Part shown: positions 1 to 44,480 of the stretch, in pieces
Layout of the letters: each line of letters opens with the position of its first letter
How positions within the stretch are numbered: position 1 is the first letter of the stretch
Source of the DNA: an archaeon
GTDB lineage: Archaea > Iainarchaeota > Iainarchaeia > Iainarchaeales > 0-14-0-20-34-12
Assembly (NCBI GenBank): GCA_038046645.1
Contig: JBBSVU010000002.1
Location: 34,995 to 79,474 of the forward strand
DNA length: 44,480 bases
Direction: 5' to 3'
The notes under the pieces: model-generated
The model's database searches: none
Told to the model about the DNA's origin: nothing
Seen by the model: only the letters and a program-made list of their open reading frames with translations
Program-made: the position numbers and the translations under genes

Positions 1-758
1 GCTTTTTTTCCGCTGAATATTTCAAATGCCTCTGCTCCCTGAAACAACAACCATTCCCTGCCATCAATTACCTTGCATCCTTTCTGCTTTGCGTCCTTTT
101 GCAATGCAGTTATGGTTGAATAATTTGCATCAAGAATAACCATTTTTTTGCTGAGCAATTCGCTTGGAATTATTCTTTCGGCTGTGCTGACGCACGAAAC
201 AATAATGTCAGTTTCCTGCAGTATTTTAGGCAGCATTTTTTTATCTTCCAAAGAATATGCTTTGCAATCAAATTTTTCAGCAAGCCTTTCTGCTTTTTCA
301 AAATCCAATCTTCTATTAAGTATTGTTACATCAGCTTTATCCGCAAGGGCACAAACAGTGGCTTTTGCCGCCCCACCAGCCCCTAATATCACAATATCTT
401 TCCCATCGGGATTAACCCTATTCGATTTCAATGCACGGGAGATGCCATCAATGTCAGTATTAAATCCAATTGCTTTGCTATTTTTGAATATCACAGTATT
501 TACAGCACCAATCTTCTTTGCTTTTGGATCAATTTTGCCGGCCAATTTTACAAAATCCTCTTTAAATGGGGCTGTAATGTTCAATCCTTTAATGCCTATT
601 TCTTTTGCTGTATTAAGGGCCTCATCCGCATTTTGCGCCAAAAGCCTTGTGTAAACAGCATTCATCCTTAATTTTCTGAATGCCGCATTATGCATTGCCG
701 GGCTTTTGCTGTGCAGAATTGGGTTGCCTGTGACCGCAAATATTTTTATTTCAGGCAT
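1..758 (-). CDS. aroE: Shikimate dehydrogenase, 3' end cut by the window edge (not in ORF track)
   Basis: Manual translation from ATG at 758: [24 protein letters not shown]...GLNITAPFK...IGAVNT...GFNTDIDG...ILGAGGAAKA...DGREWLLFQG. All are AroE motifs. Start overlaps the aroB end. Confidence 0.95.
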   Translation of the reverse strand, partial: MPEIKIFAVTGNPILHSKSPAMHNAAFRKLRMNAVYTRLLAQNADEALNTAKEIGIKGLNITAPFKEDFVKLAGKIDPKAKKIGAVNTVIFKNSKAIGFNTDIDGISRALKSNRVNPDGKDIVILGAGGAAKATVCALADKADVTILNRRLDFEKAERLAEKFDCKAYSLEDKKMLPKILQETDIIVSCVSTAERIIPSELLSKKMVILDANYSTITALQKDAKQKGCKVIDGREWLLFQGAEAFEIFSGKK

Positions 759-1774
759 TTTTCCAGTTCCCCCAAATTTATCCCTGAAATGCTTGTTTTT
801 CCTATTGCCTCGATCAGCACAAAGTTTATGATATCAGAATCCCTTTTTTTGTCCTTCCTGATTGCATCCATTAATGTTTCTTTTTTCAATTTTGTTTCAG
901 AAAGGCTTGTCGGCAAGCCAATTCTTTTGAATAAGGATTCAATTCTTTGAGAATCCTTTTCTGAAAGCAACCCTCTTTCCTGTGAAATCCTTGATGCAAG
1001 AATTATTCCGATGCTTACGGCTTCTCCGTGTGAAATATCTGAATTCTTCTCAATTGCATGCCCAATAGTATGCCCCAAATTCAGTTTTCTTCTCTCATTT
1101 CTTTCCTTTTCATCAGCCGCAACAATTCTTGATTTCACCAAAAGTGAATCATAGACCGCTTTTTCCAATGCAGTGCGGTGCAATGAAAGTATTCTTTCAA
1201 TATTTTCTTCAATGTATGAAAAAAGAGCCGCATCGCCTATTATGGCGGCCTTTACTATCTCGGCAAGGCCGCACTTTAATTCATTTTTCGGCAATGTTCT
1301 TAATAATTCAAAATCACAGAGAACAAATACTGGTTGATTTATTGTGCCAATAATATTTTTGTAACCTTTGAAATTTACCCCATTCTTGCCGCCAATGCTT
1401 GCGTCTGCCTGTGCAAGTAATGTGCTTGGGACAAACCCAAAATTAATTCCGCGCAAGTATGTTGATGCAGCAAATCCTGTAACATCAAGGACTATGCCTC
1501 CGCCAATCCCGACAACAAATGAATTCCTGTCCAATTCAAGCTCGAGGAATTTATTGTAAAGCATTTCTACAGTCTCAAGCGTTTTGTTTTTCTCATCCGC
1601 ATCAATCTGAATAAATTCTGCCTTTGGCAATAGCCCTTTAATAACCGGAAAAATATTTTTATCAATCACGATTACTGATTTTTTAGTATTAACATATTTT
1701 TCGAGTTGGGTTACTGATTCACCAACAATTACTTCGCTATTGCCGCTTTTTGTATTTATTTCAAGAAGCCTCAT
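746..1774 (-). CDS. aroB: 3-dehydroquinate synthase (canonical AroB)
   Basis: [33 protein letters not shown] and [12 protein letters not shown] motifs. ATGA overlap with the upstream DAHP synthase. Confidence 0.97.
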
Positions 1775-2583
1775 TTTAACTCACCCATAAATGCGCTTAA
1801 TGGCCTAACCTTTTTCATTATTGCAGAAAACTGTTCTGGTGTTAATGTTTGGTCTTTGTCACTTACAGATTCTTCCGGTTTTACGTGTACCTCGAGTATT
1901 AAGCCGTCAGAACCTGAGGCAACTGCTGCTAAACTCATTGATTCTATTAAGCTTAGCTTGCCAGTGCCATGGGAAGGATCCACAATTATTGGCAAATGTG
2001 TCAATTCCTTTATTGCAGGCACAGCACTCAAATCAAGCGTATTCCTTGTGTATGTTTCAAATGACCTTATTCCCCTTTCGCAAAGTATTACATCAGGGTT
2101 GCCTTCATTAAGTATGTACTCTGCGCAGTTCAACCATTCCTCAATTGTTGAATACATGCCTCTTTTCAACAAAATAGGCTTGTTGGATTTCCCTGCCTCT
2201 TTTAACAATGAAAAATTCTGCATATTCCTTGCACCAATCTGCAATACATCCGCATATTCTGAAACCCATGAAACATCCCTTGTGTCTAAAACCTCGGTAA
2301 CAATAGGCAAGCCGGTTTCATCCCTTGCTTTTTCAAGTATCTTTAATCCTTTTAATCCTAACCCTTGGAATGCGTATGGTGATGTCCTTGGTTTAAAGGC
2401 CCCTCCTCGCAACATATCTGCCCCAGCCTCTTTTACTGCATGCGCTGTCTTCAATAATTGCTCTTCACTTTCCACACTGCAAGGCCCAGCTATGACTATA
2501 AAACCCGCTCCAATCTTTACGTCCCTTACCTTTACAATGGTCCTTCCATTCCCATTCAAACCTGCTAATTTAATGTTTTTCAT
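1771..2583 (-). CDS. aroF: DAHP synthase, type I-beta, catalytic barrel only
   Basis: [48 protein letters not shown] and DPSHGTG motifs. 270 aa with no ACT or chorismate mutase appendage. Confidence 0.96.
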
Positions 2584-2670
2584 AATCTCAGCCTTCTTTT
2601 ACATTCCTCCATTTTCATACTCCTTTTTTTACATTACCCTACTTTTATGTTTAAAGTTAAATATCACAAG

Positions 2671-2716
2671 CATCAGAAAAAACACCTTAGAAAAAGATAT
2701 TAGGGTTATTCTGATG
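2671..2716 (-). promoter_or_regulatory. Hairpin directly after the leader stop codon (putative attenuator helix containing oligo-U tracts)
   Basis: mRNA CAUCAGAA (2716-2709) is complementary to UUCUGAUG (2678-2671). U5 (2695-2691) and U6 (2682-2677) tracts lie within the structure. Confidence 0.55.
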
Positions 2717-2718
2717 GC

Positions 2719-2796
2719 TTACCAAAACCCATAGCTAAAGAAATATCCAAAAAAGAAGCCTTTGTCTTTAGCGTTTTTGTTTTGCAATGCCATCAT
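2719..2796 (-). CDS. Putative aromatic amino acid leader peptide, 25 aa, MMALQNKNAKDKGFFFGYFFSYGFW
   Basis: Read directly: ATG ATG GCA TTG CAA AAC AAA AAC GCT AAA GAC AAA GGC TTC TTT TTT GGA TAT TTC TTT AGC TAT GGG TTT TGG TAA. 6 Phe, 2 Tyr and 1 Trp in the last 12 codons. Ends 135 nt upstream of aroF. Confidence 0.8.
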   Translation of the reverse strand: MMALQNKNAKDKGFFFGYFFSYGFW

Positions 2797-2810
2797 AAAA
2801 ATCTTCTTAC

Positions 2811-2841
2811 TATACAAATATGCACATAATATCTTAATAAA
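2811..2841 (-). promoter_or_regulatory. aro operon promoter: TATA-like element (TTTATTAA, ~2841-2834) plus paired TRP-box-like operator TATACA-N4-TGCACA (2811-2826)
   Basis: Two hexamers, each one mismatch from the TrpY consensus TGTACA, 4 bp apart, lying between the TATA element and the leader ATG. The same hexamers occur at the trpE/trpY promoter. Confidence 0.65.
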
Positions 2842-2918
2842 TGCTGCGGTTTATCCTGTTTTTGTGCTGTCCTGTTTTTTATTCTTAGTATTGCTTTGGA
2901 AAAATGGAGTTAATCTTC

Positions 2919-3683
2919 CTATTTGCCCTCGGCCAATTTTTTAATAAATCTTTCCACATTATTTAATGCTTTTTTCTTATCTATTTTTCTTCCTTTAATG
3001 CATTTACCATAAATATCAATAATTTTGCTGCCGACAATAATGCCATCAGCCCCTGTTTTTTCAAATGCTTTTGCTTGATTAGAATTGGAAATGCCAAATC
3101 CCACAAATAATTTTTTATTCCCGGAAATTTTCCTGATTTTTTTCATTAAAGTTAATCCTTCAATGCCTGCCTTCTTCCTTGCGCCAGTTGTTCCTGACAG
3201 CGAAACAACATACGTAAAGAGCCCTGCATTTTTTAATATTTCAAGGCATCTTTCCTTGCTTGTGTTTGGTGCAATAAGGTGAATCAGGCTTATCTGGTGT
3301 TTTTTTGCCAAACTTTCAAATCTTTTATCCTCCCCTAAAGGCAAATCAGCAATTATTAATCCCTTAACTCCAGCATGCTTCATTTTTATGAGAAATTTCC
3401 CGACCCCATAGCAGTAAATAATATTGTAATAAGTCATGAAAACAAGAGGCACACCTAAATTTTCCTCTTTTAACCTTGAACACATTTTAAATATCTTCCC
3501 AATTGTTGTGCCATTTTTCAAAGATCTTGCGGCTGCTTTCTGTATTGTTTTCCCATCAGCAATAGGGTCTGAAAAAGGGATTCCTAATTCTATAATCTCA
3601 GAATAGGGCACTAATGTTTTAACTAAATCAAAAGTGAAATTGAGGTTTGGGTCTCCACAGCAAACATAGGGTATAATTTTCAT
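2919..3683 (-). CDS. trpA: Tryptophan synthase alpha chain
   Basis: [32 protein letters not shown] and ADGIIVGS motifs. Start moved to ATG 3683 (GGAGG RBS, ATGA overlap with trpB). Confidence 0.97.
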
Positions 3684-4864
3684 GTTGTACAACCTCCTGT
3701 TTTTGCAATATTTGAGATATATTCAACATCTTTATCGCCGCGGCCTGAAAGATTTATTAGAATTATATCATCTTTTTTGCAGTTCCTTGAAATTTTTTTA
3801 GCATAAGCAATTGCGTGTGCAGATTCTAGTGCAGGGATTATGCCTTCGGTTTTGGCCATCAAATTGAATGCTTCCAAGGCTTCTCCATCAGTTATAGAAA
3901 CATATTTAGCTCTGCCCATCTTGTGCATAAATGCATGTTCAGGCCCAATAGCTGCATAATCCAAGCCTGCTGATATTGAATGAGTTTCCTTTATTTGGCC
4001 TTCTTTATCCTGAAGAACATAGGTTAAGGAACCATGCAAAATTCCTTTTTTTCCATTGCTTATCCTTGCAGCATGTTTTCCACTCTTTAATCCATAACCC
4101 CCAGCTTCAACACCTATCAATTTTACTTTTTTGTCATTTTTAAACCCTGAAAATATCCCGATAGAATTACTGCCTCCGCCAACACAGGCTATAACATAAT
4201 CAGGCAATTTCCCTTCTTTTTTAAATATTTGTTTCCTTGCCTCTTTTCCGATAACTGATTGGAAAAAGCTCACTATGTTTGGATAGGGATGCGGGCCAAC
4301 AACCGAGCCTATTACATAATGAGTATCTTTATATGTTGCAGCATAATCTCTTAATGCCTCATTTATTGCATCCTTTAAAGTCCCTGAACCAGAATCAACC
4401 TTGATTACATTTGCGCCCATTAACTGCATCCGGTACACATTCATCCTTTGCCTTTCCATATCCTTTGCACCCATAAATACATCGCATTTTAGGCCAAATA
4501 ATGCTGCAGCACACGCAGTAGCAACCCCATGCTGCCCGGCGCCGGTTTCAGCAATAACCCTTTTCTTTCCCATGTGCTTCGCGAGCATAATTTGCCCTAA
4601 GGTATTGTTTATTTTGTGGGCGCCAGTATGCAATAAATCCTCTCTTTTGAAATAAATTTTTGCCTTGCCAAATCTTTTGCTGAGATTTTTTGCATAATAC
4701 AAAGGAGTAGGCCTTCCGGCATAATTGGAAAGGCATTCTCCAAGCTGTGTTTTGAATGCGCCATTTCTTTTTAATTTATTGAAATTTTTTTCCAAATCTT
4801 GCAATATCGGCATTAATAATTCTGGCACATATTGCCCCCCAAATTCACCAAATCTAGCATTCAT
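3680..4864 (-). CDS. trpB: Tryptophan synthase beta chain (TrpB1)
   Basis: [26 protein letters not shown] (PLP lysine), [16 protein letters not shown] and NLSGRGDKD motifs. ATG at 4864. Confidence 0.98.
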
Positions 4865-4910
4865 TTTTTTACCTTCCAAAATTTCAAAAATTTAACATAA
4901 TTGCTTCTTC

Positions 4911-5690
4911 TCAATATTTTCCCTTCAATTCCCTTATTTTTTCTGCTTGATTCATGCTCTTCCAAATAGCAGTCCCCACTAATGCGGCATTTATCCCGGC
5001 TTTTGATATAAGTTCAATATCCTGCCTTTTTTGTATCCCGCTTTCACTTATTATTTTCCTGCCCTTCAATCTTCCCCTGCCAATATTTTCCATTATTTTT
5101 ATGCTCCTGTTTAGATTGACATCTAATGTTCTTAGGTCCCTATTATTTATCCCTAAAATATCTGCTTTGGTATCCAAGGCCCTTTCCATCTCTTCCCTAG
5201 TGTAGCATTCAAGCAAAACTTCCAGGCCAAAGGAATGTGCGCTTTCAATCATCTTGTTTATGTCCAAATGTAGCCTGTCAGCAAGTGTCATTATTAAAAG
5301 TACACAATCCGCACCAAGGGAAGCTGCAGCTTTAATCTGGGTTTCATGCATTATAAAATCCTTGAATAAAATAGGAAGCCCGGTTTTCTTTGCCTTGCAT
5401 ATATTTTTCAGATTGCCTTTGAATATGGCTGGCTCAACCACAACAGATATTGCATCCGCCCCGGCATTTTTGAAAAGAAAAGCGGTTTTTTCAGCATCAA
5501 TATCTTCAAAACAATATTCTCCAGCAGGTGAAGCATGCTTTATCTCAGCAATCAAGCAAAAATTATTTTTCCCTATTTTCTCTTTAAGTGAAACCTTTTT
5601 TGCCTTGTATTTCTTAGGAATTTCAAGATTATAATAGCCTGCAGCAATATTCCTTTCCGCTTGCTCAATGAATTTATCCAAGATATCCAT
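4911..5690 (-). CDS. trpC: Indole-3-glycerol phosphate synthase
   Basis: IAEIKHASP, PILFKDFI, GINNRDL and ISESGI motifs. Start at ATG 5690 with GGTGAG RBS. Confidence 0.95.
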   Translation of the reverse strand: MDILDKFIEQAERNIAAGYYNLEIPKKYKAKKVSLKEKIGKNNFCLIAEIKHASPAGEYCFEDIDAEKTAFLFKNAGADAISVVVEPAIFKGNLKNICKAKKTGLPILFKDFIMHETQIKAAASLGADCVLLIMTLADRLHLDINKMIESAHSFGLEVLLECYTREEMERALDTKADILGINNRDLRTLDVNLNRSIKIMENIGRGRLKGRKIISESGIQKRQDIELISKAGINAALVGTAIWKSMNQAEKIRELKGKY

Positions 5691-5694
5691 TATC

Positions 5695-6717
5695 TCACCC
5701 AGTATGCACAATTTGTTTATTAAAATTCCTGAGCATTTCAAGCTTTTCAAATGCTTTGCCTGAATCAATCGCCTTTTCTGCAAGGGAAATTCCTTTCCCT
5801 ATTGAATTTACAAAACTGCTAGCATAAATTGCTGCCCCGGCATTTAACACTGTGATATCCCTTGCAGCTCCTTCCCTGCCATTAAGCACTTCAAGAATCA
5901 TGCGAGCACTTCCTGTTTTATTCTCCACAAGAATTTTTCCTAAATTCTGCTTTTTGAATCCAAAATCCTCAGGTTCAATAAAATATTCTTCAATTTTATT
6001 GCCAGAGATTTCAAGAATCCTTGTTTTTTCGCTTATGCTTATTTCATCAATATTGCTGTTAGCCACAATGCTCTTTTCAGTTCCTAAAATCTGCAAAGCT
6101 TCAGCTATTTTATCCTGCACTTCTTTATCATAAACGCCAATAATCTGCTTTTTTGCATTTGCCGGGTTTGTCAACGGCCCTGCAAGGTTGAATATGCTCT
6201 TGAAACCAAGTTCTTTGCGGACAGCTGCAACTTTTTTCATGGTCGGATGAAATGCAGGAGCGAATAAAAAAGCAATATTTATTTCGTTAAGTTGCATTTC
6301 TGCAGTTTTTGCATCTGTGCATATTCCAACCCCCAATTCTTCAAGGGCATCTGCACTGCCACAATTGCTTGATATTGCACGGTTGCCGTGCTTGGCAACA
6401 GTTATCCCAGAAGCAGCTGCAACAAGTGCTGCACATGTTGATACGTTAAATGTTTTTGAATTATCCCCGCCAGTTCCTGCTGTATCTACCAAATATTTTG
6501 CATTTGTTTTTACTTTTGTTGAATGCTTTCGCATAAATTCCGCAATTGCAGCAATTTCGCTTGCTTTTTCACCCTTTGTCTTTAAGGCAGTGATAAATGC
6601 AGCTATCTTTATGTCAGAGATTCTGCCATTTACAATTTCCTGCATTGCAAATTCTAATTCTTCTGCCTGTAAATCCCTAATTCCAACCGTTTTTTCCAAT
6701 ATAAAATTAAAGTCCAT
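5695..6717 (-). CDS. trpD: Anthranilate phosphoribosyltransferase
   Basis: DTAGTGGD, TFNVST, KHGNRAISSNCGSAD, FLFAPAFHP and FNLAGPLTNP motifs. ATG at 6717. Confidence 0.97.
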   Translation of the reverse strand: MDFNFILEKTVGIRDLQAEELEFAMQEIVNGRISDIKIAAFITALKTKGEKASEIAAIAEFMRKHSTKVKTNAKYLVDTAGTGGDNSKTFNVSTCAALVAAASGITVAKHGNRAISSNCGSADALEELGVGICTDAKTAEMQLNEINIAFLFAPAFHPTMKKVAAVRKELGFKSIFNLAGPLTNPANAKKQIIGVYDKEVQDKIAEALQILGTEKSIVANSNIDEISISEKTRILEISGNKIEEYFIEPEDFGFKKQNLGKILVENKTGSARMILEVLNGREGAARDITVLNAGAAIYASSFVNSIGKGISLAEKAIDSGKAFEKLEMLRNFNKQIVHTG

Positions 6718-6721
6718 AATC

Positions 6722-7315
6722 TCAACTCTTTTGGCTAGCATATTTGCAAAAATTTTCAAGTATTTTTATTCCTGACACAGTCATTATGGATTCAGGATGA
6801 AATTGTATTCCAAACAAAGGGCATTTTTTGTGCTGTATTGCCATAATTGAATTGTCATCGATGGCTTTTGCGCTTACTTCAAAACATTCTGGCAGCGTTG
6901 ATTCCTCTACAATCAATGAATGATACCTCATCACAACCAAAGGATTTTCAATGCCGGTAAATAAGCCTTTTCCATTGTGCTGTATTGTGCTTGTTTTGCC
7001 ATGCATTGGTTTTTCCGCATGAATTATGTTAGCACCATATGCTGAAGCAATGCCTTGGTGCCCCAAACAGATGCCTAATGTCGGTATTTTTTCAGCATAT
7101 TTTGTAATTATATTTTTGCATTTTCCAAAATCCTTTTCATTGCATGGATTTCCAGGGCCAGGGGAGATTATAATGGTATCAAAAAAACCTGCTTCAATCT
7201 GCCCTAAATTAATGCGGTCATTCCTTTGCACATCCACACTATGGCCTAAAGAAACTAAAGCCTGGTAAACATTATAGACAAATGAATCAAAATTATCTAT
7301 TAATAGCAAGTTCAT
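6722..7315 (-). CDS. trpG: Anthranilate synthase component II (glutamine amidotransferase)
   Basis: [29 protein letters not shown] and QFHPES motifs. ATG 7315 follows a GGTGA RBS. Confidence 0.97.
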   Translation of the reverse strand: MNLLLIDNFDSFVYNVYQALVSLGHSVDVQRNDRINLGQIEAGFFDTIIISPGPGNPCNEKDFGKCKNIITKYAEKIPTLGICLGHQGIASAYGANIIHAEKPMHGKTSTIQHNGKGLFTGIENPLVVMRYHSLIVEESTLPECFEVSAKAIDDNSIMAIQHKKCPLFGIQFHPESIMTVSGIKILENFCKYASQKS

Positions 7316-8645
7316 ATTTTTCATCACCTATTGCATCCAATAATGCCTTTGCCTTTTTCTCTGTTTCATAGAATTCTGTTTCAGGAACGCTGTCATAAAC
7401 AATGCCTGCGCCTGTCTGTATGTATGCCTTGCGCTTCTCGGCAAATAAAGTCCTGATGCCTATCGCAAAATCAGCATTCCCATTTGAGGAAAAATATCCT
7501 ATTGCCCCACCATATGGCCCTCTTGCAACCTTCTCAAGTTCATCTATTATTTCAATTGCCCTTATTTTCGGGGCTCCGGAAACAGTGCCTGCAGGGAATA
7601 TGGCCTTGAATGCATCAAAAGCATCCTTGTTTTCAGCAAGTTTTGCATTGATTGCTGAAGAAATATGCTGCACATCAGAATACTTATGAACCTCCATTAA
7701 TTTTGATACTTTTACAGTTCCAGCCTTTGCAACCTTTCCAATATCGTTCCTTGTAAGGTCTACAAGCATTAAATGTTCGGCCCTTTCTTTTTCATCATTC
7801 AACAATTCTTTTTCAAGCAACACATCTTCTTCAATAGTTCTGCCTCTGCTTCTTGTGCCAGCCAGGGTAGCATAGCTTGTTATGTCATTATTTTCAATTC
7901 TCACCAGATTTTCTGGGCTAGAGCCAATTATTTCGCGTTCATCAAATTTCAAATAATACATATATGGCGAGGGGTTCAATGCTTTTAATTTTTTGTAAAA
8001 AGGGATAAGGCTTCCGTCAAATTTAAGCTCATACCTCTTAGATATCACAGCCTGAAAAATATCACCGTTCTTTATGTGCTCTTTTGCAATATCCACATTT
8101 TCACAAAATTTTTCCTTTGTGAAATTGCATTTTTTATTGTATATCTGGAAATTCTTTGCATCAAAGCTTGCATCCTTTACAAAGTTTTTTATTTCCGCAA
8201 TCCGATTTTCTTTGCCGTAAATGTAACTAATTGAATTCTGCTTATGGTCATAGACAATAGCATCATTGAATATGCCGAATTCAAAATCAGGGAAATTTAA
8301 AGTATCCTTGCTTTCCAGCGGGATGTTTTCGATATATTTGAAGAACTCAAATGAGAAATAGCCTACAGCACCGCCAATAAAGCCTGCCTGTTTTTGTTTT
8401 GTATTTAACACTTCTTTCTTCAATTGCTGCAAGGGTTCTGCTGTGTCATATTCCTGTTCCCCTATCTTCAGCAGATTATTCTTGAGGGCAATGCGCCTGT
8501 CCGGGGAGAATCCAATAAATGAGAATCTTGCAAGTTTTTCATTTCCTTCAGCGCTTTCAAGCAGAAAAACTGTGTTGTTGTGCTCAGCAATCGCGCTGTA
8601 TAGGTCTATGGGGGAGATTTGCAATTCTAAATCTGCACAATGCAA
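7293..8645 (-). CDS. trpE: Anthranilate synthase component I
   Basis: LLES and NPSPYM (Trp feedback sites), [24 protein letters not shown] and GAGIVYDS motifs. TTG start is uncertain. Confidence 0.96.
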
Positions 8646-8730
8646 GCCAAAGTAAATCCCTTCCTTTTTCTTCCATAATTTTCACATTCAATTTCTCAAA
8701 TTCAATTTTTGATAAAATATACTATGCGCC

Positions 8731-8766
8731 TGCACATATTTAAACCTTTATGCACAAAAGTATACA
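8731..8766. promoter_or_regulatory. Divergent trpE/trpY promoter with TRP-box-like sites
   Basis: TGCACA at 8731-8736 and 8751-8756 and TATACA at 8761-8766 (10-bp phasing, last pair N4-spaced) flank a TTTAAA element at 8739-8744. Confidence 0.7.
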
Positions 8767-8767
8767 T

Positions 8768-9268
8768 ATGTTAAGGATAATTGAAAAATTTTTTGAAAAT
8801 GCGCGAGGCAGGAAAATTATTGCAACAGAATTCCTGCGCTTGGGCTTTAAGGTAGACCGCAAGGGAAGGGTATTTGCCAAGAATATAGAATTGCAGCCTG
8901 CAAAGATTGCCCGTGCTTTAAATGTTGACAGAAGGGTTGTAATTGAAACTGCAAAGGAAATAGCAGAGGATGAAAAGCTGCTCCAGATTTTTTATAGGCT
9001 AGAGCCAAGGGCTTTTTTGGGGAATGCTGCAAAGGAATTAGGGTTTGATGCAATTGAAATCAGGGCTAACCCAAAAAAGAAAGGGATTGTTTATGCTGTA
9101 ACAAAGATTCTTGCCGAGGAAGGCATTGTGATAAGGCAGATAATCACTGATGACCCAGATTTATTTCCCGACCCTGTGCTTACTATAATCATTGATGGCA
9201 AATTAAACAGCAAAGTGATAAAAAAGCTTAGGGAACTGGATTTTGCGGAAAGCATTTTGATAAAATAA
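8768..9268 (+). CDS. trpY: TrpY-family tryptophan-responsive regulator (HTH plus ACT domain)
   Basis: Divergent from trpE. IARALNVDRRVV HTH and G-I-x(10)-GI-x-IRQ...DP ACT pattern typical of archaeal TrpY. Likely leaderless start at ATG 8768, 23 nt after TTTAAA. Confidence 0.88.
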   Translation: MLRIIEKFFENARGRKIIATEFLRLGFKVDRKGRVFAKNIELQPAKIARALNVDRRVVIETAKEIAEDEKLLQIFYRLEPRAFLGNAAKELGFDAIEIRANPKKKGIVYAVTKILAEEGIVIRQIITDDPDLFPDPVLTIIIDGKLNSKVIKKLRELDFAESILIK

Positions 9269-9308
9269 TCCAAAAAAGATACTTCAGGCTAATTAAAAAT
9301 AATTTGGA

Positions 9309-10166
9309 TTATAAAAGATATCTCATCTTTGGCAGATTTATTATTGCAGAATATGGAATAGCCAGTGTCAAGCCAAGATATGTTAGGAAATCAAAAAAGT
9401 AGTCAATGTTTCCCGGGCTTCTGTGCACTAATTTTACGGCTCTTTTTCCTACAACCCTTTTTGGATACCTGTAATTTTCATCCATGTAATCCATTACATA
9501 ATCTTCAGATTTCTTCAAGCGGTCAACAGACCATGTCTGCAAAACATCTATTGGAATATAATTTTTTCTGAAAATATGCGTATTGCCTTTCTTCAATGCT
9601 TTTAAAACAGAATCAATATCTTTAGAAGCGCGGATTTCATTCAAACAATAACCCATCATGAATGCAGAATGCGCATCAGAACCGCAAACAGCATTAATGC
9701 TGTATTTCTCAGCAAAGCCCTTGGCAACAAAATTTGAAATCCTGTCTATATTCAGTGCATTGAAGGATTCCATTGCATTGCACAATTTCGCTTTTTCTTT
9801 TATGCCCTCATTTTTAATATCAAAGGGATGCGGAGCAATAGTTACTGCACCTAAACTTCTTGCCTTTTCAATTGTTTCTTCTGCTGATAATCCGGCAGGG
9901 ATTTTTTCCTCTATCCCCAAAACAAGGATATGGCCATCTGCGGATGAAACTTCAATTCCAGGAATAATTAAAACATTTGAATTTATCTGCTTTGCAAGTT
10001 TCACTGCTTTCAAAGAGGATTCTATTTCATCATGGTCTGTAATCGCTAATACTTCAATATTCAATTTTACTGCATGTTCAATTAATTGCGTCACGCTGCT
10101 TAACCCTTCATGGTGGATTATTTCCCCATGTGATTTATTACTATGGCAATGCAATTCAGCTAACAT
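9309..10166 (-). CDS. PHP-domain metal-dependent phosphoesterase
   Basis: ELHCHS, AITDHD, GIEVS...GH, APHPF and GSDAH motifs. Confidence 0.9.
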   Translation of the reverse strand: MLAELHCHSNKSHGEIIHHEGLSSVTQLIEHAVKLNIEVLAITDHDEIESSLKAVKLAKQINSNVLIIPGIEVSSADGHILVLGIEEKIPAGLSAEETIEKARSLGAVTIAPHPFDIKNEGIKEKAKLCNAMESFNALNIDRISNFVAKGFAEKYSINAVCGSDAHSAFMMGYCLNEIRASKDIDSVLKALKKGNTHIFRKNYIPIDVLQTWSVDRLKKSEDYVMDYMDENYRYPKRVVGKRAVKLVHRSPGNIDYFFDFLTYLGLTLAIPYSAIINLPKMRYLL

Positions 10167-10189
10167 TTTATCACTTTAATAAAATAGTA

Positions 10190-11488
10190 TTATCTGCCCC
10201 TTTTATTAACAATATGCTCGATAATTATGCCTGCTATAATAAGAATTATGCCATAAGGAATAAGATCAGCCATACTTAAAAGCAAAGCTATTGAGAATAA
10301 AAGCCCAAGCAATGCAGGCAATGGGAATTTTCCTATGTTAAGAGGCATCTTAAATGGCGGGTGTTCGTTTTCAGTATATCTTAAAACAATTGCAGCGCCG
10401 TTTACCAGAATAAATGAGCAGAATACCATAAAATTAGTCAGATTAGCGACTGTTTCAATATTCCCGACAAAAACAAACAGCAAAGAAAATACAGCCACAA
10501 GGATAGTTGCAATAATTGGGGTGTGTGTAACAGGATTTATAAAAGAAAGGCTTATTGGCAATGACCTTAATTCAGCCATCCCATATACTATTCTTGATGT
10601 TGTAAGCATTACAAACAAAACAGTATTTGCAGTTGCAAATAAAGCAATAACTGCAAGTATTAAGAAGATATTATTGCCTAAAACACTGCCTATGGCATCT
10701 GCTAATGGCGCGTCAGATGCTGCTAATGCTTGTGGCGGCATTAAAGAAACAGCTGCTATTGCAACCAATATATACACAATTGCACTTACTGCAATTGCAA
10801 TAAGAATTCCTTGAGGTATATTCTTAGTTGCACTTTTTGTCTCTTCAGACAATCTAACCATGCTGCCAAACCCTATGTATGCAAAGAAGACTAAAGCAGC
10901 AGCCTGCCACACACTAATAAATGAGGGTATCTCCATAAGGTTTGCAATATTCATCCTTGGAAGGCCAAAGAATAAAATGATTGCTAAACCCAGGAGTTCT
11001 ATTATTGTGCAAACAATCCCGATAAGGACAGATTCTTTTAAGTCATATAAAATAAGGATTGTGCTTGCAAAGATAATCAGGATTGCGCCAAAAATAATGC
11101 CTAAACCGGTTATGCTTGCAAGATAGCCGCCAAAACCTAAAGCAACAGCTGCTGCTGATATTATTCCTTCCAGAATTATCAGCCAGCCTATTACAAAAGC
11201 AAGCGTTTTGTTGAATGCATGTTTTACATAAACATATTCTCCCCCTGCTTTAGGAAATCTTGATGCTAGCTCAGCATAGCTTAAACCAGTAAATGCAGCA
11301 AGAAAAGCGCCAATCATGAAGGAAAGCCAGATTCCATATCCTGCTAAACCAGCAGCTTTCCCAAGAAGAACATAAATGCCTGCACCAAGAATAATTCCTA
11401 TGCCTGAAAGTGTAATCTCCCATAAGCCTAATGTTTTCTTTAATTTTCCTTCTTCCTGCTTTTTATGGAATGCGAATTTTTTTGGCAT
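10190..11488 (-). CDS. APC-family amino acid permease
   Basis: About 12 hydrophobic segments with IILGAGIY, YAEL..RFPKAGGEY and FFAYIGF...SEE motifs. Start ATG 11488 or TTG 11497. Confidence 0.92.
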   Translation of the reverse strand: MPKKFAFHKKQEEGKLKKTLGLWEITLSGIGIILGAGIYVLLGKAAGLAGYGIWLSFMIGAFLAAFTGLSYAELASRFPKAGGEYVYVKHAFNKTLAFVIGWLIILEGIISAAAVALGFGGYLASITGLGIIFGAILIIFASTILILYDLKESVLIGIVCTIIELLGLAIILFFGLPRMNIANLMEIPSFISVWQAAALVFFAYIGFGSMVRLSEETKSATKNIPQGILIAIAVSAIVYILVAIAAVSLMPPQALAASDAPLADAIGSVLGNNIFLILAVIALFATANTVLFVMLTTSRIVYGMAELRSLPISLSFINPVTHTPIIATILVAVFSLLFVFVGNIETVANLTNFMVFCSFILVNGAAIVLRYTENEHPPFKMPLNIGKFPLPALLGLLFSIALLLSMADLIPYGIILIIAGIIIEHIVNKRGR

Positions 11489-11591
11489 TTTAATCAATCA
11501 AATTGAACCATTCAATTATACAAATACGGATTTGGAATTTAAAAAGATTGTGATTGGAAAAATCACCAAAATAAAAGTAGATTAGCGATTA

Positions 11592-11921
11592 TCAAACTTC
11601 AACTCTTAATCTGTGCCTATTTTCAGGCATTATTTTTATTTTCATGCCTTTCTTAAGTTTATAAAATTGTGCAATATCTGCAGGAATTGTTATTGCAAGG
11701 CTTCTTCCAGCATTTATTATCGGCCTTTGAAAGACAAAATTTTGGTTAATTTGTTCAGACAATAAATGCATCTGCTCACTTGTTGAAAATTCCTCTTCAC
11801 ATTTTTTGCATTTGTAATAAGGGCTATCTTTAATTATAATTTTGCCATTATCAAGCAATAATTCTTCAAACTTAAGCTCTGCTGTGCCTTTGCATAAATG
11901 GCAATTTATTTCTTTTTCCAT
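11592..11921 (-). CDS. Putative antitoxin: YgiT/MqsA-type zinc finger fused to an AbrB/MazE-type DNA-binding domain
   Basis: CHLC...CKKCEEEF zinc ribbon followed by GRSLAITIPADIAQFYKLKKG (AbrB signature). Confidence 0.8.
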   Translation of the reverse strand: MEKEINCHLCKGTAELKFEELLLDNGKIIIKDSPYYKCKKCEEEFSTSEQMHLLSEQINQNFVFQRPIINAGRSLAITIPADIAQFYKLKKGMKIKIMPENRHRLRVEV

Positions 11922-12166
11922 AATTCTGCCTCTTTTTCATTAGATTCCCATAAAGTTAGGACATGGATAAAACTTTCTTTTTCTATCTTAATGGCAGTTA
12001 AAAAAGAATTGCCTACTTTAAAGATAGTTTTTATTTTATTCATCTCCTCTTTTAGTTTAATTTTCTGTTTTTTCACTTCAAGCTCTATCTCGGCATAATT
12101 TATGCCTAATCTAGCAGCCCTTTCTGCAAACATTTGCTTAGCATGATGGCTCCAAAAGACATCCAT
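11906..12166 (-). CDS. Putative RelE-fold (DUF4258/BrnT-like) toxin
   Basis: 86 aa with N-terminal WSHHAKQMFAER and C-terminal HVLTLW. Overlaps the downstream zinc-finger gene. TTTAAAA element about 23 nt upstream suggests a leaderless transcript. Confidence 0.6.
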   Translation of the reverse strand: MDVFWSHHAKQMFAERAARLGINYAEIELEVKKQKIKLKEEMNKIKTIFKVGNSFLTAIKIEKESFIHVLTLWESNEKEAELWKKK

Positions 12167-12260
12167 ACTATTATTATCAACAGTTGCATTTTAAATAATA
12201 TCTTTTTATAACAAGGTAATACCAAATAAACTTGAGGGTTGATTCTAGCAGCACTATGAA

Positions 12261-12752
12261 TTATACTTTTCTTCGCATTTCAAGCCTGTAATCCATAAAT
12301 CCGTATTTTTTATATATTGAATATGCATGTTTATTTGCTGCATATAAAGGTATGGCAGCAACTTTCAATTTCTTTTGCTTAAACCAGCCAATTGCTTTAT
12401 TCATTAACTCAGAGCTTATTCCCTTATGCCTGAACTGCTCTTTCACATACAAATCGCTAACATACCCTACTTTTTTATTTTCATAAATTGGGATTTCATC
12501 CTTGATAAACACTAGGATATAACCTACAAGCGCCTTATCTGCCTCAGCAATAAAAACCGTGCCTTTTTTGGATTCAAAATTCAACCTTAAAAATTTTTCA
12601 TATATCGGCCCCATACCCTTTTCTTTAATCTCAAAATCTTTTAATTTAGGGTCTGCATCAATAATAATTTTATCGTGCTCAGCCATGAATTCTACCCACA
12701 AATCAACTATTTTGGGCACATAAGATATATCAGCTTCTTTTATTACAATCAT
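12261..12752 (-). CDS. GNAT-family N-acetyltransferase
   Basis: LYVKEQFRHKGIS acetyl-CoA motif A and N..AYSIYKKYGF. Confidence 0.92.
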   Translation of the reverse strand: MIVIKEADISYVPKIVDLWVEFMAEHDKIIIDADPKLKDFEIKEKGMGPIYEKFLRLNFESKKGTVFIAEADKALVGYILVFIKDEIPIYENKKVGYVSDLYVKEQFRHKGISSELMNKAIGWFKQKKLKVAAIPLYAANKHAYSIYKKYGFMDYRLEMRRKV

Positions 12753-13198
12753 TTTATCAACAACTTCAAGTCTTCCAGATGCTCTTTCAAAATTTTATTG
12801 TGATCGAACTGCATTTTTGGGATTTTATTAAGTTTACATATAAATGCTTTTTTAGCATCATCGCCTGCTTTTAACCTGCCCGAGGTTTTTGCCAGAAATG
12901 CTACACTTATGCTGTGAAATCTTTTATCCCGTTTAGGGTCAGAATAAACGCCAAGCTGTTTTATCAGCTTGACCTTTAATCCGAGCTCTTCCTCCGCTTC
13001 CCGCACAGCAGCATGTTCTGCAGTTTCACCATATTCCACAAAACCGCCGGGAAATGCAATTCCTTTTGGAATAAATTTTCTTTCAACAAGAACAATGCCA
13101 TTAAATTTTCCTTTTGTAAAATGCATTACTAAAAGATCCACGGCAAAAAATGGCCTTTTGAAGGACCACCAAGCAGGCAACTTATTAATATCAGGCAT
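12749..13198 (-). CDS. NUDIX hydrolase (ADP-ribose pyrophosphatase-like)
   Basis: Nudix box PGGFVEYGETAEHAAVREAEEELG plus YSDPKRD, AGDDA and FDH. Confidence 0.93.
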   Translation of the reverse strand: MPDINKLPAWWSFKRPFFAVDLLVMHFTKGKFNGIVLVERKFIPKGIAFPGGFVEYGETAEHAAVREAEEELGLKVKLIKQLGVYSDPKRDKRFHSISVAFLAKTSGRLKAGDDAKKAFICKLNKIPKMQFDHNKILKEHLEDLKLLIK

Positions 13199-13271
13199 TT
13201 TCTCACTTAAAAAACAAAAATTATTTTCACAAATTACTTTTTAAAAATTATTTTTCACGGATTTTTTTAAA

Positions 13272-14459
13272 TCATTTTTTATTAAGGAATGAAAAGGTTA
13301 GTTCCTTGCTGCGCTCAACTGCTGGTTGGTCAAACGGATTAACATTGCGGAGCAGAGCTGAGTAATACGCAAAATAATGCAAAAAAGCAATGAATTCTGC
13401 TACACTTTCTGTTGAGATTTCATCAAAATCAGAAACAACAAAAGGAATTTTATCTTCCTTGGCAGTATTTTTCACCCCTAGGTAGAAATATTGCATAAGT
13501 TTTGTATAACTTTTATTCTGAAGATTGGAAATTGTCATATTTCTTATTTTAATATCTGCTATCTCTTTTGGAATATCAGTTTTTATTTCATCAGAATTTC
13601 TCTCGAGCACAAAAGGCCATAAAATTAAATTTTTTCTCCCGCCAAAAATCCTCTGGTTTGTGTGGTGCTGTGATTCCGGAGCAATATCGCCATGCAAACT
13701 CTGCCCTATTCCATTTTTTCCGTATGTTTCATGCACTAATTGCCTTGCAAGCGGTAAAAAACCTGTCAGATTATAAGAATAAATAGGGCAGAAAATCTCA
13801 GTAAAACCTTTTTGCTCCAAGTCATAAAAATATGCAGCTACTTTTAAGGCGTCATTTTTATCAATCGATTTACTTGGAGAATAATTGAAATATGCTTCCT
13901 CAGCAGACCTCTGTAACTCAAGAATGTCCATCTCACAAAACATTGCCGGTGCAAGTGCTGAAGCAGTAAATGCAGAAAATCTTCCGCCAATGTTTGCGTG
14001 TTCAATTACTGGAAAATCCTTTTTTTTGCACAGCTGGTGCAGAGGATTATTGTTTAATGAAGTAATTCCGATGGTTGAATAATCCAAGAAAGGCAATAAG
14101 CAGGCAAATGTTTCAAGCGTTTCTCCAGATTTCGAAATAGCCATTATTAAAGTATCATCTTCTGAAAAGGTTTCTTTTAATTGTGCAATGTAATTTGGGT
14201 CAGGCGTATTCAATATGGCAACTTTTTTTGGTGTTCCCAAATTGAATAAATAAGCATTGAAACTTGTGATAGATCCGCCATTCCCAATTATAATCAGATT
14301 TTCAAAATCAGCAAATTCTTCGACTGTTTCTCCGATCATTGATAAATTTTCTTTGTGCTGGGCAAAAGCCGGGATTTTTTTGTCCAATGAAGCAGCTTTT
14401 TCTCCTGTTTTTTCTGAAATTCTGAAATCATCATTAAATTCAAATTTTATTTTTGCCAT
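13272..14459 (-). CDS. pgi: Glucose-6-phosphate isomerase (SIS-type PGI family)
   Basis: GNGGS, ISKSGETLET, IGGRFS, ETYGK and NPFDQPAVE motifs. Confidence 0.82.
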   Translation of the reverse strand: MAKIKFEFNDDFRISEKTGEKAASLDKKIPAFAQHKENLSMIGETVEEFADFENLIIIGNGGSITSFNAYLFNLGTPKKVAILNTPDPNYIAQLKETFSEDDTLIMAISKSGETLETFACLLPFLDYSTIGITSLNNNPLHQLCKKKDFPVIEHANIGGRFSAFTASALAPAMFCEMDILELQRSAEEAYFNYSPSKSIDKNDALKVAAYFYDLEQKGFTEIFCPIYSYNLTGFLPLARQLVHETYGKNGIGQSLHGDIAPESQHHTNQRIFGGRKNLILWPFVLERNSDEIKTDIPKEIADIKIRNMTISNLQNKSYTKLMQYFYLGVKNTAKEDKIPFVVSDFDEISTESVAEFIAFLHYFAYYSALLRNVNPFDQPAVERSKELTFSFLNKK

Positions 14460-14490
14460 AAATATCATTCAAATTAAACTTTATTTTGGT

Positions 14491-14838
14491 TTAGCATCTT
14501 TTGTATTTGTCCTCATGCCTTACAATGTCATTTTCATCAAAAGTTCCGAAAGAAATTTCAAGCACGCGCGCAGTTTTTTTTGCAATCAAGCGATGTTTTT
14601 CCCCTTTTTTGATATAAACAAGCGAGCCTTTTTTAAATCTCTTTTTTACCTTGCCAATCTGCACAATCAGACCATCATCAAGTGCAAACCATAGCTCATT
14701 TCTCTTTTTGTGGCTTTGCAAACTTAATTGTTCTTCTGCCCGTACTAATAAAATCTTAACAGTAGATTTTTCATTCATGGTAAATTGCTCAAAAAAGCCC
14801 CAAGGCCTATTGTCAATAAAATGGTTTTTGATATTCAT
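14491..14838 (-). CDS. Cupin-type mannose-6-phosphate isomerase domain protein
   Basis: RPWG, LSLQSH..R.E.W, KHRL and EISFG.FDENDIVR.ED.Y, matching the type II PMI C-terminal domain. Confidence 0.88.
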   Translation of the reverse strand: MNIKNHFIDNRPWGFFEQFTMNEKSTVKILLVRAEEQLSLQSHKKRNELWFALDDGLIVQIGKVKKRFKKGSLVYIKKGEKHRLIAKKTARVLEISFGTFDENDIVRHEDKYKRC

Positions 14839-14866
14839 AAAAATCAAACATGGTTTTTTAATTATT

Positions 14867-16741
14867 CTAAATTTTTGAAAGCTCTTTCTTTAATGCAGCA
14901 TTTACTTCGGTTCCTGAAGTCTTGCCCTTCATTTCCTTCATTATCTGCCCCATCAAGGTTGATTCGGCATATGCGCCTTTTTCCTTTATTAATTGCCTGT
15001 TCTTTTCAATTATTGATTTTACTGCCTTTTCAAGCTCTGAAGAATCTGTTTTCTTGATGTTTAATTCGTTAAGCACTTCATCAATTGTGTGCTTTGGCTT
15101 GCTGACCCATGTTTTTATCACATCTTCAACAACATCCTTTGCAATGCGCCCTTTTTTGTTATACTCTAAAATTGTTTCAATTTTTTCTTCGCTAAGCTTA
15201 TTCGCGTTAAATCCTTCCCTTTCTACTGTTGTGAACATTTCAAGCAACAGAACTGCTGCAAATGTTGCGTCATAGCCTTTTGCAAGCATCTTCTCAAAGA
15301 AGATAGCATAATTGTCAAGCTTCATTTTGTCTATAAGTTTTTGGTTTAGCCCATGCTTTGCATAAAGCTTCTGCCGTTCTTCAACTGTCAATGGTATTTT
15401 TTTCAGCAGTTCTTTCAGATAAGCATCATTTGCAGAAACACTTTCATGGTCTGTTTCAGGATACATCCTCCCAGCGCCTGGGAGAGGCCTTAAATAAGAA
15501 GATGAACCGCTTTCATTTATGTTCCTTGTTTCCCCTGGAACCTTCAACAATGCTGTTTTGCATCTTTCAATTATGGTTTTTATTGCTTCCTCTGCCTTTT
15601 GCATTTCCTCACACACAAGCACAAAGCCGTCATCCTTATTGCAATTTAACAAGGAAGAAATTCTTGATTTTTCTTCCTGTGTCAAGCCATAATTAGGCAA
15701 TTCATCTGAATGGAATAATCCATTTACCTTGTTTCTCATTTTTATGTAATCTGATAATTCTGTCCCAAAGCGCCTTCCTTTCTGGATTTCCTTACCAAGC
15801 AATCCAGAAAAGCCATTTAACTTTAAAGCAAGGACTTTTGATTTTCTCTCCAAGCCTTTTTTTATCAAATTGCAATTAGTTTGGAAAAATTCTTTGGTAA
15901 CATCAATAGATTTTTCATCCAAATCCTTTTCAGAAATATTCCTTCTTTTTAATTCTTCCTTGATCAATATGAGATTTTCCTGCCTTTTTATTTCCTGAAT
16001 TGCGCATTCTTCCATTAACTCAATATCTTGTACTCCCTTTAATTCAACCCTTGCCCCACCTTCAATACTTATGTTAACATCCTGCCTTATTGAACCAAGG
16101 CCTCTTTTTGCTTTGCAGGTTCTCCTGAAAATTTCGCCAATCTTCATTGCGCAATCCTTTATTTCTTTCGGGCTTGTTAAAACAGGCTCTGTAGCTAATT
16201 CAATTAATGGAACCCCTAACCTGTGCAATGAATACCCTATTTTTTCAGGTGTTTTTTCAAGAGGTGTGCAAGCATCCTCTTCAAGAACTATTGTTTGGAT
16301 TCCTACGTTTTTATTATTTACCTTAATATTTCCTCCTGTGGATATTAGCATTGTCCTCTGAAATCCAGAAGTATTTGAACCATCTAGCACAATCTTTCGC
16401 ATCACAAAGAATTCATCCAAGATATTGGAATTGCTCATTAGTGAAACAAGTAAAATAGTGTCCAAAGCTTCTTGATTTATCGGCCGTATTGGTTCTTCGT
16501 CTGCTTCAATTAAACAAGAGCAATTATCATAAGCGGAATATTCATACAAATAATCTCTTTTGAATGCCTCTAATGCTGCAGGATCAATCTTTTCAAGTTC
16601 TGATGCTGTTAATCTTAATTTTCGTGTGAATTTATGGATATGATGTTCAGGTTCTTCAATTGGGCATCGGCAAAACAGCTTGCCTACATCTAATTGCTGG
16701 TGGCATTCTAATCCTGCTTTTATTATGGGCAAATTATCCAA
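14867..16741 (-). CDS. gatE: Glu-tRNA(Gln) amidotransferase subunit E
   Basis: GLECHQQL...KLFC.CP, DGSNTSGFQRT, RGLGSIRQDVNISI, ELKGVQ and RPLPGAGRMYPETD motifs. Archaea-specific. TTG start. Confidence 0.97.
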   Translation of the reverse strand: MDNLPIIKAGLECHQQLDVGKLFCRCPIEEPEHHIHKFTRKLRLTASELEKIDPAALEAFKRDYLYEYSAYDNCSCLIEADEEPIRPINQEALDTILLVSLMSNSNILDEFFVMRKIVLDGSNTSGFQRTMLISTGGNIKVNNKNVGIQTIVLEEDACTPLEKTPEKIGYSLHRLGVPLIELATEPVLTSPKEIKDCAMKIGEIFRRTCKAKRGLGSIRQDVNISIEGGARVELKGVQDIELMEECAIQEIKRQENLILIKEELKRRNISEKDLDEKSIDVTKEFFQTNCNLIKKGLERKSKVLALKLNGFSGLLGKEIQKGRRFGTELSDYIKMRNKVNGLFHSDELPNYGLTQEEKSRISSLLNCNKDDGFVLVCEEMQKAEEAIKTIIERCKTALLKVPGETRNINESGSSSYLRPLPGAGRMYPETDHESVSANDAYLKELLKKIPLTVEERQKLYAKHGLNQKLIDKMKLDNYAIFFEKMLAKGYDATFAAVLLLEMFTTVEREGFNANKLSEEKIETILEYNKKGRIAKDVVEDVIKTWVSKPKHTIDEVLNELNIKKTDSSELEKAVKSIIEKNRQLIKEKGAYAESTLMGQIMKEMKGKTSGTEVNAALKKELSKI

Positions 16742-16834
16742 AAAATCACCTAATTGGCTGTTTTATTATTAAATAATAAAATATTATATATTTAAGGTAT
16801 ATAGTTCAAACATATTTAGGATATAGGTACTTAA

Positions 16835-18079
16835 ATGCCGAGAACACCATCAAAGGGAAGATTTAGGCCAAGAAATCCCGCCATGCAGGAGAGAACAATG
16901 GACGTTAGAGAAGCATGGGCAAGGGAGGCTGCAGGGCAGAGAATTCCTAGGGGCGCGTTACTAACTAATTTTCCTTTAATGCCTAATGTATCCCTTACAA
17001 AGATACAAATTACCTTTAATCCAGACGGTTCGGTTGATGTCCCAAGATATGAGGAAACAGAAAAAGGAGGATTAAAGGTTAAAAGAAGGGTCAGAGTAAA
17101 GGATGTTTCTGCATCAGTAAGGCAGGCATGGCATCAGGTAAAAAGCATTGAGGCTGAAATGAAACGATTAGATTCTGTTTATGCTAGGGTTCAGGGTGTG
17201 CATGAAGCTGTTTATAATAATTGGGCCAAATATAATGGTGCCCAAAAAGCTGCTGTTTTGGAGTTTGTTGAAAAGACTGCGAAAATGTTAGAGCCAAGAA
17301 GGAAACCCTCTGAAAGGCATAAGAGAAAAGCTATTGCAAGGTTAAGGTTGGCAAAAGATTTTTTAAAAACTGAAAATCCTAATGCAGCAATTGTTGTTAT
17401 GGTTGGTGCTGCAAATGACTTGGTTGCAAGAAAAAACATTTTAATAAAACAAAAACCTTTCCTGGAACGCAGGGCTAGAAGCATTCAAAGGGAAAAATCA
17501 AAAGAGGATAAAACATTATATGGCGTTCTTGACCGCATATTTAAGATTGATGCAGCATTAACCGGCCCAAGGCCTGCTGATGTTGCAGAACAAGGAAGAA
17601 TTGCTGCAGAATTAAGGACTTTTGCCAAAACCTTGGGTGAAAGAAGTGAAAGGGAATTAAAAAAATGTGCTGCCCTAGTAAGGTCTGCTGCATCTATTCT
17701 TGATGCTGGCAGGGTTAGGGGTTACTTGCCGAAAATCAGGTTAGCAAGAAAGGTTATTGTTGAAACTGCTTCAAAATCAAGCATACTTTACCCAGATAAA
17801 TTAGAATGGTTGGGAAGGCACACAGATTTAATATTTAGAAAACATGTTGTACGAAATCAGCTAAGGTTTTTTGCAGATAATGCCGAATATTGGTTGGGGA
17901 AAGCTAGGCCAGAGCAAGTGCCAAGAATGAAGCAATATTTGGTAAATCTTGCAAATGTCCTTGCGGGTGCAAGGGTTAATTCGCAGCAAGGAATGATTAT
18001 TCAGGCATCATCTTTATTCGGTCAGAAAAAAATTGCCGAATGTGCCGATTTGTTAGAACAGGCTGCAGAAAAATTGTAA
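16835..18079 (+). CDS. Hypothetical Arg/Lys-rich, mostly helical protein
   Basis: 414-aa ORF with its own TATA-like upstream region. No family motif recognised. Confidence 0.8.
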   Translation: MPRTPSKGRFRPRNPAMQERTMDVREAWAREAAGQRIPRGALLTNFPLMPNVSLTKIQITFNPDGSVDVPRYEETEKGGLKVKRRVRVKDVSASVRQAWHQVKSIEAEMKRLDSVYARVQGVHEAVYNNWAKYNGAQKAAVLEFVEKTAKMLEPRRKPSERHKRKAIARLRLAKDFLKTENPNAAIVVMVGAANDLVARKNILIKQKPFLERRARSIQREKSKEDKTLYGVLDRIFKIDAALTGPRPADVAEQGRIAAELRTFAKTLGERSERELKKCAALVRSAASILDAGRVRGYLPKIRLARKVIVETASKSSILYPDKLEWLGRHTDLIFRKHVVRNQLRFFADNAEYWLGKARPEQVPRMKQYLVNLANVLAGARVNSQQGMIIQASSLFGQKKIAECADLLEQAAEKL

Positions 18080-18199
18080 CCCGGTTAAAGCCCCATAGTT
18101 TTACATAAAAATAAACCCCAAAATTGCTTTTTGCTTTCTGCTTATTTTAAAATAATTTCTGAAACAAACATAAGTATTGCTAAAGGGAGTTGGTAAAAA

Positions 18200-19969
18200 A
18201 TGAGTAAATTATGCATAGCGCTAGCTGTCAGCTTTTTGTTTGTTCTAAATTTTGTTTCCGCGGAGATTCAGGCTGAATTAATTTCACCTTTTGGTGGGAC
18301 AATTATTTCAAAAAACCAGGGTAATGAAAATATTCTTTTTTCCTATTTTGATTCAAATGAGTCTGAAAATTTATTCCTGACTTTAGGCTATCATTATCCT
18401 AGCCAGCAATTCTTAGTAAACATTTTGCTTCAAGATGCTGATTTGAAACAATTTTGCCAGGACGAAGATAATAATTCCATTACTTTGCAAAATTGTAGCA
18501 TTGATTTTGATTCTACACAGCTGATTAGCACTCCTATGTTCCTAGATTTGCGGATAAGTGCAGAAAATAGTTCAGCAGAATTAAGCACTGCTGAAATAGT
18601 TATAAATAATACTTATCCAGAGATTATTGAGTATTATCCTGAAGGGAAAACCGATAATTATCAGATTAAATTTACAGTTCAGAGCGCTGATTCAGATATA
18701 GATATTGCGAAACTCAAAGTAATTGTAAATGATGATATTGAAATCCAAAATTGGGCTGAAAAATGCCAAATCTTGGGGAGCGAAAAAACTGTGCACTGCG
18801 AATGGTTTTCAGAATTGGTGGAAGAAGGTGAAAACTTTGTTTATGTTGAATCACACGATATAATTGGAAATGGAAGTTATGCAAGTGCTAAAGAGTGGTT
18901 TTTCATATTTGAAAAACCGCAGGATAAAAATCCGCCAAAGATAAAAATTGATTATCCGGAAAATAATTCCGTGCTTACAACAAATGAGTTTGATATAAAA
19001 TTTTCAGTTTCTGACAATGAAACTGGGATAACTGCAAGTGCATTGTTGCTTGATGGCCAGATGGTTGCTCTCCTCGAGCCGAATTCATCGGCATTGAAAT
19101 TAAGTGCTGAAGAAGGGGATCATAACCTTACCATGCTGGCTTATGATGATGCGCAAAATTATTCAGAATTAACAATAAACTTCAGCATAAAAAAACCAGA
19201 GCCTGAGAACTCGCCTATTGAACTGGAAACACCTAAAAATCCAACAGCAATGCTGGAAACTGAACAGGAAAATCAACCCGTAGGTGGAGAAAGTTTTCCT
19301 TGGTTAAAACGAAATCCAGAGCAAAATGGAATTCTTTCGAGTAACCAACAAGAAATAGGAGTGCAGCAAGCTCCAAAAAACGGGGCAGAGCTTGAAGATG
19401 TAAAACCTATTGAAGTAATTCCGCAGCCAAAAAAGAAGACAGAGAAAAATCAAGCAGGGCAGAAAAAATATGTTGATTTTAATTCAAGCATTAAAAAAAG
19501 CATTGCTGATATGAATATTGAAAAGGAATGCCTGCTTGAATTAATAAGTCCAATCGCTAAATCTGGGACAAATTTATTCAAAATAAAGATATTGCACAAG
19601 GATTCAGGTAAAATCTATAAATCAGCAAAGGCTTTGCTTGTTTCACCTGATAAATTGCTGATTAAAGGCATTGAATGTTTTGAATTGGATGGCAAAATTA
19701 TAGAAGAAGAGGATTATATCATAGATATTATCGGCGGAAAAGGCATTCCAATAGAAAAAACACTGGAGATTGAGGATGAATTTCCTGAAAATTTGGTAAA
19801 AAGCTTGCAATCCTATTTGCCTGTTACAGGGTTTGCAGTGCTTGAAAATAATCTTCCATGGATTTTGCTTATTTTGATTCTAATCCTGCTGGCTGTTGCC
19901 GCTAAGAAAGCATTGGAACGTAAAAAGAAGGATAAAAAGCAGGAGTATGGCTGGCTTGAAGAGCAATAA
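18200..19969 (+). CDS. Membrane-anchored surface protein with Ig-like domains
   Basis: N-terminal signal peptide, acidic beta-rich repeats (PPKIKIDYPENNS...FSVSDNETG), a low-complexity linker, then LPVTG, a TM helix and a basic tail. Confidence 0.82.
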   Translation: MSKLCIALAVSFLFVLNFVSAEIQAELISPFGGTIISKNQGNENILFSYFDSNESENLFLTLGYHYPSQQFLVNILLQDADLKQFCQDEDNNSITLQNCSIDFDSTQLISTPMFLDLRISAENSSAELSTAEIVINNTYPEIIEYYPEGKTDNYQIKFTVQSADSDIDIAKLKVIVNDDIEIQNWAEKCQILGSEKTVHCEWFSELVEEGENFVYVESHDIIGNGSYASAKEWFFIFEKPQDKNPPKIKIDYPENNSVLTTNEFDIKFSVSDNETGITASALLLDGQMVALLEPNSSALKLSAEEGDHNLTMLAYDDAQNYSELTINFSIKKPEPENSPIELETPKNPTAMLETEQENQPVGGESFPWLKRNPEQNGILSSNQQEIGVQQAPKNGAELEDVKPIEVIPQPKKKTEKNQAGQKKYVDFNSSIKKSIADMNIEKECLLELISPIAKSGTNLFKIKILHKDSGKIYKSAKALLVSPDKLLIKGIECFELDGKIIEEEDYIIDIIGGKGIPIEKTLEIEDEFPENLVKSLQSYLPVTGFAVLENNLPWILLILILILLAVAAKKALERKKKDKKQEYGWLEEQ

Positions 19970-20075
19970 CATCCCGGACACCCTGAACTCAAAATAATAA
20001 ACAATAAAAACCTAGCCTTCCTTATTTTATAACTTTAATTTAGTATATTAATAAATTGGGGATTGTGGGGATTTT

Positions 20076-23060
20076 GTGGTAATACTTCAAGAAATTACTC
20101 TGAAAAACTTCAAGTCATTTGAAAATGTAAAGGTTCCTTTCAAAAAAGGGGTTAGCGCAATTGTAGGGGCAAATGGCTCAGGCAAAAGCAATATCCTAGA
20201 TGCTTTGATGTTTGTTTTGGGCGCTACTGGCTTAAAGCAGTTAAGGGCATCGAAACTTAGCGATTTAATAAACACTAATTCTGTCGAAAATTATTGTAAA
20301 GTAGAATTAAAATTTACGGCAAATGAAAAACAATGGTTAATCAGCAGGATGATTGACAAGAACGGGCATTCCATCGTTAGGATTAATGATGATAGGAAAA
20401 CACTGAACGAAATGGTGTCAATGCTTGCTGAGTTTGGCATGACTAATGATGGTTATAATATACTCACTCAGGGTGAAGTAACTAGGGTAATCGAAAAAAA
20501 CCCGATTGAGCGAAGGCAGATTATTGATAATTTGGCAGGAATAAGGGAATTTGATGAAAAGAAGGAAGAAGCCGAGAAAGAATTGGGCAAGGTAGATGAA
20601 AAAATTAAGGACACAAATATTGTGCTGCATGAACGCGAAAATTATCTTGAAAAATTGAAGTCTGAAAAAGAAGCCGCAATGAAGTTTGATGGATTGAAAT
20701 TGAAAAGGGAGCAAACATTGGCAACAATACTGCATTTGGAACTGCAAAAAACAAACGAAATCATCGAGGAAAGCAAAAGGAATGTCGCAGAGGTTAATTC
20801 GAGGATAGAGGAAAAGAATGCCTTGGTTGAAAAGCTTGTAAAGGAGAGAGAGGAATCAGGAAAAGAAGCTGAAGAATTAAACAAGAAAATGCTTGAACAA
20901 AACCAGCAATTATATTCAGGGTTAGTAGCAGAACTTGAGAGAAAGAAGGCCCAAAGGAGTATGATTGATGAACAGATAAGAAATGCAGAAACCGCAAATG
21001 AAAAAGAAGCACAAAAACACGCAAATTTAAAAGAAAGTGAAGAAAAATTATTCCTGCAAAAGGAAAAGTTTGAAAAACGAGAAGAAGAAATTGAGGATGA
21101 ATTAAAAATTTTTGGGGAAAATGAAGCAAAATTAAAGTTAGAAAAGGCTGGTGCTGAAAAAACTCATGCTGATTTAAAAGGAAAAATTAAGAATATTGAA
21201 AGCGAACTTGCCGCTGCTGAATCTGAACTCGAAGAGTTAAATGAAAAGAAGCACAAGAAAGAAATGGAATTAAATTCAATAGAACGGGAGAATGAAATTG
21301 CATTAAAAAGAATTGAATCCCTGAAAAAAACAGCTAATATTGGCAGAAATGAACTGGTTTCTTTAGAAGCTAGGAGGCAGGAACTTTCAAAACAGATAGC
21401 CGGCAAAGATCTGCACAATGAAATTAAAGCGTTAGAGAATAATATTGAGACTGAAATAGGCAGGGAGAAAGAAATCTTAGCTAATTTGAATCATTTTAAA
21501 AATTCGTTATTAGAATTGGATAAGGTAAGTGCAAAATGCCCGATTTGTGAGAGTGCAATTAATGATGAAAAACGGAATGCACTAAAAGAAAAAAGAAAAA
21601 TCGCTATTAACGAGCATTCCACTTTGCTCGAAACCATCAAGCAGAAAACATTGGCTATGAAAAACGACCTTGAACACAATAGAAAAGCGCTTATTCTGCT
21701 GAATGAACTAAATTTGCTGATTCAAAAAATAGAAGAAAAACATTCTAGATTGCAGTTACTGGAAAAGGAACTGCATGAGCTGAATAATTCTATCAAAGAG
21801 ACTATAAATTTGGAAATTTCAATTGAAGAACTGAAAAAAGACATTGAAAGAGCAAGAAGCAGTAAAACACTTTTAGAATCAAAGATTGATGATTTCCAAA
21901 AAGGCCACATTTATGAAAAATTAAATGCCATTGAAAAGGAATATTCCGAGGTATTGGGCAAAAAACATGTTTTAATGCATGAAAAGAAGACTATCGGGGA
22001 AGAATTATTGCCTAATACAAAAGAGCAATTGAAAAAAACAAAAGAAGAACTAAATGCTTTTGATTCAGAAAATAAGAATTTAACAAAAGATCTGCATGAA
22101 AAGAGTAAATTGCTTGAATCTTTGAAAAAAGAGATAGATAAGGAAGAAGCAAGATTGGAAAAAGAAAAGGAAGCAGCATCAAAAATAGAAAAACAAAGGG
22201 AAGAGATGCTGAAAAAAATTACTTCAATTGAAGAAAGGCTTTCAGGTCTGGAAAAATCGAGCACAAAGCTGATTGCAGACAAGAGCAAGTTTGAGGTAGA
22301 CCAAAATACTTACACAATAAGGCTGAAAGACCTAAAAGAGGAATTTGAGAGATATAAGGAAATTCAGGTATTTGAACATAAGACATTAAAAACACTGAAA
22401 GATGATTTGAAAGACATTGAGCAGGAATTGGCAAAGATAGGCGCAATTAATTTTAAAGCCGCTGAATCCTATGCTGAATTAGAGAAAGAAGTAACTGATG
22501 TTAGGGGCAAGGTAATGAAATTGGAAGAAGAGAAACAGTCAGTGTTAAAGCTGATTGAAAGCATTGATGTCAAGAGAAAAATAGTTTTCATGAATTGCTT
22601 TGAGGTAATTTCAAAGAATTTCAGGGAAATATGCCTAACCTTCTTTGAAAGTGAAGGTTCATTAAAGCTTAGCGATGAAAATGACATATTTAATGCAGGT
22701 TTATTGATTGAGGTGCAGCACAAAGGCAAAAGTATTTTAAGGCTTGATTCTATGAGCGGTGGAGAAAAAGCAATTACTGCACTTGCATTCCTATTCTCAA
22801 TCCTGCTTTACCACAAATCGCCATTCTATGTGTTTGATGAGGCAGATGCTGCTTTGGATAAAGAAAATTCATCCAAAATGGCACGCATTATTGAACGATT
22901 CAGCACAGAAGCGCAGTTTGTGCTTATTACTCATAATGACAGCCTGATTAAGCACGCGAATCAGATAGTTGGGGTTACCTTAAACAAGGATAAATCAAGC
23001 ATTATAGGCCTTAATATAAAACCGAGCCTAGTAAAAGAAGTAGAGGCAGAATCGCCTTAA
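20076..23060 (+). CDS. smc: Smc-family chromosome ATPase with a central CxxC zinc hook instead of a hinge
   Basis: NFKSF, Walker A GANGSGKSNILDA, LRA...DLI, Q-loop TQG, signature MSGGEK, Walker B/D-loop FYVFDEADAALD and QFVLITH. Long coiled coils with CPIC at aa 488-491. Confidence 0.88.
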   Translation: MVILQEITLKNFKSFENVKVPFKKGVSAIVGANGSGKSNILDALMFVLGATGLKQLRASKLSDLINTNSVENYCKVELKFTANEKQWLISRMIDKNGHSIVRINDDRKTLNEMVSMLAEFGMTNDGYNILTQGEVTRVIEKNPIERRQIIDNLAGIREFDEKKEEAEKELGKVDEKIKDTNIVLHERENYLEKLKSEKEAAMKFDGLKLKREQTLATILHLELQKTNEIIEESKRNVAEVNSRIEEKNALVEKLVKEREESGKEAEELNKKMLEQNQQLYSGLVAELERKKAQRSMIDEQIRNAETANEKEAQKHANLKESEEKLFLQKEKFEKREEEIEDELKIFGENEAKLKLEKAGAEKTHADLKGKIKNIESELAAAESELEELNEKKHKKEMELNSIERENEIALKRIESLKKTANIGRNELVSLEARRQELSKQIAGKDLHNEIKALENNIETEIGREKEILANLNHFKNSLLELDKVSAKCPICESAINDEKRNALKEKRKIAINEHSTLLETIKQKTLAMKNDLEHNRKALILLNELNLLIQKIEEKHSRLQLLEKELHELNNSIKETINLEISIEELKKDIERARSSKTLLESKIDDFQKGHIYEKLNAIEKEYSEVLGKKHVLMHEKKTIGEELLPNTKEQLKKTKEELNAFDSENKNLTKDLHEKSKLLESLKKEIDKEEARLEKEKEAASKIEKQREEMLKKITSIEERLSGLEKSSTKLIADKSKFEVDQNTYTIRLKDLKEEFERYKEIQVFEHKTLKTLKDDLKDIEQELAKIGAINFKAAESYAELEKEVTDVRGKVMKLEEEKQSVLKLIESIDVKRKIVFMNCFEVISKNFREICLTFFESEGSLKLSDENDIFNAGLLIEVQHKGKSILRLDSMSGGEKAITALAFLFSILLYHKSPFYVFDEADAALDKENSSKMARIIERFSTEAQFVLITHNDSLIKHANQIVGVTLNKDKSSIIGLNIKPSLVKEVEAESP

Positions 23061-23098
23061 TGCCTAATTATACAATTAATTGAATCCGTTTTTTTTGA

Positions 23099-25492
23099 TT
23101 ATACAGTTCTCAAATCCCTTGCGGGTTTTTCTTCCTTTGGCTTCTGCTTGTGCTCAACCATCATTTTGTTTATGTCTTTAATTATCTCGGTCTGCTGCTC
23201 AATCTCCTTTGTCAAGCCAGAAATCTTTTCTTTATACGCCTCAATATTTCTTTCATAATCTTCCCTAGTTATTTCCCCTCTCTTAAACTGGTGTTTTAAA
23301 TCCCTGATTAGATGCTGCGAAGCATATAATTCAGCCTTTACCCTGTCAACCTCAACAACATGTTTGGATGTTTCAGCCCTTCCTTCAAGCAAATCCTTCA
23401 ATTCCTGTTTATATCTTTCGCTTACTGCTTCATAATGTTTCATATTTATTGTTCCTGAAACAAGTGAGTCATCTAATTTGTGCTGCATCTTTTTAATTTC
23501 TTCAATCCTGCTGGTGATTGAAACCTTTGGTTTTGCCTCGGGCAATTGCAAGTGCAGCTTTGCCCTGTACATGTAAACCAAAAGTGCAAGTATTACTAAG
23601 ATGAGAATAATTATTACTGAGATTAAAACATAATCAAGATTTATTGTGCCTGTGTTATTTGTCAGCACTGAAGAACCATTATCTGGTTCTGTTGATGGCA
23701 TAACATTAGAATTAGGCATTGCACCAATCTTTTCATAAGCCGAATTCATCACATCATGCACTTCAGTAGCCATAAAAATTAAAGTAACGCCGCTTAAGGC
23801 CATCTCCTTTGCTTTTCCTATGCTGTTTTTATCTTCATAGAATTTTGCTGCCTTGAGGAAATAATTTGCATGGTCTAAATACAAGCGAGCCCATACAAAC
23901 GGATAATTACTTTTTGAAATATCTGAATTAAGCGAATTTATTTTTTTATCCAATATGTCAATTAACTGGCCTACAGATTTCCCTTCTATTGTTGCTTCTC
24001 CCTGTGCCAAGCCATATGCTGAAGCAGCATCCAATGCGCTGCTTAAATTCCAGGACTGTGCTTTTTCAACACTGCTTGCATTTATTCTCCTTAGTATGTC
24101 TTCTCCCTTTGACTCTTCATTAAGTATTGAGATTACATCCTCTGCTTTTACCTGATACTGGTCAGCCAAATCCCCAAATTTATCTGAAATATCTGCATAT
24201 GGGCCTGTGCCTAATGAGAATGTATAAAGATTTTTTGCAATATTAAGCCATTGCTTTGCATATTCGTAATCCAATATATTTGATATTGCCATGCTTTTTA
24301 CATCAAGGATATCGCCTTCAATGGTTATCTGCTGCCCCTGCTTTAATTGTTCAATATTCATTTTGGCCCAAATCAATCTTTCCTGTGCAGATATCTGCCA
24401 TTCAAACAATTCCTTGGAAACAGGGTTGTTAAGCTTTTTTTCAAGTTTAACCAAATCTTCTTCAAGTGAATTTATTTTGCTATTTAATAACTTTGAATTT
24501 ATTTCCATTAATGATGGGTTTGTGACAATATCCTCGACCAAAGAAGCATTCACCAAAGCCAAAAAAGCATAATTTGCTGCAGAATAAAGATAATTCTGCC
24601 CAAGCAGGTTCTTTGCATCCTCGATTGTTTTTTCGGAACTGTTCAGTGAAGACATTAATGCGTTCAAAAGTTCTGAATCCTGCAAAATAGTGTTTGAGAG
24701 CGAGCCTTTCGCAGACTTCAGCTTTTCCTGCGCTTCATTCACATATTCATCCGTGAATTCCTTCATCGGATTTAATTTTTCATTCAATGGAATTGATTCT
24801 GGAATAAAATTAGGCAAATCCTCCTTAACAAATTGGCTTGGGTCAATTGTATTCAAATCAACAAACGCATATTTTAACATGTCATCTATTGACCTTACCT
24901 CAATTATCTTGATGCCCCATTCAGCATATGCATACTCCCTCAAATCTACTGTTTTGATTGAATTATCCGGGAATTGCTGTGTTTGTATGGATTCCCCTTC
25001 AGGGATGAAGAATAATTTGATGCCTACTTCTGCTGCTTTTTTTGCCTTTGCAAATACCCCTCCAACCGCACTGACATAACCGTCATTGTCCAGGGTGCCT
25101 GTTGCTGAAACATATTCTGGCAATTTGGCATCTGTCAAGCAGCTCACAGTCAGCAGGCCCATTGCAGCGCCTGCTGATGGCCCCTCAACAATTGATGCAT
25201 CTGAATTAATATCGAAGAAATAATTGTATTTGTCAACATCCTTGAAGTAGTTTTTGGAAACTTCAACTGCACTTTTTTCTGTATTTTGGGTGCTTGTCCC
25301 TACAAGTGATTCCACTAAGCTGTAAACCTTTCCTGTGCCTGGTTTTAGCTCAAGTGATAAATCTGCCTTTATTGCACCGCCATTACCGGTTATTACCGCA
25401 AATATCGGCATTGAGCATTTTTCAATGACTGCAAAATTGACTGGAATCAAAAAAACCAAAAATAGGACAAACATTAACTTAATCTTGTTCAT
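23099..25492 (-). CDS. Membrane-anchored archaeal S16 (Lon-like) serine protease
   Basis: Signal peptide, GPSAG catalytic Ser, ATGT...VGGVFAK catalytic Lys, no AAA+ module, one TM helix and a cytoplasmic coiled tail. Confidence 0.88.
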   Translation of the reverse strand: MNKIKLMFVLFLVFLIPVNFAVIEKCSMPIFAVITGNGGAIKADLSLELKPGTGKVYSLVESLVGTSTQNTEKSAVEVSKNYFKDVDKYNYFFDINSDASIVEGPSAGAAMGLLTVSCLTDAKLPEYVSATGTLDNDGYVSAVGGVFAKAKKAAEVGIKLFFIPEGESIQTQQFPDNSIKTVDLREYAYAEWGIKIIEVRSIDDMLKYAFVDLNTIDPSQFVKEDLPNFIPESIPLNEKLNPMKEFTDEYVNEAQEKLKSAKGSLSNTILQDSELLNALMSSLNSSEKTIEDAKNLLGQNYLYSAANYAFLALVNASLVEDIVTNPSLMEINSKLLNSKINSLEEDLVKLEKKLNNPVSKELFEWQISAQERLIWAKMNIEQLKQGQQITIEGDILDVKSMAISNILDYEYAKQWLNIAKNLYTFSLGTGPYADISDKFGDLADQYQVKAEDVISILNEESKGEDILRRINASSVEKAQSWNLSSALDAASAYGLAQGEATIEGKSVGQLIDILDKKINSLNSDISKSNYPFVWARLYLDHANYFLKAAKFYEDKNSIGKAKEMALSGVTLIFMATEVHDVMNSAYEKIGAMPNSNVMPSTEPDNGSSVLTNNTGTINLDYVLISVIIILILVILALLVYMYRAKLHLQLPEAKPKVSITSRIEEIKKMQHKLDDSLVSGTINMKHYEAVSERYKQELKDLLEGRAETSKHVVEVDRVKAELYASQHLIRDLKHQFKRGEITREDYERNIEAYKEKISGLTKEIEQQTEIIKDINKMMVEHKQKPKEEKPARDLRTV

Positions 25493-25699
25493 AACAATTC
25501 ACATACGCACGTTAAGAAATTTTTTTAGCTAAAAAGTATTTATTAATTAATAGATTAAGGGGTTTTAAAGTTAATTGTTCAAAAATAGCACTGAAGTTCC
25601 ACAAAATTATTTATGTGTTGCATATACCTAAACTTGATTATGGTTTTTGTGAAATGCAGAATTAGAATTATCTAAACAAACCTACTTTAGTTTAGGAAA

Positions 25700-25738
25700 A
25701 TCCCCTTATTCCAAATAAATGGAAAATAAAAAAGGGGT
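25700..25738 (-). terminator. Probable terminator after rpl12
   Basis: mRNA CCCCUUUUUUAUUUUCCA...UGGAAUAAGGGG directly after the stop codon: oligo-U tract plus imperfect hairpin. Confidence 0.5.
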
Positions 25739-26038
25739 TTAACCGAACAAAGCGCTTAAACCTGATGCTGCTTCTTCTTCGGTCTTTTTCTCGTCAACTT
25801 TCTTTTCTTCCTTTGCTGGTGCTGCTGTTGCTGCTGCAACCGGAGCTGCTGCTACCTGCATTATTGAAGCTTTCTTGATTGCTTCATCTATATTTACATC
25901 TTTCAATGAAGCCACTAAAGCTTTTATCTTTGAGGTATCTGCTGTGCTGCCTGTTGCTTCTATTACTTTCTTTACACCAGCTTCATCAACTGCCTTTCCT
26001 GCAGAATGAAGAAGCAATGCGGAATATACGTACTCCAT
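25739..26038 (-). CDS. rpl12: 50S ribosomal stalk protein P1/L12
   Basis: [11 protein letters not shown] start, Ala-rich hinge and GLSALFG end. Confidence 0.97.
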
Positions 26039-26081
26039 ATTTTAACCTCCATATAATCATATCATAATTTCTTAATTATTA

Positions 26082-26942
26082 TTATGCTGCTGCTTCAGCT
26101 GCCTGCTCCTTTATCAATGGTTTAATCCCATTGGCTATGCGGGCAGCTTTTGCGATTATATCTTCTGTTGTATATTTAGTAAGGAAGTTTGCTTCCATGG
26201 CAATTTCTTTGGCTTCCTTAAATGCCTTTCCAACAAGCACTTCTGCATTATCCTTTGTCGGATATGCTATTTCAACCGATAAATTAAATGCATTGTTGTG
26301 TGCTTGCATTAAATCATTAATGAACTGGTCTGCATCAATATCCAGGACAGCTGGCAAGAATAATTCCCCTTTTTCATATATTGCAGCTGCATTTGTCCCA
26401 ACCTTGAAAGGTTTCAAATTTAATGCACCAAGAACAGAACATACTTCTGCCTTAATTGGTTCGCCCTTCTTTGTCACTACCTGGTCTTCAGCAATTGAGA
26501 TTGTTGCACCCATCTTTACCTTAACACCGGCATTCTTGAATGTGGTTAATGCTGGCCCTGGCGGCAATCCAGTGTCACATGCTGGAACAACAATATTTTC
26601 CGGAGCTATCATGCCGGGTTTTGCTGATGCAGGCTGCTTGCTTTTTTTCAGGTATGCAAACAGCTCAAACGCATTCATGTTTGTAAATATCAATCCGACT
26701 GAACCTTTGATATAATCCTTCAATTTTGAATCCTTAGCCCTTGATTCACCTAAGGCACGCAATACAATCTTTGTTTTTGATATCTTTACCTTTGCCGCAG
26801 GAATTAAACCCTTTCTTACCCTTTGAATAATGCTTGCAGGTGTGTTTTTTAAATCAAGGATTGCCACTGATTCATACTTATTGAATAAATCCTTCAATTC
26901 CTTGAATTCAGACTCTTTCCATTTCCTGAAATGCATAGTCAT
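26082..26942 (-). CDS. rpl10: 50S ribosomal protein uL10 (P0)
   Basis: WK...KISKTK, AKPG.IAP..IVVPA.DTGLPPGP and NAFNLSV motifs, plus operon position. Confidence 0.96.
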   Translation of the reverse strand: MTMHFRKWKESEFKELKDLFNKYESVAILDLKNTPASIIQRVRKGLIPAAKVKISKTKIVLRALGESRAKDSKLKDYIKGSVGLIFTNMNAFELFAYLKKSKQPASAKPGMIAPENIVVPACDTGLPPGPALTTFKNAGVKVKMGATISIAEDQVVTKKGEPIKAEVCSVLGALNLKPFKVGTNAAAIYEKGELFLPAVLDIDADQFINDLMQAHNNAFNLSVEIAYPTKDNAEVLVGKAFKEAKEIAMEANFLTKYTTEDIIAKAARIANGIKPLIKEQAAEAAA

Positions 26943-27602
26943 TTAGATACCCTCTGTAAACTTTACAGGCTGGCTCATTGATTTTTTGACATAGATTGCT
27001 CGGACATTTGTCCTGTTTTGCGGCAATGCTAGCAAAAGCGCATTATATGCCGTAAGAATATTGTCCGCAAGATTCTCCAAGTTGGAATTTTCCTTCCCAA
27101 TTACTACCTGTATCATCGGCACAATCTTGTTGTGCTTGTTTGTAATTTTCACAGTAGTGCTGCTTGCTGCCAATATTTCCTTTATCTTTTCAGGGCTCTG
27201 CTCAACCATAATCGGCATCTTCCCCTTTGGCGCCAAATGCTGGCCCAAATGTTTACCCACAGATAACATTGTTGGCCCGGCTTCTGCCATTAAAACATCA
27301 TATTCAATAAGTTTGGCAATCTGCTGCTTTGGAATCTTTGGGATTTCCTCATCAAATATTACTTCATTAAATAATCCTTTAACTGCTTCAGCAAAGCTTT
27401 TTGTCTTGGCAAATAATGCCGAAGTTACCTTTTCCTTTCCTGTTGCATAGGGTAAATTTACCTTTATGTCAATCTGGCTGCTTGGCTTTTTCAAATCAAG
27501 CCCTTTAAAAGTCACAATGAATTCCACAGACTGCACAAAGTTTCTCTGCTTTGCTTCAGACTGCATCTTTTCCAGATTTTTCAGGATTATTTTTTTATCC
27601 AA
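26943..27602 (-). CDS. rpl1: 50S ribosomal protein uL1
   Basis: RNFVQSVE, LGQHLAPKGKMP and YVKKSM motifs. Start moved to TTG 27602, with GGAGG 8 nt upstream. Confidence 0.95.
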   Translation of the reverse strand: MDKKIILKNLEKMQSEAKQRNFVQSVEFIVTFKGLDLKKPSSQIDIKVNLPYATGKEKVTSALFAKTKSFAEAVKGLFNEVIFDEEIPKIPKQQIAKLIEYDVLMAEAGPTMLSVGKHLGQHLAPKGKMPIMVEQSPEKIKEILAASSTTVKITNKHNKIVPMIQVVIGKENSNLENLADNILTAYNALLLALPQNRTNVRAIYVKKSMSQPVKFTEGI

Positions 27603-27607
27603 ACTAA

Positions 27608-27637
27608 AAACCTCCTGCACTAGGCAGTAAGCGGTTT
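27608..27637 (-). promoter_or_regulatory. Putative uL1-binding autoregulatory RNA element covering the rpl1 RBS
   Basis: mRNA AAACC-GCUUA-CUGC-cuagu-GCAG-GA-GGUUU: two helices around an asymmetric GCUUA/GA internal loop, resembling L1 target sites. TTTAAA promoter element at 27693-27698. Confidence 0.6.
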
Positions 27638-27728
27638 GGTTCACAACTTGAACCGAATACGCGAAATATTATGATATTCTTCCTGACAAAGGTTTAAATA
27701 TCTTGCTTTAACTTAGGAAAAAAAAGTA

Positions 27729-28205
27729 TTATTTTCCCAATATGCTGTCGTATTTCCCTTCGTCAACATCCTTCATTATTTCTTTAGCCCTTTTTCCTTC
27801 AACAGTAATGCCCATGCTGTCGCATGTTCCAATTACTTCCTTCGCCATTTTTTTTGGCACATATGAGGACATTTTTTCACCTTTGCTTTCTGCGATTGTT
27901 TTCACCTGTGCCATTGTTAAATTCCCCATGCGGTCTGTTTTTGCATTTGCCGCACCTTTCTGGGCATTTGCTGTTTTTTTAATTAATGCAGAAGTCGGAG
28001 GGCTTCCAACAAATATTTCAAATGTTTTCTTGCTTGGATTGACATCTACTTCTACCGGAACAGTCATGCCCTCAAACTTTTTTGTCTGTTCATTAATCTT
28101 TGCTACAACCTGCCCGATATTTACCCCTAATGGCCCTAATGCCGGCCCTAATGGAGCACCTGCTGTTGCCTTTCCACCTTCAACCATTGCTTTTATCTTT
28201 GGCAT
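27729..28205 (-). CDS. rpl11: 50S ribosomal protein uL11
   Basis: GGKATAGAPLGPALGPLG, PPTSALIKK and GTCDSMGITVEG motifs. Confidence 0.98.
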   Translation of the reverse strand: MPKIKAMVEGGKATAGAPLGPALGPLGVNIGQVVAKINEQTKKFEGMTVPVEVDVNPSKKTFEIFVGSPPTSALIKKTANAQKGAANAKTDRMGNLTMAQVKTIAESKGEKMSSYVPKKMAKEVIGTCDSMGITVEGKRAKEIMKDVDEGKYDSILGK

Positions 28206-28271
28206 AAATTCACCTTATTTTTATAATCCCTAAATTGTGCGTAAATATAATTATTCTGCGCTAACTGCATG

Positions 28272-28712
28272 TTAATCTTTCAGCAAACGGATGCTTTCGG
28301 CTTTAATAGTAACAGGAATCTTTACTGCTGCTTCCATCAATTCAACAGTTACTTCTTCTTTTGCATCATTTACCCTCATGATAACAGCTTTTTCGCTCTT
28401 GAATGGGCCGCTTACTATCTGTACCTTGGCTCCCAGCTTTAATGTTTTCATTAAGGGTTTTGCTTCGAGCAACGATGTTAATTCTTCTATCTTGATTTCC
28501 CCGCCAACAATTCCCCTTCCTTTTATGTGGGGAATATCCATAATGGCTCTTTTCATTGTTTCATCTGTGTCTCCTTCAATTAGAATATACCCTTTCAATC
28601 CAGGGAGAACAGTTAAAGAATAAACCGAAAGATGCTCTTCCTCAAGCTTCTTTTTGAGCATGTCAACAACCAAACTTTCTTGGCCAACCGTAGTTCTAAT
28701 GGAAAAAATCAT
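28272..28712 (-). CDS. spt5: Transcription elongation factor Spt5 (NusG)
   Basis: RTTVGQE, LKGYILIE and KOW motif VQIVSGPFKSEKA. Start ATG 28712 or GTG 28721. Confidence 0.96.
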   Translation of the reverse strand: MIFSIRTTVGQESLVVDMLKKKLEEEHLSVYSLTVLPGLKGYILIEGDTDETMKRAIMDIPHIKGRGIVGGEIKIEELTSLLEAKPLMKTLKLGAKVQIVSGPFKSEKAVIMRVNDAKEEVTVELMEAAVKIPVTIKAESIRLLKD

Positions 28713-28713
28713 T

Positions 28714-28899
28714 TTAAGCACCCAAATTTGTCATCGTGAAAAATAAAATTACTATGTAACCAATCAAAGCCAGTAAAAGAATTCCTATTGTTGTAACCTT
28801 AACCATTGTGCTGAATTCCTTCCAGTCTGGTTTTTTTGAGATTGTAATTACCCTTTTTGATTGTTCAAAAAATTCCTTTATTCCTGCTCCAATATTCAT
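28714..28899 (-). CDS. secE: Protein translocase subunit SecE (Sec61-gamma)
   Basis: RVITISKKPDWKEF followed by one TM helix, between ftsZ and spt5. Confidence 0.95.
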   Translation of the reverse strand: MNIGAGIKEFFEQSKRVITISKKPDWKEFSTMVKVTTIGILLLALIGYIVILFFTMTNLGA

Positions 28900-29059
28900 T
28901 CTACCACATTTTTACTTTTAGTCAATTAATTTTAATATTCTGAAAATAAAGAATTAAAAAACCGTAGTTTACTCTAAAAAACTACTTGGTTTGAGTTTTT
29001 ATTTGTTTCTATGGGTTAAAGCACTGATTTTGAAAATAAATAAAAGGAAATTTACAGGA

Positions 29060-30193
29060 TTAACCTGTAAATTCAATTCCTAAATCCAAGTCAGAACCTT
29101 TGAGTACCTTGCCTTTTTCAAGGAAAGGGAATCTTCCGCCTGCAATTATGACCATTGATTGTATCTGGTTTTTAGGCAAGGTATCATCCATTGTTGCACC
29201 CCAAATAATGTGCGCATCTTCATCAATTTTTGATGATACTGTTTCAACAATCATTTCCGCTTCCCTTAAAGTCATATCGCTTCCGCCGATTACATTGATT
29301 AAAGCTCTTTTAGCCTTGCTTATATCAACATCAAGCAATGGCGAGGTTAAAGCATTCTCAACTGCTTCCAAAGCGCGGGCATCTGATGCTTCCTCTGTTT
29401 TGGATTCCCCTAACCCAATCATTGCGCCTCCGCCCTTCCTTAAAATTGTTCTTAAATCTGCAAAATCCAAATTAATTAATCCCGGTTTTGTAATTAATTC
29501 AGTAATTCCTTTTACTGCATTTGTCAAAACCTCATCCGCTACTTTAAATGCTGCATTTATTGGCAGGTCTGGGGCAATCTCTAAAATTTTGTCATTTGGA
29601 ATTATAATTATAGTATCAACACTTTCCTGCAATTTTGCCAAGCCTTCCATTGCATTCAGCATTCTCTGCTTTCCTTCAACATTAAAAGGCAGGGTTACAA
29701 CCGCAACAGTTAATGCATTGATTTCTTTTCCAATTTCCGCGACAACCGGCGATGCTCCAGTTCCTGTTCCTCCACCTAATCCGCATGTAATAAATAATAA
29801 ATCAGTTCCTGCCAAAACATTGGTTAATTCTTCAACAGTTTCCTTTGCTGCAGCTTCCCCGACTGAAGGGTCTGACCCAGCACCTAATCCTCTTGCAGTA
29901 TCTTTTCCAATTAATATTCTTTTATCCGAATCAGTGTGCAATAAATCTTGGGCATCTGTGTTTACAGCAATAATCTCTACCCCTTCAATCCCAACTTCTT
30001 TCATTCTTTGGATTGTATTGCCACCTCCACCGCCAACACCAACAACTTTAATGTTTGCTTTTGCACTTTCTAAAAATGCCTGCAGATCCTCATCGCCCTC
30101 AAGAGGCTTTCTCCTTAATTCAAGGTTTGCCTTGTTTTTTTCCTTCATCTCAGTCTGCACGCGCTTAACAGCTTTCTTAACCAAGCTTTCCAT
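29060..30193 (-). CDS. ftsZ: Cell division protein FtsZ (FtsZ1 locus)
   Basis: GVGGGGGN, NTDAQDL, GLGGGTGTG and INLDFAD motifs. Confidence 0.98.
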   Translation of the reverse strand: MESLVKKAVKRVQTEMKEKNKANLELRRKPLEGDEDLQAFLESAKANIKVVGVGGGGGNTIQRMKEVGIEGVEIIAVNTDAQDLLHTDSDKRILIGKDTARGLGAGSDPSVGEAAAKETVEELTNVLAGTDLLFITCGLGGGTGTGASPVVAEIGKEINALTVAVVTLPFNVEGKQRMLNAMEGLAKLQESVDTIIIIPNDKILEIAPDLPINAAFKVADEVLTNAVKGITELITKPGLINLDFADLRTILRKGGGAMIGLGESKTEEASDARALEAVENALTSPLLDVDISKAKRALINVIGGSDMTLREAEMIVETVSSKIDEDAHIIWGATMDDTLPKNQIQSMVIIAGGRFPFLEKGKVLKGSDLDLGIEFTG

Positions 30194-30300
30194 TGTAACC
30201 CCCTCATCCTTAATACAATAATTATGGTAAATAAATAATTACGACTATCTAAATCCCCCTAAGAAACTATTATAAATATTAACGTCGTTTTTAATGTGAA

Positions 30301-31248
30301 ATGACCGAAAATAGCGTAGATTTGATAATTAAGAACCTTAAGAACCTTAAGATTCAGGGCGCAAGCCAAGTGAAAAGGAATAGCATCCTTGCAGCAAGAA
30401 TCCTTGCCATGCAGGATAAAAGCCCTAATCTGAGGCAATTTGAGAAGAATTTCAAATTAAAATTAAAAAAAATTGCGTTTGCCCGTGCAACAGAACCGCA
30501 GGCAAGGGAATCATTAAGGCAGATTCTGCTTGCTGAACGCGAAGCATGCGATCTGAAAGAGGCAAAAGAAAATATTTTGGAAAAATGCGCTGATTTGGAA
30601 AAAGAAAATGTTGAAGCAATGAAAAAAATTGTTGAGTATGGAGTTTCTGTGCTGAAAAAAGATTCAATTGTATTTACCCATTGCCATTCGCACACAGTAG
30701 AGAATATTTTTATTAACGCATTTGAGAAAGGCCACTTGCAAAAAGTCATTTGCACAGAAACAAGGCCAAGATACCAAGGAAGGATAACTGCAGAAAACCT
30801 CAGCAAGAAAGGAATTCCTACAATCCATATTGTTGATGGTGCAGCCTCCACATTTATGAAGGAAGCTGATTTCTTTTTTACTGGTGCTGATGCAATTGTT
30901 GCGAATGCATCAATCGTAAACAAAATAGGCACATCCCTAATTTCTTTAAAGGCCAAAACCGAAAATGTTCCTCATTATGTTTGCGCGCATTCCTATTGTT
31001 ATGACCCTGAAACATATCATAATTTCAAGGAGCCGATAGAGCAAAGGGATTCAAATGAAGTATGGGATAAAAAGCTGAAAAACCTGAAAATCTTGAATCC
31101 TGCATTTGATGTTACTGAAGCAGAATTCATTAAAGGCATCATTAGTGAATATGGTATTTTTAACCCAAAAAAATTCTGTACAAAAATAGCCCAAGTATTT
31201 GGGATTAAAAAAGGGAAATATTTTCCGCTCAAAGAATTGCTAAAATAA
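30301..31248 (+). CDS. Ribose-1,5-bisphosphate isomerase (eIF-2B-like family)
   Basis: IQGA, THCHS (catalytic Cys), ETRPRYQG, GAD (catalytic Asp), NKIGT and NPAFDVT motifs. Confidence 0.85.
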   Translation: MTENSVDLIIKNLKNLKIQGASQVKRNSILAARILAMQDKSPNLRQFEKNFKLKLKKIAFARATEPQARESLRQILLAEREACDLKEAKENILEKCADLEKENVEAMKKIVEYGVSVLKKDSIVFTHCHSHTVENIFINAFEKGHLQKVICTETRPRYQGRITAENLSKKGIPTIHIVDGAASTFMKEADFFFTGADAIVANASIVNKIGTSLISLKAKTENVPHYVCAHSYCYDPETYHNFKEPIEQRDSNEVWDKKLKNLKILNPAFDVTEAEFIKGIISEYGIFNPKKFCTKIAQVFGIKKGKYFPLKELLK

Positions 31249-31295
31249 CTAAAAGCATGCTTGTGATAAATAACTTGTTTTCGTTATTCTGCCAT

Positions 31296-32192
31296 TTATT
31301 TCTTGAAATAAAACATAGCAAGTACAATGCAACTGTATGTTGTGAGGATTGCTGTCAGGACTGTTGCTGCGGCCAATTTTATATTCTCATCCAGAATAGG
31401 GTAGACAAATGAACCAATTAATGTGCTAAAGAATGCATTGATTAATGCCAAAATTACTATTAAAATAAATATTGCCATAAATTTTCTGCTTGAAAAATTC
31501 CAGCTTTTTGATATTGCCTGTGCCAGAATACTATTTTTTGCCTTTATCCTGCCACTGCTTGCCTTTGCTTCTGCATCAAAGATTGCAGGCACCACAAATA
31601 TCAGCTTAACCAGCAAATAAATTAACAGAATCGCGATCAATATAGCAATTGCAATATTTGCCAAGAAATTATTTCCTGCAAACCACATTAATAACAGGCA
31701 GACAGCCGCTAAGAATAGCCCTAAGAAAAAGATAATCAGCACAAAGCCAAGCAATGGCAATGTTTTGGATAATCCCTCTTTAAATGAAGCGCCGAATGAA
31801 ACCCCGCCTTTCTTGCCCTCATTATTTTCCTTGACATATGCTGAGTAAACTGCATAGGTTAAAAAATTCATTAATATAGTGAATAAAAATACCGCTAAAA
31901 GAACAATAATCTCATTTGAATACATTAAGATAAAATCAAAAAGCATAGTTTTTGGTGAAATATTGGGAATAATACCGTAAGCAATATTAAGGAAAAAATA
32001 GGTTATGGTCTCAGCATTCAGGAAAAATGCAACCATTGAAATTGCAGAAAATATTAATGAAGCCAGAATCAAATAAGGCCTTCTTACCAATAAACTCAAA
32101 CCATTAACTAATGCATTAATCAAGATTTCACCTATTCCCTTTGATTTATTAATGATTTTGGGATTAATATAGTTTTCTGGATGTATTTTCAT
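31296..32192 (-). CDS. Polytopic membrane protein of unknown function
   Basis: About 6 hydrophobic segments. Overlaps the GT2 gene end. Confidence 0.75.
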   Translation of the reverse strand: MKIHPENYINPKIINKSKGIGEILINALVNGLSLLVRRPYLILASLIFSAISMVAFFLNAETITYFFLNIAYGIIPNISPKTMLFDFILMYSNEIIVLLAVFLFTILMNFLTYAVYSAYVKENNEGKKGGVSFGASFKEGLSKTLPLLGFVLIIFFLGLFLAAVCLLLMWFAGNNFLANIAIAILIAILLIYLLVKLIFVVPAIFDAEAKASSGRIKAKNSILAQAISKSWNFSSRKFMAIFILIVILALINAFFSTLIGSFVYPILDENIKLAAATVLTAILTTYSCIVLAMFYFKK

Positions 32193-33138
32193 TAAATTTG
32201 CTTTGATTTATTGATATATAATAATAAACAAAGAAAAACGGGAAAAACAAATCCCTTAAAAAACAAGTAATTGTCAAAATTGAGATATTCCCAATGCAAA
32301 ATTCTTTATTCTTTGCTTCAATAAAGAATCTGAATAGGAATAGAAGCAACATTCCAGATAAAAGTAAGGGTAAATTAGCCGTAAAAATCGAAAAGAACAG
32401 GGCAGACAGGATGATCCATGAAAAAATACTTTGTTTGAACAGCCCTTTGCAGATAACGCCAAAATTTTTTTTATAAAGTTCAGGGAATTTCTTGTATAGC
32501 CTAATATCTCCCTTTAATAAAAATAGTTCTTTTACTTTTGAGAAATAACTTCCTTTTCTTGGAGGGTGATGTACTAAAACTTTTTTGTCAAATTTTATCT
32601 TTTTGCCTGCAGACAAAAGTCTAAAAGCCAGATCAGTATCCTCCCTAAAAAACCCATAATTCTCGTCAAATCCGCCTATTTCTAGCAAAGCCTCTTTTTT
32701 GAATGCATAGTTGCATGCGAGGAATTTCCCACCAATTAAATTTTCGCTGGCATGATAAAAAATCCACTGGTTGTCTTGCGTTGTTTTGCCTTCAATTCCT
32801 GACAAAGTTTTGTCTAATTCAAAAGCAGAATTTATCCTGCTAATCCAGTCTATTTGTGGCAAACAGTCATCATCTGTGAAAGCAATTATTTTTCCCTTTG
32901 CCTGCTTAATGCCATAATTTCTTTTTTTGTCTGGGTATGTTGAATCTATTTCAAAATATTTGATTAGGGGGTTATTCAATAATGTTATGACCTTTTTAGT
33001 ATCATTTTTATCATAACCTACCACAATTATCTCATAATTATTCTTAGAATAGTCCTGTATTAATAAAGAGTTGAGCGTATTTTTCAAGGAGTCATTTCTA
33101 TTATGCGCAGCTATTACAACACTAATAAAATAAGCCAT
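32164..33138 (-). CDS. Family 2 glycosyltransferase with C-terminal TM helices
   Basis: SVVIAAHNR, RNYGI, FTDDDC and GGFDE...EDTDL motifs. Confidence 0.93.
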   Translation of the reverse strand: MAYFISVVIAAHNRNDSLKNTLNSLLIQDYSKNNYEIIVVGYDKNDTKKVITLLNNPLIKYFEIDSTYPDKKRNYGIKQAKGKIIAFTDDDCLPQIDWISRINSAFELDKTLSGIEGKTTQDNQWIFYHASENLIGGKFLACNYAFKKEALLEIGGFDENYGFFREDTDLAFRLLSAGKKIKFDKKVLVHHPPRKGSYFSKVKELFLLKGDIRLYKKFPELYKKNFGVICKGLFKQSIFSWIILSALFFSIFTANLPLLLSGMLLLFLFRFFIEAKNKEFCIGNISILTITCFLRDLFFPFFFVYYYISINQSKFNENTSRKLY

Positions 33139-33228
33139 AAAGATAATACCGTGTTATCGAGGTTCATATTTGTACTATTAAACTATTAAAAGTAAGGAAG
33201 TATTTAAACTATATTATATAATATTCTA

Positions 33229-34695
33229 ATGGTTAAAATGAAAATTTTAATGTTAAACCCGCCATTCAAGCATAAATATTCTAGGTCTAGCAGGAGCCCT
33301 GCTGTTACTAAGGGCGGCACTATTTATTATCCTCTTTGGCTTGCCTATGCTACTGCTGCTTTGGAGAAAGAAGGCTTTGAAGCAAAATTAATTGATGCCC
33401 CAGCAGAAAACCTTTCATTTGAAGATGTTTTAAAAGTTACAGAAGAATTCAAGCCAGATTTGATTGTAAGCGAAACAAGCACAGCATCAATTTATTCAGA
33501 TGTTGAAATAGCAACAAAATTGAAGAAAGCAACAAATGCTTTTTTGGTTTTGGTAGGGACACATCCTTCAGCTTTGCCTGAAGAAACACTAAAAATCTCA
33601 GGGGAAATTGATGCTATTGCAATTCATGAATACGATTATACCTTGAGAGAAATTGCCCAAAAAATACAGGCCAAAAAGCTGAATTTAGAAATGATAACCG
33701 GAATAGCTTACCAAAAAAATGGGAAAATTTTTAAAAATAAGGACAGAGAACTAATTGAAAATCTTGATGAGATTCCTTTTGTAAGCGCTGTTTACAAAAA
33801 ACATTTGAATATTAAAAACTATTTTTATTCTGCAAATCTGTACCCCGAAATAACAATTGTAACTGGAAGGGGCTGCCCTTACCAGTGCAAGTTTTGCGTC
33901 TGGCCACAAGTTTTGCAGGGTCAAGCATATAGGAAAAGAAGCATTGAAAATGTATTTGAAGAATTTAAATATATAAAAGAAACATTTCCTGAAGCGAAAG
34001 AAATCTTCATTGAAGATGATACATTTACTGCAGACAGGGAACGCGTTAAAAAGTTTTGCGATTTATTAATTAAAAATAGTTTAAAAATCACCTGGAGCTG
34101 CAATTCAAGGGCAGACGTTGATCTTGAAACACTTCAAAAGATGAAACAAGCAGGATGCCGTTTGTTGTGTGTTGGGGTAGAATCAGGCTCTCAGGAAATT
34201 TTGAATAATATAAGAAAAGGCACAACTATTGAAGGCATAAAAAAATTTATGAAAGACTCAAAAAAAGCAGGAATTCTTGTGCATGGCTGTTTTATGCTTG
34301 GGAATCAGGGCGAGACAAAAGAAACCATACGAAAAACAATTGAATTTGCAAAAGAATTAAACCCTGATACCGCGCAATTCTTTCCCATAATGGTTTATCC
34401 GGGGACAGAAACCTATGAAGAATTCAAAAAATCAGGGTTTTTGACAACAAATAAATTTGATGAATGGTTAACAAAGGATGGACAGCATAATTCAATCATA
34501 TCAAGGCCGGGATTGTCAAATTATGAATTAGTGGAATTGTGCGATGAAGCAAGAAGAGAGTTTTATTTAAGGCCAAAATACATTTTCAGCAAGATTAAGC
34601 AGGCATTTCTGCACCCGAAAGAGTTTGTGAGGATTGCAAAGGCATCCAAAACTTTTTTCAAATATTTGTTTAATAAAAAGGAAAAACAGGATTAA
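33229..34695 (+). CDS. Cobalamin-binding radical SAM protein
   Basis: N-terminal B12 domain (YPLWLAY, GTHPSALP), GRGCPYQCKFC and GVESGSQ. Confidence 0.92.
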   Translation: MVKMKILMLNPPFKHKYSRSSRSPAVTKGGTIYYPLWLAYATAALEKEGFEAKLIDAPAENLSFEDVLKVTEEFKPDLIVSETSTASIYSDVEIATKLKKATNAFLVLVGTHPSALPEETLKISGEIDAIAIHEYDYTLREIAQKIQAKKLNLEMITGIAYQKNGKIFKNKDRELIENLDEIPFVSAVYKKHLNIKNYFYSANLYPEITIVTGRGCPYQCKFCVWPQVLQGQAYRKRSIENVFEEFKYIKETFPEAKEIFIEDDTFTADRERVKKFCDLLIKNSLKITWSCNSRADVDLETLQKMKQAGCRLLCVGVESGSQEILNNIRKGTTIEGIKKFMKDSKKAGILVHGCFMLGNQGETKETIRKTIEFAKELNPDTAQFFPIMVYPGTETYEEFKKSGFLTTNKFDEWLTKDGQHNSIISRPGLSNYELVELCDEARREFYLRPKYIFSKIKQAFLHPKEFVRIAKASKTFFKYLFNKKEKQD

Positions 34696-34738
34696 AAAAT
34701 TGTGCTGTTTGCCAAATGAAATAGTAAAATGATTAGAA

Positions 34739-35326
34739 ATGGATCGTGTTGAATTAATTTTAAATGGCATTTCAGGAAAAATCCTTGATGTCGGCTGCTA
34801 TTGTGGTACTTTACATAAGAGAATCTTAGGGAAATTTCCTCAAGAAAATGTTTATGGAATTGATACTGAGATAAAAGAACAAAATGAGCATTACAAAAGA
34901 GCTTTTGCTGAAAACATTCCTTTCTCAAATAATTTTTTTGATTCGATTGTTGCCGGAGAATTGATTGAACATCTTAAAGAACCGGAATTATTTTTGAAGG
35001 AAGCGAATCGATTGCTGAAAAAAGGCGGAACTTTAATTATTACTACGCCAAACAAAGGCAGCTTAATTAATATAATATTTCATAATTATGAACAGCCAAA
35101 TGCGCCGCTGCATTTCTCATTGTTTAATGAAAAAGAATTAAGAAAATTGCTTGAGAAAAACGGTTTTAACTTTAAAAAAGTGCATTTTTTACCATATACA
35201 AAAGAAAGCTGTGATGGTACGAGGCATAAAAGTATTTTGGGGATAAGAATCTGGGTTAATAAATCACTGCCAAAAAAATTAAGGGAAAATATATTAAGTA
35301 TATCAAAAAAGGTGACTACTTTATGA
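34739..35326 (+). CDS. Class I SAM-dependent methyltransferase
   Basis: ILDVGC, FD...ELIEHL and LKKGG...TTPN motifs. Confidence 0.9.
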   Translation: MDRVELILNGISGKILDVGCYCGTLHKRILGKFPQENVYGIDTEIKEQNEHYKRAFAENIPFSNNFFDSIVAGELIEHLKEPELFLKEANRLLKKGGTLIITTPNKGSLINIIFHNYEQPNAPLHFSLFNEKELRKLLEKNGFNFKKVHFLPYTKESCDGTRHKSILGIRIWVNKSLPKKLRENILSISKKVTTL

Positions 35327-36144
35327 TTAAGATGCCTAAAAATTTTAATCTGCTCATTATAACTGCTAATAAGTTAAGGCATAAATACTTTGCAATTGAA
35401 CTTATGAAACTAATACCGGATTCATATGTTATTATTGAAAAAATGCACGACGAAACAAGTAAGAATTATGTTGAAAAACCTACAACTTTAATAGAGGCAC
35501 ATTTTAATGAATTTGATGAAACGGAAAAAAAGTATTTTTTGGATTATTTTAATGAAAATAAAGCTTTTTTTAATGCGCGACTATTATTAGAGATTAAGAA
35601 GGGTGAGATAAATAACAAGGAAAATGTTAATTTTATTAAAGAAATAAATCCCACAGTAATAGCAATATTTTCAACTAGTTTAATAAAGGATGAATTAATC
35701 ACACTATTCCCAAAACAACTAATTAATCTTCATGCGGGATTGTCGCCCTATTATCGTGGTTCGGGCACAAATATATACCCCTTTTACAATAAAGAACTAG
35801 AATTTGTTGGGATGACTATTCATTATCTAAACACAGGTATTGATAGCGGAGATATAATTCTTCAGGGTAGACCTAAGTTCAGTATCAATGACAATACTCA
35901 TACTATTGGGTGTAAGAATGTAATTTTGGGAACAGAATTAATGGCAAAAGTGATTAAAAAATACTTACAAGAGAGATCACCTCTACCTGCGTTTAAACAA
36001 GATATTTCTAAAGGTAAACTTTATTTAAAGAAAGACTTTACCGAAGAAGTAATTTTGCACATAAGACAAAATCTGAAAGAGGGATTAATTAAGGATTACC
36101 TTAAAAACCGAAGAGATGTAAAAATTATAAGTGAACTAACTTGA
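35323..36144 (+). CDS. Formyltransferase-domain protein
   Basis: INLHAGLSPYYRG and TIH...GIDSGDII (N10-formyl-THF transferase catalytic N/H/D). Confidence 0.88.
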   Translation: MIKMPKNFNLLIITANKLRHKYFAIELMKLIPDSYVIIEKMHDETSKNYVEKPTTLIEAHFNEFDETEKKYFLDYFNENKAFFNARLLLEIKKGEINNKENVNFIKEINPTVIAIFSTSLIKDELITLFPKQLINLHAGLSPYYRGSGTNIYPFYNKELEFVGMTIHYLNTGIDSGDIILQGRPKFSINDNTHTIGCKNVILGTELMAKVIKKYLQERSPLPAFKQDISKGKLYLKKDFTEEVILHIRQNLKEGLIKDYLKNRRDVKIISELT

Positions 36145-36995
36145 ACAATAGAATTATAATGTACCATTACATTAGGAATAATGCTAACTTTAAGGCATTG
36201 AATTTAAATCACTTTAGAAATCAATTGCAGCATCTTTGCAATAAGTATAAGATAATATCCCTCAAAGAGCTAATCAAAAACAAATCATTCAGAAACACTT
36301 GTGTTCTCACTTTTGACGATGGATTAAAAGATGGTTTGGTTAATGCGTTGCCAATATTAGAGGAATTTAATCTTAAAGCTACCTTTTTTATCCCTACAAA
36401 AATATTAGTTACTGAAAAATTGTTGTCAGTTCAGAAAAGGCATTTGATATTAGCCAAGCTTGGGGCAGAAAAGTTTGTTAAAGAATTTAATAAACTTTCT
36501 GAAGATATATTTCATATTGAACGAACCGGAAAAACTAATGGTTATGATGATGACCTAACCTCTAATCTCAAATGGGTTTTAGACAATATGGACCAACTAA
36601 AATCCACTATTTATTTAAATAAAATATTTAACAAATATTTTGATGAGAAAAGAGAATTTAAGAAAATTTATTTAACTAAAAGAGATATAAATAAATTAGA
36701 TATTGCCGGTATGGAAATAGGGGTTCATGGTCATGAGCATTTGCATTTTGCTAATGTTTCTTTTAATGAAATGCAATCAGATATCTTAAAATCTGTTGAA
36801 ATATTTAAAGAAAACTTTGACAGCAAAGATTTAGTAATATCTTACCCTTTTGGTAGTTATTCTTTATTTACATTAAGACTTTGTCACAAGCTTGGTTTTA
36901 TGGCAGGTGTTACTACTATAAAAAAGGATAATACTTCCGCAGATAATCCTTTAGAACTTGGCAGATATGATTGTATTGATAATGAAAAATTCTAA
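36141..36995 (+). CDS. Polysaccharide deacetylase (CE4/NodB)
   Basis: IMYH, LTFDDG, ATFF, HGHEH and SYPFG motifs. TTG start overlaps the upstream stop. Confidence 0.9.
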   Translation: MNNRIIMYHYIRNNANFKALNLNHFRNQLQHLCNKYKIISLKELIKNKSFRNTCVLTFDDGLKDGLVNALPILEEFNLKATFFIPTKILVTEKLLSVQKRHLILAKLGAEKFVKEFNKLSEDIFHIERTGKTNGYDDDLTSNLKWVLDNMDQLKSTIYLNKIFNKYFDEKREFKKIYLTKRDINKLDIAGMEIGVHGHEHLHFANVSFNEMQSDILKSVEIFKENFDSKDLVISYPFGSYSLFTLRLCHKLGFMAGVTTIKKDNTSADNPLELGRYDCIDNEKF

Positions 36996-37001
36996 GTTTG
37001 A

Positions 37002-37703
37002 TCAGTCTTTTTTATATCTCTTGAGCATAAGTTTTTCGGCAATAAAAAAATCTATTCCAGTATCTATATCAATTGAGTCTTCTTGTTGCATTAAATAGCC
37101 TACTGTTTTGTCACATATGAAAGAATTAGATTTCATAATATATTCGGTTTTTGCAGCAAAGATAGCTCCATTTAGATAATATAATTGCTCAGCATCCTGC
37201 CTACGTAAAATTTCTTTAGTATTAAGATATCTTTTTACAAAACCAGCAACATCAATTCTAAATACCCATTCAAGAGGTTCTTTTAATGGTGTAATGGAAA
37301 CAATTGAATCTGAATTAGTCTTTATTAAATAGTTAATGGCCTCTTTTATGTGCCTTGCTGTTCTCAAGGGGCTTGTAGGTTGCAAAAGCACAATAATATT
37401 AGGTCGGTAATCTTCTTTTTTATCTAAAAATTTTAATACTTGCTTAATTACGGGAATAATAAGTGCTCTATCCGTGGCTAGCTTTTTAGGTCTATCAATA
37501 ATTTGGACCCCATAGTTGACACAAATTTGTTTTATTTCTTTATCTTCTGTTGAAACAATGATTTTTCCCATATTCGCATTTTTTGCAGCATCTATGGTGT
37601 ACTTTATAAGGGGTTTACCATTGAATAATCGCGTATTCTTTTTAGATAATGATTTTGACCCACCTCTTGCAGGGATTATAAAAAGAATATTTTGTTTGAT
37701 CAT
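37002..37703 (-). CDS. neuA: CMP-nonulosonic (N-acylneuraminate) cytidylyltransferase
   Basis: IIPARGGSK...KN, LLQPTSPLR, RRQD, NGAI and SIDIDT motifs. Confidence 0.93.
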   Translation of the reverse strand: MIKQNILFIIPARGGSKSLSKKNTRLFNGKPLIKYTIDAAKNANMGKIIVSTEDKEIKQICVNYGVQIIDRPKKLATDRALIIPVIKQVLKFLDKKEDYRPNIIVLLQPTSPLRTARHIKEAINYLIKTNSDSIVSITPLKEPLEWVFRIDVAGFVKRYLNTKEILRRQDAEQLYYLNGAIFAAKTEYIMKSNSFICDKTVGYLMQQEDSIDIDTGIDFFIAEKLMLKRYKKD

Positions 37704-37743
37704 ATGGTGCCTTCTCCTAATAAAAATATTTCAGAATTATTTG

Positions 37744-38886
37744 TTATTTAGTTCTATGATTGCTTATATCATAAAATTCTTTTTGAAGTTGTATCTTTTT
37801 AATATTTAGCTTACTTAAAATTCTAAGAAATTTTATGGAACTATTGCCTTTGCCAAAGTAACTTTTTGGTGATAACTTTTTGTTTGCCGCAATTCGTATT
37901 GCTGGTATTATCTTATTTTTTTCATGAAACACTTTTATAATGTCTTTATTGGGGGAACGATTATTCTGACGGTTACCAATATCTATGGACGGAATACCAT
38001 AAACTTCAGCTTCACGTATTCCAGCACTGGAATTACCAATTATAAACTCACTGTGTTTTAATAATGTCAAAAAGTATTCAAAACGGATGGATGGAAAAAT
38101 TCTAAAATGACTATTCGATTTGAATCTATTAAACTCATTAACTATGATATCCGAACCTTTATCATTATTAGGTAATATTACAATATAGTTTTTTGTTGAT
38201 TCTATTAGAGCAGAAACTACTTCAGCTATGTTTTTACCTAAGTTTTCAATATCAGTAGTAACTGGATGATAAATAAACATAGCATATTTTTTAAAAGTTA
38301 TATCATAATGCTTTTTTACTTCATAAATTTTGGGAAGATTCTTTGCTTTCATTATGTCGATATCCGGTGAACCAATTACGTAAATTCGTTCTTTTTTTTC
38401 ACCTAACTGAATTAACCGATTTTTAGATTCTTGATTAGATACAAAATGCAAATGTGAAAATTTAGATATGGCATGTCTTATTGATTCATCAATTGTTCCA
38501 GAAATTTCTCCCCCTTCAATATGGGCCACCCTAATATTGTTAAAGGCTCCAACTATTGCTGCTGCTAATGATTCTATTCTGTCACCATGTATTATTATTA
38601 AATCCGGTTTTAATTCATTGACATAATTACTAAATCCTAAAAGAGTATTTGAGAGAACAATATCTGGTGTTGTAGATTCTGTTTGATTAATAAATTCATA
38701 AATATTTTTATAATTTTGTCTCCTTACTTCAGTATATGTTGAGCCATATTTGGAAAGCATATGCATACCTGTGACAAAAATATGGGGTTCATATTGTTTT
38801 GATTTTTCTAATTTATTTATTAACGCTTTTATCTTCCCAAAATCAGCTCTTGTACCTGTTAAAAATACAATTTTTTTCTTAGTCAT
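37744..38886 (-). CDS. neuC: UDP-GlcNAc 2-epimerase (hydrolysing)
   Basis: TGTRADFGK, TGMH, HGDRIE, HIEGGEISGTIDESIRHA and GNSSAG motifs. Confidence 0.94.
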   Translation of the reverse strand: MTKKKIVFLTGTRADFGKIKALINKLEKSKQYEPHIFVTGMHMLSKYGSTYTEVRRQNYKNIYEFINQTESTTPDIVLSNTLLGFSNYVNELKPDLIIIHGDRIESLAAAIVGAFNNIRVAHIEGGEISGTIDESIRHAISKFSHLHFVSNQESKNRLIQLGEKKERIYVIGSPDIDIMKAKNLPKIYEVKKHYDITFKKYAMFIYHPVTTDIENLGKNIAEVVSALIESTKNYIVILPNNDKGSDIIVNEFNRFKSNSHFRIFPSIRFEYFLTLLKHSEFIIGNSSAGIREAEVYGIPSIDIGNRQNNRSPNKDIIKVFHEKNKIIPAIRIAANKKLSPKSYFGKGNSSIKFLRILSKLNIKKIQLQKEFYDISNHRTK

Positions 38887-39913
38887 AAATCATCCCCCAG
38901 CTGATTTGTGTATTTTTTTTTACATTTTGATTTGCTTTTTTACCTAGAAGATTGTTATAATCTTTGGCCTTTATCTCACCAGTACCTGGTCTTTTAACCC
39001 AGATATTATTTTTTGTCATTATTTCTCCTTTTTTTATATCTTTAATTGAAACTACACAAGAATATGCAAAATTTATTGTAGGTTGTTCTTCAGGTAATAT
39101 CTCTTTTGTTCCTCCCAAAGCCCTATGTATAAATTCACTCCCTCTTATCAATTCTTTTAATTCGAATGGGTTTATTGAGATTGGGATATCTGGTCCTGGC
39201 CATAATTTATCTGAAGTGAAGTGCTTTTCGATAATTGATGCCCCAAAGGGAATTGAAGCAAAACAAGTGTAATTGCCAATAGAATGATCACTTAGACCTA
39301 CAACGATATCCGGAAATTTTTTTCTGAGCTGGGTTATTGCCCCTAATCTAACTTTTTCATAAGGGGTTGGATAGACTGATGTACAATGCAATAATGCATA
39401 ATTTATGTTAGCTTCCTCTAAAATAGCAACACTCTTAGATACACTTTCTAAACTGTTCATCCCAGTGCTCAATATAATGGGTTTTCCAAAGTTGGCAATG
39501 TGCTCAATAAGGGGATAATTATTACATTCACCAGAACCAATCTTGAAAGCAGATACTCCCATCTTATATAATTCATCCGCTGCAGCTCGTGAAAAAGGAG
39601 TACATAAATAAATTAATCCTAATTCTTCAGCATATTTCTTAAGTTTAATATGTTCTTCAACAGTTAATGAACATCTGACCATGATATCCCAGATGGATTC
39701 TTTTGCATTACCTGGAATTACCTCATTTTTTATCATTTCGTCTTCAACTATGTGCATTTGTAATTTAATACATTCAGCACCGCTTTCCGCAGCATCTTTA
39801 ACCATCCACTTAGCTTTCTCAAAATTTCCCTCATGGTTAATTCCAATTTCAGGAATTACAAATGGTTTATATTTTGGTCCAATCTTCCTTTTTTCTATAA
39901 TAATTTCTGCCAT
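38879..39913 (-). CDS. neuB: N-acetylneuraminate synthase
   Basis: EIGINHEG, VIPGNA, KIGSGECNNYP, LSTGM, HCTSVYP, SDHS, EKHFT and C-terminal SAF domain (KRPGTG). Confidence 0.95.
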   Translation of the reverse strand: MAEIIIEKRKIGPKYKPFVIPEIGINHEGNFEKAKWMVKDAAESGAECIKLQMHIVEDEMIKNEVIPGNAKESIWDIMVRCSLTVEEHIKLKKYAEELGLIYLCTPFSRAAADELYKMGVSAFKIGSGECNNYPLIEHIANFGKPIILSTGMNSLESVSKSVAILEEANINYALLHCTSVYPTPYEKVRLGAITQLRKKFPDIVVGLSDHSIGNYTCFASIPFGASIIEKHFTSDKLWPGPDIPISINPFELKELIRGSEFIHRALGGTKEILPEEQPTINFAYSCVVSIKDIKKGEIMTKNNIWVKRPGTGEIKAKDYNNLLGKKANQNVKKNTQISWGMIYD

Positions 39914-39983
39914 GACTGATATTCCCTACTATTTAAGGTTAAATATGCTTTTGTAATATTTTAAATAAGTGACATTAATAATA

Positions 39984-41051
39984 TTATTTTTTTGGTACAA
40001 AGTAACTACCCGCTAATTTCATATCACAGCGCTCAGTACATTTTAAGCCAGGTTTTAACTCAAAATGATTTTTTCTAAATTGAATGTATTTTTCACCATT
40101 CCAAATATCTAATAATGTTTGTTCCTTACTGTCTCCAAGAATTATTTCATTATTAAAATCTTCACTACACATAGCTATTTTTCCATCCGATTTTATAGAC
40201 ATTGAGGACCAGGGGAATTGACATAATTCACTCCAATGTATAGACATTGTTTCCTGTTTACTCTTTTCATACCATAACTGATCCAAACTTTTGAGGTATA
40301 TATAAACATCAAAATCTTTAAATTTTTCCACTAGTTTCTGGTATTCTTCCTGTTGATTTAGTCTGTCAAAATTAATCATCGTTATGACTATATTTGTTTT
40401 CAATCCTTCTTTTTCTTTTATCTCTAATATTTTCAAAATCTTATTATAAGATTCTGAAAAGTTAGAAGCTGGTCCTCTTATTTTCTTGTGTGTTTCATCT
40501 TCAACACTATCAATAGAATATTTCACATAATTCAATCCTGCTTTAAATATATCAATAGTTTTTTTCACATCTATATTAGCCGGATTACAACTAAAATATG
40601 TAGGTATTCCCCTATCTGACATCAATTTGACTCTTTTAGTCATGTCTTTATCTAACAAAGGGTCACCATAACCGTGTAACACAATTACTTTTGGGATAAT
40701 ATATAAAAAGAAATGATTTTCACTCATGCCCTTTCTTGGAATTTTATAATCTTTCTCCGCAAAATCTTGCCACCTATCCCATTCATCTTTTGCCCAAGGT
40801 CTTATTTGATTTATAATTCTTTTGAATAAATCCATATCCAATGTTTCAATTTTACGGGTCATCAGTGTAGTTCTTGGGCACATTTTGCATTGCATATTGC
40901 AAGCATTAGTTGTTTCAATATTATAAATTACGGGATCAGTACTTCGCATAGTTTCAAATTCCCTAAAGACATATTCCTTATCTAAATGCTCTAAGTTCAT
41001 AAGTTTCTTCTTTAACTCATAAACTTTCATATAAAAACGTATGTCGATCAT
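39984..41051 (-). CDS. Radical SAM/SPASM-domain protein
   Basis: CNMQCKMC motif plus C-terminal CQFPW...C...C..RC auxiliary-cluster cysteines. Confidence 0.9.
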   Translation of the reverse strand: MIDIRFYMKVYELKKKLMNLEHLDKEYVFREFETMRSTDPVIYNIETTNACNMQCKMCPRTTLMTRKIETLDMDLFKRIINQIRPWAKDEWDRWQDFAEKDYKIPRKGMSENHFFLYIIPKVIVLHGYGDPLLDKDMTKRVKLMSDRGIPTYFSCNPANIDVKKTIDIFKAGLNYVKYSIDSVEDETHKKIRGPASNFSESYNKILKILEIKEKEGLKTNIVITMINFDRLNQQEEYQKLVEKFKDFDVYIYLKSLDQLWYEKSKQETMSIHWSELCQFPWSSMSIKSDGKIAMCSEDFNNEIILGDSKEQTLLDIWNGEKYIQFRKNHFELKPGLKCTERCDMKLAGSYFVPKK

Positions 41052-41118
41052 ACATATCCAAAAATATACTTATAGACCACTAATATCCCTATTTTTACCA
41101 ACCCTTTTAAATGACTTA

Positions 41119-41793
41119 TTAAGATACTGTCCAGCCACCATCAATACAAAATACTGCACCGGTTGTATATGTTGAATCATCTGAGCATAAATATTTAACT
41201 ATCCCCGTGATTTCATCAACTTTCATCATTCTCTTAAGTGGAACATGTTTGGAATATTTCTGCTTAAATTTTTTTTGTTGAGTATTTTCAATCCCGCCAG
41301 GAACAACACAATTGACTCTAATGGTTGGGGCAAGATGCACAGCAAGATATTTTGTAAGCATAATTACCCCTGCTTTAGAGATACAATACCCTATATGTTT
41401 GTGGTTAGGGTAATACAAGGCAGGAATGGGCGAGCCCATTCCATATATGGAAGAAAAATTTACAATACTGCCTTCTTTATTATTCCTTGCAAATTCACGG
41501 CAAACTGAGAATAATGCAGTTAAGTTAACTCTAAAATATTTATCCAATGAATCTAATGAAATACTAAAAAGTGTTTGTTTCTTTCTATTCACAGTTATGT
41601 CGTCAGTACTTGCAAATAGATTTACCAAATACTTTGCTTTATTTTTTCTAAACCAACTTTTTACAAATTTTTCATCAGTTAAATCATGCCCTAGTTGTAA
41701 ATCTAGCTCCAATACCTCAAAATGATCTTTCATAGCATCAACGATTGTCTTTCCAATTAGCCCTTTCGATCCTGTAATTATTATCTTTTCCAT
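41119..41793 (-). CDS. SDR oxidoreductase (PtmA-like, typical of nonulosonate clusters)
   Basis: TGSKGLIG, SSIYG, YCISK (YxxxK) and IRVNCVVPGG motifs. Start ATG 41793. Confidence 0.88.
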   Translation of the reverse strand: MEKIIITGSKGLIGKTIVDAMKDHFEVLELDLQLGHDLTDEKFVKSWFRKNKAKYLVNLFASTDDITVNRKKQTLFSISLDSLDKYFRVNLTALFSVCREFARNNKEGSIVNFSSIYGMGSPIPALYYPNHKHIGYCISKAGVIMLTKYLAVHLAPTIRVNCVVPGGIENTQQKKFKQKYSKHVPLKRMMKVDEITGIVKYLCSDDSTYTTGAVFCIDGGWTVS

Positions 41794-41992
41794 CAAATCC
41801 CCCTTTAACGAGAATCTCAAATAATTATCATTAATTCTGTTTTATTAGATGATTAAATATATGACAGCATTTTACTCAGTATACTATATTTTATTAAGGG
41901 ATATTTTAAACTTACGTGTAGTGTAACTTTATAGAATTTCTTCCCAATTCATAAATATTTACATTTGTATTATTCGATTTAAGCTTTCGCTT

Positions 41993-42658
41993 TTATATCT
42001 TGTTAATTTTTAGAACTTGAAAACATTCACAATATTCTCCTTTCCCCATCATTATCCCCCTATATCTATTTAAGCATCTCACGGCTTCATCGTATTGAAT
42101 ATCATGAATCTGTGACTTATGTTGTTTCAATGCTTTAATTTTCAAATCAATGAATTCAGTAATATTTTCAATATAAGAAATTTCTTGTAAAGGAGTCCAA
42201 ATCTCATAGCATAAGATAGTTCCAACTTGCCAAGGCTCTCCGTTACATTCTTGGAACCATGAGCCACTTGCCCTGCTAATTGATTCTATAACCAACTCAT
42301 AAGTATTCATATGGTCTTTATGCGTGTCGTATTTATGGGGAATATAAATTATGTTTGGTTTTTTTTGTCTTATCAAATTAATAATTTTAACCAAATTCTC
42401 TTTGTTATATTCGAGGTATCCATCTGGATTTCCAAGGAAAATTATATCCTTAACTCCAAAAATTTTTACGGCATTTCTGGCTTCTTTTTCTCTTATCTTT
42501 ACGAGTTCATTTTTTGCATATTTTAAACTGCCAGCATCTCCCGAAGTCATATAAACAATTGTGACTTTGTTCCCTTGTTTAAGATGTTTTGCTATGCTTC
42601 CACCACAACCTATCACATCATCATCAGGATGTGGTGCAAAAACCAAAATTTTCATCAT
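41993..42658 (-). CDS. PIG-L family de-N-acetylase
   Basis: APHPDDD..GCGG, R..EA, HKDH and K..AL..HKSQ motifs. Confidence 0.92.
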   Translation of the reverse strand: MMKILVFAPHPDDDVIGCGGSIAKHLKQGNKVTIVYMTSGDAGSLKYAKNELVKIREKEARNAVKIFGVKDIIFLGNPDGYLEYNKENLVKIINLIRQKKPNIIYIPHKYDTHKDHMNTYELVIESISRASGSWFQECNGEPWQVGTILCYEIWTPLQEISYIENITEFIDLKIKALKQHKSQIHDIQYDEAVRCLNRYRGIMMGKGEYCECFQVLKINKI

Positions 42659-42795
42659 AAGTTATATTCTTATTAAGTTTATAAATGTTTTTTAACTTAG
42701 CACTATAGAAATTTTAACTAATCCAACCTTGAGAACATTCTTACTGACCAACAACAATCAAAAAAAAAGAAGTCATAAGCGCTGTCACATAATAT

Positions 42796-44184
42796 CTAAC
42801 TTTGTCTAAACCCCCTAAATGAAACATCCTTTTCAAAATATAACTTTTTAGCTTGCTCTAAGTAGTTCTTTTTTAAATCTTCGGAATAAGCTTCAATCAA
42901 TCGCTTATTAGCTGCATATAAGGCTTCATAAAATTGATCATCACTCAATTCAGTAAAATTTACGCACAATAAATCTGAATTTAAATGCTTATTTTCATAA
43001 AAATCAGCACAATCTTTTAATAATCCTCTTTTAATTGCATAATAATATAATGGCGAACCTGGATATGGAGTAACCGGCCTTATTGTTCTAAATTGGCTAT
43101 GGTCATCATATTTTAATAAAAAATTTACGCCATTCTCCAACGTTTGTTTATTTTCACCAATATTGCCAAAGATTATGTTATATCCCGGACTTATTTTAGC
43201 ATCTAAAGTATTCTCAATACCTTCTATTATTTGTTTTGTTGTTAATGATTTATTCATGTTTTTCAATATCTGATCATCCATACATTCTATCCCATAATTG
43301 ATAAAGACACAACCTGCTTTTTTCATTAAATTTAATATTTCGGGTTTTGCAAAATTTAATCTCCCTTGGCAATTCCATTTTATATTTAAATCTGCTTCCA
43401 TAAAACCTTTACACAATTCGTTTACTCTTTCTATGGAACTTAATAAAAGCTCGTCCGAGAAAACAAAGTAGGATATATTATATCTTTTTTTTAGCATTTG
43501 TATTTCTTCAATTATATTCCCTATCGAGCGTGTTCTAATTCCCTTATCCATCCTATAGCAAAAATTACACTTAAAAGGACATCCACGACCCGACAAAATA
43601 GGGAAACTTCTCTCATTTTTTTCCATGTGAGGGAATTGTAATAAGGTATAATGGTCCATAGGGAATAAATCATAAGCCGGAAATGGTATGTCATCAATAT
43701 TCTTTACCAAAGGGCGCCTCTGGTTCTGAATTATTTTACCATTTTCCATAAATGCAATACCCTTTACTGTTTTAAGTGGTTTTCCTGATTGTAGCGCATC
43801 CAATAGCTCTATTACCGTTTCTTCACCCTCACCTATGACTGCTACATCTGCATTTGTTTTTTTCAGAAAATAATTTGGTTCTGGTGAGACCAAATGCCCC
43901 CCTAAACAATAGGTTGGCCTATTTTTGGAATTGTTTATTGCTGCGGATATTTTTAATATTTCTTGGTATTGATAATAACCACCACAGGCACCAACCCCTA
44001 CAAAATCAAACTGTTCTTTATCTAAAAATTCAGTTAAATGTGATTCTTTCAAGTGGTAGACGTCCTTATTATAAATTTTCACAATATGACCTGCAACCCT
44101 ACATACTGCAGCGATATATGCTAAACCATGCGGAAACCAAGATATATGAGAACCATTATCATAAACTACTAACAATATTTTCAT
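42796..44184 (-). CDS. Cobalamin-binding radical SAM protein
   Basis: PHGLAYIAA, GGH, GEGE and GRGCPFKCNFC motifs. Likely start ATG 44184 (MKILLV); the ORF-track extension runs into IS sequence. Confidence 0.92.
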   Translation of the reverse strand: MKILLVVYDNGSHISWFPHGLAYIAAVCRVAGHIVKIYNKDVYHLKESHLTEFLDKEQFDFVGVGACGGYYQYQEILKISAAINNSKNRPTYCLGGHLVSPEPNYFLKKTNADVAVIGEGEETVIELLDALQSGKPLKTVKGIAFMENGKIIQNQRRPLVKNIDDIPFPAYDLFPMDHYTLLQFPHMEKNERSFPILSGRGCPFKCNFCYRMDKGIRTRSIGNIIEEIQMLKKRYNISYFVFSDELLLSSIERVNELCKGFMEADLNIKWNCQGRLNFAKPEILNLMKKAGCVFINYGIECMDDQILKNMNKSLTTKQIIEGIENTLDAKISPGYNIIFGNIGENKQTLENGVNFLLKYDDHSQFRTIRPVTPYPGSPLYYYAIKRGLLKDCADFYENKHLNSDLLCVNFTELSDDQFYEALYAANKRLIEAYSEDLKKNYLEQAKKLYFEKDVSFRGFRQS

Positions 44185-44198
44185 AATATCCTCAACCA

Positions 44199-44480
44199 GG
44201 CTCTGTAGAAATCCTTTATAAATAGGCATAAATAGGAGGATGACCTCCTATTTATTGTGAATGCCTATGAATGTTTTGTATCCTGTTGAATATAATAGTT
44301 TCTATAGGCTTGTTGAGCGCATTTGTTTTGAAGTTCACATGCGCATCAGCAAAAGCCTGTTTGAGAAGATGGTTAAAGCTTGTTATAAGTTACTGGACTT
44401 AAGAAATGTGGATGCCAGCATTGACGGAACAGGCTTTTCAAACACAAATCCATCCCACTACTATTGTGATAGGATAGACG
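44199..44480 (+). mobile_element. Left end of an IS5-like insertion sequence, continuing beyond the window
   Basis: Candidate terminal repeat GGCTCTGTAGAAAT at 44199, followed by a TATA element, a strong hairpin and a DDE transposase ORF. The right end is not visible. Confidence 0.65.
44261..44480 (+). CDS. IS5-like DDE transposase, 5' part (possibly internally deleted; not in ORF track)
   Basis: Manual translation MPMNVLYPVEYNSFYRLVERICFEVHMRISKSLFEKMVKACYKLLDLRNVDASIDGTGFSNTNPSHYYCDRID. IDGTGFS..S.YY..R matches the first catalytic Asp motif of archaeal IS5-like transposases. Confidence 0.75.
   Translation, partial: MPMNVLYPVEYNSFYRLVERICFEVHMRISKSLFEKMVKACYKLLDLRNVDASIDGTGFSNTNPSHYYCDRID

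Follow-up and report, generated by a model that had tools for sequence, protein, structure and literature searches.

Why does a short ORF crowded with Phe, Tyr, and Trp codons stand between trpA and aroF in an archaeon, and could a ribosome translating it govern transcription into the aromatic biosynthesis genes downstream? Leader-peptide attenuation is the textbook example of gene regulation relying on the coupling of transcription with translation; archaea couple these processes as well, although their termination differs, using U tracts and aCPSF1/FttA. In the literature searched, such attenuation was described for bacteria only, and no archaeal case was found. Here, we analyzed a stretch of 44,480 nt (the window, to which all coordinates refer) that contains the locus in question in 0-14-0-20-34-12; the genes, leader, promoter element, T tracts, and helix arms described below all lie on its minus strand.

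The leader ORF, its putative promoter, and its neighbors

The locus exhibits the gene order trpB-trpA-leader-aroF, which is common to four other archaeal loci (L105, L183, L184, and L189). Upstream of the aromatic leader, trpA (2919..3692; profile match) is the final gene of trpEGDCBA, and its stop codon is followed by a T5 run at 2900-2904. Downstream lies the aroF-aroB-aroE cluster, which opens with the first gene of the aromatic pathway and is on the same strand as the leader, whose stop is 135 nt upstream. The product of aroF (1771..2583; profile match) is a type I-beta DAHP synthase of 270 aa (402.9 bits against TIGR01361) without an N-terminal regulatory domain, its match to profile NF006421 spanning positions 79-334 of 338. 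An N-terminal extension of 65-70 aa is present in DAHP synthases of 17 of the 27 same-phylum loci, and since this allosteric domain is missing here, the short aroF counts in favor of an attenuator: in an enzyme devoid of a feedback domain, expression control may be the main regulation. We also searched 2541-2960 for a remnant of the lost domain, using 16 homologous N-terminal pieces in tblastn, and obtained chance-level matches only, the best of which covered 15 residues on the wrong strand (E 0.008).

The contig is archaeal, as indicated by genes for a TrpY-family regulator, Spt5, a ribosomal L10 with the L10P insert, and a GatE-like protein, and the genome encodes an aCPSF1/FttA orthologue (858 bits, against a cut-off of 580.2 bits). 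The host has a small genome of 35% GC, and the TrpY-family gene on the contig is divergent from trpE. The GC content of the aro and trp genes is even (0.36-0.385) and fully ameliorated. The locus was present in 16 sequencing runs, all of DNA, those labelled being groundwater metagenomes; the leader was identical in contigs of four DNA runs wherever covered, which is uninformative on strain variation.

The leader ORF (2719..2796) comprises 25 codons encoding MMALQNKNAKDKGFFFGYFFSYGFW followed by a stop, and an alternative in-frame TTG start at 2817 is also possible. Its regulatory codon run (2722..2757), which reads FFF G Y FF S Y G F W, contributes six Phe, two Tyr, and one Trp, that is, nine of the last 12 codons. 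With nine aromatic residues in its best stretch of 12, the leader shares the top rank among the genome's 10,848 ORFs that begin with ATG and encode 12-60 aa; the two other small ORFs at this level are T-rich artefacts, one lying over a terminator-like T-rich stretch and the other antisense within a gene. The sole extra match to the leader in the genome (31 nt, 90% identity, L002) is contained in an ORF of 300 aa that runs on the opposite strand and was therefore attributed to chance instead of to a second leader copy.

Located 45 nt upstream of the leader ATG, the TATA-like octamer TTTATTAA (2834..2841), recognized by sequence only, is a putative archaeal promoter of the leader-aroF unit. An octamer of the form TTTA[AT]3 precedes the leader ATG by 36-46 nt in all seven archaeal loci examined (L187 and L188 being near-duplicates), and in L019 a TATA-like octamer lies ~31 nt upstream. 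A further such octamer, TTTAAACA, is situated between the leader and aroF, ~77 nt before the aroF ATG, and L019 has one likewise; because of these intervening elements, aroF may have its own promoter. Two other candidate elements were discarded. The hexamer TGTACA, which we take from the Methanothermobacter literature to be the TrpY-type motif, is absent from both regulatory regions, and the TGTGCA found at 2821-2826, 8731-8736, and 8751-8756 is a common word in the window (34 observed, 26.9 expected). The direct repeat AATGTAAAA (2597-2605 and 2627-2635) occurs in three copies in the window, against 2.8 expected.

Oligo-U tracts and RNA helices around the leader stop

Scanning of 2300-3200 detected no hairpin followed by a U-run (0 found, 0.5 expected), with the same outcome in a separate scan, in agreement with the preliminary description, which had noted that the classic GC hairpin plus U-run is absent. 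The same holds after the leader in the seven archaeal loci scanned, whereas eight bacterial or metagenome loci have such a terminator. What the window contains instead is a T5 tract (2691..2695; U5 in RNA) and a T6 tract (2677..2682; U6), 24-42 nt past the leader stop. T-runs of at least five occur 13-48 nt past the leader stop in six of the seven archaeal loci, the remaining one (L183) having a U4 tract only, and a MAFFT alignment of eight post-stop segments brought the T-runs rather than the helix arms into register, the T-runs being the best-conserved sequence feature of these segments. Genome-wide, a T5 or longer was observed within 60 nt in 174 of 440 gene 3' flanks, with a median first position of 22.5 nt. 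The U5/U6 tracts would accordingly seem to be an ordinary kind of terminator signal for this genome, with termination at them putative.

The preliminary description had further proposed that five mutually exclusive helices (A to E) act as a switch driven by ribosome position. All five complementarities are in the sequence as it had stated (A 8/8, B 5/5, C 8/8, D 9/10, and E 6/6), and as a set they are weak. The region 2570-2830 (261 nt) folds at -45.2 kcal/mol, against -46.8 +/- 4.5 kcal/mol for shuffled sequences (z +0.35); equal or greater stability is reached by 121 of 200 shuffles. Three perfect Watson-Crick stems of at least 8 bp (A, the core of D, and C) are found in the 182-nt stretch, against a mean of 0.63, a number reached by 2.6% of 500 shuffles and flattered because the ends of that stretch had been placed on helices. 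When the 251-nt leader is folded as an ensemble with no ribosome present, helix A reaches a mean pair probability of 0.98, and none of the other four helices exceeds 0.011 (0.003 for E). The idea of a switch made of five exclusive helices is not supported: only A is populated without a ribosome, B is conserved sporadically, and D is not conserved. Helix A, a hairpin within the leader ORF formed by GCUAAAGA (2772-2765) and UCUUUAGC (2741-2734; span 2734..2772), is real here without comparative support, since the folding of the leader ORFs is no better than that of shuffles in seven of seven archaeal loci (z -0.1 to -1.0). As for helix B, its complementarity is present in the window, and B-type pairing is nominal in two of the seven loci only.

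Helix C is the sole member of the set that gains support from comparison. Its 5' arm CAUCAGAA (2709..2716) starts 5 nt downstream of the first nucleotide in the stop codon and pairs 8/8 with the 3' arm UUCUGAUG (2671..2678), and in the fold of the post-stop region it may extend with UAAGC/GCUUG. As the preliminary description had suggested, this helix would enclose the U tracts past the leader stop, U5 lying within its loop and U6 continuing into its 3' arm. The 75 nt counted from the leader stop are more stable than shuffles (z -3.37, p 0.004), this length having been picked after helix C was seen in the window and then used unchanged on the other loci. There, the six lineages besides the window gave z-scores of -3.85, -2.76, -0.71, -4.52, -2.21, and -2.46 (Fisher's combined p 6e-7); the fold of L105 was not significant (p 0.23). 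Within the same genome, 4.6% of 219 other gene 3' flanks are as structured as these 75 nt, and the most stable of those flanks hold tRNA-like cloverleaf folds and repeats. A helix of this kind recurs, with unrelated arm sequences, in these six lineages of the same archaeal order. Between L187 and L188, two changes in the 3' arm swap G-C and G-U while pairing is kept, and all four differences within the leader are synonymous. Helix C geometry is also exhibited by the post-stop helices of L024 and L107, which begin 5-6 nt downstream of the first stop-codon nucleotide, have a 24-25-nt loop, and overlap the terminator.

The proximity of the 5' arm to the stop codon means that the position of the ribosome must decide whether helix C forms, and this part of the earlier proposal is supported by modelling: across the loci, modelled ribosome footprints would block helix C at no position other than the last 1-3 codons or the stop, and in the window the 5' arm is blocked once the A site contains one of the last 2 codons or the stop. 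Moreover, the start-codon region of the leader in the window (UGAUGGC) can pair with the 5' arm, owing to which the predicted probability of helix C is 0.10 without a ribosome and ~0.9 with a ribosome on early codons. Helix C occupies an antiterminator-like position, in which a ribosome at the stop would mask its 5' arm, although the locus offers no terminator hairpin as its competitor.

A proposed ribosome-sensed attenuator

With moderate confidence, we favor the reading in which this region is a leader-peptide regulatory unit of aroF-aroB-aroE, an attenuator whose sensor is the ribosome and which has been adapted to termination of the archaeal kind. Transcription would probably start at the TATA-type promoter near 2841, as we infer from its sequence and position, and the short ORF would then be translated, bringing the ribosome onto the nine Phe/Tyr/Trp codons among its last 12. 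The polymerase would meet the U5 and U6 tracts past the leader stop and would have to pass them to reach aroF. When charged aromatic tRNAs are plentiful, the ribosome would arrive at the stop and cover the 5' arm of helix C, leaving the U-rich RNA open, so that transcription would terminate at that point. If the ribosome stalled earlier, on the aromatic codons, the arm would be free, helix C would form, and read-through into aroF would be favored, for instance by hindering the U-tract-dependent factor aCPSF1/FttA. Both this direction of response and any role of aCPSF1 are what we infer from the anatomy. Given that the U tracts are transcribed before the 3' arm, helix C cannot act on intrinsic termination, and the proposed logic would need a step after the U tracts have been made, such as factor-dependent termination. 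It might instead be that a closely coupled ribosome keeps termination from occurring, and the logic would then run the other way. The suggestion that the mechanism may be archaeal-specific appears to be a reasonable reading, because bacterial relatives of the same aroF have classic terminators after similar leaders and the archaeal copies do not.

A stalled ribosome could alternatively act after transcription, refolding the mRNA so that aroF translation or mRNA stability is altered, and the preliminary description had offered helix D as the means by which the aroF RBS would be freed. The 3' partner in this helix, AAAAGAAGGC (2591..2600), lies 8-17 nt upstream of the aroF ATG and is complementary at nine of ten positions to the Phe codons at 2760-2751, a level that is uncommon against shuffled RBS regions in this genome (p 0.016). 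Such action could also draw on the predicted rise of helix C once a ribosome occupies early codons and on the bacterial-looking locus L023, which has an aromatic leader with neither a hairpin terminator nor a T-run. It would resemble the terminator-independent attenuators of mycobacteria, where, in the portion of bioRxiv 10.1101/834739 considered, polycysteine leaderless sORFs attenuate operon expression. We nevertheless judge it unlikely. D-type pairing was not seen in six of six other archaeal loci (p 0.28-0.91), so that the claim for helix D did not extend beyond the window, and its ensemble probability in the window is 0.010. From composition, a purine-rich RBS is expected to be complementary to Phe codons (UUY), and AAAAGAAGGC is probably just the purine-rich ribosome-binding region. 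The conservation of the T-runs above any other sequence feature past the stop likewise argues against a post-transcriptional effect.

Recurrence, kinship, and comparison with known attenuators

Aromatic leaders were found in the same archaeal order at L183, L184, L187/L188, L189, and L019, as well as in a Micrarchaeota MAG (L105); other related archaeal loci with the short form of aroF (L103, L185, L186, L190, L020, and L021) have no such leader. In bacterial or metagenome loci, an aromatic leader is followed by a hairpin and U-run terminator in L024, L025, L027, L104, L107, L108, L109, and L110, and codon runs comparable to that of the window are present in the leaders of related aroF loci, both archaeal and bacterial. 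The aroF of the window is 72-76% identical to genes with aromatic leaders from Ignavibacteriaceae, Spirochaetia, and Syntrophaceae, relatives that also share with the host the order aroF-aroB-(gene)-aroE. Phylogenetically, it belongs to a clade of 21 sequences (SH-aLRT 99), five archaeal, seven bacterial, and nine from metagenomes, the metagenome scan having taken in 80 of at least 593 matches. The bacterial loci exhibit TTGACA/TATAAT-like elements, identified by eye, where the archaeal loci have a TATA-like box, and neither a sigma-70 type promoter nor a bacterial host was found at the window locus.

Such a mixed clade could also be expected if the leader were a decaying relic, which arrived when bacteria and these archaea exchanged an aroF operon, lost its hairpin terminator, and now regulates nothing, its helices having arisen by chance. 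The missing classic terminator, a whole-region fold no better than shuffles, and the loss of the leader in archaeal relatives (L103, L185, and L186) are compatible with decay. This explanation is nonetheless quite improbable in our view. The leader frame is open and aromatic-rich in at least seven archaeal lineages whose aroF proteins are 53-80% identical to that of the window, a divergence at which neutral DNA would be scrambled. Archaeal-type TATA-like boxes precede the leader, the L187/L188 differences are synonymous without exception, the post-stop helix recurs with different sequences, and GC is fully ameliorated, all of which stand against decay.

The attenuator reading can be taken further, to the first ribosome-mediated transcription attenuator in Archaea, a version that we advance only tentatively and hold to fall somewhat short of probable. 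According to it, a bacterial-type leader would have crossed domains and been refitted with a TATA promoter in Micrarchaeota-like archaea, its hairpin terminator would have been replaced by oligo-U tracts in a ribosome-blockable helix, the ribosome would gate intrinsic or aCPSF1/FttA-dependent termination, and the order would have retained the device in seven lineages or more. If true, it would pose the testable question of whether a ribosome can gate archaeal termination and would clearly exemplify the transfer of a cis-regulatory device from one domain to another, together with its reconstruction to suit the machinery of the recipient.

The ORF might otherwise encode a small functional peptide rich in aromatic residues, with its own promoter and oligo-T terminator, aroF being transcribed from a separate promoter downstream. 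The TATA-like box before the ORF, the T-runs behind it at the usual terminator distance, and the TATA-like octamers between leader and aroF in the window and L019 would fit this arrangement; the peptide sequence, however, is poorly conserved save for its aromatic content, the ORF is always just upstream of aroF, and in bacteria the same kind of ORF precedes textbook attenuator terminators, which makes a peptide function very unlikely. Pure chance, whereby intergenic DNA that is rich in T, in a genome of 35% GC, would read as Phe/Tyr codons and yield short complementarities, as the two artefactual ORFs and the ~0.6 stems of 8 bp expected in 182 nt illustrate, has a near-negligible probability, being already disfavored by the recurrence of the ORF in the same position across numerous independent genomes from two domains and by a codon run in which Gly and Ser codons are interspersed among those for Phe, Tyr, and Trp, unlike in a T-run.

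Enterobacterial attenuators follow a scheme of 1:2, 2:3, and 3:4 helices. The favored attenuator reading shares with pheL and trpL the regulatory codons in the leader and a segment past the stop that is covered by the terminating ribosome and otherwise pairs downstream (the 2:3 position). It differs in having no 3:4 terminator hairpin, the U tracts lying in the loop of the 2:3-like helix and not after a hairpin. At gathering thresholds, Rfam yielded no matches in the window, Phe_leader and Trp_leader included, and the best sub-threshold match in 2500-2960 was weak and unrelated (E 0.23, 21.7 bits against a 100-bit threshold).

U-rich tracts for which an upstream hairpin is not required have been reported at archaeal 3' ends, with aCPSF1/FttA as termination factor (passages of PMC7515710 and PMC8716108). 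The window resembles these terminators in its tracts of at least five U soon after a stop, with no hairpin, and in the aCPSF1 orthologue of its host; the cases known from those passages are gene ends, and not conditional stops within a 5' leader. Ribosome-gated use of archaeal oligo-U terminators was not found in the literature searched, and the passages of PMC1262725 and PMC2965389 consulted make no mention of aroF leaders or of archaeal attenuation. The combination of an aromatic leader with helix-enclosed oligo-U tracts may be a first archaeal candidate for attenuation of the bacterial style, with a ribosome as the sensor. In the same pathway, the archaeal protein regulators TrpY and Tar/TK0271, as portrayed in the passages of PMC6737238 considered, bind DNA at promoters, whereas here the signal would be read by a translating ribosome.

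The closest bacterial counterparts likewise precede DAHP synthase genes. In Corynebacterium glutamicum, aroR is a leader upstream of aroF, and ribosome stalling on its Phe/Tyr codons raises expression, according to the passages of PMC11802643 that treat Neshat et al. 2014, where the enterobacterial pheL/pheA and trpL attenuators are mentioned too. In both aroR and the window, a DAHP synthase operon is preceded by a short leader ORF that contains Phe/Tyr codons; as portrayed there, aroR operates in a bacterium by classic attenuation, whereas the archaeal leader has a putative promoter of TATA type and no hairpin plus U-run terminator. The uORFC-13-1 motif, which in the sections of PMC8632094 (Brewer et al. 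2021) considered is placed ahead of aroF genes from Acholeplasma and from environmental sequences only, is also a uORF with Phe codons directly upstream of a 3-deoxy-7-phosphoheptulonate synthase gene for which termination control has been proposed. Compared by its description in those sections, it differs from the window in its -35/-10 elements, in adjoining an intrinsic terminator stem, and in being unreported from archaea. An aromatic uORF of Acholeplasmataceae was present among our own loci as well, L171 encoding MFQTFAYYYYYQM.

An aromatic-rich leader between trpA and aroF in an archaeal genome

Gene calls and profile matches placed trpE-G-D-C-B-A at 8645 to 2919 on the minus strand, followed on the same strand by aroF (2583–1771; 270 aa, assigned by profile match to the type I-beta DAHP synthases), aroB (1774–746) and aroE (758–3). 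The 335-nt gap from trpA to aroF holds, also on the minus strand, a leader ORF of 25 codons (2796–2719) with the peptide MMALQNKNAKDKGFFFGYFFSYGFW. aroB and aroE overlap directly in the window; at the homologous loci L023, L024, L105 and L107–L110, their matches lie mostly ~600–700 nt apart, presumably with another gene between them. A TrpY-family regulator gene (8750–9268, plus strand) diverges from trpE across the intergenic region 8646–8749. TGTGCA hexamers were found at 8731–8736, at 8751–8756 and, between a TATA-like box and the leader ATG, at 2821–2826; the hexamer is frequent in the window (34 copies vs 26.9 expected).

The contig is archaeal, as evidenced by the TrpY-family regulator and, farther along, by Spt5(NGN-KOW)-L11-L1-L10, in which L10 bears the L10P insert, and by genes for a GatE-like and an aIF-2B family protein. 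The genome (1.17 Mb, 35.5% GC, 89% complete) encodes an aCPSF1/FttA orthologue (858 bits vs a 580.2-bit cut-off), and the closest named aroF relatives among the species-representative genomes searched are MAGs labelled Candidatus Micrarchaeota. A chimeric join at trpA/aroF is unlikely, since GC is even over the aro and trp genes (0.36–0.385), overlapping contigs of other sequencing runs bridge the trpA-to-aroF interval, and the order trpB-trpA-leader-aroF recurs in four other assemblies. Strain contigs are invariant across the leader where they cover it.

The aroF protein was used as query against genomes (61 related ones to begin with, later 196 from the order and 215 from the phylum), as well as against metagenome contigs (80 of at least 593 matches) and species-representative genomes. 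This yielded seven or eight archaeal leaders in all, from genomes in the same order as the window and from the Micrarchaeota MAG locus L105, with the peptides MSKCFWMTAEAQMYRANRFFFFSFGLAFC (L183), MAKAFSKTWTGNNFYYLSFGYAFW (L184), MNNVVMMINTVEANNWNYFFGFYSFSFDY (L105), MQGNILTLILNNVFSSNSFFSYFFWFC (L189), MKTVTSKLISVPVLSSFGFFGYYRFR (the near-duplicates L187/L188) and ...ATIFFSYYFYG (L019); no aromatic leader was found at the archaeal aroF loci L103, L185, L186, L190, L020 and L021. Unlike their bacterial counterparts, the archaeal leaders have a TTTA[AT]3 octamer upstream, 36–46 nt before the leader ATG in seven of seven loci (~31 nt before it in L019), lack a classic hairpin plus U-run terminator after the leader (0/7), and are followed by T-runs of at least 5, located 13–48 nt past the stop, in six of seven loci (L183 has T4 only). 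A scan around leader-aroF in the window agreed with the preliminary description that such a terminator is absent. Because the same kind of T-run stands behind 174 of 440 genes of the window's genome (median first position 22.5 nt), the tract after the leader resembles the signal with which this organism usually ends transcription. Promoter, terminator function and regulatory response of the archaeal element are putative readings of the sequence.

A predicted helix following the leader stop

All five minus-strand complementarities of the preliminary description were reproduced: helix A inside the leader (8/8), B spanning its stop (5/5), C (2716–2709 with 2678–2671, enclosing U5/U6 tracts; 8/8), D between leader Phe codons and the aroF RBS region (9/10) and E (2706–2701 with 2641–2636; 6/6). 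The region was no more stable than shuffled sequences (261 nt, −45.2 kcal/mol vs −46.8 ± 4.5, z +0.35). A 182-nt stretch contains three perfect stems of at least 8 bp vs 0.63 expected, a number reached by 2.6% of 500 shuffles and flattered by the placement of the ends of the stretch on the helices. Taken as a set, A–E constitute weak evidence. Only A is populated in the ribosome-free ensemble (0.98; B, C, D and E at most 0.011), because GCCAUCA just past the leader stop (2712–2718) pairs with UGAUGGC at the leader start (2791–2797, both minus strand). This pairing, observed in the window's genome only, closes the whole leader and beats helix C (reduced to 0.10) when no ribosome is present. Across relatives, the proposed link of the aromatic codons to the aroF RBS region (D) stood out in the window alone (p 0.016), being ordinary in six of six other loci, and leader-internal pairing of the A type received no backing, the leader ORFs being no better folded than shuffles in 7/7 loci. 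Pairing of the B type reached nominal significance at just two loci, L189 (0.008) and L184 (0.048). The direct repeat AATGTAAAA (2597–2605 and 2627–2635, minus strand), with its copies 30 nt apart before aroF, is probably due to chance (3 copies vs 2.8 expected in the window).

Helix C fared differently. The 75 nt from the leader stop codon, a test window fixed once helix C had been seen in the window, were folded against 500 dinucleotide shuffles, resulting in z −3.37 (p 0.004) for the window, −3.85 (p 0.002) for L183, −2.76 (p 0.012) for L184, −0.71 (p 0.23) for L105, −4.52 (p 0.002) for L189, −2.21 (p 0.022) for L187, −1.57 (p 0.07) for L188 and −2.46 (p 0.022) for L019. Fisher's combination over six lineages, excluding the window and L188 as a near-copy of L187, gave p 6e-7. 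Equally structured 3' flanks comprise 4.6% of 219 ordinary ones elsewhere in the window's genome, and the most stable of 440 contain tRNA-like cloverleaf folds and repeats. The recurring post-stop helix is helix C of the preliminary description, and its plan is common to the predicted folds of the related archaeal loci: a 5' arm beginning 0–11 nt from where the stop codon starts, a loop of ~17–36 nt with T-runs, and then a 3' arm. The arms themselves are unrelated in sequence between loci (5' CAUCAGAA and 3' UUCUGAUG in the window; AAGCCGGCUCAC and GUGGGCUGGCUU in L183; CAUAAAGCA and UGCUUUAUG in L189; ACACAAGGCGC and GCGUCUUGUGU in L187; GAAGCGGGCAGC and GCUGUCUUGCUUC, bulged, in L019). Between L187 and L188, the leader differs at four positions, all synonymous, and the loop by one indel and several substitutions; both changes in the 3' arm swap G-C and G-U, so that the pairing is kept. 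An 11-nt string, TTTTCTGATGC, on the 3' side of the post-stop element is common to the window (2671–2682, minus strand) and L105, whose aroF proteins are 77% identical; the L105 copy stands without its CATCAGAA partner.

Bacterial leaders and the history of aroF

The closest bacterial aroF genes (72–76% identity), from Ignavibacteriaceae, Spirochaetia, Syntrophaceae and one deltaproteobacterium, have aromatic-rich small ORFs 75–190 nt upstream, and several metagenome aroF loci have comparable ones (e.g., ...KSFGFGYFYFYYYGNNIMN in L024, ...NNFYFYYFYRYAIL in L108 and ...SGYYYYFWFRGRH in L110). A hairpin plus U-run terminator lies 3' of the leader in eight of them (L024, L025, L027, L104, L107, L108, L109 and L110), and TTGACA-type promoters, read by eye, precede these leaders, the arrangement being that of ordinary bacterial leader-peptide attenuation. 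On the metagenome contig L023 (202 kb), a TTGACA-type promoter precedes the aromatic leader MRKRLIVLFRNIFSSNYFYFWA, with neither hairpin terminator nor T-run between leader and aroF; the locus may represent a terminator-independent variant in a bacterium.

With a threshold of at least 6 aromatic residues in 12, which left 164 of 188 loci assessable and 24 not, aromatic small ORFs were detected upstream of 12/23 short-form aroF loci (without the N-terminal domain) and 27/141 long-form ones, the long class taking in L183, L105 and L189, which fell there solely through frames that remain open upstream, and also L019. Those before long-form aroF occur in Clostridia, Ruminococcus, Acholeplasmataceae and Acidobacteriota (among others, L115, L125, L136, L156, L164, L171, L180, L138, L153 and L175). 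Their spread extends far beyond the two published cases found, namely aroR of Corynebacterium glutamicum, as covered in a review (PMC11802643), and the uORFC-13-1 motif of Acholeplasma (PMC8632094).

The window aroF is devoid of the N-terminal regulatory domain (~66 aa), given that its match is confined to positions 79–334 of the 338-position profile NF006421. No remnant of this domain, which we take to mediate feedback inhibition of DAHP synthase, was found upstream of the window aroF; an N-terminal extension of 65–70 aa is present in 17/27 same-phylum homologous loci. An unrooted tree of 69 rows, built by a quick IQ-TREE search with SH-aLRT as its sole support measure, placed the window aroF in a 21-row clade (SH-aLRT 99), of which 5 rows are archaeal, 7 come from bacteria and 9 from metagenomes. 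The clade joins Micrarchaeota-like archaea to members of the Spirochaetia, Ignavibacteriaceae and Syntrophaceae, at 70–80% identity to the window protein; L023–L032, L103–L111, L183 and L184 are tied to this mixed clade, and L187/L188, L189 and L019 fall outside it, among other archaeal rows. Sequence comparison clearly points to movement of the aro cluster between domains, by one or more transfers in either direction.

Ribosome position and a possible mode of action

We modelled a ribosome footprint extending 15 nt upstream and 12 nt downstream of the codon in the A site, an assumed size. In L183, L187, L188 and L189, helix C was predicted at 0.9 or more unless the A site stood on the stop or one of the last one to three codons. 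For the window, helix C was lost with the A site on the last two codons or the stop, and was also low (0.10–0.26) with the ribosome on codons 12–18 or absent. Its placement matches that of a post-stop helix at L024 and L107, both loci of the Spirochaetia type; this helix begins 5–6 nt past the initial base of the stop codon, encloses a loop of 24–25 nt and overlaps the 5' half of the terminator, which is where textbook attenuators have their "2:3" antiterminator. The archaeal element may have retained the leader and a ribosome-blockable helix, with oligo-U tracts in place of the hairpin terminator. Starvation leads to read-through in bacterial attenuators, and by analogy the same direction of control would apply here.

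The preliminary description had proposed that ribosome position on the aromatic codons selects a fold that exposes or hides oligo-U terminators. Since the U tracts are transcribed ahead of the 3' arm, helix C is powerless over intrinsic release there; it could act at a later step, a candidate being cleavage-triggered termination by aCPSF1/FttA, a factor tied to U-rich tracts in the literature (PMC7515710; PMC8716108).

Leader-peptide control of aroF is known from bacteria, and the new part is the archaeal variant without a terminator hairpin, which has the leader-side features of the attenuator family and lacks its defining hairpin. Archaeal leader-peptide or ribosome-mediated attenuation was not found in the full-text literature searched, which covers few subscription journals; control of archaeal aromatic genes in the literature found (PMC6737238) is by protein regulators. 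Outside the window, on contig C16 of the genome, two genes are followed by copies of a G+C-rich hairpin repeat (GACGCUCCAUGGGCUGAAGCCCAUGGCGUC ... GGGCUUCAGGCGGAAGCC), near 98097 and 48840.

Follow-up and report, generated by a model that had tools for sequence, protein, structure and literature searches.

The window analysed here, a stretch of 44,480 nucleotides of archaeal DNA, carries at the head of an aromatic amino acid operon a short ORF whose last 12 codons include nine for Phe, Tyr or Trp, and our sequence comparisons support the conservation of this leader ORF, with its cognate codons, at the head of the archaeal aromatic operon. These features lead us to propose that it probably acts in cis as a functional ribosome-stalling sensor of aromatic supply. 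For the read-out, our preferred model is conditional termination at U tracts gated by a hairpin that abuts the stop codon, which we regard as plausible with the balance tilted slightly against it, and the read-out, as predicted from its sequence elements, differs from the classical bacterial terminator.

A short aromatic ORF ahead of the DAHP synthase operon

The ORF sits in a 335-nt gap that runs from trpA (2919-3692) to the DAHP synthase gene, 135 nt from the DAHP synthase operon. In window coordinates, the ORF and the genes around it are as follows.

2719..2796, minus strand: leader ORF, 25 codons plus TAA, assigned from its sequence and from counterparts in relatives
2722..2757, minus strand: putative regulatory-codon run, codons 14-25, with 9/12 Phe, Tyr or Trp and the Trp codon immediately before the stop
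1771..2583, minus strand: DAHP synthase, type I-beta, 270 aa (Pfam PF00793, E = 1.2e-81; NCBIfam TIGR01361)
746..1774, minus strand: aroB (3-dehydroquinate synthase)
3..758, minus strand: aroE (shikimate dehydrogenase), continuing past the window edge
2580..2612, minus strand: second mini-ORF of 10 codons, with GGAG 7 nt upstream (2620-2623)
2919..8645, minus strand: trpE-G-D-C-B-A, the context immediately upstream of the leader
8750..9268, plus strand: TrpY-family regulator, divergent from trpE (NCBIfam NF053754, E = 2e-44)
2900..2904, minus strand: T5 tract, 15 nt past the trpA stop codon

A first-pass annotation had described a 25-codon ORF between a TATA-like element and aroF-aroB-aroE, with no aromatic residue in the first 13 codons and nine in the last 12, and each part of that description was borne out. 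The ORF and its translation match the minus strand exactly, starting with ATG-ATG at 2796 and ending with TAA at 2721-2719; codons 1-13 encode no aromatic residue, while codons 14-25 encode six Phe, two Tyr and one Trp; and TTTATTAA lies upstream, with the genes for DAHP synthase, aroB and aroE downstream. Across the whole genome, 7301 ORFs of 15-40 codons start with ATG, and the leader alone has nine aromatic residues in its last 12. The next-best ORFs reach eight (one ORF) or seven (five ORFs), and of these six, five are embedded in frames that stay free of stops for 202-423 codons and the other in a 108-codon frame. The leader is the sole clearly intergenic ORF among the genome's high scorers for an aromatic tail.

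The genome amounts to 1.17 Mb in 25 contigs, with 35.5% G+C and an estimated completeness of 89%. Besides the aromatic genes, the contig encodes GatE, Spt5, FtsZ and the archaeal-type ribosomal proteins P1, L10, L1 and L11, and the presence of GatE, the archaeal-type ribosomal proteins and Spt5 on the contig of the leader identifies the host as an archaeon. The nearest named records for the DAHP synthase of the window bear the label Candidatus Micrarchaeota. In DNA contigs from four groundwater runs, compared over positions 2300-3200, the leader region is identical to that of the window and the differences are confined to 2347-2506, within the DAHP synthase gene, so that population variation offers no usable test of the leader.

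The gene content behind the leader fits its codons. At locus L213 the operon extends past the window edge into aroK (a shikimate kinase frame), aroA, aroC, pheA (chorismate mutase-prephenate dehydratase-ACT, CM-PDT-ACT), tyrA (prephenate dehydrogenase) and a class I/II aminotransferase, and the leader-headed operon is thus predicted from its genes to make chorismate, Phe and Tyr, in agreement with the dominance of Phe and Tyr in the leader tail. The earlier suggestion that the leader senses all three aromatic end products needs qualifying: codons for Phe, Tyr and Trp are all present, but they are mainly Phe and Tyr codons with one Trp, and the products of the operon are chorismate, Phe and Tyr. 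By their sequence, the trp genes have a regulator of their own, of the archaeal TrpY type, with a family match of 151.5 bits that lies under the 180-bit cut-off of NF053754, and the T5 tract that follows trpA is probably the end of the trp transcript.

The DAHP synthase of the window is a short form without the N-terminal regulatory domain; in most of its relatives in the phylum the N-terminus is extended by about 65-110 residues. An enzyme that lacks the regulatory extension might sensibly be controlled through its expression instead. At the start of its gene, the TGA of the 10-codon mini-ORF overlaps the DAHP synthase ATG as ATGA, and translational coupling between the two is possible.

Counterparts and promoter motifs in related archaea

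DAHP synthase loci were sampled first from 41 genomes of the phylum and later from 215, together with 80 metagenome-contig and 80 genome-contig loci. When a sense-strand ATG ORF with at least six aromatic residues in 12 was taken as the criterion within the phylum, 7 of 52 loci, spread over five families, had an aromatic leader. These are the window itself (L001), L174 and L175 from one genus, L178 and L179 from another single genus, L180 and L011. Outside these 52 loci, L096, which is labelled Candidatus Micrarchaeota, likewise carries one, and the conserved short ORFs rich in Phe, Tyr and Trp that had been proposed as a check on the leader were in this way found upstream of archaeal DAHP synthase genes. 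Three metagenome contigs (L014, L020 and L021) that have leaders without a terminator were left out of the archaeal counts. No leader was found upstream of DAHP synthase in L094, L176 or L177, of which L094 has the closest DAHP synthase, at 80% identity to that of the window.

The archaeal leaders share an architecture more than a sequence. The gene order trpA-leader-DAHP synthase is common to the window, L174, L175 and L096, the aromatic run is always C-terminal, and the spacer from leader to DAHP synthase ranges from 80 to 305 nt. Across lineages the leader peptides are 23-37% identical to that of the window with only the initial Met invariant, and apart from the aromatic tail they share just a short Ser-Phe-Gly-like motif, a pattern that points to constraint at the level of the codons and not of the peptide. 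The same pattern speaks against the idea that the product of the ORF, a small aromatic peptide, is itself functional, or that the region is a trans-acting small RNA. Some bacterial leader peptides and attenuator RNAs are reported to act in trans (PMC7298713 and PMC7968998), and such a role for the archaeal leader would nevertheless seem very improbable to us.

Closely related leaders provide a finer view of the constraint. Between L178 and L179, 4 of 81 ORF positions differ and all four differences are synonymous, leaving the encoded peptide the same, in what is a single close pair; the 75 nt 5' of the ATG are identical, while the downstream spacer has many substitutions and an indel block. 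The synonymous variation expected of a leader under coding constraint was found, then, in one sister pair.

Counts of aromatic ORFs on their own were rejected as a test within the phylum, since antisense strands of A-rich regions score equally high: the antisense strands of the 52 phylum loci hold nine ORFs with at least six aromatic residues, compared with seven on the sense strands. The two strands are told apart by the promoter motif and not by the ORF count, as TTTAWWAA ends 23-38 nt before the ATG in all seven sense aromatic ORFs of the phylum loci and occurs within 60 nt of none of the nine antisense ORFs. In the window the relevant elements are the following.

2834..2841, minus strand: TATA-box-like TTTATTAA, 37 nt upstream of the leader ATG, matching TTTAWWAA
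2808..2814, minus strand: predicted start of transcription, expected near 2811 from the motif spacing, with a 5' UTR of some 12-18 nt

The TATA-like element is the only TTTAWWAA match on the minus strand from trpA to DAHP synthase. The possibility of an alternative promoter downstream of the ORF had been raised as a challenge to the leader, and as far as the sequence can tell it is not borne out, as there is no match to the motif between leader and DAHP synthase on the minus strand of the window. Counted over the entire window, the motif shows no enrichment (76 matches versus 72 expected), and the argument for a promoter therefore rests on its fixed position, not on its presence. In this genome, TTTAWWAA ends 20-24 nt upstream of the ATG in 40 of 885 gene starts, compared with 1-13 in the other 5-nt bins, which indicates that the motif is the working TATA box, that mRNAs are mostly leaderless and that the distance from motif to transcription start is about 22 nt. 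The start predicted in this manner agrees with that expected by the first-pass annotation, near 2810. The motif lies 28-38 nt upstream of the leader ATG in all seven archaeal loci compared (the window, L174, L175, L096, L178, L179 and L180), and in five of them (L174, L175, L096, L178 and L179) it is the sole match on its strand over 2.5-5.8 kb. A scan of 2400-3100 for sigma-70 promoters returned four promoter-like sites versus 2.8 expected and is uninformative because the host is an archaeon.

Both the genome-wide ranking and the promoter bear on the simplest alternative, that the ORF arose by chance from a T-rich, terminator-like spacer read as TTT, TTC and TAT codons. T-rich DNA does yield Phe codons in a genome of 35.5% G+C, and antisense strands of A-rich stretches do reach similar scores. 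Yet the leader ranks first of 7301 ORFs, with the other high scorers lying within long frames, its counterparts occur in relatives of 48-55% G+C (L174, L175 and L178), the distance to the TATA motif is fixed and the changes in the close pair are synonymous only. A chance ORF is strongly disfavoured by this evidence, and we attach almost no weight to it.

Bacterial counterparts and shared ancestry

In a wider survey, 171 of 196 loci had 400 nt of upstream sequence and were searched for ORFs of 10-60 codons with at least seven aromatic residues in a 12-residue window. A sense aromatic leader preceded DAHP synthase at 25 of the 171 loci, whereas the antisense strand had such an ORF at 3 of 171, and shuffled upstream regions had a mean maximum of about two aromatic residues. 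An aromatic leader before DAHP synthase is thus a widespread device, and its description as unusual on a DAHP synthase operon has to be withdrawn, all the more as PMC11802643 provides an experimental precedent in the aroR-aroF system of Corynebacterium glutamicum. Leaders with at least seven aromatic residues were found at 17 of 146 long-form and 8 of 25 short-form loci (in this count the starts chosen automatically for L174 and L175 were wrong). That a short, unregulated enzyme goes with a leader was considered as a rule and rejected, since bacterial leaders also precede long-form enzymes.

The aroR-aroF system is described there (Neshat et al. 2014, as summarised in PMC11802643) as transcription attenuation in which ribosome stalling raises transcription of the operon, and it resembles the window in that a small leader ORF containing Phe and Tyr codons stands directly 5' of an operon led by DAHP synthase. 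By that description, AroR has a Phe-Tyr-Phe triplet in place of the 9/12 aromatic codons of the window leader. The window further differs from this bacterial system in its archaeal TATA motif and in being without a canonical terminator.

Uncharacterised units of aromatic leader and terminator are found upstream of type I-beta DAHP synthase genes in MAGs of Spirochaetia, Ignavibacteriaceae, Syntrophaceae, Clostridia and Acidobacteriota. Position, strand, the C-terminal Phe/Tyr/Trp run and the order DAHP synthase-aroB are common to these bacterial units and the window, and the Ser-Phe-Gly-like motif recurs in several of the leaders compared. The flanking elements differ. In the bacterial units the promoter is of the TTGACA type, and the leader typically precedes a G+C-rich hairpin with a short loop and, behind it, a U-run; in the archaeal copies there is a TTTAWWAA box instead, and the hairpin at the stop codon has a long loop that contains the U tracts. 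By a simple scan, a canonical terminator follows the leader in 8 of 11 bacterial-type loci and in none of the seven archaeal loci; in addition, L011 has two weak terminator-like matches after its leader. Judged by their sequence, the nearest bacterial copies are classical attenuators. The window has much in common with the classical trpL and pheL type, namely a co-oriented upstream ORF, a cluster of cognate codons and conservation with coding-type substitution, and it departs from that type in that no bacterial-type intrinsic terminator was found in 2400-3100, which includes the stretch from leader to first gene. The earlier reading is accordingly supported as regards a conserved leader ORF with cognate codons, while the label of attenuator is not supported in its classical sense.

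The enzymes themselves are related across the domains. The DAHP synthase of the window is 73-77% identical to genes in MAGs of Spirochaetia, Ignavibacteriaceae and Syntrophaceae/delta-proteobacteria, and a FastTree clade of 21 rows with support 98 unites it with those bacteria, three genomes of the phylum and two Micrarchaeota-labelled records, while the leader-bearing archaeal DAHP synthases as a whole fall in three parts of the tree. Kinship with bacterial genes whose aromatic leaders mostly precede canonical terminators also counts in favour of a functional sensor. With midpoint rooting and no resolution at the clade's base, the tree names neither a donor nor a direction of transfer between archaea and bacteria.

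This relationship raises the question of whether the leader might be a relic, brought in by or held in common with a DAHP synthase operon that passed between archaea and bacteria, which regulates nothing in its archaeal host. The enzyme's identity to, and strongly supported grouping with, the genes of Spirochaetia, Ignavibacteriaceae and Syntrophaceae is what such a relic would show, as are the lack of a canonical terminator in all seven archaeal copies and the loss of the leader in some close archaeal relatives (L094, L176 and L177). A dead relic would, however, have no use for an archaeal TATA motif, which each copy has at a fixed distance, and the leader has been retained in five families and in three separate parts of the enzyme tree, with synonymous changes only in the sole close pair and with stop-abutting hairpins kept despite their unrelated sequences. 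We therefore consider a relic unlikely.

RNA beyond the stop codon and a possible read-out

In place of a canonical terminator, the sequence after the leader stop codon offers a hairpin and two U tracts.

2667..2721, minus strand: predicted hairpin of 12 pairs with a 30-nt U-rich loop and a weak inner stem, its 5' arm beginning with the stop codon
2691..2695, minus strand: T5 tract inside the hairpin loop
2677..2682, minus strand: T6 tract extending into the hairpin 3' arm

Over the 98 nt from the stop codon, the window hairpin has a folding energy of -18.3 kcal/mol and a z-score of -1.77 versus dinucleotide shuffles. Hairpin and terminator tests were made on the same seven loci as above, the window, L174, L175, L096, L178, L179 and L180, and when the 98 nt beginning at the stop codon are folded to minimum energy, a hairpin comes first in all seven, with its 5' arm starting 0-6 nt from the stop. 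The z-scores of the seven are -1.77 (the window), -2.36, -1.91, -0.70, -1.34, -0.41 and -3.49. The arms are unrelated in sequence between lineages and the loops are U-rich and 14-35 nt long; between L178 and L179, both 3'-arm substitutions, by our reading, preserve pairing via G-U. A T5-T7 tract lies 13-48 nt past the stop in six of the seven loci, and L174 has T4 only. The whole leader region of 247 nt folds no better than shuffles (z = +0.52), and a scan of positions 1-12000 with Rfam covariance models at E up to 1 returned no matches.

From these elements we propose how the sensor would work. The leader would be the first cistron of the aro-phe-tyr mRNA and would sense, in cis, the charging of Phe-, Tyr- and Trp-tRNA, with transcription beginning about 15 nt upstream of the leader ATG, driven by the TATA box at 2841-2834. 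When aromatics are plentiful, the ribosome would reach the stop codon and occlude the hairpin's 5' arm, U5 and U6 would remain in open, untranslated RNA, and transcription would terminate early, either at the oligo-U tracts themselves or via the U-preferring factor FttA (aCPSF1). When aromatic tRNAs are uncharged, the ribosome would stall within the 12-codon aromatic run, at least five codons before the stop, leaving the 5' arm free, and the hairpin would close round the U tracts, allowing RNA polymerase to read through to DAHP synthase and the nine genes behind it.

Ribosome position was modelled by folding the RNA with a masked footprint of 30 nt. The probability of the window hairpin was 0.58 with a ribosome stalled in mid-run versus 0.11 with a ribosome at the stop codon, and the corresponding values for L174, L096, L178 and L179 were 0.85-0.98 versus 0-0.01, although a ribosome placed at the stop codon abolishes the hairpin simply through the mask. 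In L175 the hairpin did not change with ribosome position, the probability for the window fell to 0.05 when the stall was set at the first aromatic codon, and no terminator partner of the hairpin was identified. The order of transcription places a further demand on the model, in that the U tracts emerge ahead of the 3' arm, so that the hairpin would close too late to block purely intrinsic termination there and slow or factor-dependent termination is needed. PMC13681488 describes two archaeal routes of termination, oligo(dT) tracts as a sequence-dependent signal and the factor FttA, which favours nascent RNA rich in U and depends on termination being functionally uncoupled from translation. 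The genome encodes an FttA/aCPSF1 orthologue, with a score of 858 bits versus a 580-bit cut-off, and the window itself includes the Spt5 gene.

The same sensor might instead have another read-out, with the position of the ribosome altering downstream translation initiation or mRNA stability and not termination, one candidate route being the 10-codon mini-ORF behind the GGAG, which runs into the DAHP synthase start. Ribosome-gated refolding of RNA requires nothing domain-specific, the unconstrained fold of the window has its U-rich stretch paired to the purine-rich region around GGAG, the DAHP synthase ATG is overlapped by the stop codon of the mini-ORF, and the modelled accessibility of the DAHP synthase start in the window rises from 0.30 with the ribosome at the stop codon to 0.53 with a mid-run stall. 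This accessibility is nevertheless unchanged in L174, L096, L178 and L179 and shifts in the opposite direction in L175, and the spacer, at 80-305 nt, varies in length and is little conserved between L178 and L179, all of which makes a translational read-out rather unlikely in our view.

Whichever read-out applies, a translated leader would set the archaeal operon apart from TrpY-type control. TrpY is a protein repressor that acts at the promoter of archaeal trp genes. The proposed leader is like TrpY repression in tying archaeal aromatic biosynthesis to end-product supply, and a TrpY-family gene lies 6 kb away in the same cluster, but the window candidate would be a translated leader and not a promoter-bound repressor. 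Leader-peptide attenuation, by comparison, is a textbook form of gene control through coupled transcription and translation that is treated as a bacterial device. The leader is like pheL-pheA, pheM-pheST and trpL-trp of Escherichia coli, which PMC11802643 names, in having cognate codons near the end of a short ORF followed by RNA that can fold alternatively. E. coli pheL, pheM and trpL differ from it in each sensing one amino acid and in depending on a 3:4 terminator and the bacterial RNA polymerase. The leader also recalls the polycysteine leaderless short ORFs of mycobacteria, described in bioRxiv 10.1101/834739, which lie at the extreme 5' end of polycistronic mRNA, are rich in codons of one kind and serve as amino-acid-responsive attenuators; those ORFs are bacterial and sense cysteine.

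The archaeal leader would be a variant of a known bacterial device in an archaeal host. The view of the first-pass annotation that leader-peptide attenuation is not established in archaea matches our search of the full-text literature, which barely covered subscription journals and in which we found no published case of an archaeal leader-peptide attenuator. An introductory sentence of the uORF4u paper says that uORFs regulate archaeal genes too and, at that point, cites reviews and gives no example. In its broadest form, our interpretation would be that archaea use leader-peptide attenuation, the ORF having been kept across the domain boundary while both flanking modules were replaced, so as to yield a ribosome-controlled switch for the archaeal, eukaryote-like polymerase. 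Under that interpretation, the sigma-70 promoter would have given way to a TATA box, and the hairpin and U-run terminator to a stop-abutting hairpin that gates oligo-U or FttA termination. We offer it tentatively, as something possible and not as something we expect to be so.

An aromatic leader that is conserved among DPANN archaea and has a promoter of its own would provide a concrete and mutable test object for the question of whether the coupling between ribosome and RNA polymerase in archaea is tight enough for gene regulation, and for the second question of how oligo-U or FttA termination may be modulated. The comparison also shows the fate of a cis-regulatory device that is common to two domains, in which the sensing ORF is retained and the promoter and read-out modules differ. 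For the annotation of these small genomes, the leader adds a previously unannotated first cistron to their aromatic operons.

Promoter spacing and leaders in the phylum

Across the whole genome of the window's organism, the TATA-box-like motif TTTAWWAA ends 20-24 nt ahead of the start codon at 40 of 885 gene starts, forming a sharp single peak, so the organism's mRNAs appear to be mostly leaderless. The same leaderless spacing is seen at another DAHP synthase locus of the phylum (L011, genome G016), where a TATA motif lies 23 nt ahead of the ATG of a 30-codon ORF that ends in an aromatic run and is located 387-294 nt upstream of a long-form DAHP synthase. Short-form enzymes, which are without the N-terminal regulatory extension, are thus not the only ones in this phylum to be preceded by a leader; the long form can have one as well.

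Small ORFs between the leader and DAHP synthase

A second, smaller ORF precedes DAHP synthase in the window:
2580-2612, minus strand, mini-ORF of 10 codons, with GGAG 7 nt upstream at 2620-2623

Its TGA stop shares bases with the DAHP synthase ATG in an ATGA overlap, and the mini-ORF may tie DAHP synthase translation to initiation farther upstream.

A further small ORF of about 29 codons was observed downstream of a GAGGTGA-like site in L178 and L179, a close pair of loci from one genus of the same phylum. It is located about 110-200 nt past the leader stop, after the hairpin of the leader and before DAHP synthase, and it encodes three cysteines, with a C-terminal half that is conserved across both genomes.

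The shikimate genes downstream and the distal sugar cluster

The aro operon continues beyond the window edge in locus L213:
L213:9375-10753, part of the contig adjoining the low-coordinate end of the window, with aroE (continuing from window 3-758) and the next frame

The aroE frame has 306 aa and overlaps by 58 nt, in a different frame, a 171-aa frame that encodes the C-terminal domain of shikimate dehydrogenase followed by shikimate kinase. Since aroE-aroK is a single continuous frame in the leader-bearing record L096 (labelled Candidatus Micrarchaeota) and other relatives, the two overlapping frames here reflect a frameshift, a mistake in the assembly, or the division of a fused aroE-aroK gene into two. 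In relatives, aroD sits between aroB and aroE; in the window, aroB abuts aroE, and a search for type I 3-dehydroquinase only (PF01487) gave no match in this 89% complete genome.

Farther along lies a cluster with a G+C content of 29-32%, below the rest of the window:
33229-44229, sugar-modification gene cluster

Its genes encode NeuC-like and NeuB-like proteins, a PseF-like cytidylyltransferase, a formyltransferase, a deacetylase, and several B12-binding radical SAM proteins.

Regulation of the trp half

A putative regulator is divergent from trpE:
8646-9268, TrpY-family regulator (NF053754) and the gap to trpE

Its NF053754 match scores 151.5 bits, under the 180-bit cut-off, and the 104-nt gap that separates it from trpE contains a TTTAAATA box. 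Protein repression seems to serve the trp half of the cluster, in contrast to the leader ORF for the aro half.

Follow-up and report, generated by a model that had tools for sequence, protein, structure and literature searches.

An Smc-derived archaeal ATPase with a putative Rad50-type zinc hook in place of the hinge

The window, by which we mean the whole stretch of 44,480 nucleotides that was analyzed, carries on its plus strand a gene at 20076..23060, here called smc(hook). By the list of open reading frames and the translation, it starts with GTG and encodes 994 amino acids followed by a stop codon. An earlier sequence-only reading had expected a Pfam scan to report SMC_N and Rad50_zn_hook and no SMC_hinge. 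SMC_N was indeed found, covering residues 4-973 (131.3 bits), and SMC_hinge was absent from the 994-aa protein, but the match to Rad50_zn_hook (21486-21593) reached 20.1-20.9 bits and stayed under the Pfam cut-off of 24.3.

The N-terminal half of the ATPase head (20076..20540, residues 1-155) contains the Walker A motif GANGSGKS at residues 31-38 (nt 20166-20189) and the Q-loop Q132; it shows a strand/helix pattern in the AlphaFold2 model, and its nearest PDB relatives are Smc heads. It is followed by an ascending coiled-coil arm (20541..21521, residues 156-482), modeled as helices 156-226, 230-441 and 446-482, by an apex turn (21522..21563, residues 483-496) and by a descending coiled-coil arm (21564..22565, residues 497 to approximately 830), modeled as helices 497-608, 611-759 and onward. 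The turn is the sole long non-helical stretch of the arm in the model and holds the putative zinc-hook motif CPIC, with Cys488 at nt 21537-21539 and Cys491 at nt 21546-21548. The C-terminal half of the head (22566..23057, residues 831-994) carries the signature SGGEK (residues 894-898, nt 22755-22769), the Walker B and D-loop stretch FYVFDEADAALD (residues 917-928, nt 22824-22859; FYVFDE 917-922, ADAALD 923-928) and the H-loop H953, and is matched by the PDB Smc C-heads 5xns, 1xew_Y and 3kta_B. All of these features lie on the plus strand, and the set of ATPase motifs is intact, from Walker A and Q-loop through signature, Walker B and D-loop to H-loop. Every motif that the sequence-only reading had quoted as Smc-type is present in the translation: NFKSF (11-15), GANGSGKSNILDALMFVLG (31-49) and LRASKLSDLI (56-65) in the first half of the head, and GAINFKAAESY (from 789), PFYVFDEADAALD (916-928) and QFVLITHND (947-955) toward the other end. 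The upstream neighbor encodes a 589-aa Big_7 protein and the downstream, convergent neighbor a Lon_C/SHOCT protein. As had been claimed, none of the scanned neighbors is mre11, herA, nurA, scpA or scpB, and no nuclease or phosphoesterase family was matched in any of them.

The heads and arms are of Smc descent. The NCBIfam SMC model TIGR02169 matched the protein with 494.6 bits, compared with 113.1 bits for the model of archaea-specific SMC-related proteins (ASRPs) and approximately 100 bits or less for the Rad50 models. Residues 5-482 are collinear with TIGR02169 positions 3-483 and residues 492-971 with TIGR02168 positions 692-1170, so that the profile loses its hinge part alone (approximately 484-691). 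Both scores are below the curated cut-offs (494.6 vs 729.4 for TIGR02169, 407.4 vs 567.35 for TIGR02168). Ranked by sequence, the best PDB relatives were the prokaryotic Smc heads 5xei, 5xns and 4i99 (297, 261 and 237 bits), with eukaryotic SMC at no more than 126 bits and Rad50 at no more than 82 bits; the top Foldseek matches were condensin Smc4, Smc5/6 and an archaeal Smc head. In a head tree of 114 rows, rooted on Rad50 and ASRP, all 35 hook rows fell within SMC, and the Rad50 rows (nine, including the genome's own Rad50-like protein; support 97) and the ASRP rows (three; support 100) fell outside it. The main hook clade (43 rows, support 99) adjoins the hinge-bearing Smc of sister orders. 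In the head, G31, N33, G36, K37, Q132, S894, G896, E897, D921, E922, D928 and H953 were invariant in 34 orthologues.

These results bear on two other identities. The protein could be a Rad50/SbcC-family ATPase of double-strand-break repair whose heads are somewhat Smc-like, since its coiled coil has no hinge and bears at its apex a CxxC that matches the Rad50_zn_hook model; this is most improbable given the scores of the Rad50 models and of the PDB Rad50 heads against those of Smc, the separation from the nine Rad50 rows in the tree and the lack of an adjoining nuclease gene. A Rad50 identity was rejected on profile scores, PDB ranking and head tree. The other identity is membership in the ASRPs (ClsN/coalescin, Sph1/2), which, as described in the available portion of Yoshinaga 2022 (PMC9389158), are archaeal proteins of the SMC superfamily that carry a zinc hook where the hinge would be, and which the protein resembles in being archaeal, hinge-less and hook-bearing. 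We give this reading very little credence, because the protein's 113.1 bits against NF045487 compare with a cut-off of 300 and with 680-699 bits for genuine haloarchaeal ASRPs, because the haloarchaeal members lie in open frames of 651-679 aa with a degenerate P-loop and CWTC, and because the three of them form a distant, fully supported group in the tree (100) and receive at most 8 bits from the apex profile described below. An ASRP/ClsN identity was ruled out by the NF045487 score, the frame size, the state of the P-loop and the tree position. For coalescin, which the sequence-only reading had cited as a hinge-less example, the same portion of that paper reports a zinc hook; because of this, the head phylogeny became the decisive test, and its outcome, grouping with Smc and not with Rad50 or the hook-bearing ASRP/ClsN, agreed with that reading. 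The 994-aa protein thus descends from Smc, and the hook form is derived, being nested among hinge-bearing Smc proteins, with the hinge kept by the sister orders. We filed it as an Smc-derived variant rather than a canonical member because it has no PF06470 hinge.

The apex was placed by the AlphaFold2 model, of moderate confidence (pLDDT 77.5, pTM 0.43, approximately 57-61 around the apex), in which CPIC lies within the single 14-residue turn (483-496) between two long helical arms. This bears out both the claimed position of the CxxC at the coiled-coil apex and that of KCPICES (residues 487-493, nt 21534-21554). In 34/34 orthologues, most of which share 26-39% identity, C488, P489 and C491 are invariant, and no other position from residue 202 to residue 751 is; the predicted conservation of the CxxC is thereby confirmed. 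A single central C[PL]xC was found in 22/22 and 24/24 colinear loci (46/46), and in each listed hook-bearing protein CPxC is the only CxxC. Such a pattern of conservation is far beyond chance. Pfam Rad50_zn_hook matched 44 of the 46 apex fragments at E <= 0.01. When a profile of the apex only was compared with the PDB, the best match was the P. furiosus Rad50 hook 1l8d (E 3.6e-13, 52.8 bits), collinear with it over 89 residues with CPVC in register, followed by 6zff and then by the human RAD50 hook 5gox (0.0028). The same profile gave canonical SMC and hook-less relatives at most 6.7 bits among the matches listed. Of seven Rad50-like hooks from the order itself, six received 20.6-33.7 bits and one nothing significant; the P. 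furiosus hook scores above these, in a comparison of short fragments, and the co-resident Rad50-like gene is a possible source of the hook. Judged by its sequence, the apex is a Rad50-type hook. Of the description 'chimeric or intermediate' the first word stands, by the collinearity with the P. furiosus hook, and the second does not, as the protein is derived within hinge-bearing Smc. A predicted dimer of two apex copies (430-550) with Zn scored 0.12 against a mark of 0.42, was run with no controls and counts neither way.

The length of the arm is held more strictly than its sequence. In 57/62 sequences it is kept within approximately 10 residues, with 450-460 residues from Walker A to the first cysteine and 421-432 from the second cysteine to Walker B, and the 62 sequences form two discrete length classes, approximately 90-110 residues apart per strand. 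The arm has the canonical Smc length, its ascending and descending strands running collinear with the profiles TIGR02169 and TIGR02168. A search with the coiled-coil middle (380-620) returned two close relatives only, because the arm sequence is poorly conserved.

To see how the protein is set in its genome and order, the distribution of its partners and of the hinge is informative. When the entire genome (1.17 Mb, 89.2% complete) was searched in six frames, no hinge was found, which together with the Pfam scan upholds the claimed lack of a hinge; within an assembly of that completeness, no Smc-type protein other than the 994-aa one was found. The genome does encode ScpA (L013:3301-4053) and ScpB (L013:5865-6407), on contig C16, away from smc(hook), and a separate Rad50-like gene whose protein has its own CPIC, so that the genome search which the sequence-only reading had proposed turned up ScpA, ScpB and a Rad50 candidate elsewhere in the genome and no hinge-bearing Smc. 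Across the order, a hinge was found in 2/196 genomes and in none of the 55 high-quality ones; in the sister orders it is retained in 17/19. ScpA was found in 180/196 genomes of the order and ScpB in 173/196, and each of them in 55/55 high-quality genomes. At E <= 1e-30, 15/196 genomes yielded no Smc, among them one of the same genus (G001, 74% complete) and 2/55 of high quality. By a count from the genome-search table, a single alignment that begins no later than residue 132 and reaches at least residue 884 was obtained in 119/196 genomes, which rules out an assembly artefact or truncation. In the NCBI public records examined, such proteins carry only the name 'AAA family ATPase'.

That name, the location of smc(hook) away from scpA and scpB, and the fact that a hook is otherwise typical of repair proteins would suit an Smc-derived protein with a changed job, such as DNA repair or defence, which no longer works with ScpAB, the latter being a relic or serving another partner. 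We regard this as quite improbable, as the protein is the only one of Smc type found in the genome, all high-quality genomes of the hinge-lacking order keep both ScpA and ScpB, the arm is held at the canonical Smc length, and a separate Rad50-like gene is already there.

The hook is not kept everywhere. Close relatives within the hook clade have neither hinge nor CxxC and yet have intact heads, and the f3 and f31 apex mini-domains gave no Pfam hinge even at E <= 5. As the relatives with neither hinge nor CxxC show, some lineages manage without the hook, and this makes it harder to claim it as the sole dimerisation device. A head-motif search of genome contigs returned mostly canonical SMC, with L045 as the sole hook-type locus. 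An independent origin of a second hook lineage is probable (post hoc AU test, p-AU 0.023).

The relatives that keep intact heads after losing both hinge and cysteines, and the protein's own sub-threshold hook match, also fit a reading in which it is a true Smc orthologue whose CPxC is not an intermolecular zinc hook but an in-chain turn stabiliser, a site for another metal or a redox-sensitive disulfide, with dimerisation through arm-arm and head-kleisin contacts. This is unlikely, though less so than the changed job: the apex profile follows the solved Rad50 hook well beyond the CxxC, and C, P and C are invariant although the rest of the arm drifts. Moreover, in the hook logic of Rad50 that Hopfner reportedly set out in 2002, the two cysteines of one chain cannot alone form a tetrahedral site.

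Most probably, then, the protein is the organism's Smc, the ATPase of an Smc-ScpA-ScpB condensin, in which a Rad50-type zinc hook has taken the place of the hinge. Each chain would double back to form an antiparallel coiled coil of approximately 325-335 residues, or about 48 nm if the usual rise of approximately 0.15 nm per residue is assumed, whose opposite ends are the ABC-ATPase head and the CPIC turn. At the apex, two chains would be joined, as in Rad50, by one Zn2+ held by Cys488 and Cys491 of each, and the hook would so take over the constitutive dimerisation provided by the hinge. On ATP binding the heads would engage, and the kleisin ScpA, with the kite protein ScpB, would bridge them, closing a ring that could hold and translocate DNA, with the length-conserved arm passing on the ATPase cycle. 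From the sequence and the model we infer that the protein binds zinc, dimerises through its hook, binds ScpA and entraps DNA or extrudes loops.

The closest known counterpart is engineered. According to the available part of Burmann 2017 (PMC5344682), B. subtilis Smc in which the P. furiosus Rad50 hook replaces the hinge, Smc(Zh), supports normal growth. As far as that part of the paper describes it, the architecture is common to both proteins, the natural junction (482/492, on profile positions 483/692) is near that of the construct smc(1-480, Zh, 691-1186), the grafted hook is the best PDB match of the natural apex profile, 1l8d, and discrete classes of arm length are found in that study as in the natural hook Smc. 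Unlike Smc(Zh), the protein described here, known from its sequence, occurs naturally in archaea, is conserved throughout an order and seems to be the sole Smc of these genomes. A natural loss of the hinge is described in the accessible text of Sussfeld 2025 (PMC12153180) for a marine 'hinge-less' SMC cluster affiliated with Actinobacteria; these proteins of the SMC clade have lost the hinge as here, but they are bacterial and, according to that text, without the CXXC motif, and so resemble the hook-less, hinge-less relatives rather than the hook protein. The ASRPs form a separate clade of shorter proteins, whose Walker A is degenerate in the examples retrieved. With the Rad50/SbcC hook (PF04423; 1l8d, 6zff, 5gox) the protein shares the CPxC at the apex of an antiparallel coiled coil and similarity over approximately 40 residues on each side, but neither its heads nor its arms are of the Rad50 type, and it has no Mre11 gene beside it. 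It is like the canonical Smc of Smc-ScpAB in heads, ATPase motifs, arm length and the presence of ScpA and ScpB in the genome, and unlike it in that approximately 200 hinge positions of the profile are replaced by a 14-residue CPxC turn and in that its score is below the curated cut-off.

Descriptions of SMC proteins routinely count the hinge among their defining parts, and a role in DNA binding or as a gate has been proposed for it. In the literature searched, no natural hook-bearing Smc was reported, only the engineered Smc(Zh), and in the available portions of these papers the evidence that hook and hinge can be swapped came from engineered chimeras, B. subtilis Smc(Zh) (PMC5344682) and Rad50 with a MukB hinge. 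Such a swap in nature, order-wide and with ScpA and ScpB kept alongside, would show the exchange to be tolerated in evolution. The protein would also be a ready minimal Smc for structural and single-molecule studies of loop extrusion without a hinge, and the clade offers a natural data set on the tuning of arm length, with an apex series of hinge, hook, neither and mini-domain. Such proteins are named only 'AAA family ATPase' in the records examined and score below the curated Smc threshold; surveys that rely on the hinge or on that threshold will miss them and may count these lineages as Smc-less. On a broader and more tentative view, which we hold at somewhat less than even confidence, an order of DPANN archaea and at least one lineage near Woesearchaeota/Nanoarchaeota may run their only Smc-ScpAB hinge-free, the apex module having come by recombination, on at least two independent occasions, from a Rad50-type gene and the hook having later decayed in several daughter families to a plain coiled-coil turn or an unrecognised mini-domain. 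If this is true, contacts between hinge and DNA would not be needed for SMC function in nature, and the arm held at constant length would be the indispensable mechanical element, with dimerisation at the apex perhaps dispensable or replaceable.

The smc gene occupies window positions 20076-23060 on the forward strand, an open frame of 994 codons with a GTG start, and its translation contains all the head motifs quoted in the sequence-only reading. That reading had expected a Pfam scan to return SMC_N and Rad50_zn_hook and no SMC_hinge. SMC_N was indeed found, in one match (131.3 bits, residues 4-973), and the hinge was absent, but the hook family gave no match at default thresholds. Among the NCBIfam models, the archaeal Smc model TIGR02169 scored 494.6 bits, placing residues 5-482 on profile positions 3-483, and TIGR02168 scored 407.4 bits, placing residues 492-971 on profile positions 692-1170. 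The protein is therefore collinear with Smc through both head halves and both arms, and the alignments skip nothing but the hinge part of the profile. Both scores fall short of the curated cut-offs of the two models (729.4 and 567.35, respectively), a shortfall to be expected from the absence of about 200 profile positions. The model of archaea-specific SMC-related proteins (ASRPs) reached 113.1 bits and the Rad50 models about 100 bits or less. When all PDB sequences were searched, the closest were prokaryotic Smc heads (5xei, 297 bits; 5xns, 261; and 4i99, a head bound to ScpA, 237), with eukaryotic SMC1-4 at 126 bits at most and Rad50 at 82 at most. The top Foldseek matches of an AlphaFold2 model based on 34 orthologues (mean pLDDT 77.5, pTM 0.43) were condensin Smc4, Smc5/6 and an archaeal Smc head with joint.

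To place the heads we used a maximum-likelihood tree of 114 rows (LG+G4, SH-aLRT support; a quick search under a single-matrix model), each row taking Walker A and B as anchors and comprising about 165 N-terminal and about 157 C-terminal residues. The 34 best-scoring of 97 unnamed representatives were kept and the other 63 left out, as were cut, intein-carrying and X-containing proteins. Three haloarchaeal ASRPs (support 100, starred) and nine Rad50 rows (97, starred), namely two haloarchaeal Rad50 and seven Rad50-like proteins of the order, including that of the same genome, fell outside SMC. All 35 hook-bearing rows lay inside SMC, apart from both groups, so that the Smc affiliation read from the head motifs held in the phylogeny. 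The window's protein belongs to a 43-row clade (99, starred) that adjoins hinge-bearing Smc of sister orders of the same class (loci L127 and L128; support 86) and lies with its neighbours in a 66-row group (96, starred). At the base of this main hook clade stands P0038, a protein of 1012 aa with a hinge at 434-548.

The apex motif KCPICES was confirmed at residues 487-493 (nucleotides 21534-21554). Across 34 aligned hook-bearing orthologues, of which three are near-identical to the query and the rest 26-39% identical, C488, P489 and C491 are invariant in all 34 and are the only invariant positions between residues 202 and 751. CPxC is the sole CxxC, at the midpoint, in each hook-bearing protein listed, and a single central C[PL]xC was present in 22 of 22 and 24 of 24 colinear genes at loci from genomes of the order, spelled CLVC in one of these 46 and CP[VTIL]C in all others. 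In the AlphaFold2 model, residues 156-759 are helical but for three short kinks and the 14-residue turn at 483-496 that carries CPIC. The Pfam hook model scored 20.1 bits on the window's protein (window 21486-21593), against a cut-off of 24.3 that the orthologues P0013 (29.4 bits) and P0062 (30.7) exceed; by coordinate comparison, at least 38 of the 150 above-cut-off matches listed in an order-wide search lie inside Smc genes.

As an independent check we then used an apex-only profile covering 45 residues either side of the apex in 46 distinct loci. Among all PDB sequences it best matched two zinc-hook structures of P. furiosus Rad50, 1l8d (E 3.6e-13, 52.8 bits) and 6zff (8.6e-13), in alignments of 89 residues that keep CPVC in register; third came 5gox, the hook of human RAD50 (0.0028), and all others had E >0.01. 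Forty-four of the 46 apex fragments matched PF04423 at E <= 0.01. The profile gave 45-50 bits on short-arm hook Smc outside its building set and 20.6-33.7 bits on six of the seven Rad50-like proteins of the order, with nothing significant for the seventh. Among the matches listed, haloarchaeal Rad50 reached about 10 bits, ASRPs at most 8, and canonical SMC and hook-less relatives at most 6.7. Judged by these scores, the similarity is to the hook and not to coiled-coil composition.

The architecture is widespread in the order. At E <= 1e-30 the window's protein was matched in 181 of 196 genomes surveyed (53 of the 55 of high quality), and in 119 genomes, counted by hand from the table, a single alignment ran from residue 132 or earlier to 884 or later, leaving no room for a hinge; CPxC was read directly in 46 of these Smc genes. 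No match at this threshold was found in 15 genomes, including one of the same genus (74% complete) and two of high quality, G024 and G028 (95-96% complete). The latter two have both ScpA and ScpB, and their smc gene is either unassembled or far more divergent. SMC_hinge was found in two of the 196 genomes and in none of the 55: in one it belongs to a short-armed gene cut by a contig end (G008), and in the other it lies on a small contig of a genome that also has a colinear hook-type gene (G156). In a phylum sample of 201 genomes, the other hinge holders were 17 of 19 genomes from five families outside the order, all of the same class, with open frames of 704-1787 aa, mostly about 1110-1180. 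Searched exhaustively, 1.84 billion representatives yielded 27,539 matches, of which roughly the best 42 are predominantly short forms; lower ranks are mostly proteins of 1100-1200 aa matching in two stretches. Among 152 proteins examined (151 hits and one other relative), 38, query included, carry C[PL]xC.

Arm sequence is barely conserved, and arm length falls into classes. In 57 of 62 distinct hook-bearing sequences, 450-460 residues separate Walker A from the first cysteine and 421-432 the second from Walker B. Four short forms have 346-364 and 324-342 residues, respectively, a loss of about 93-111 N-strand and 88-106 C-strand residues, and one intermediate sequence has 431 and 406. B. subtilis Smc is reported to tolerate arms of discrete lengths only (344 residues in the wild type, second functional window 253-267), and the pattern is likewise bimodal in Smc(Zh), in which the P. 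furiosus Rad50 zinc hook replaces the hinge (Burmann 2017, PMC5344682). The natural classes fit this picture qualitatively, the two length measures not being identical. Hinge-bearing mini-Smc of about 800-840 aa also occur (P0053, P0058, P0060, P0074, P0075, P0077, P0087, P0089, P0094, P0138 and P0142), with an intact hinge at about 340-470 and arms some 150-170 residues shorter per strand than canonical; the first six, which are in the tree, form their own group (98, starred).

The apex itself varies among relatives. Ten close relatives (905-949 aa) have neither a Pfam hinge nor CxxC; their heads are nearly the same, and their apex is a short, gap-rich, cysteine-free stretch in the alignment. 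Nine of the ten are scattered within the hook clade, where starred branches force at least four state changes, which suggests repeated loss of the hook. The orthologues that lack both the hinge and apex cysteines, 901-954 aa long, include P0018, P0025, P0029, P0030, P0033, P0034, P0039, P0040 and P0042 and those of loci L039, L043, L176, L177 and L178. In families f3 (1084-aa frames L173 of G004 and L174 of G035) and f31 (938-aa frame L175 of G032), a short non-coiled midpoint segment had no Pfam match even at E <= 5; a degenerate hinge is one possibility and a new apex domain another. In f31, ScpB was found in none of seven genomes and ScpA in three.

Some Smc frames of the order, about 1086-1576 aa (L028 of G017, L034 of G026, L042 of G027), begin to match the window's protein only at its residue 37, directly after the Walker A lysine, as do those of G123, G125, G128 and G134 and P0036. 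In P0036 (1548 aa) an intein splicing domain with a LAGLIDADG homing endonuclease is inserted after this lysine, and the canonical mini-SMC P0106 and P0144 carry an intein at the same position.

Two hook-bearing proteins of 951-954 aa, P0137 and P0149, group with canonical Smc of Nanoarchaeota and Woesearchaeota records (100, starred), and their apex resembles that of the main clade weakly (16.5 and 6.5 bits with the apex profile). A tree constrained to unite all hook rows in one clade is worse by 81.5 log-likelihood units (p-AU 0.023), a result that falls short of proof because the hook group was defined after tree inspection. The sequences thus favour two hook origins without proving them.

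The genome (1.17 Mb, 25 contigs, 89.2% complete) encodes the expected partners. As had been noted, scpA and scpB are not adjacent to smc; the genome search located both on contig C16, about 1.8 kb apart. ScpA was found in 180 and ScpB in 173 of the 196 genomes of the order, and each in all 55 of high quality. The family scan identified no functionally linked gene adjoining smc in the window (G+C 29-39%), where scanned neighbours include GatE, ribosomal proteins L11, L1 and L10P, Spt5/NGN and FtsZ, a gene set that identifies an archaeon. Upstream on the forward strand lie genes for a 414-aa protein with no Pfam or NCBIfam match (16835-18079) and a 589-aa protein with a bacterial Ig (Big_7) domain only (18200-19969). 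Convergent with smc, on the reverse strand at 23099-25492, is a gene for a 797-aa protein in which the scan found a proteolytic Lon_C domain (residues 90-184) and, towards the C-terminus, a weak SHOCT match, but no AAA+ ATPase domain; many related loci have similar-sized cut frames at its relative position, which may be the same gene.

The search for a separate Rad50 returned a 790-aa Rad50-like protein on contig C6 (locus L012, 5051-7423, reverse strand) with Walker A GKMGSGKT, DEPTHNLD and a central CPIC. It scored 157-190 bits with Rad50 models, far below their cut-offs (best 189.7 against 700), and 142 bits with arcadin-4. We found no recognisable Mre11 or nuclease gene beside it, and an overlapping downstream ORF of 213 aa has no family match. 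Frames of about 680-810 aa with such a Rad50-like hook recur across the order.

Hook-bearing SMC relatives described so far include Rad50/SbcC and the ASRP/ClsN/Sph proteins (Yoshinaga 2022, PMC9389158), and hinge and hook have been exchanged by engineering, in B. subtilis Smc(Zh) (Burmann 2017, PMC5344682) and, in reverse, in S. pombe Rad50 with a MukB hinge (Tatebe 2020, PMC6969161). A marine Actinobacteria-affiliated 'hinge-less' SMC cluster differs in being described as without CXXC (Sussfeld 2025, PMC12153180). Yoshinaga and Inagaki (2021, PMC8665677) surveyed 512 archaeal SMC homologues; their text mentions DPANN and no hook, and the word 'zinc' appears nowhere in it. In Burmann 2017 (PMC5344682), SMC sequences were collected with hinge alignments as queries, which would miss a hook-bearing Smc. 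We found no description of a natural zinc-hook Smc in the main text of open-licence PMC papers and bioRxiv preprints; an earlier mention elsewhere is possible. Archaeal Smc complexes have been argued to lack ScpB (Jeon 2020, PMC7055376), whereas ScpB is present here.

The hook protein is an Smc by descent and architecture, is conserved and is co-retained with its partners, and the window's protein is most likely the hinge-less Smc of a Smc-ScpAB condensin. What is known of Smc-ScpAB and of Rad50 hooks, together with the engineered precedent, leads us to infer zinc binding, dimerisation, kleisin binding and DNA transactions for it. In this reading a single zinc ion on four cysteines would hold two Smc chains together at the apex, arms of canonical length would couple this apex to the intact ABC ATPase, and ScpA with ScpB would bridge the heads.
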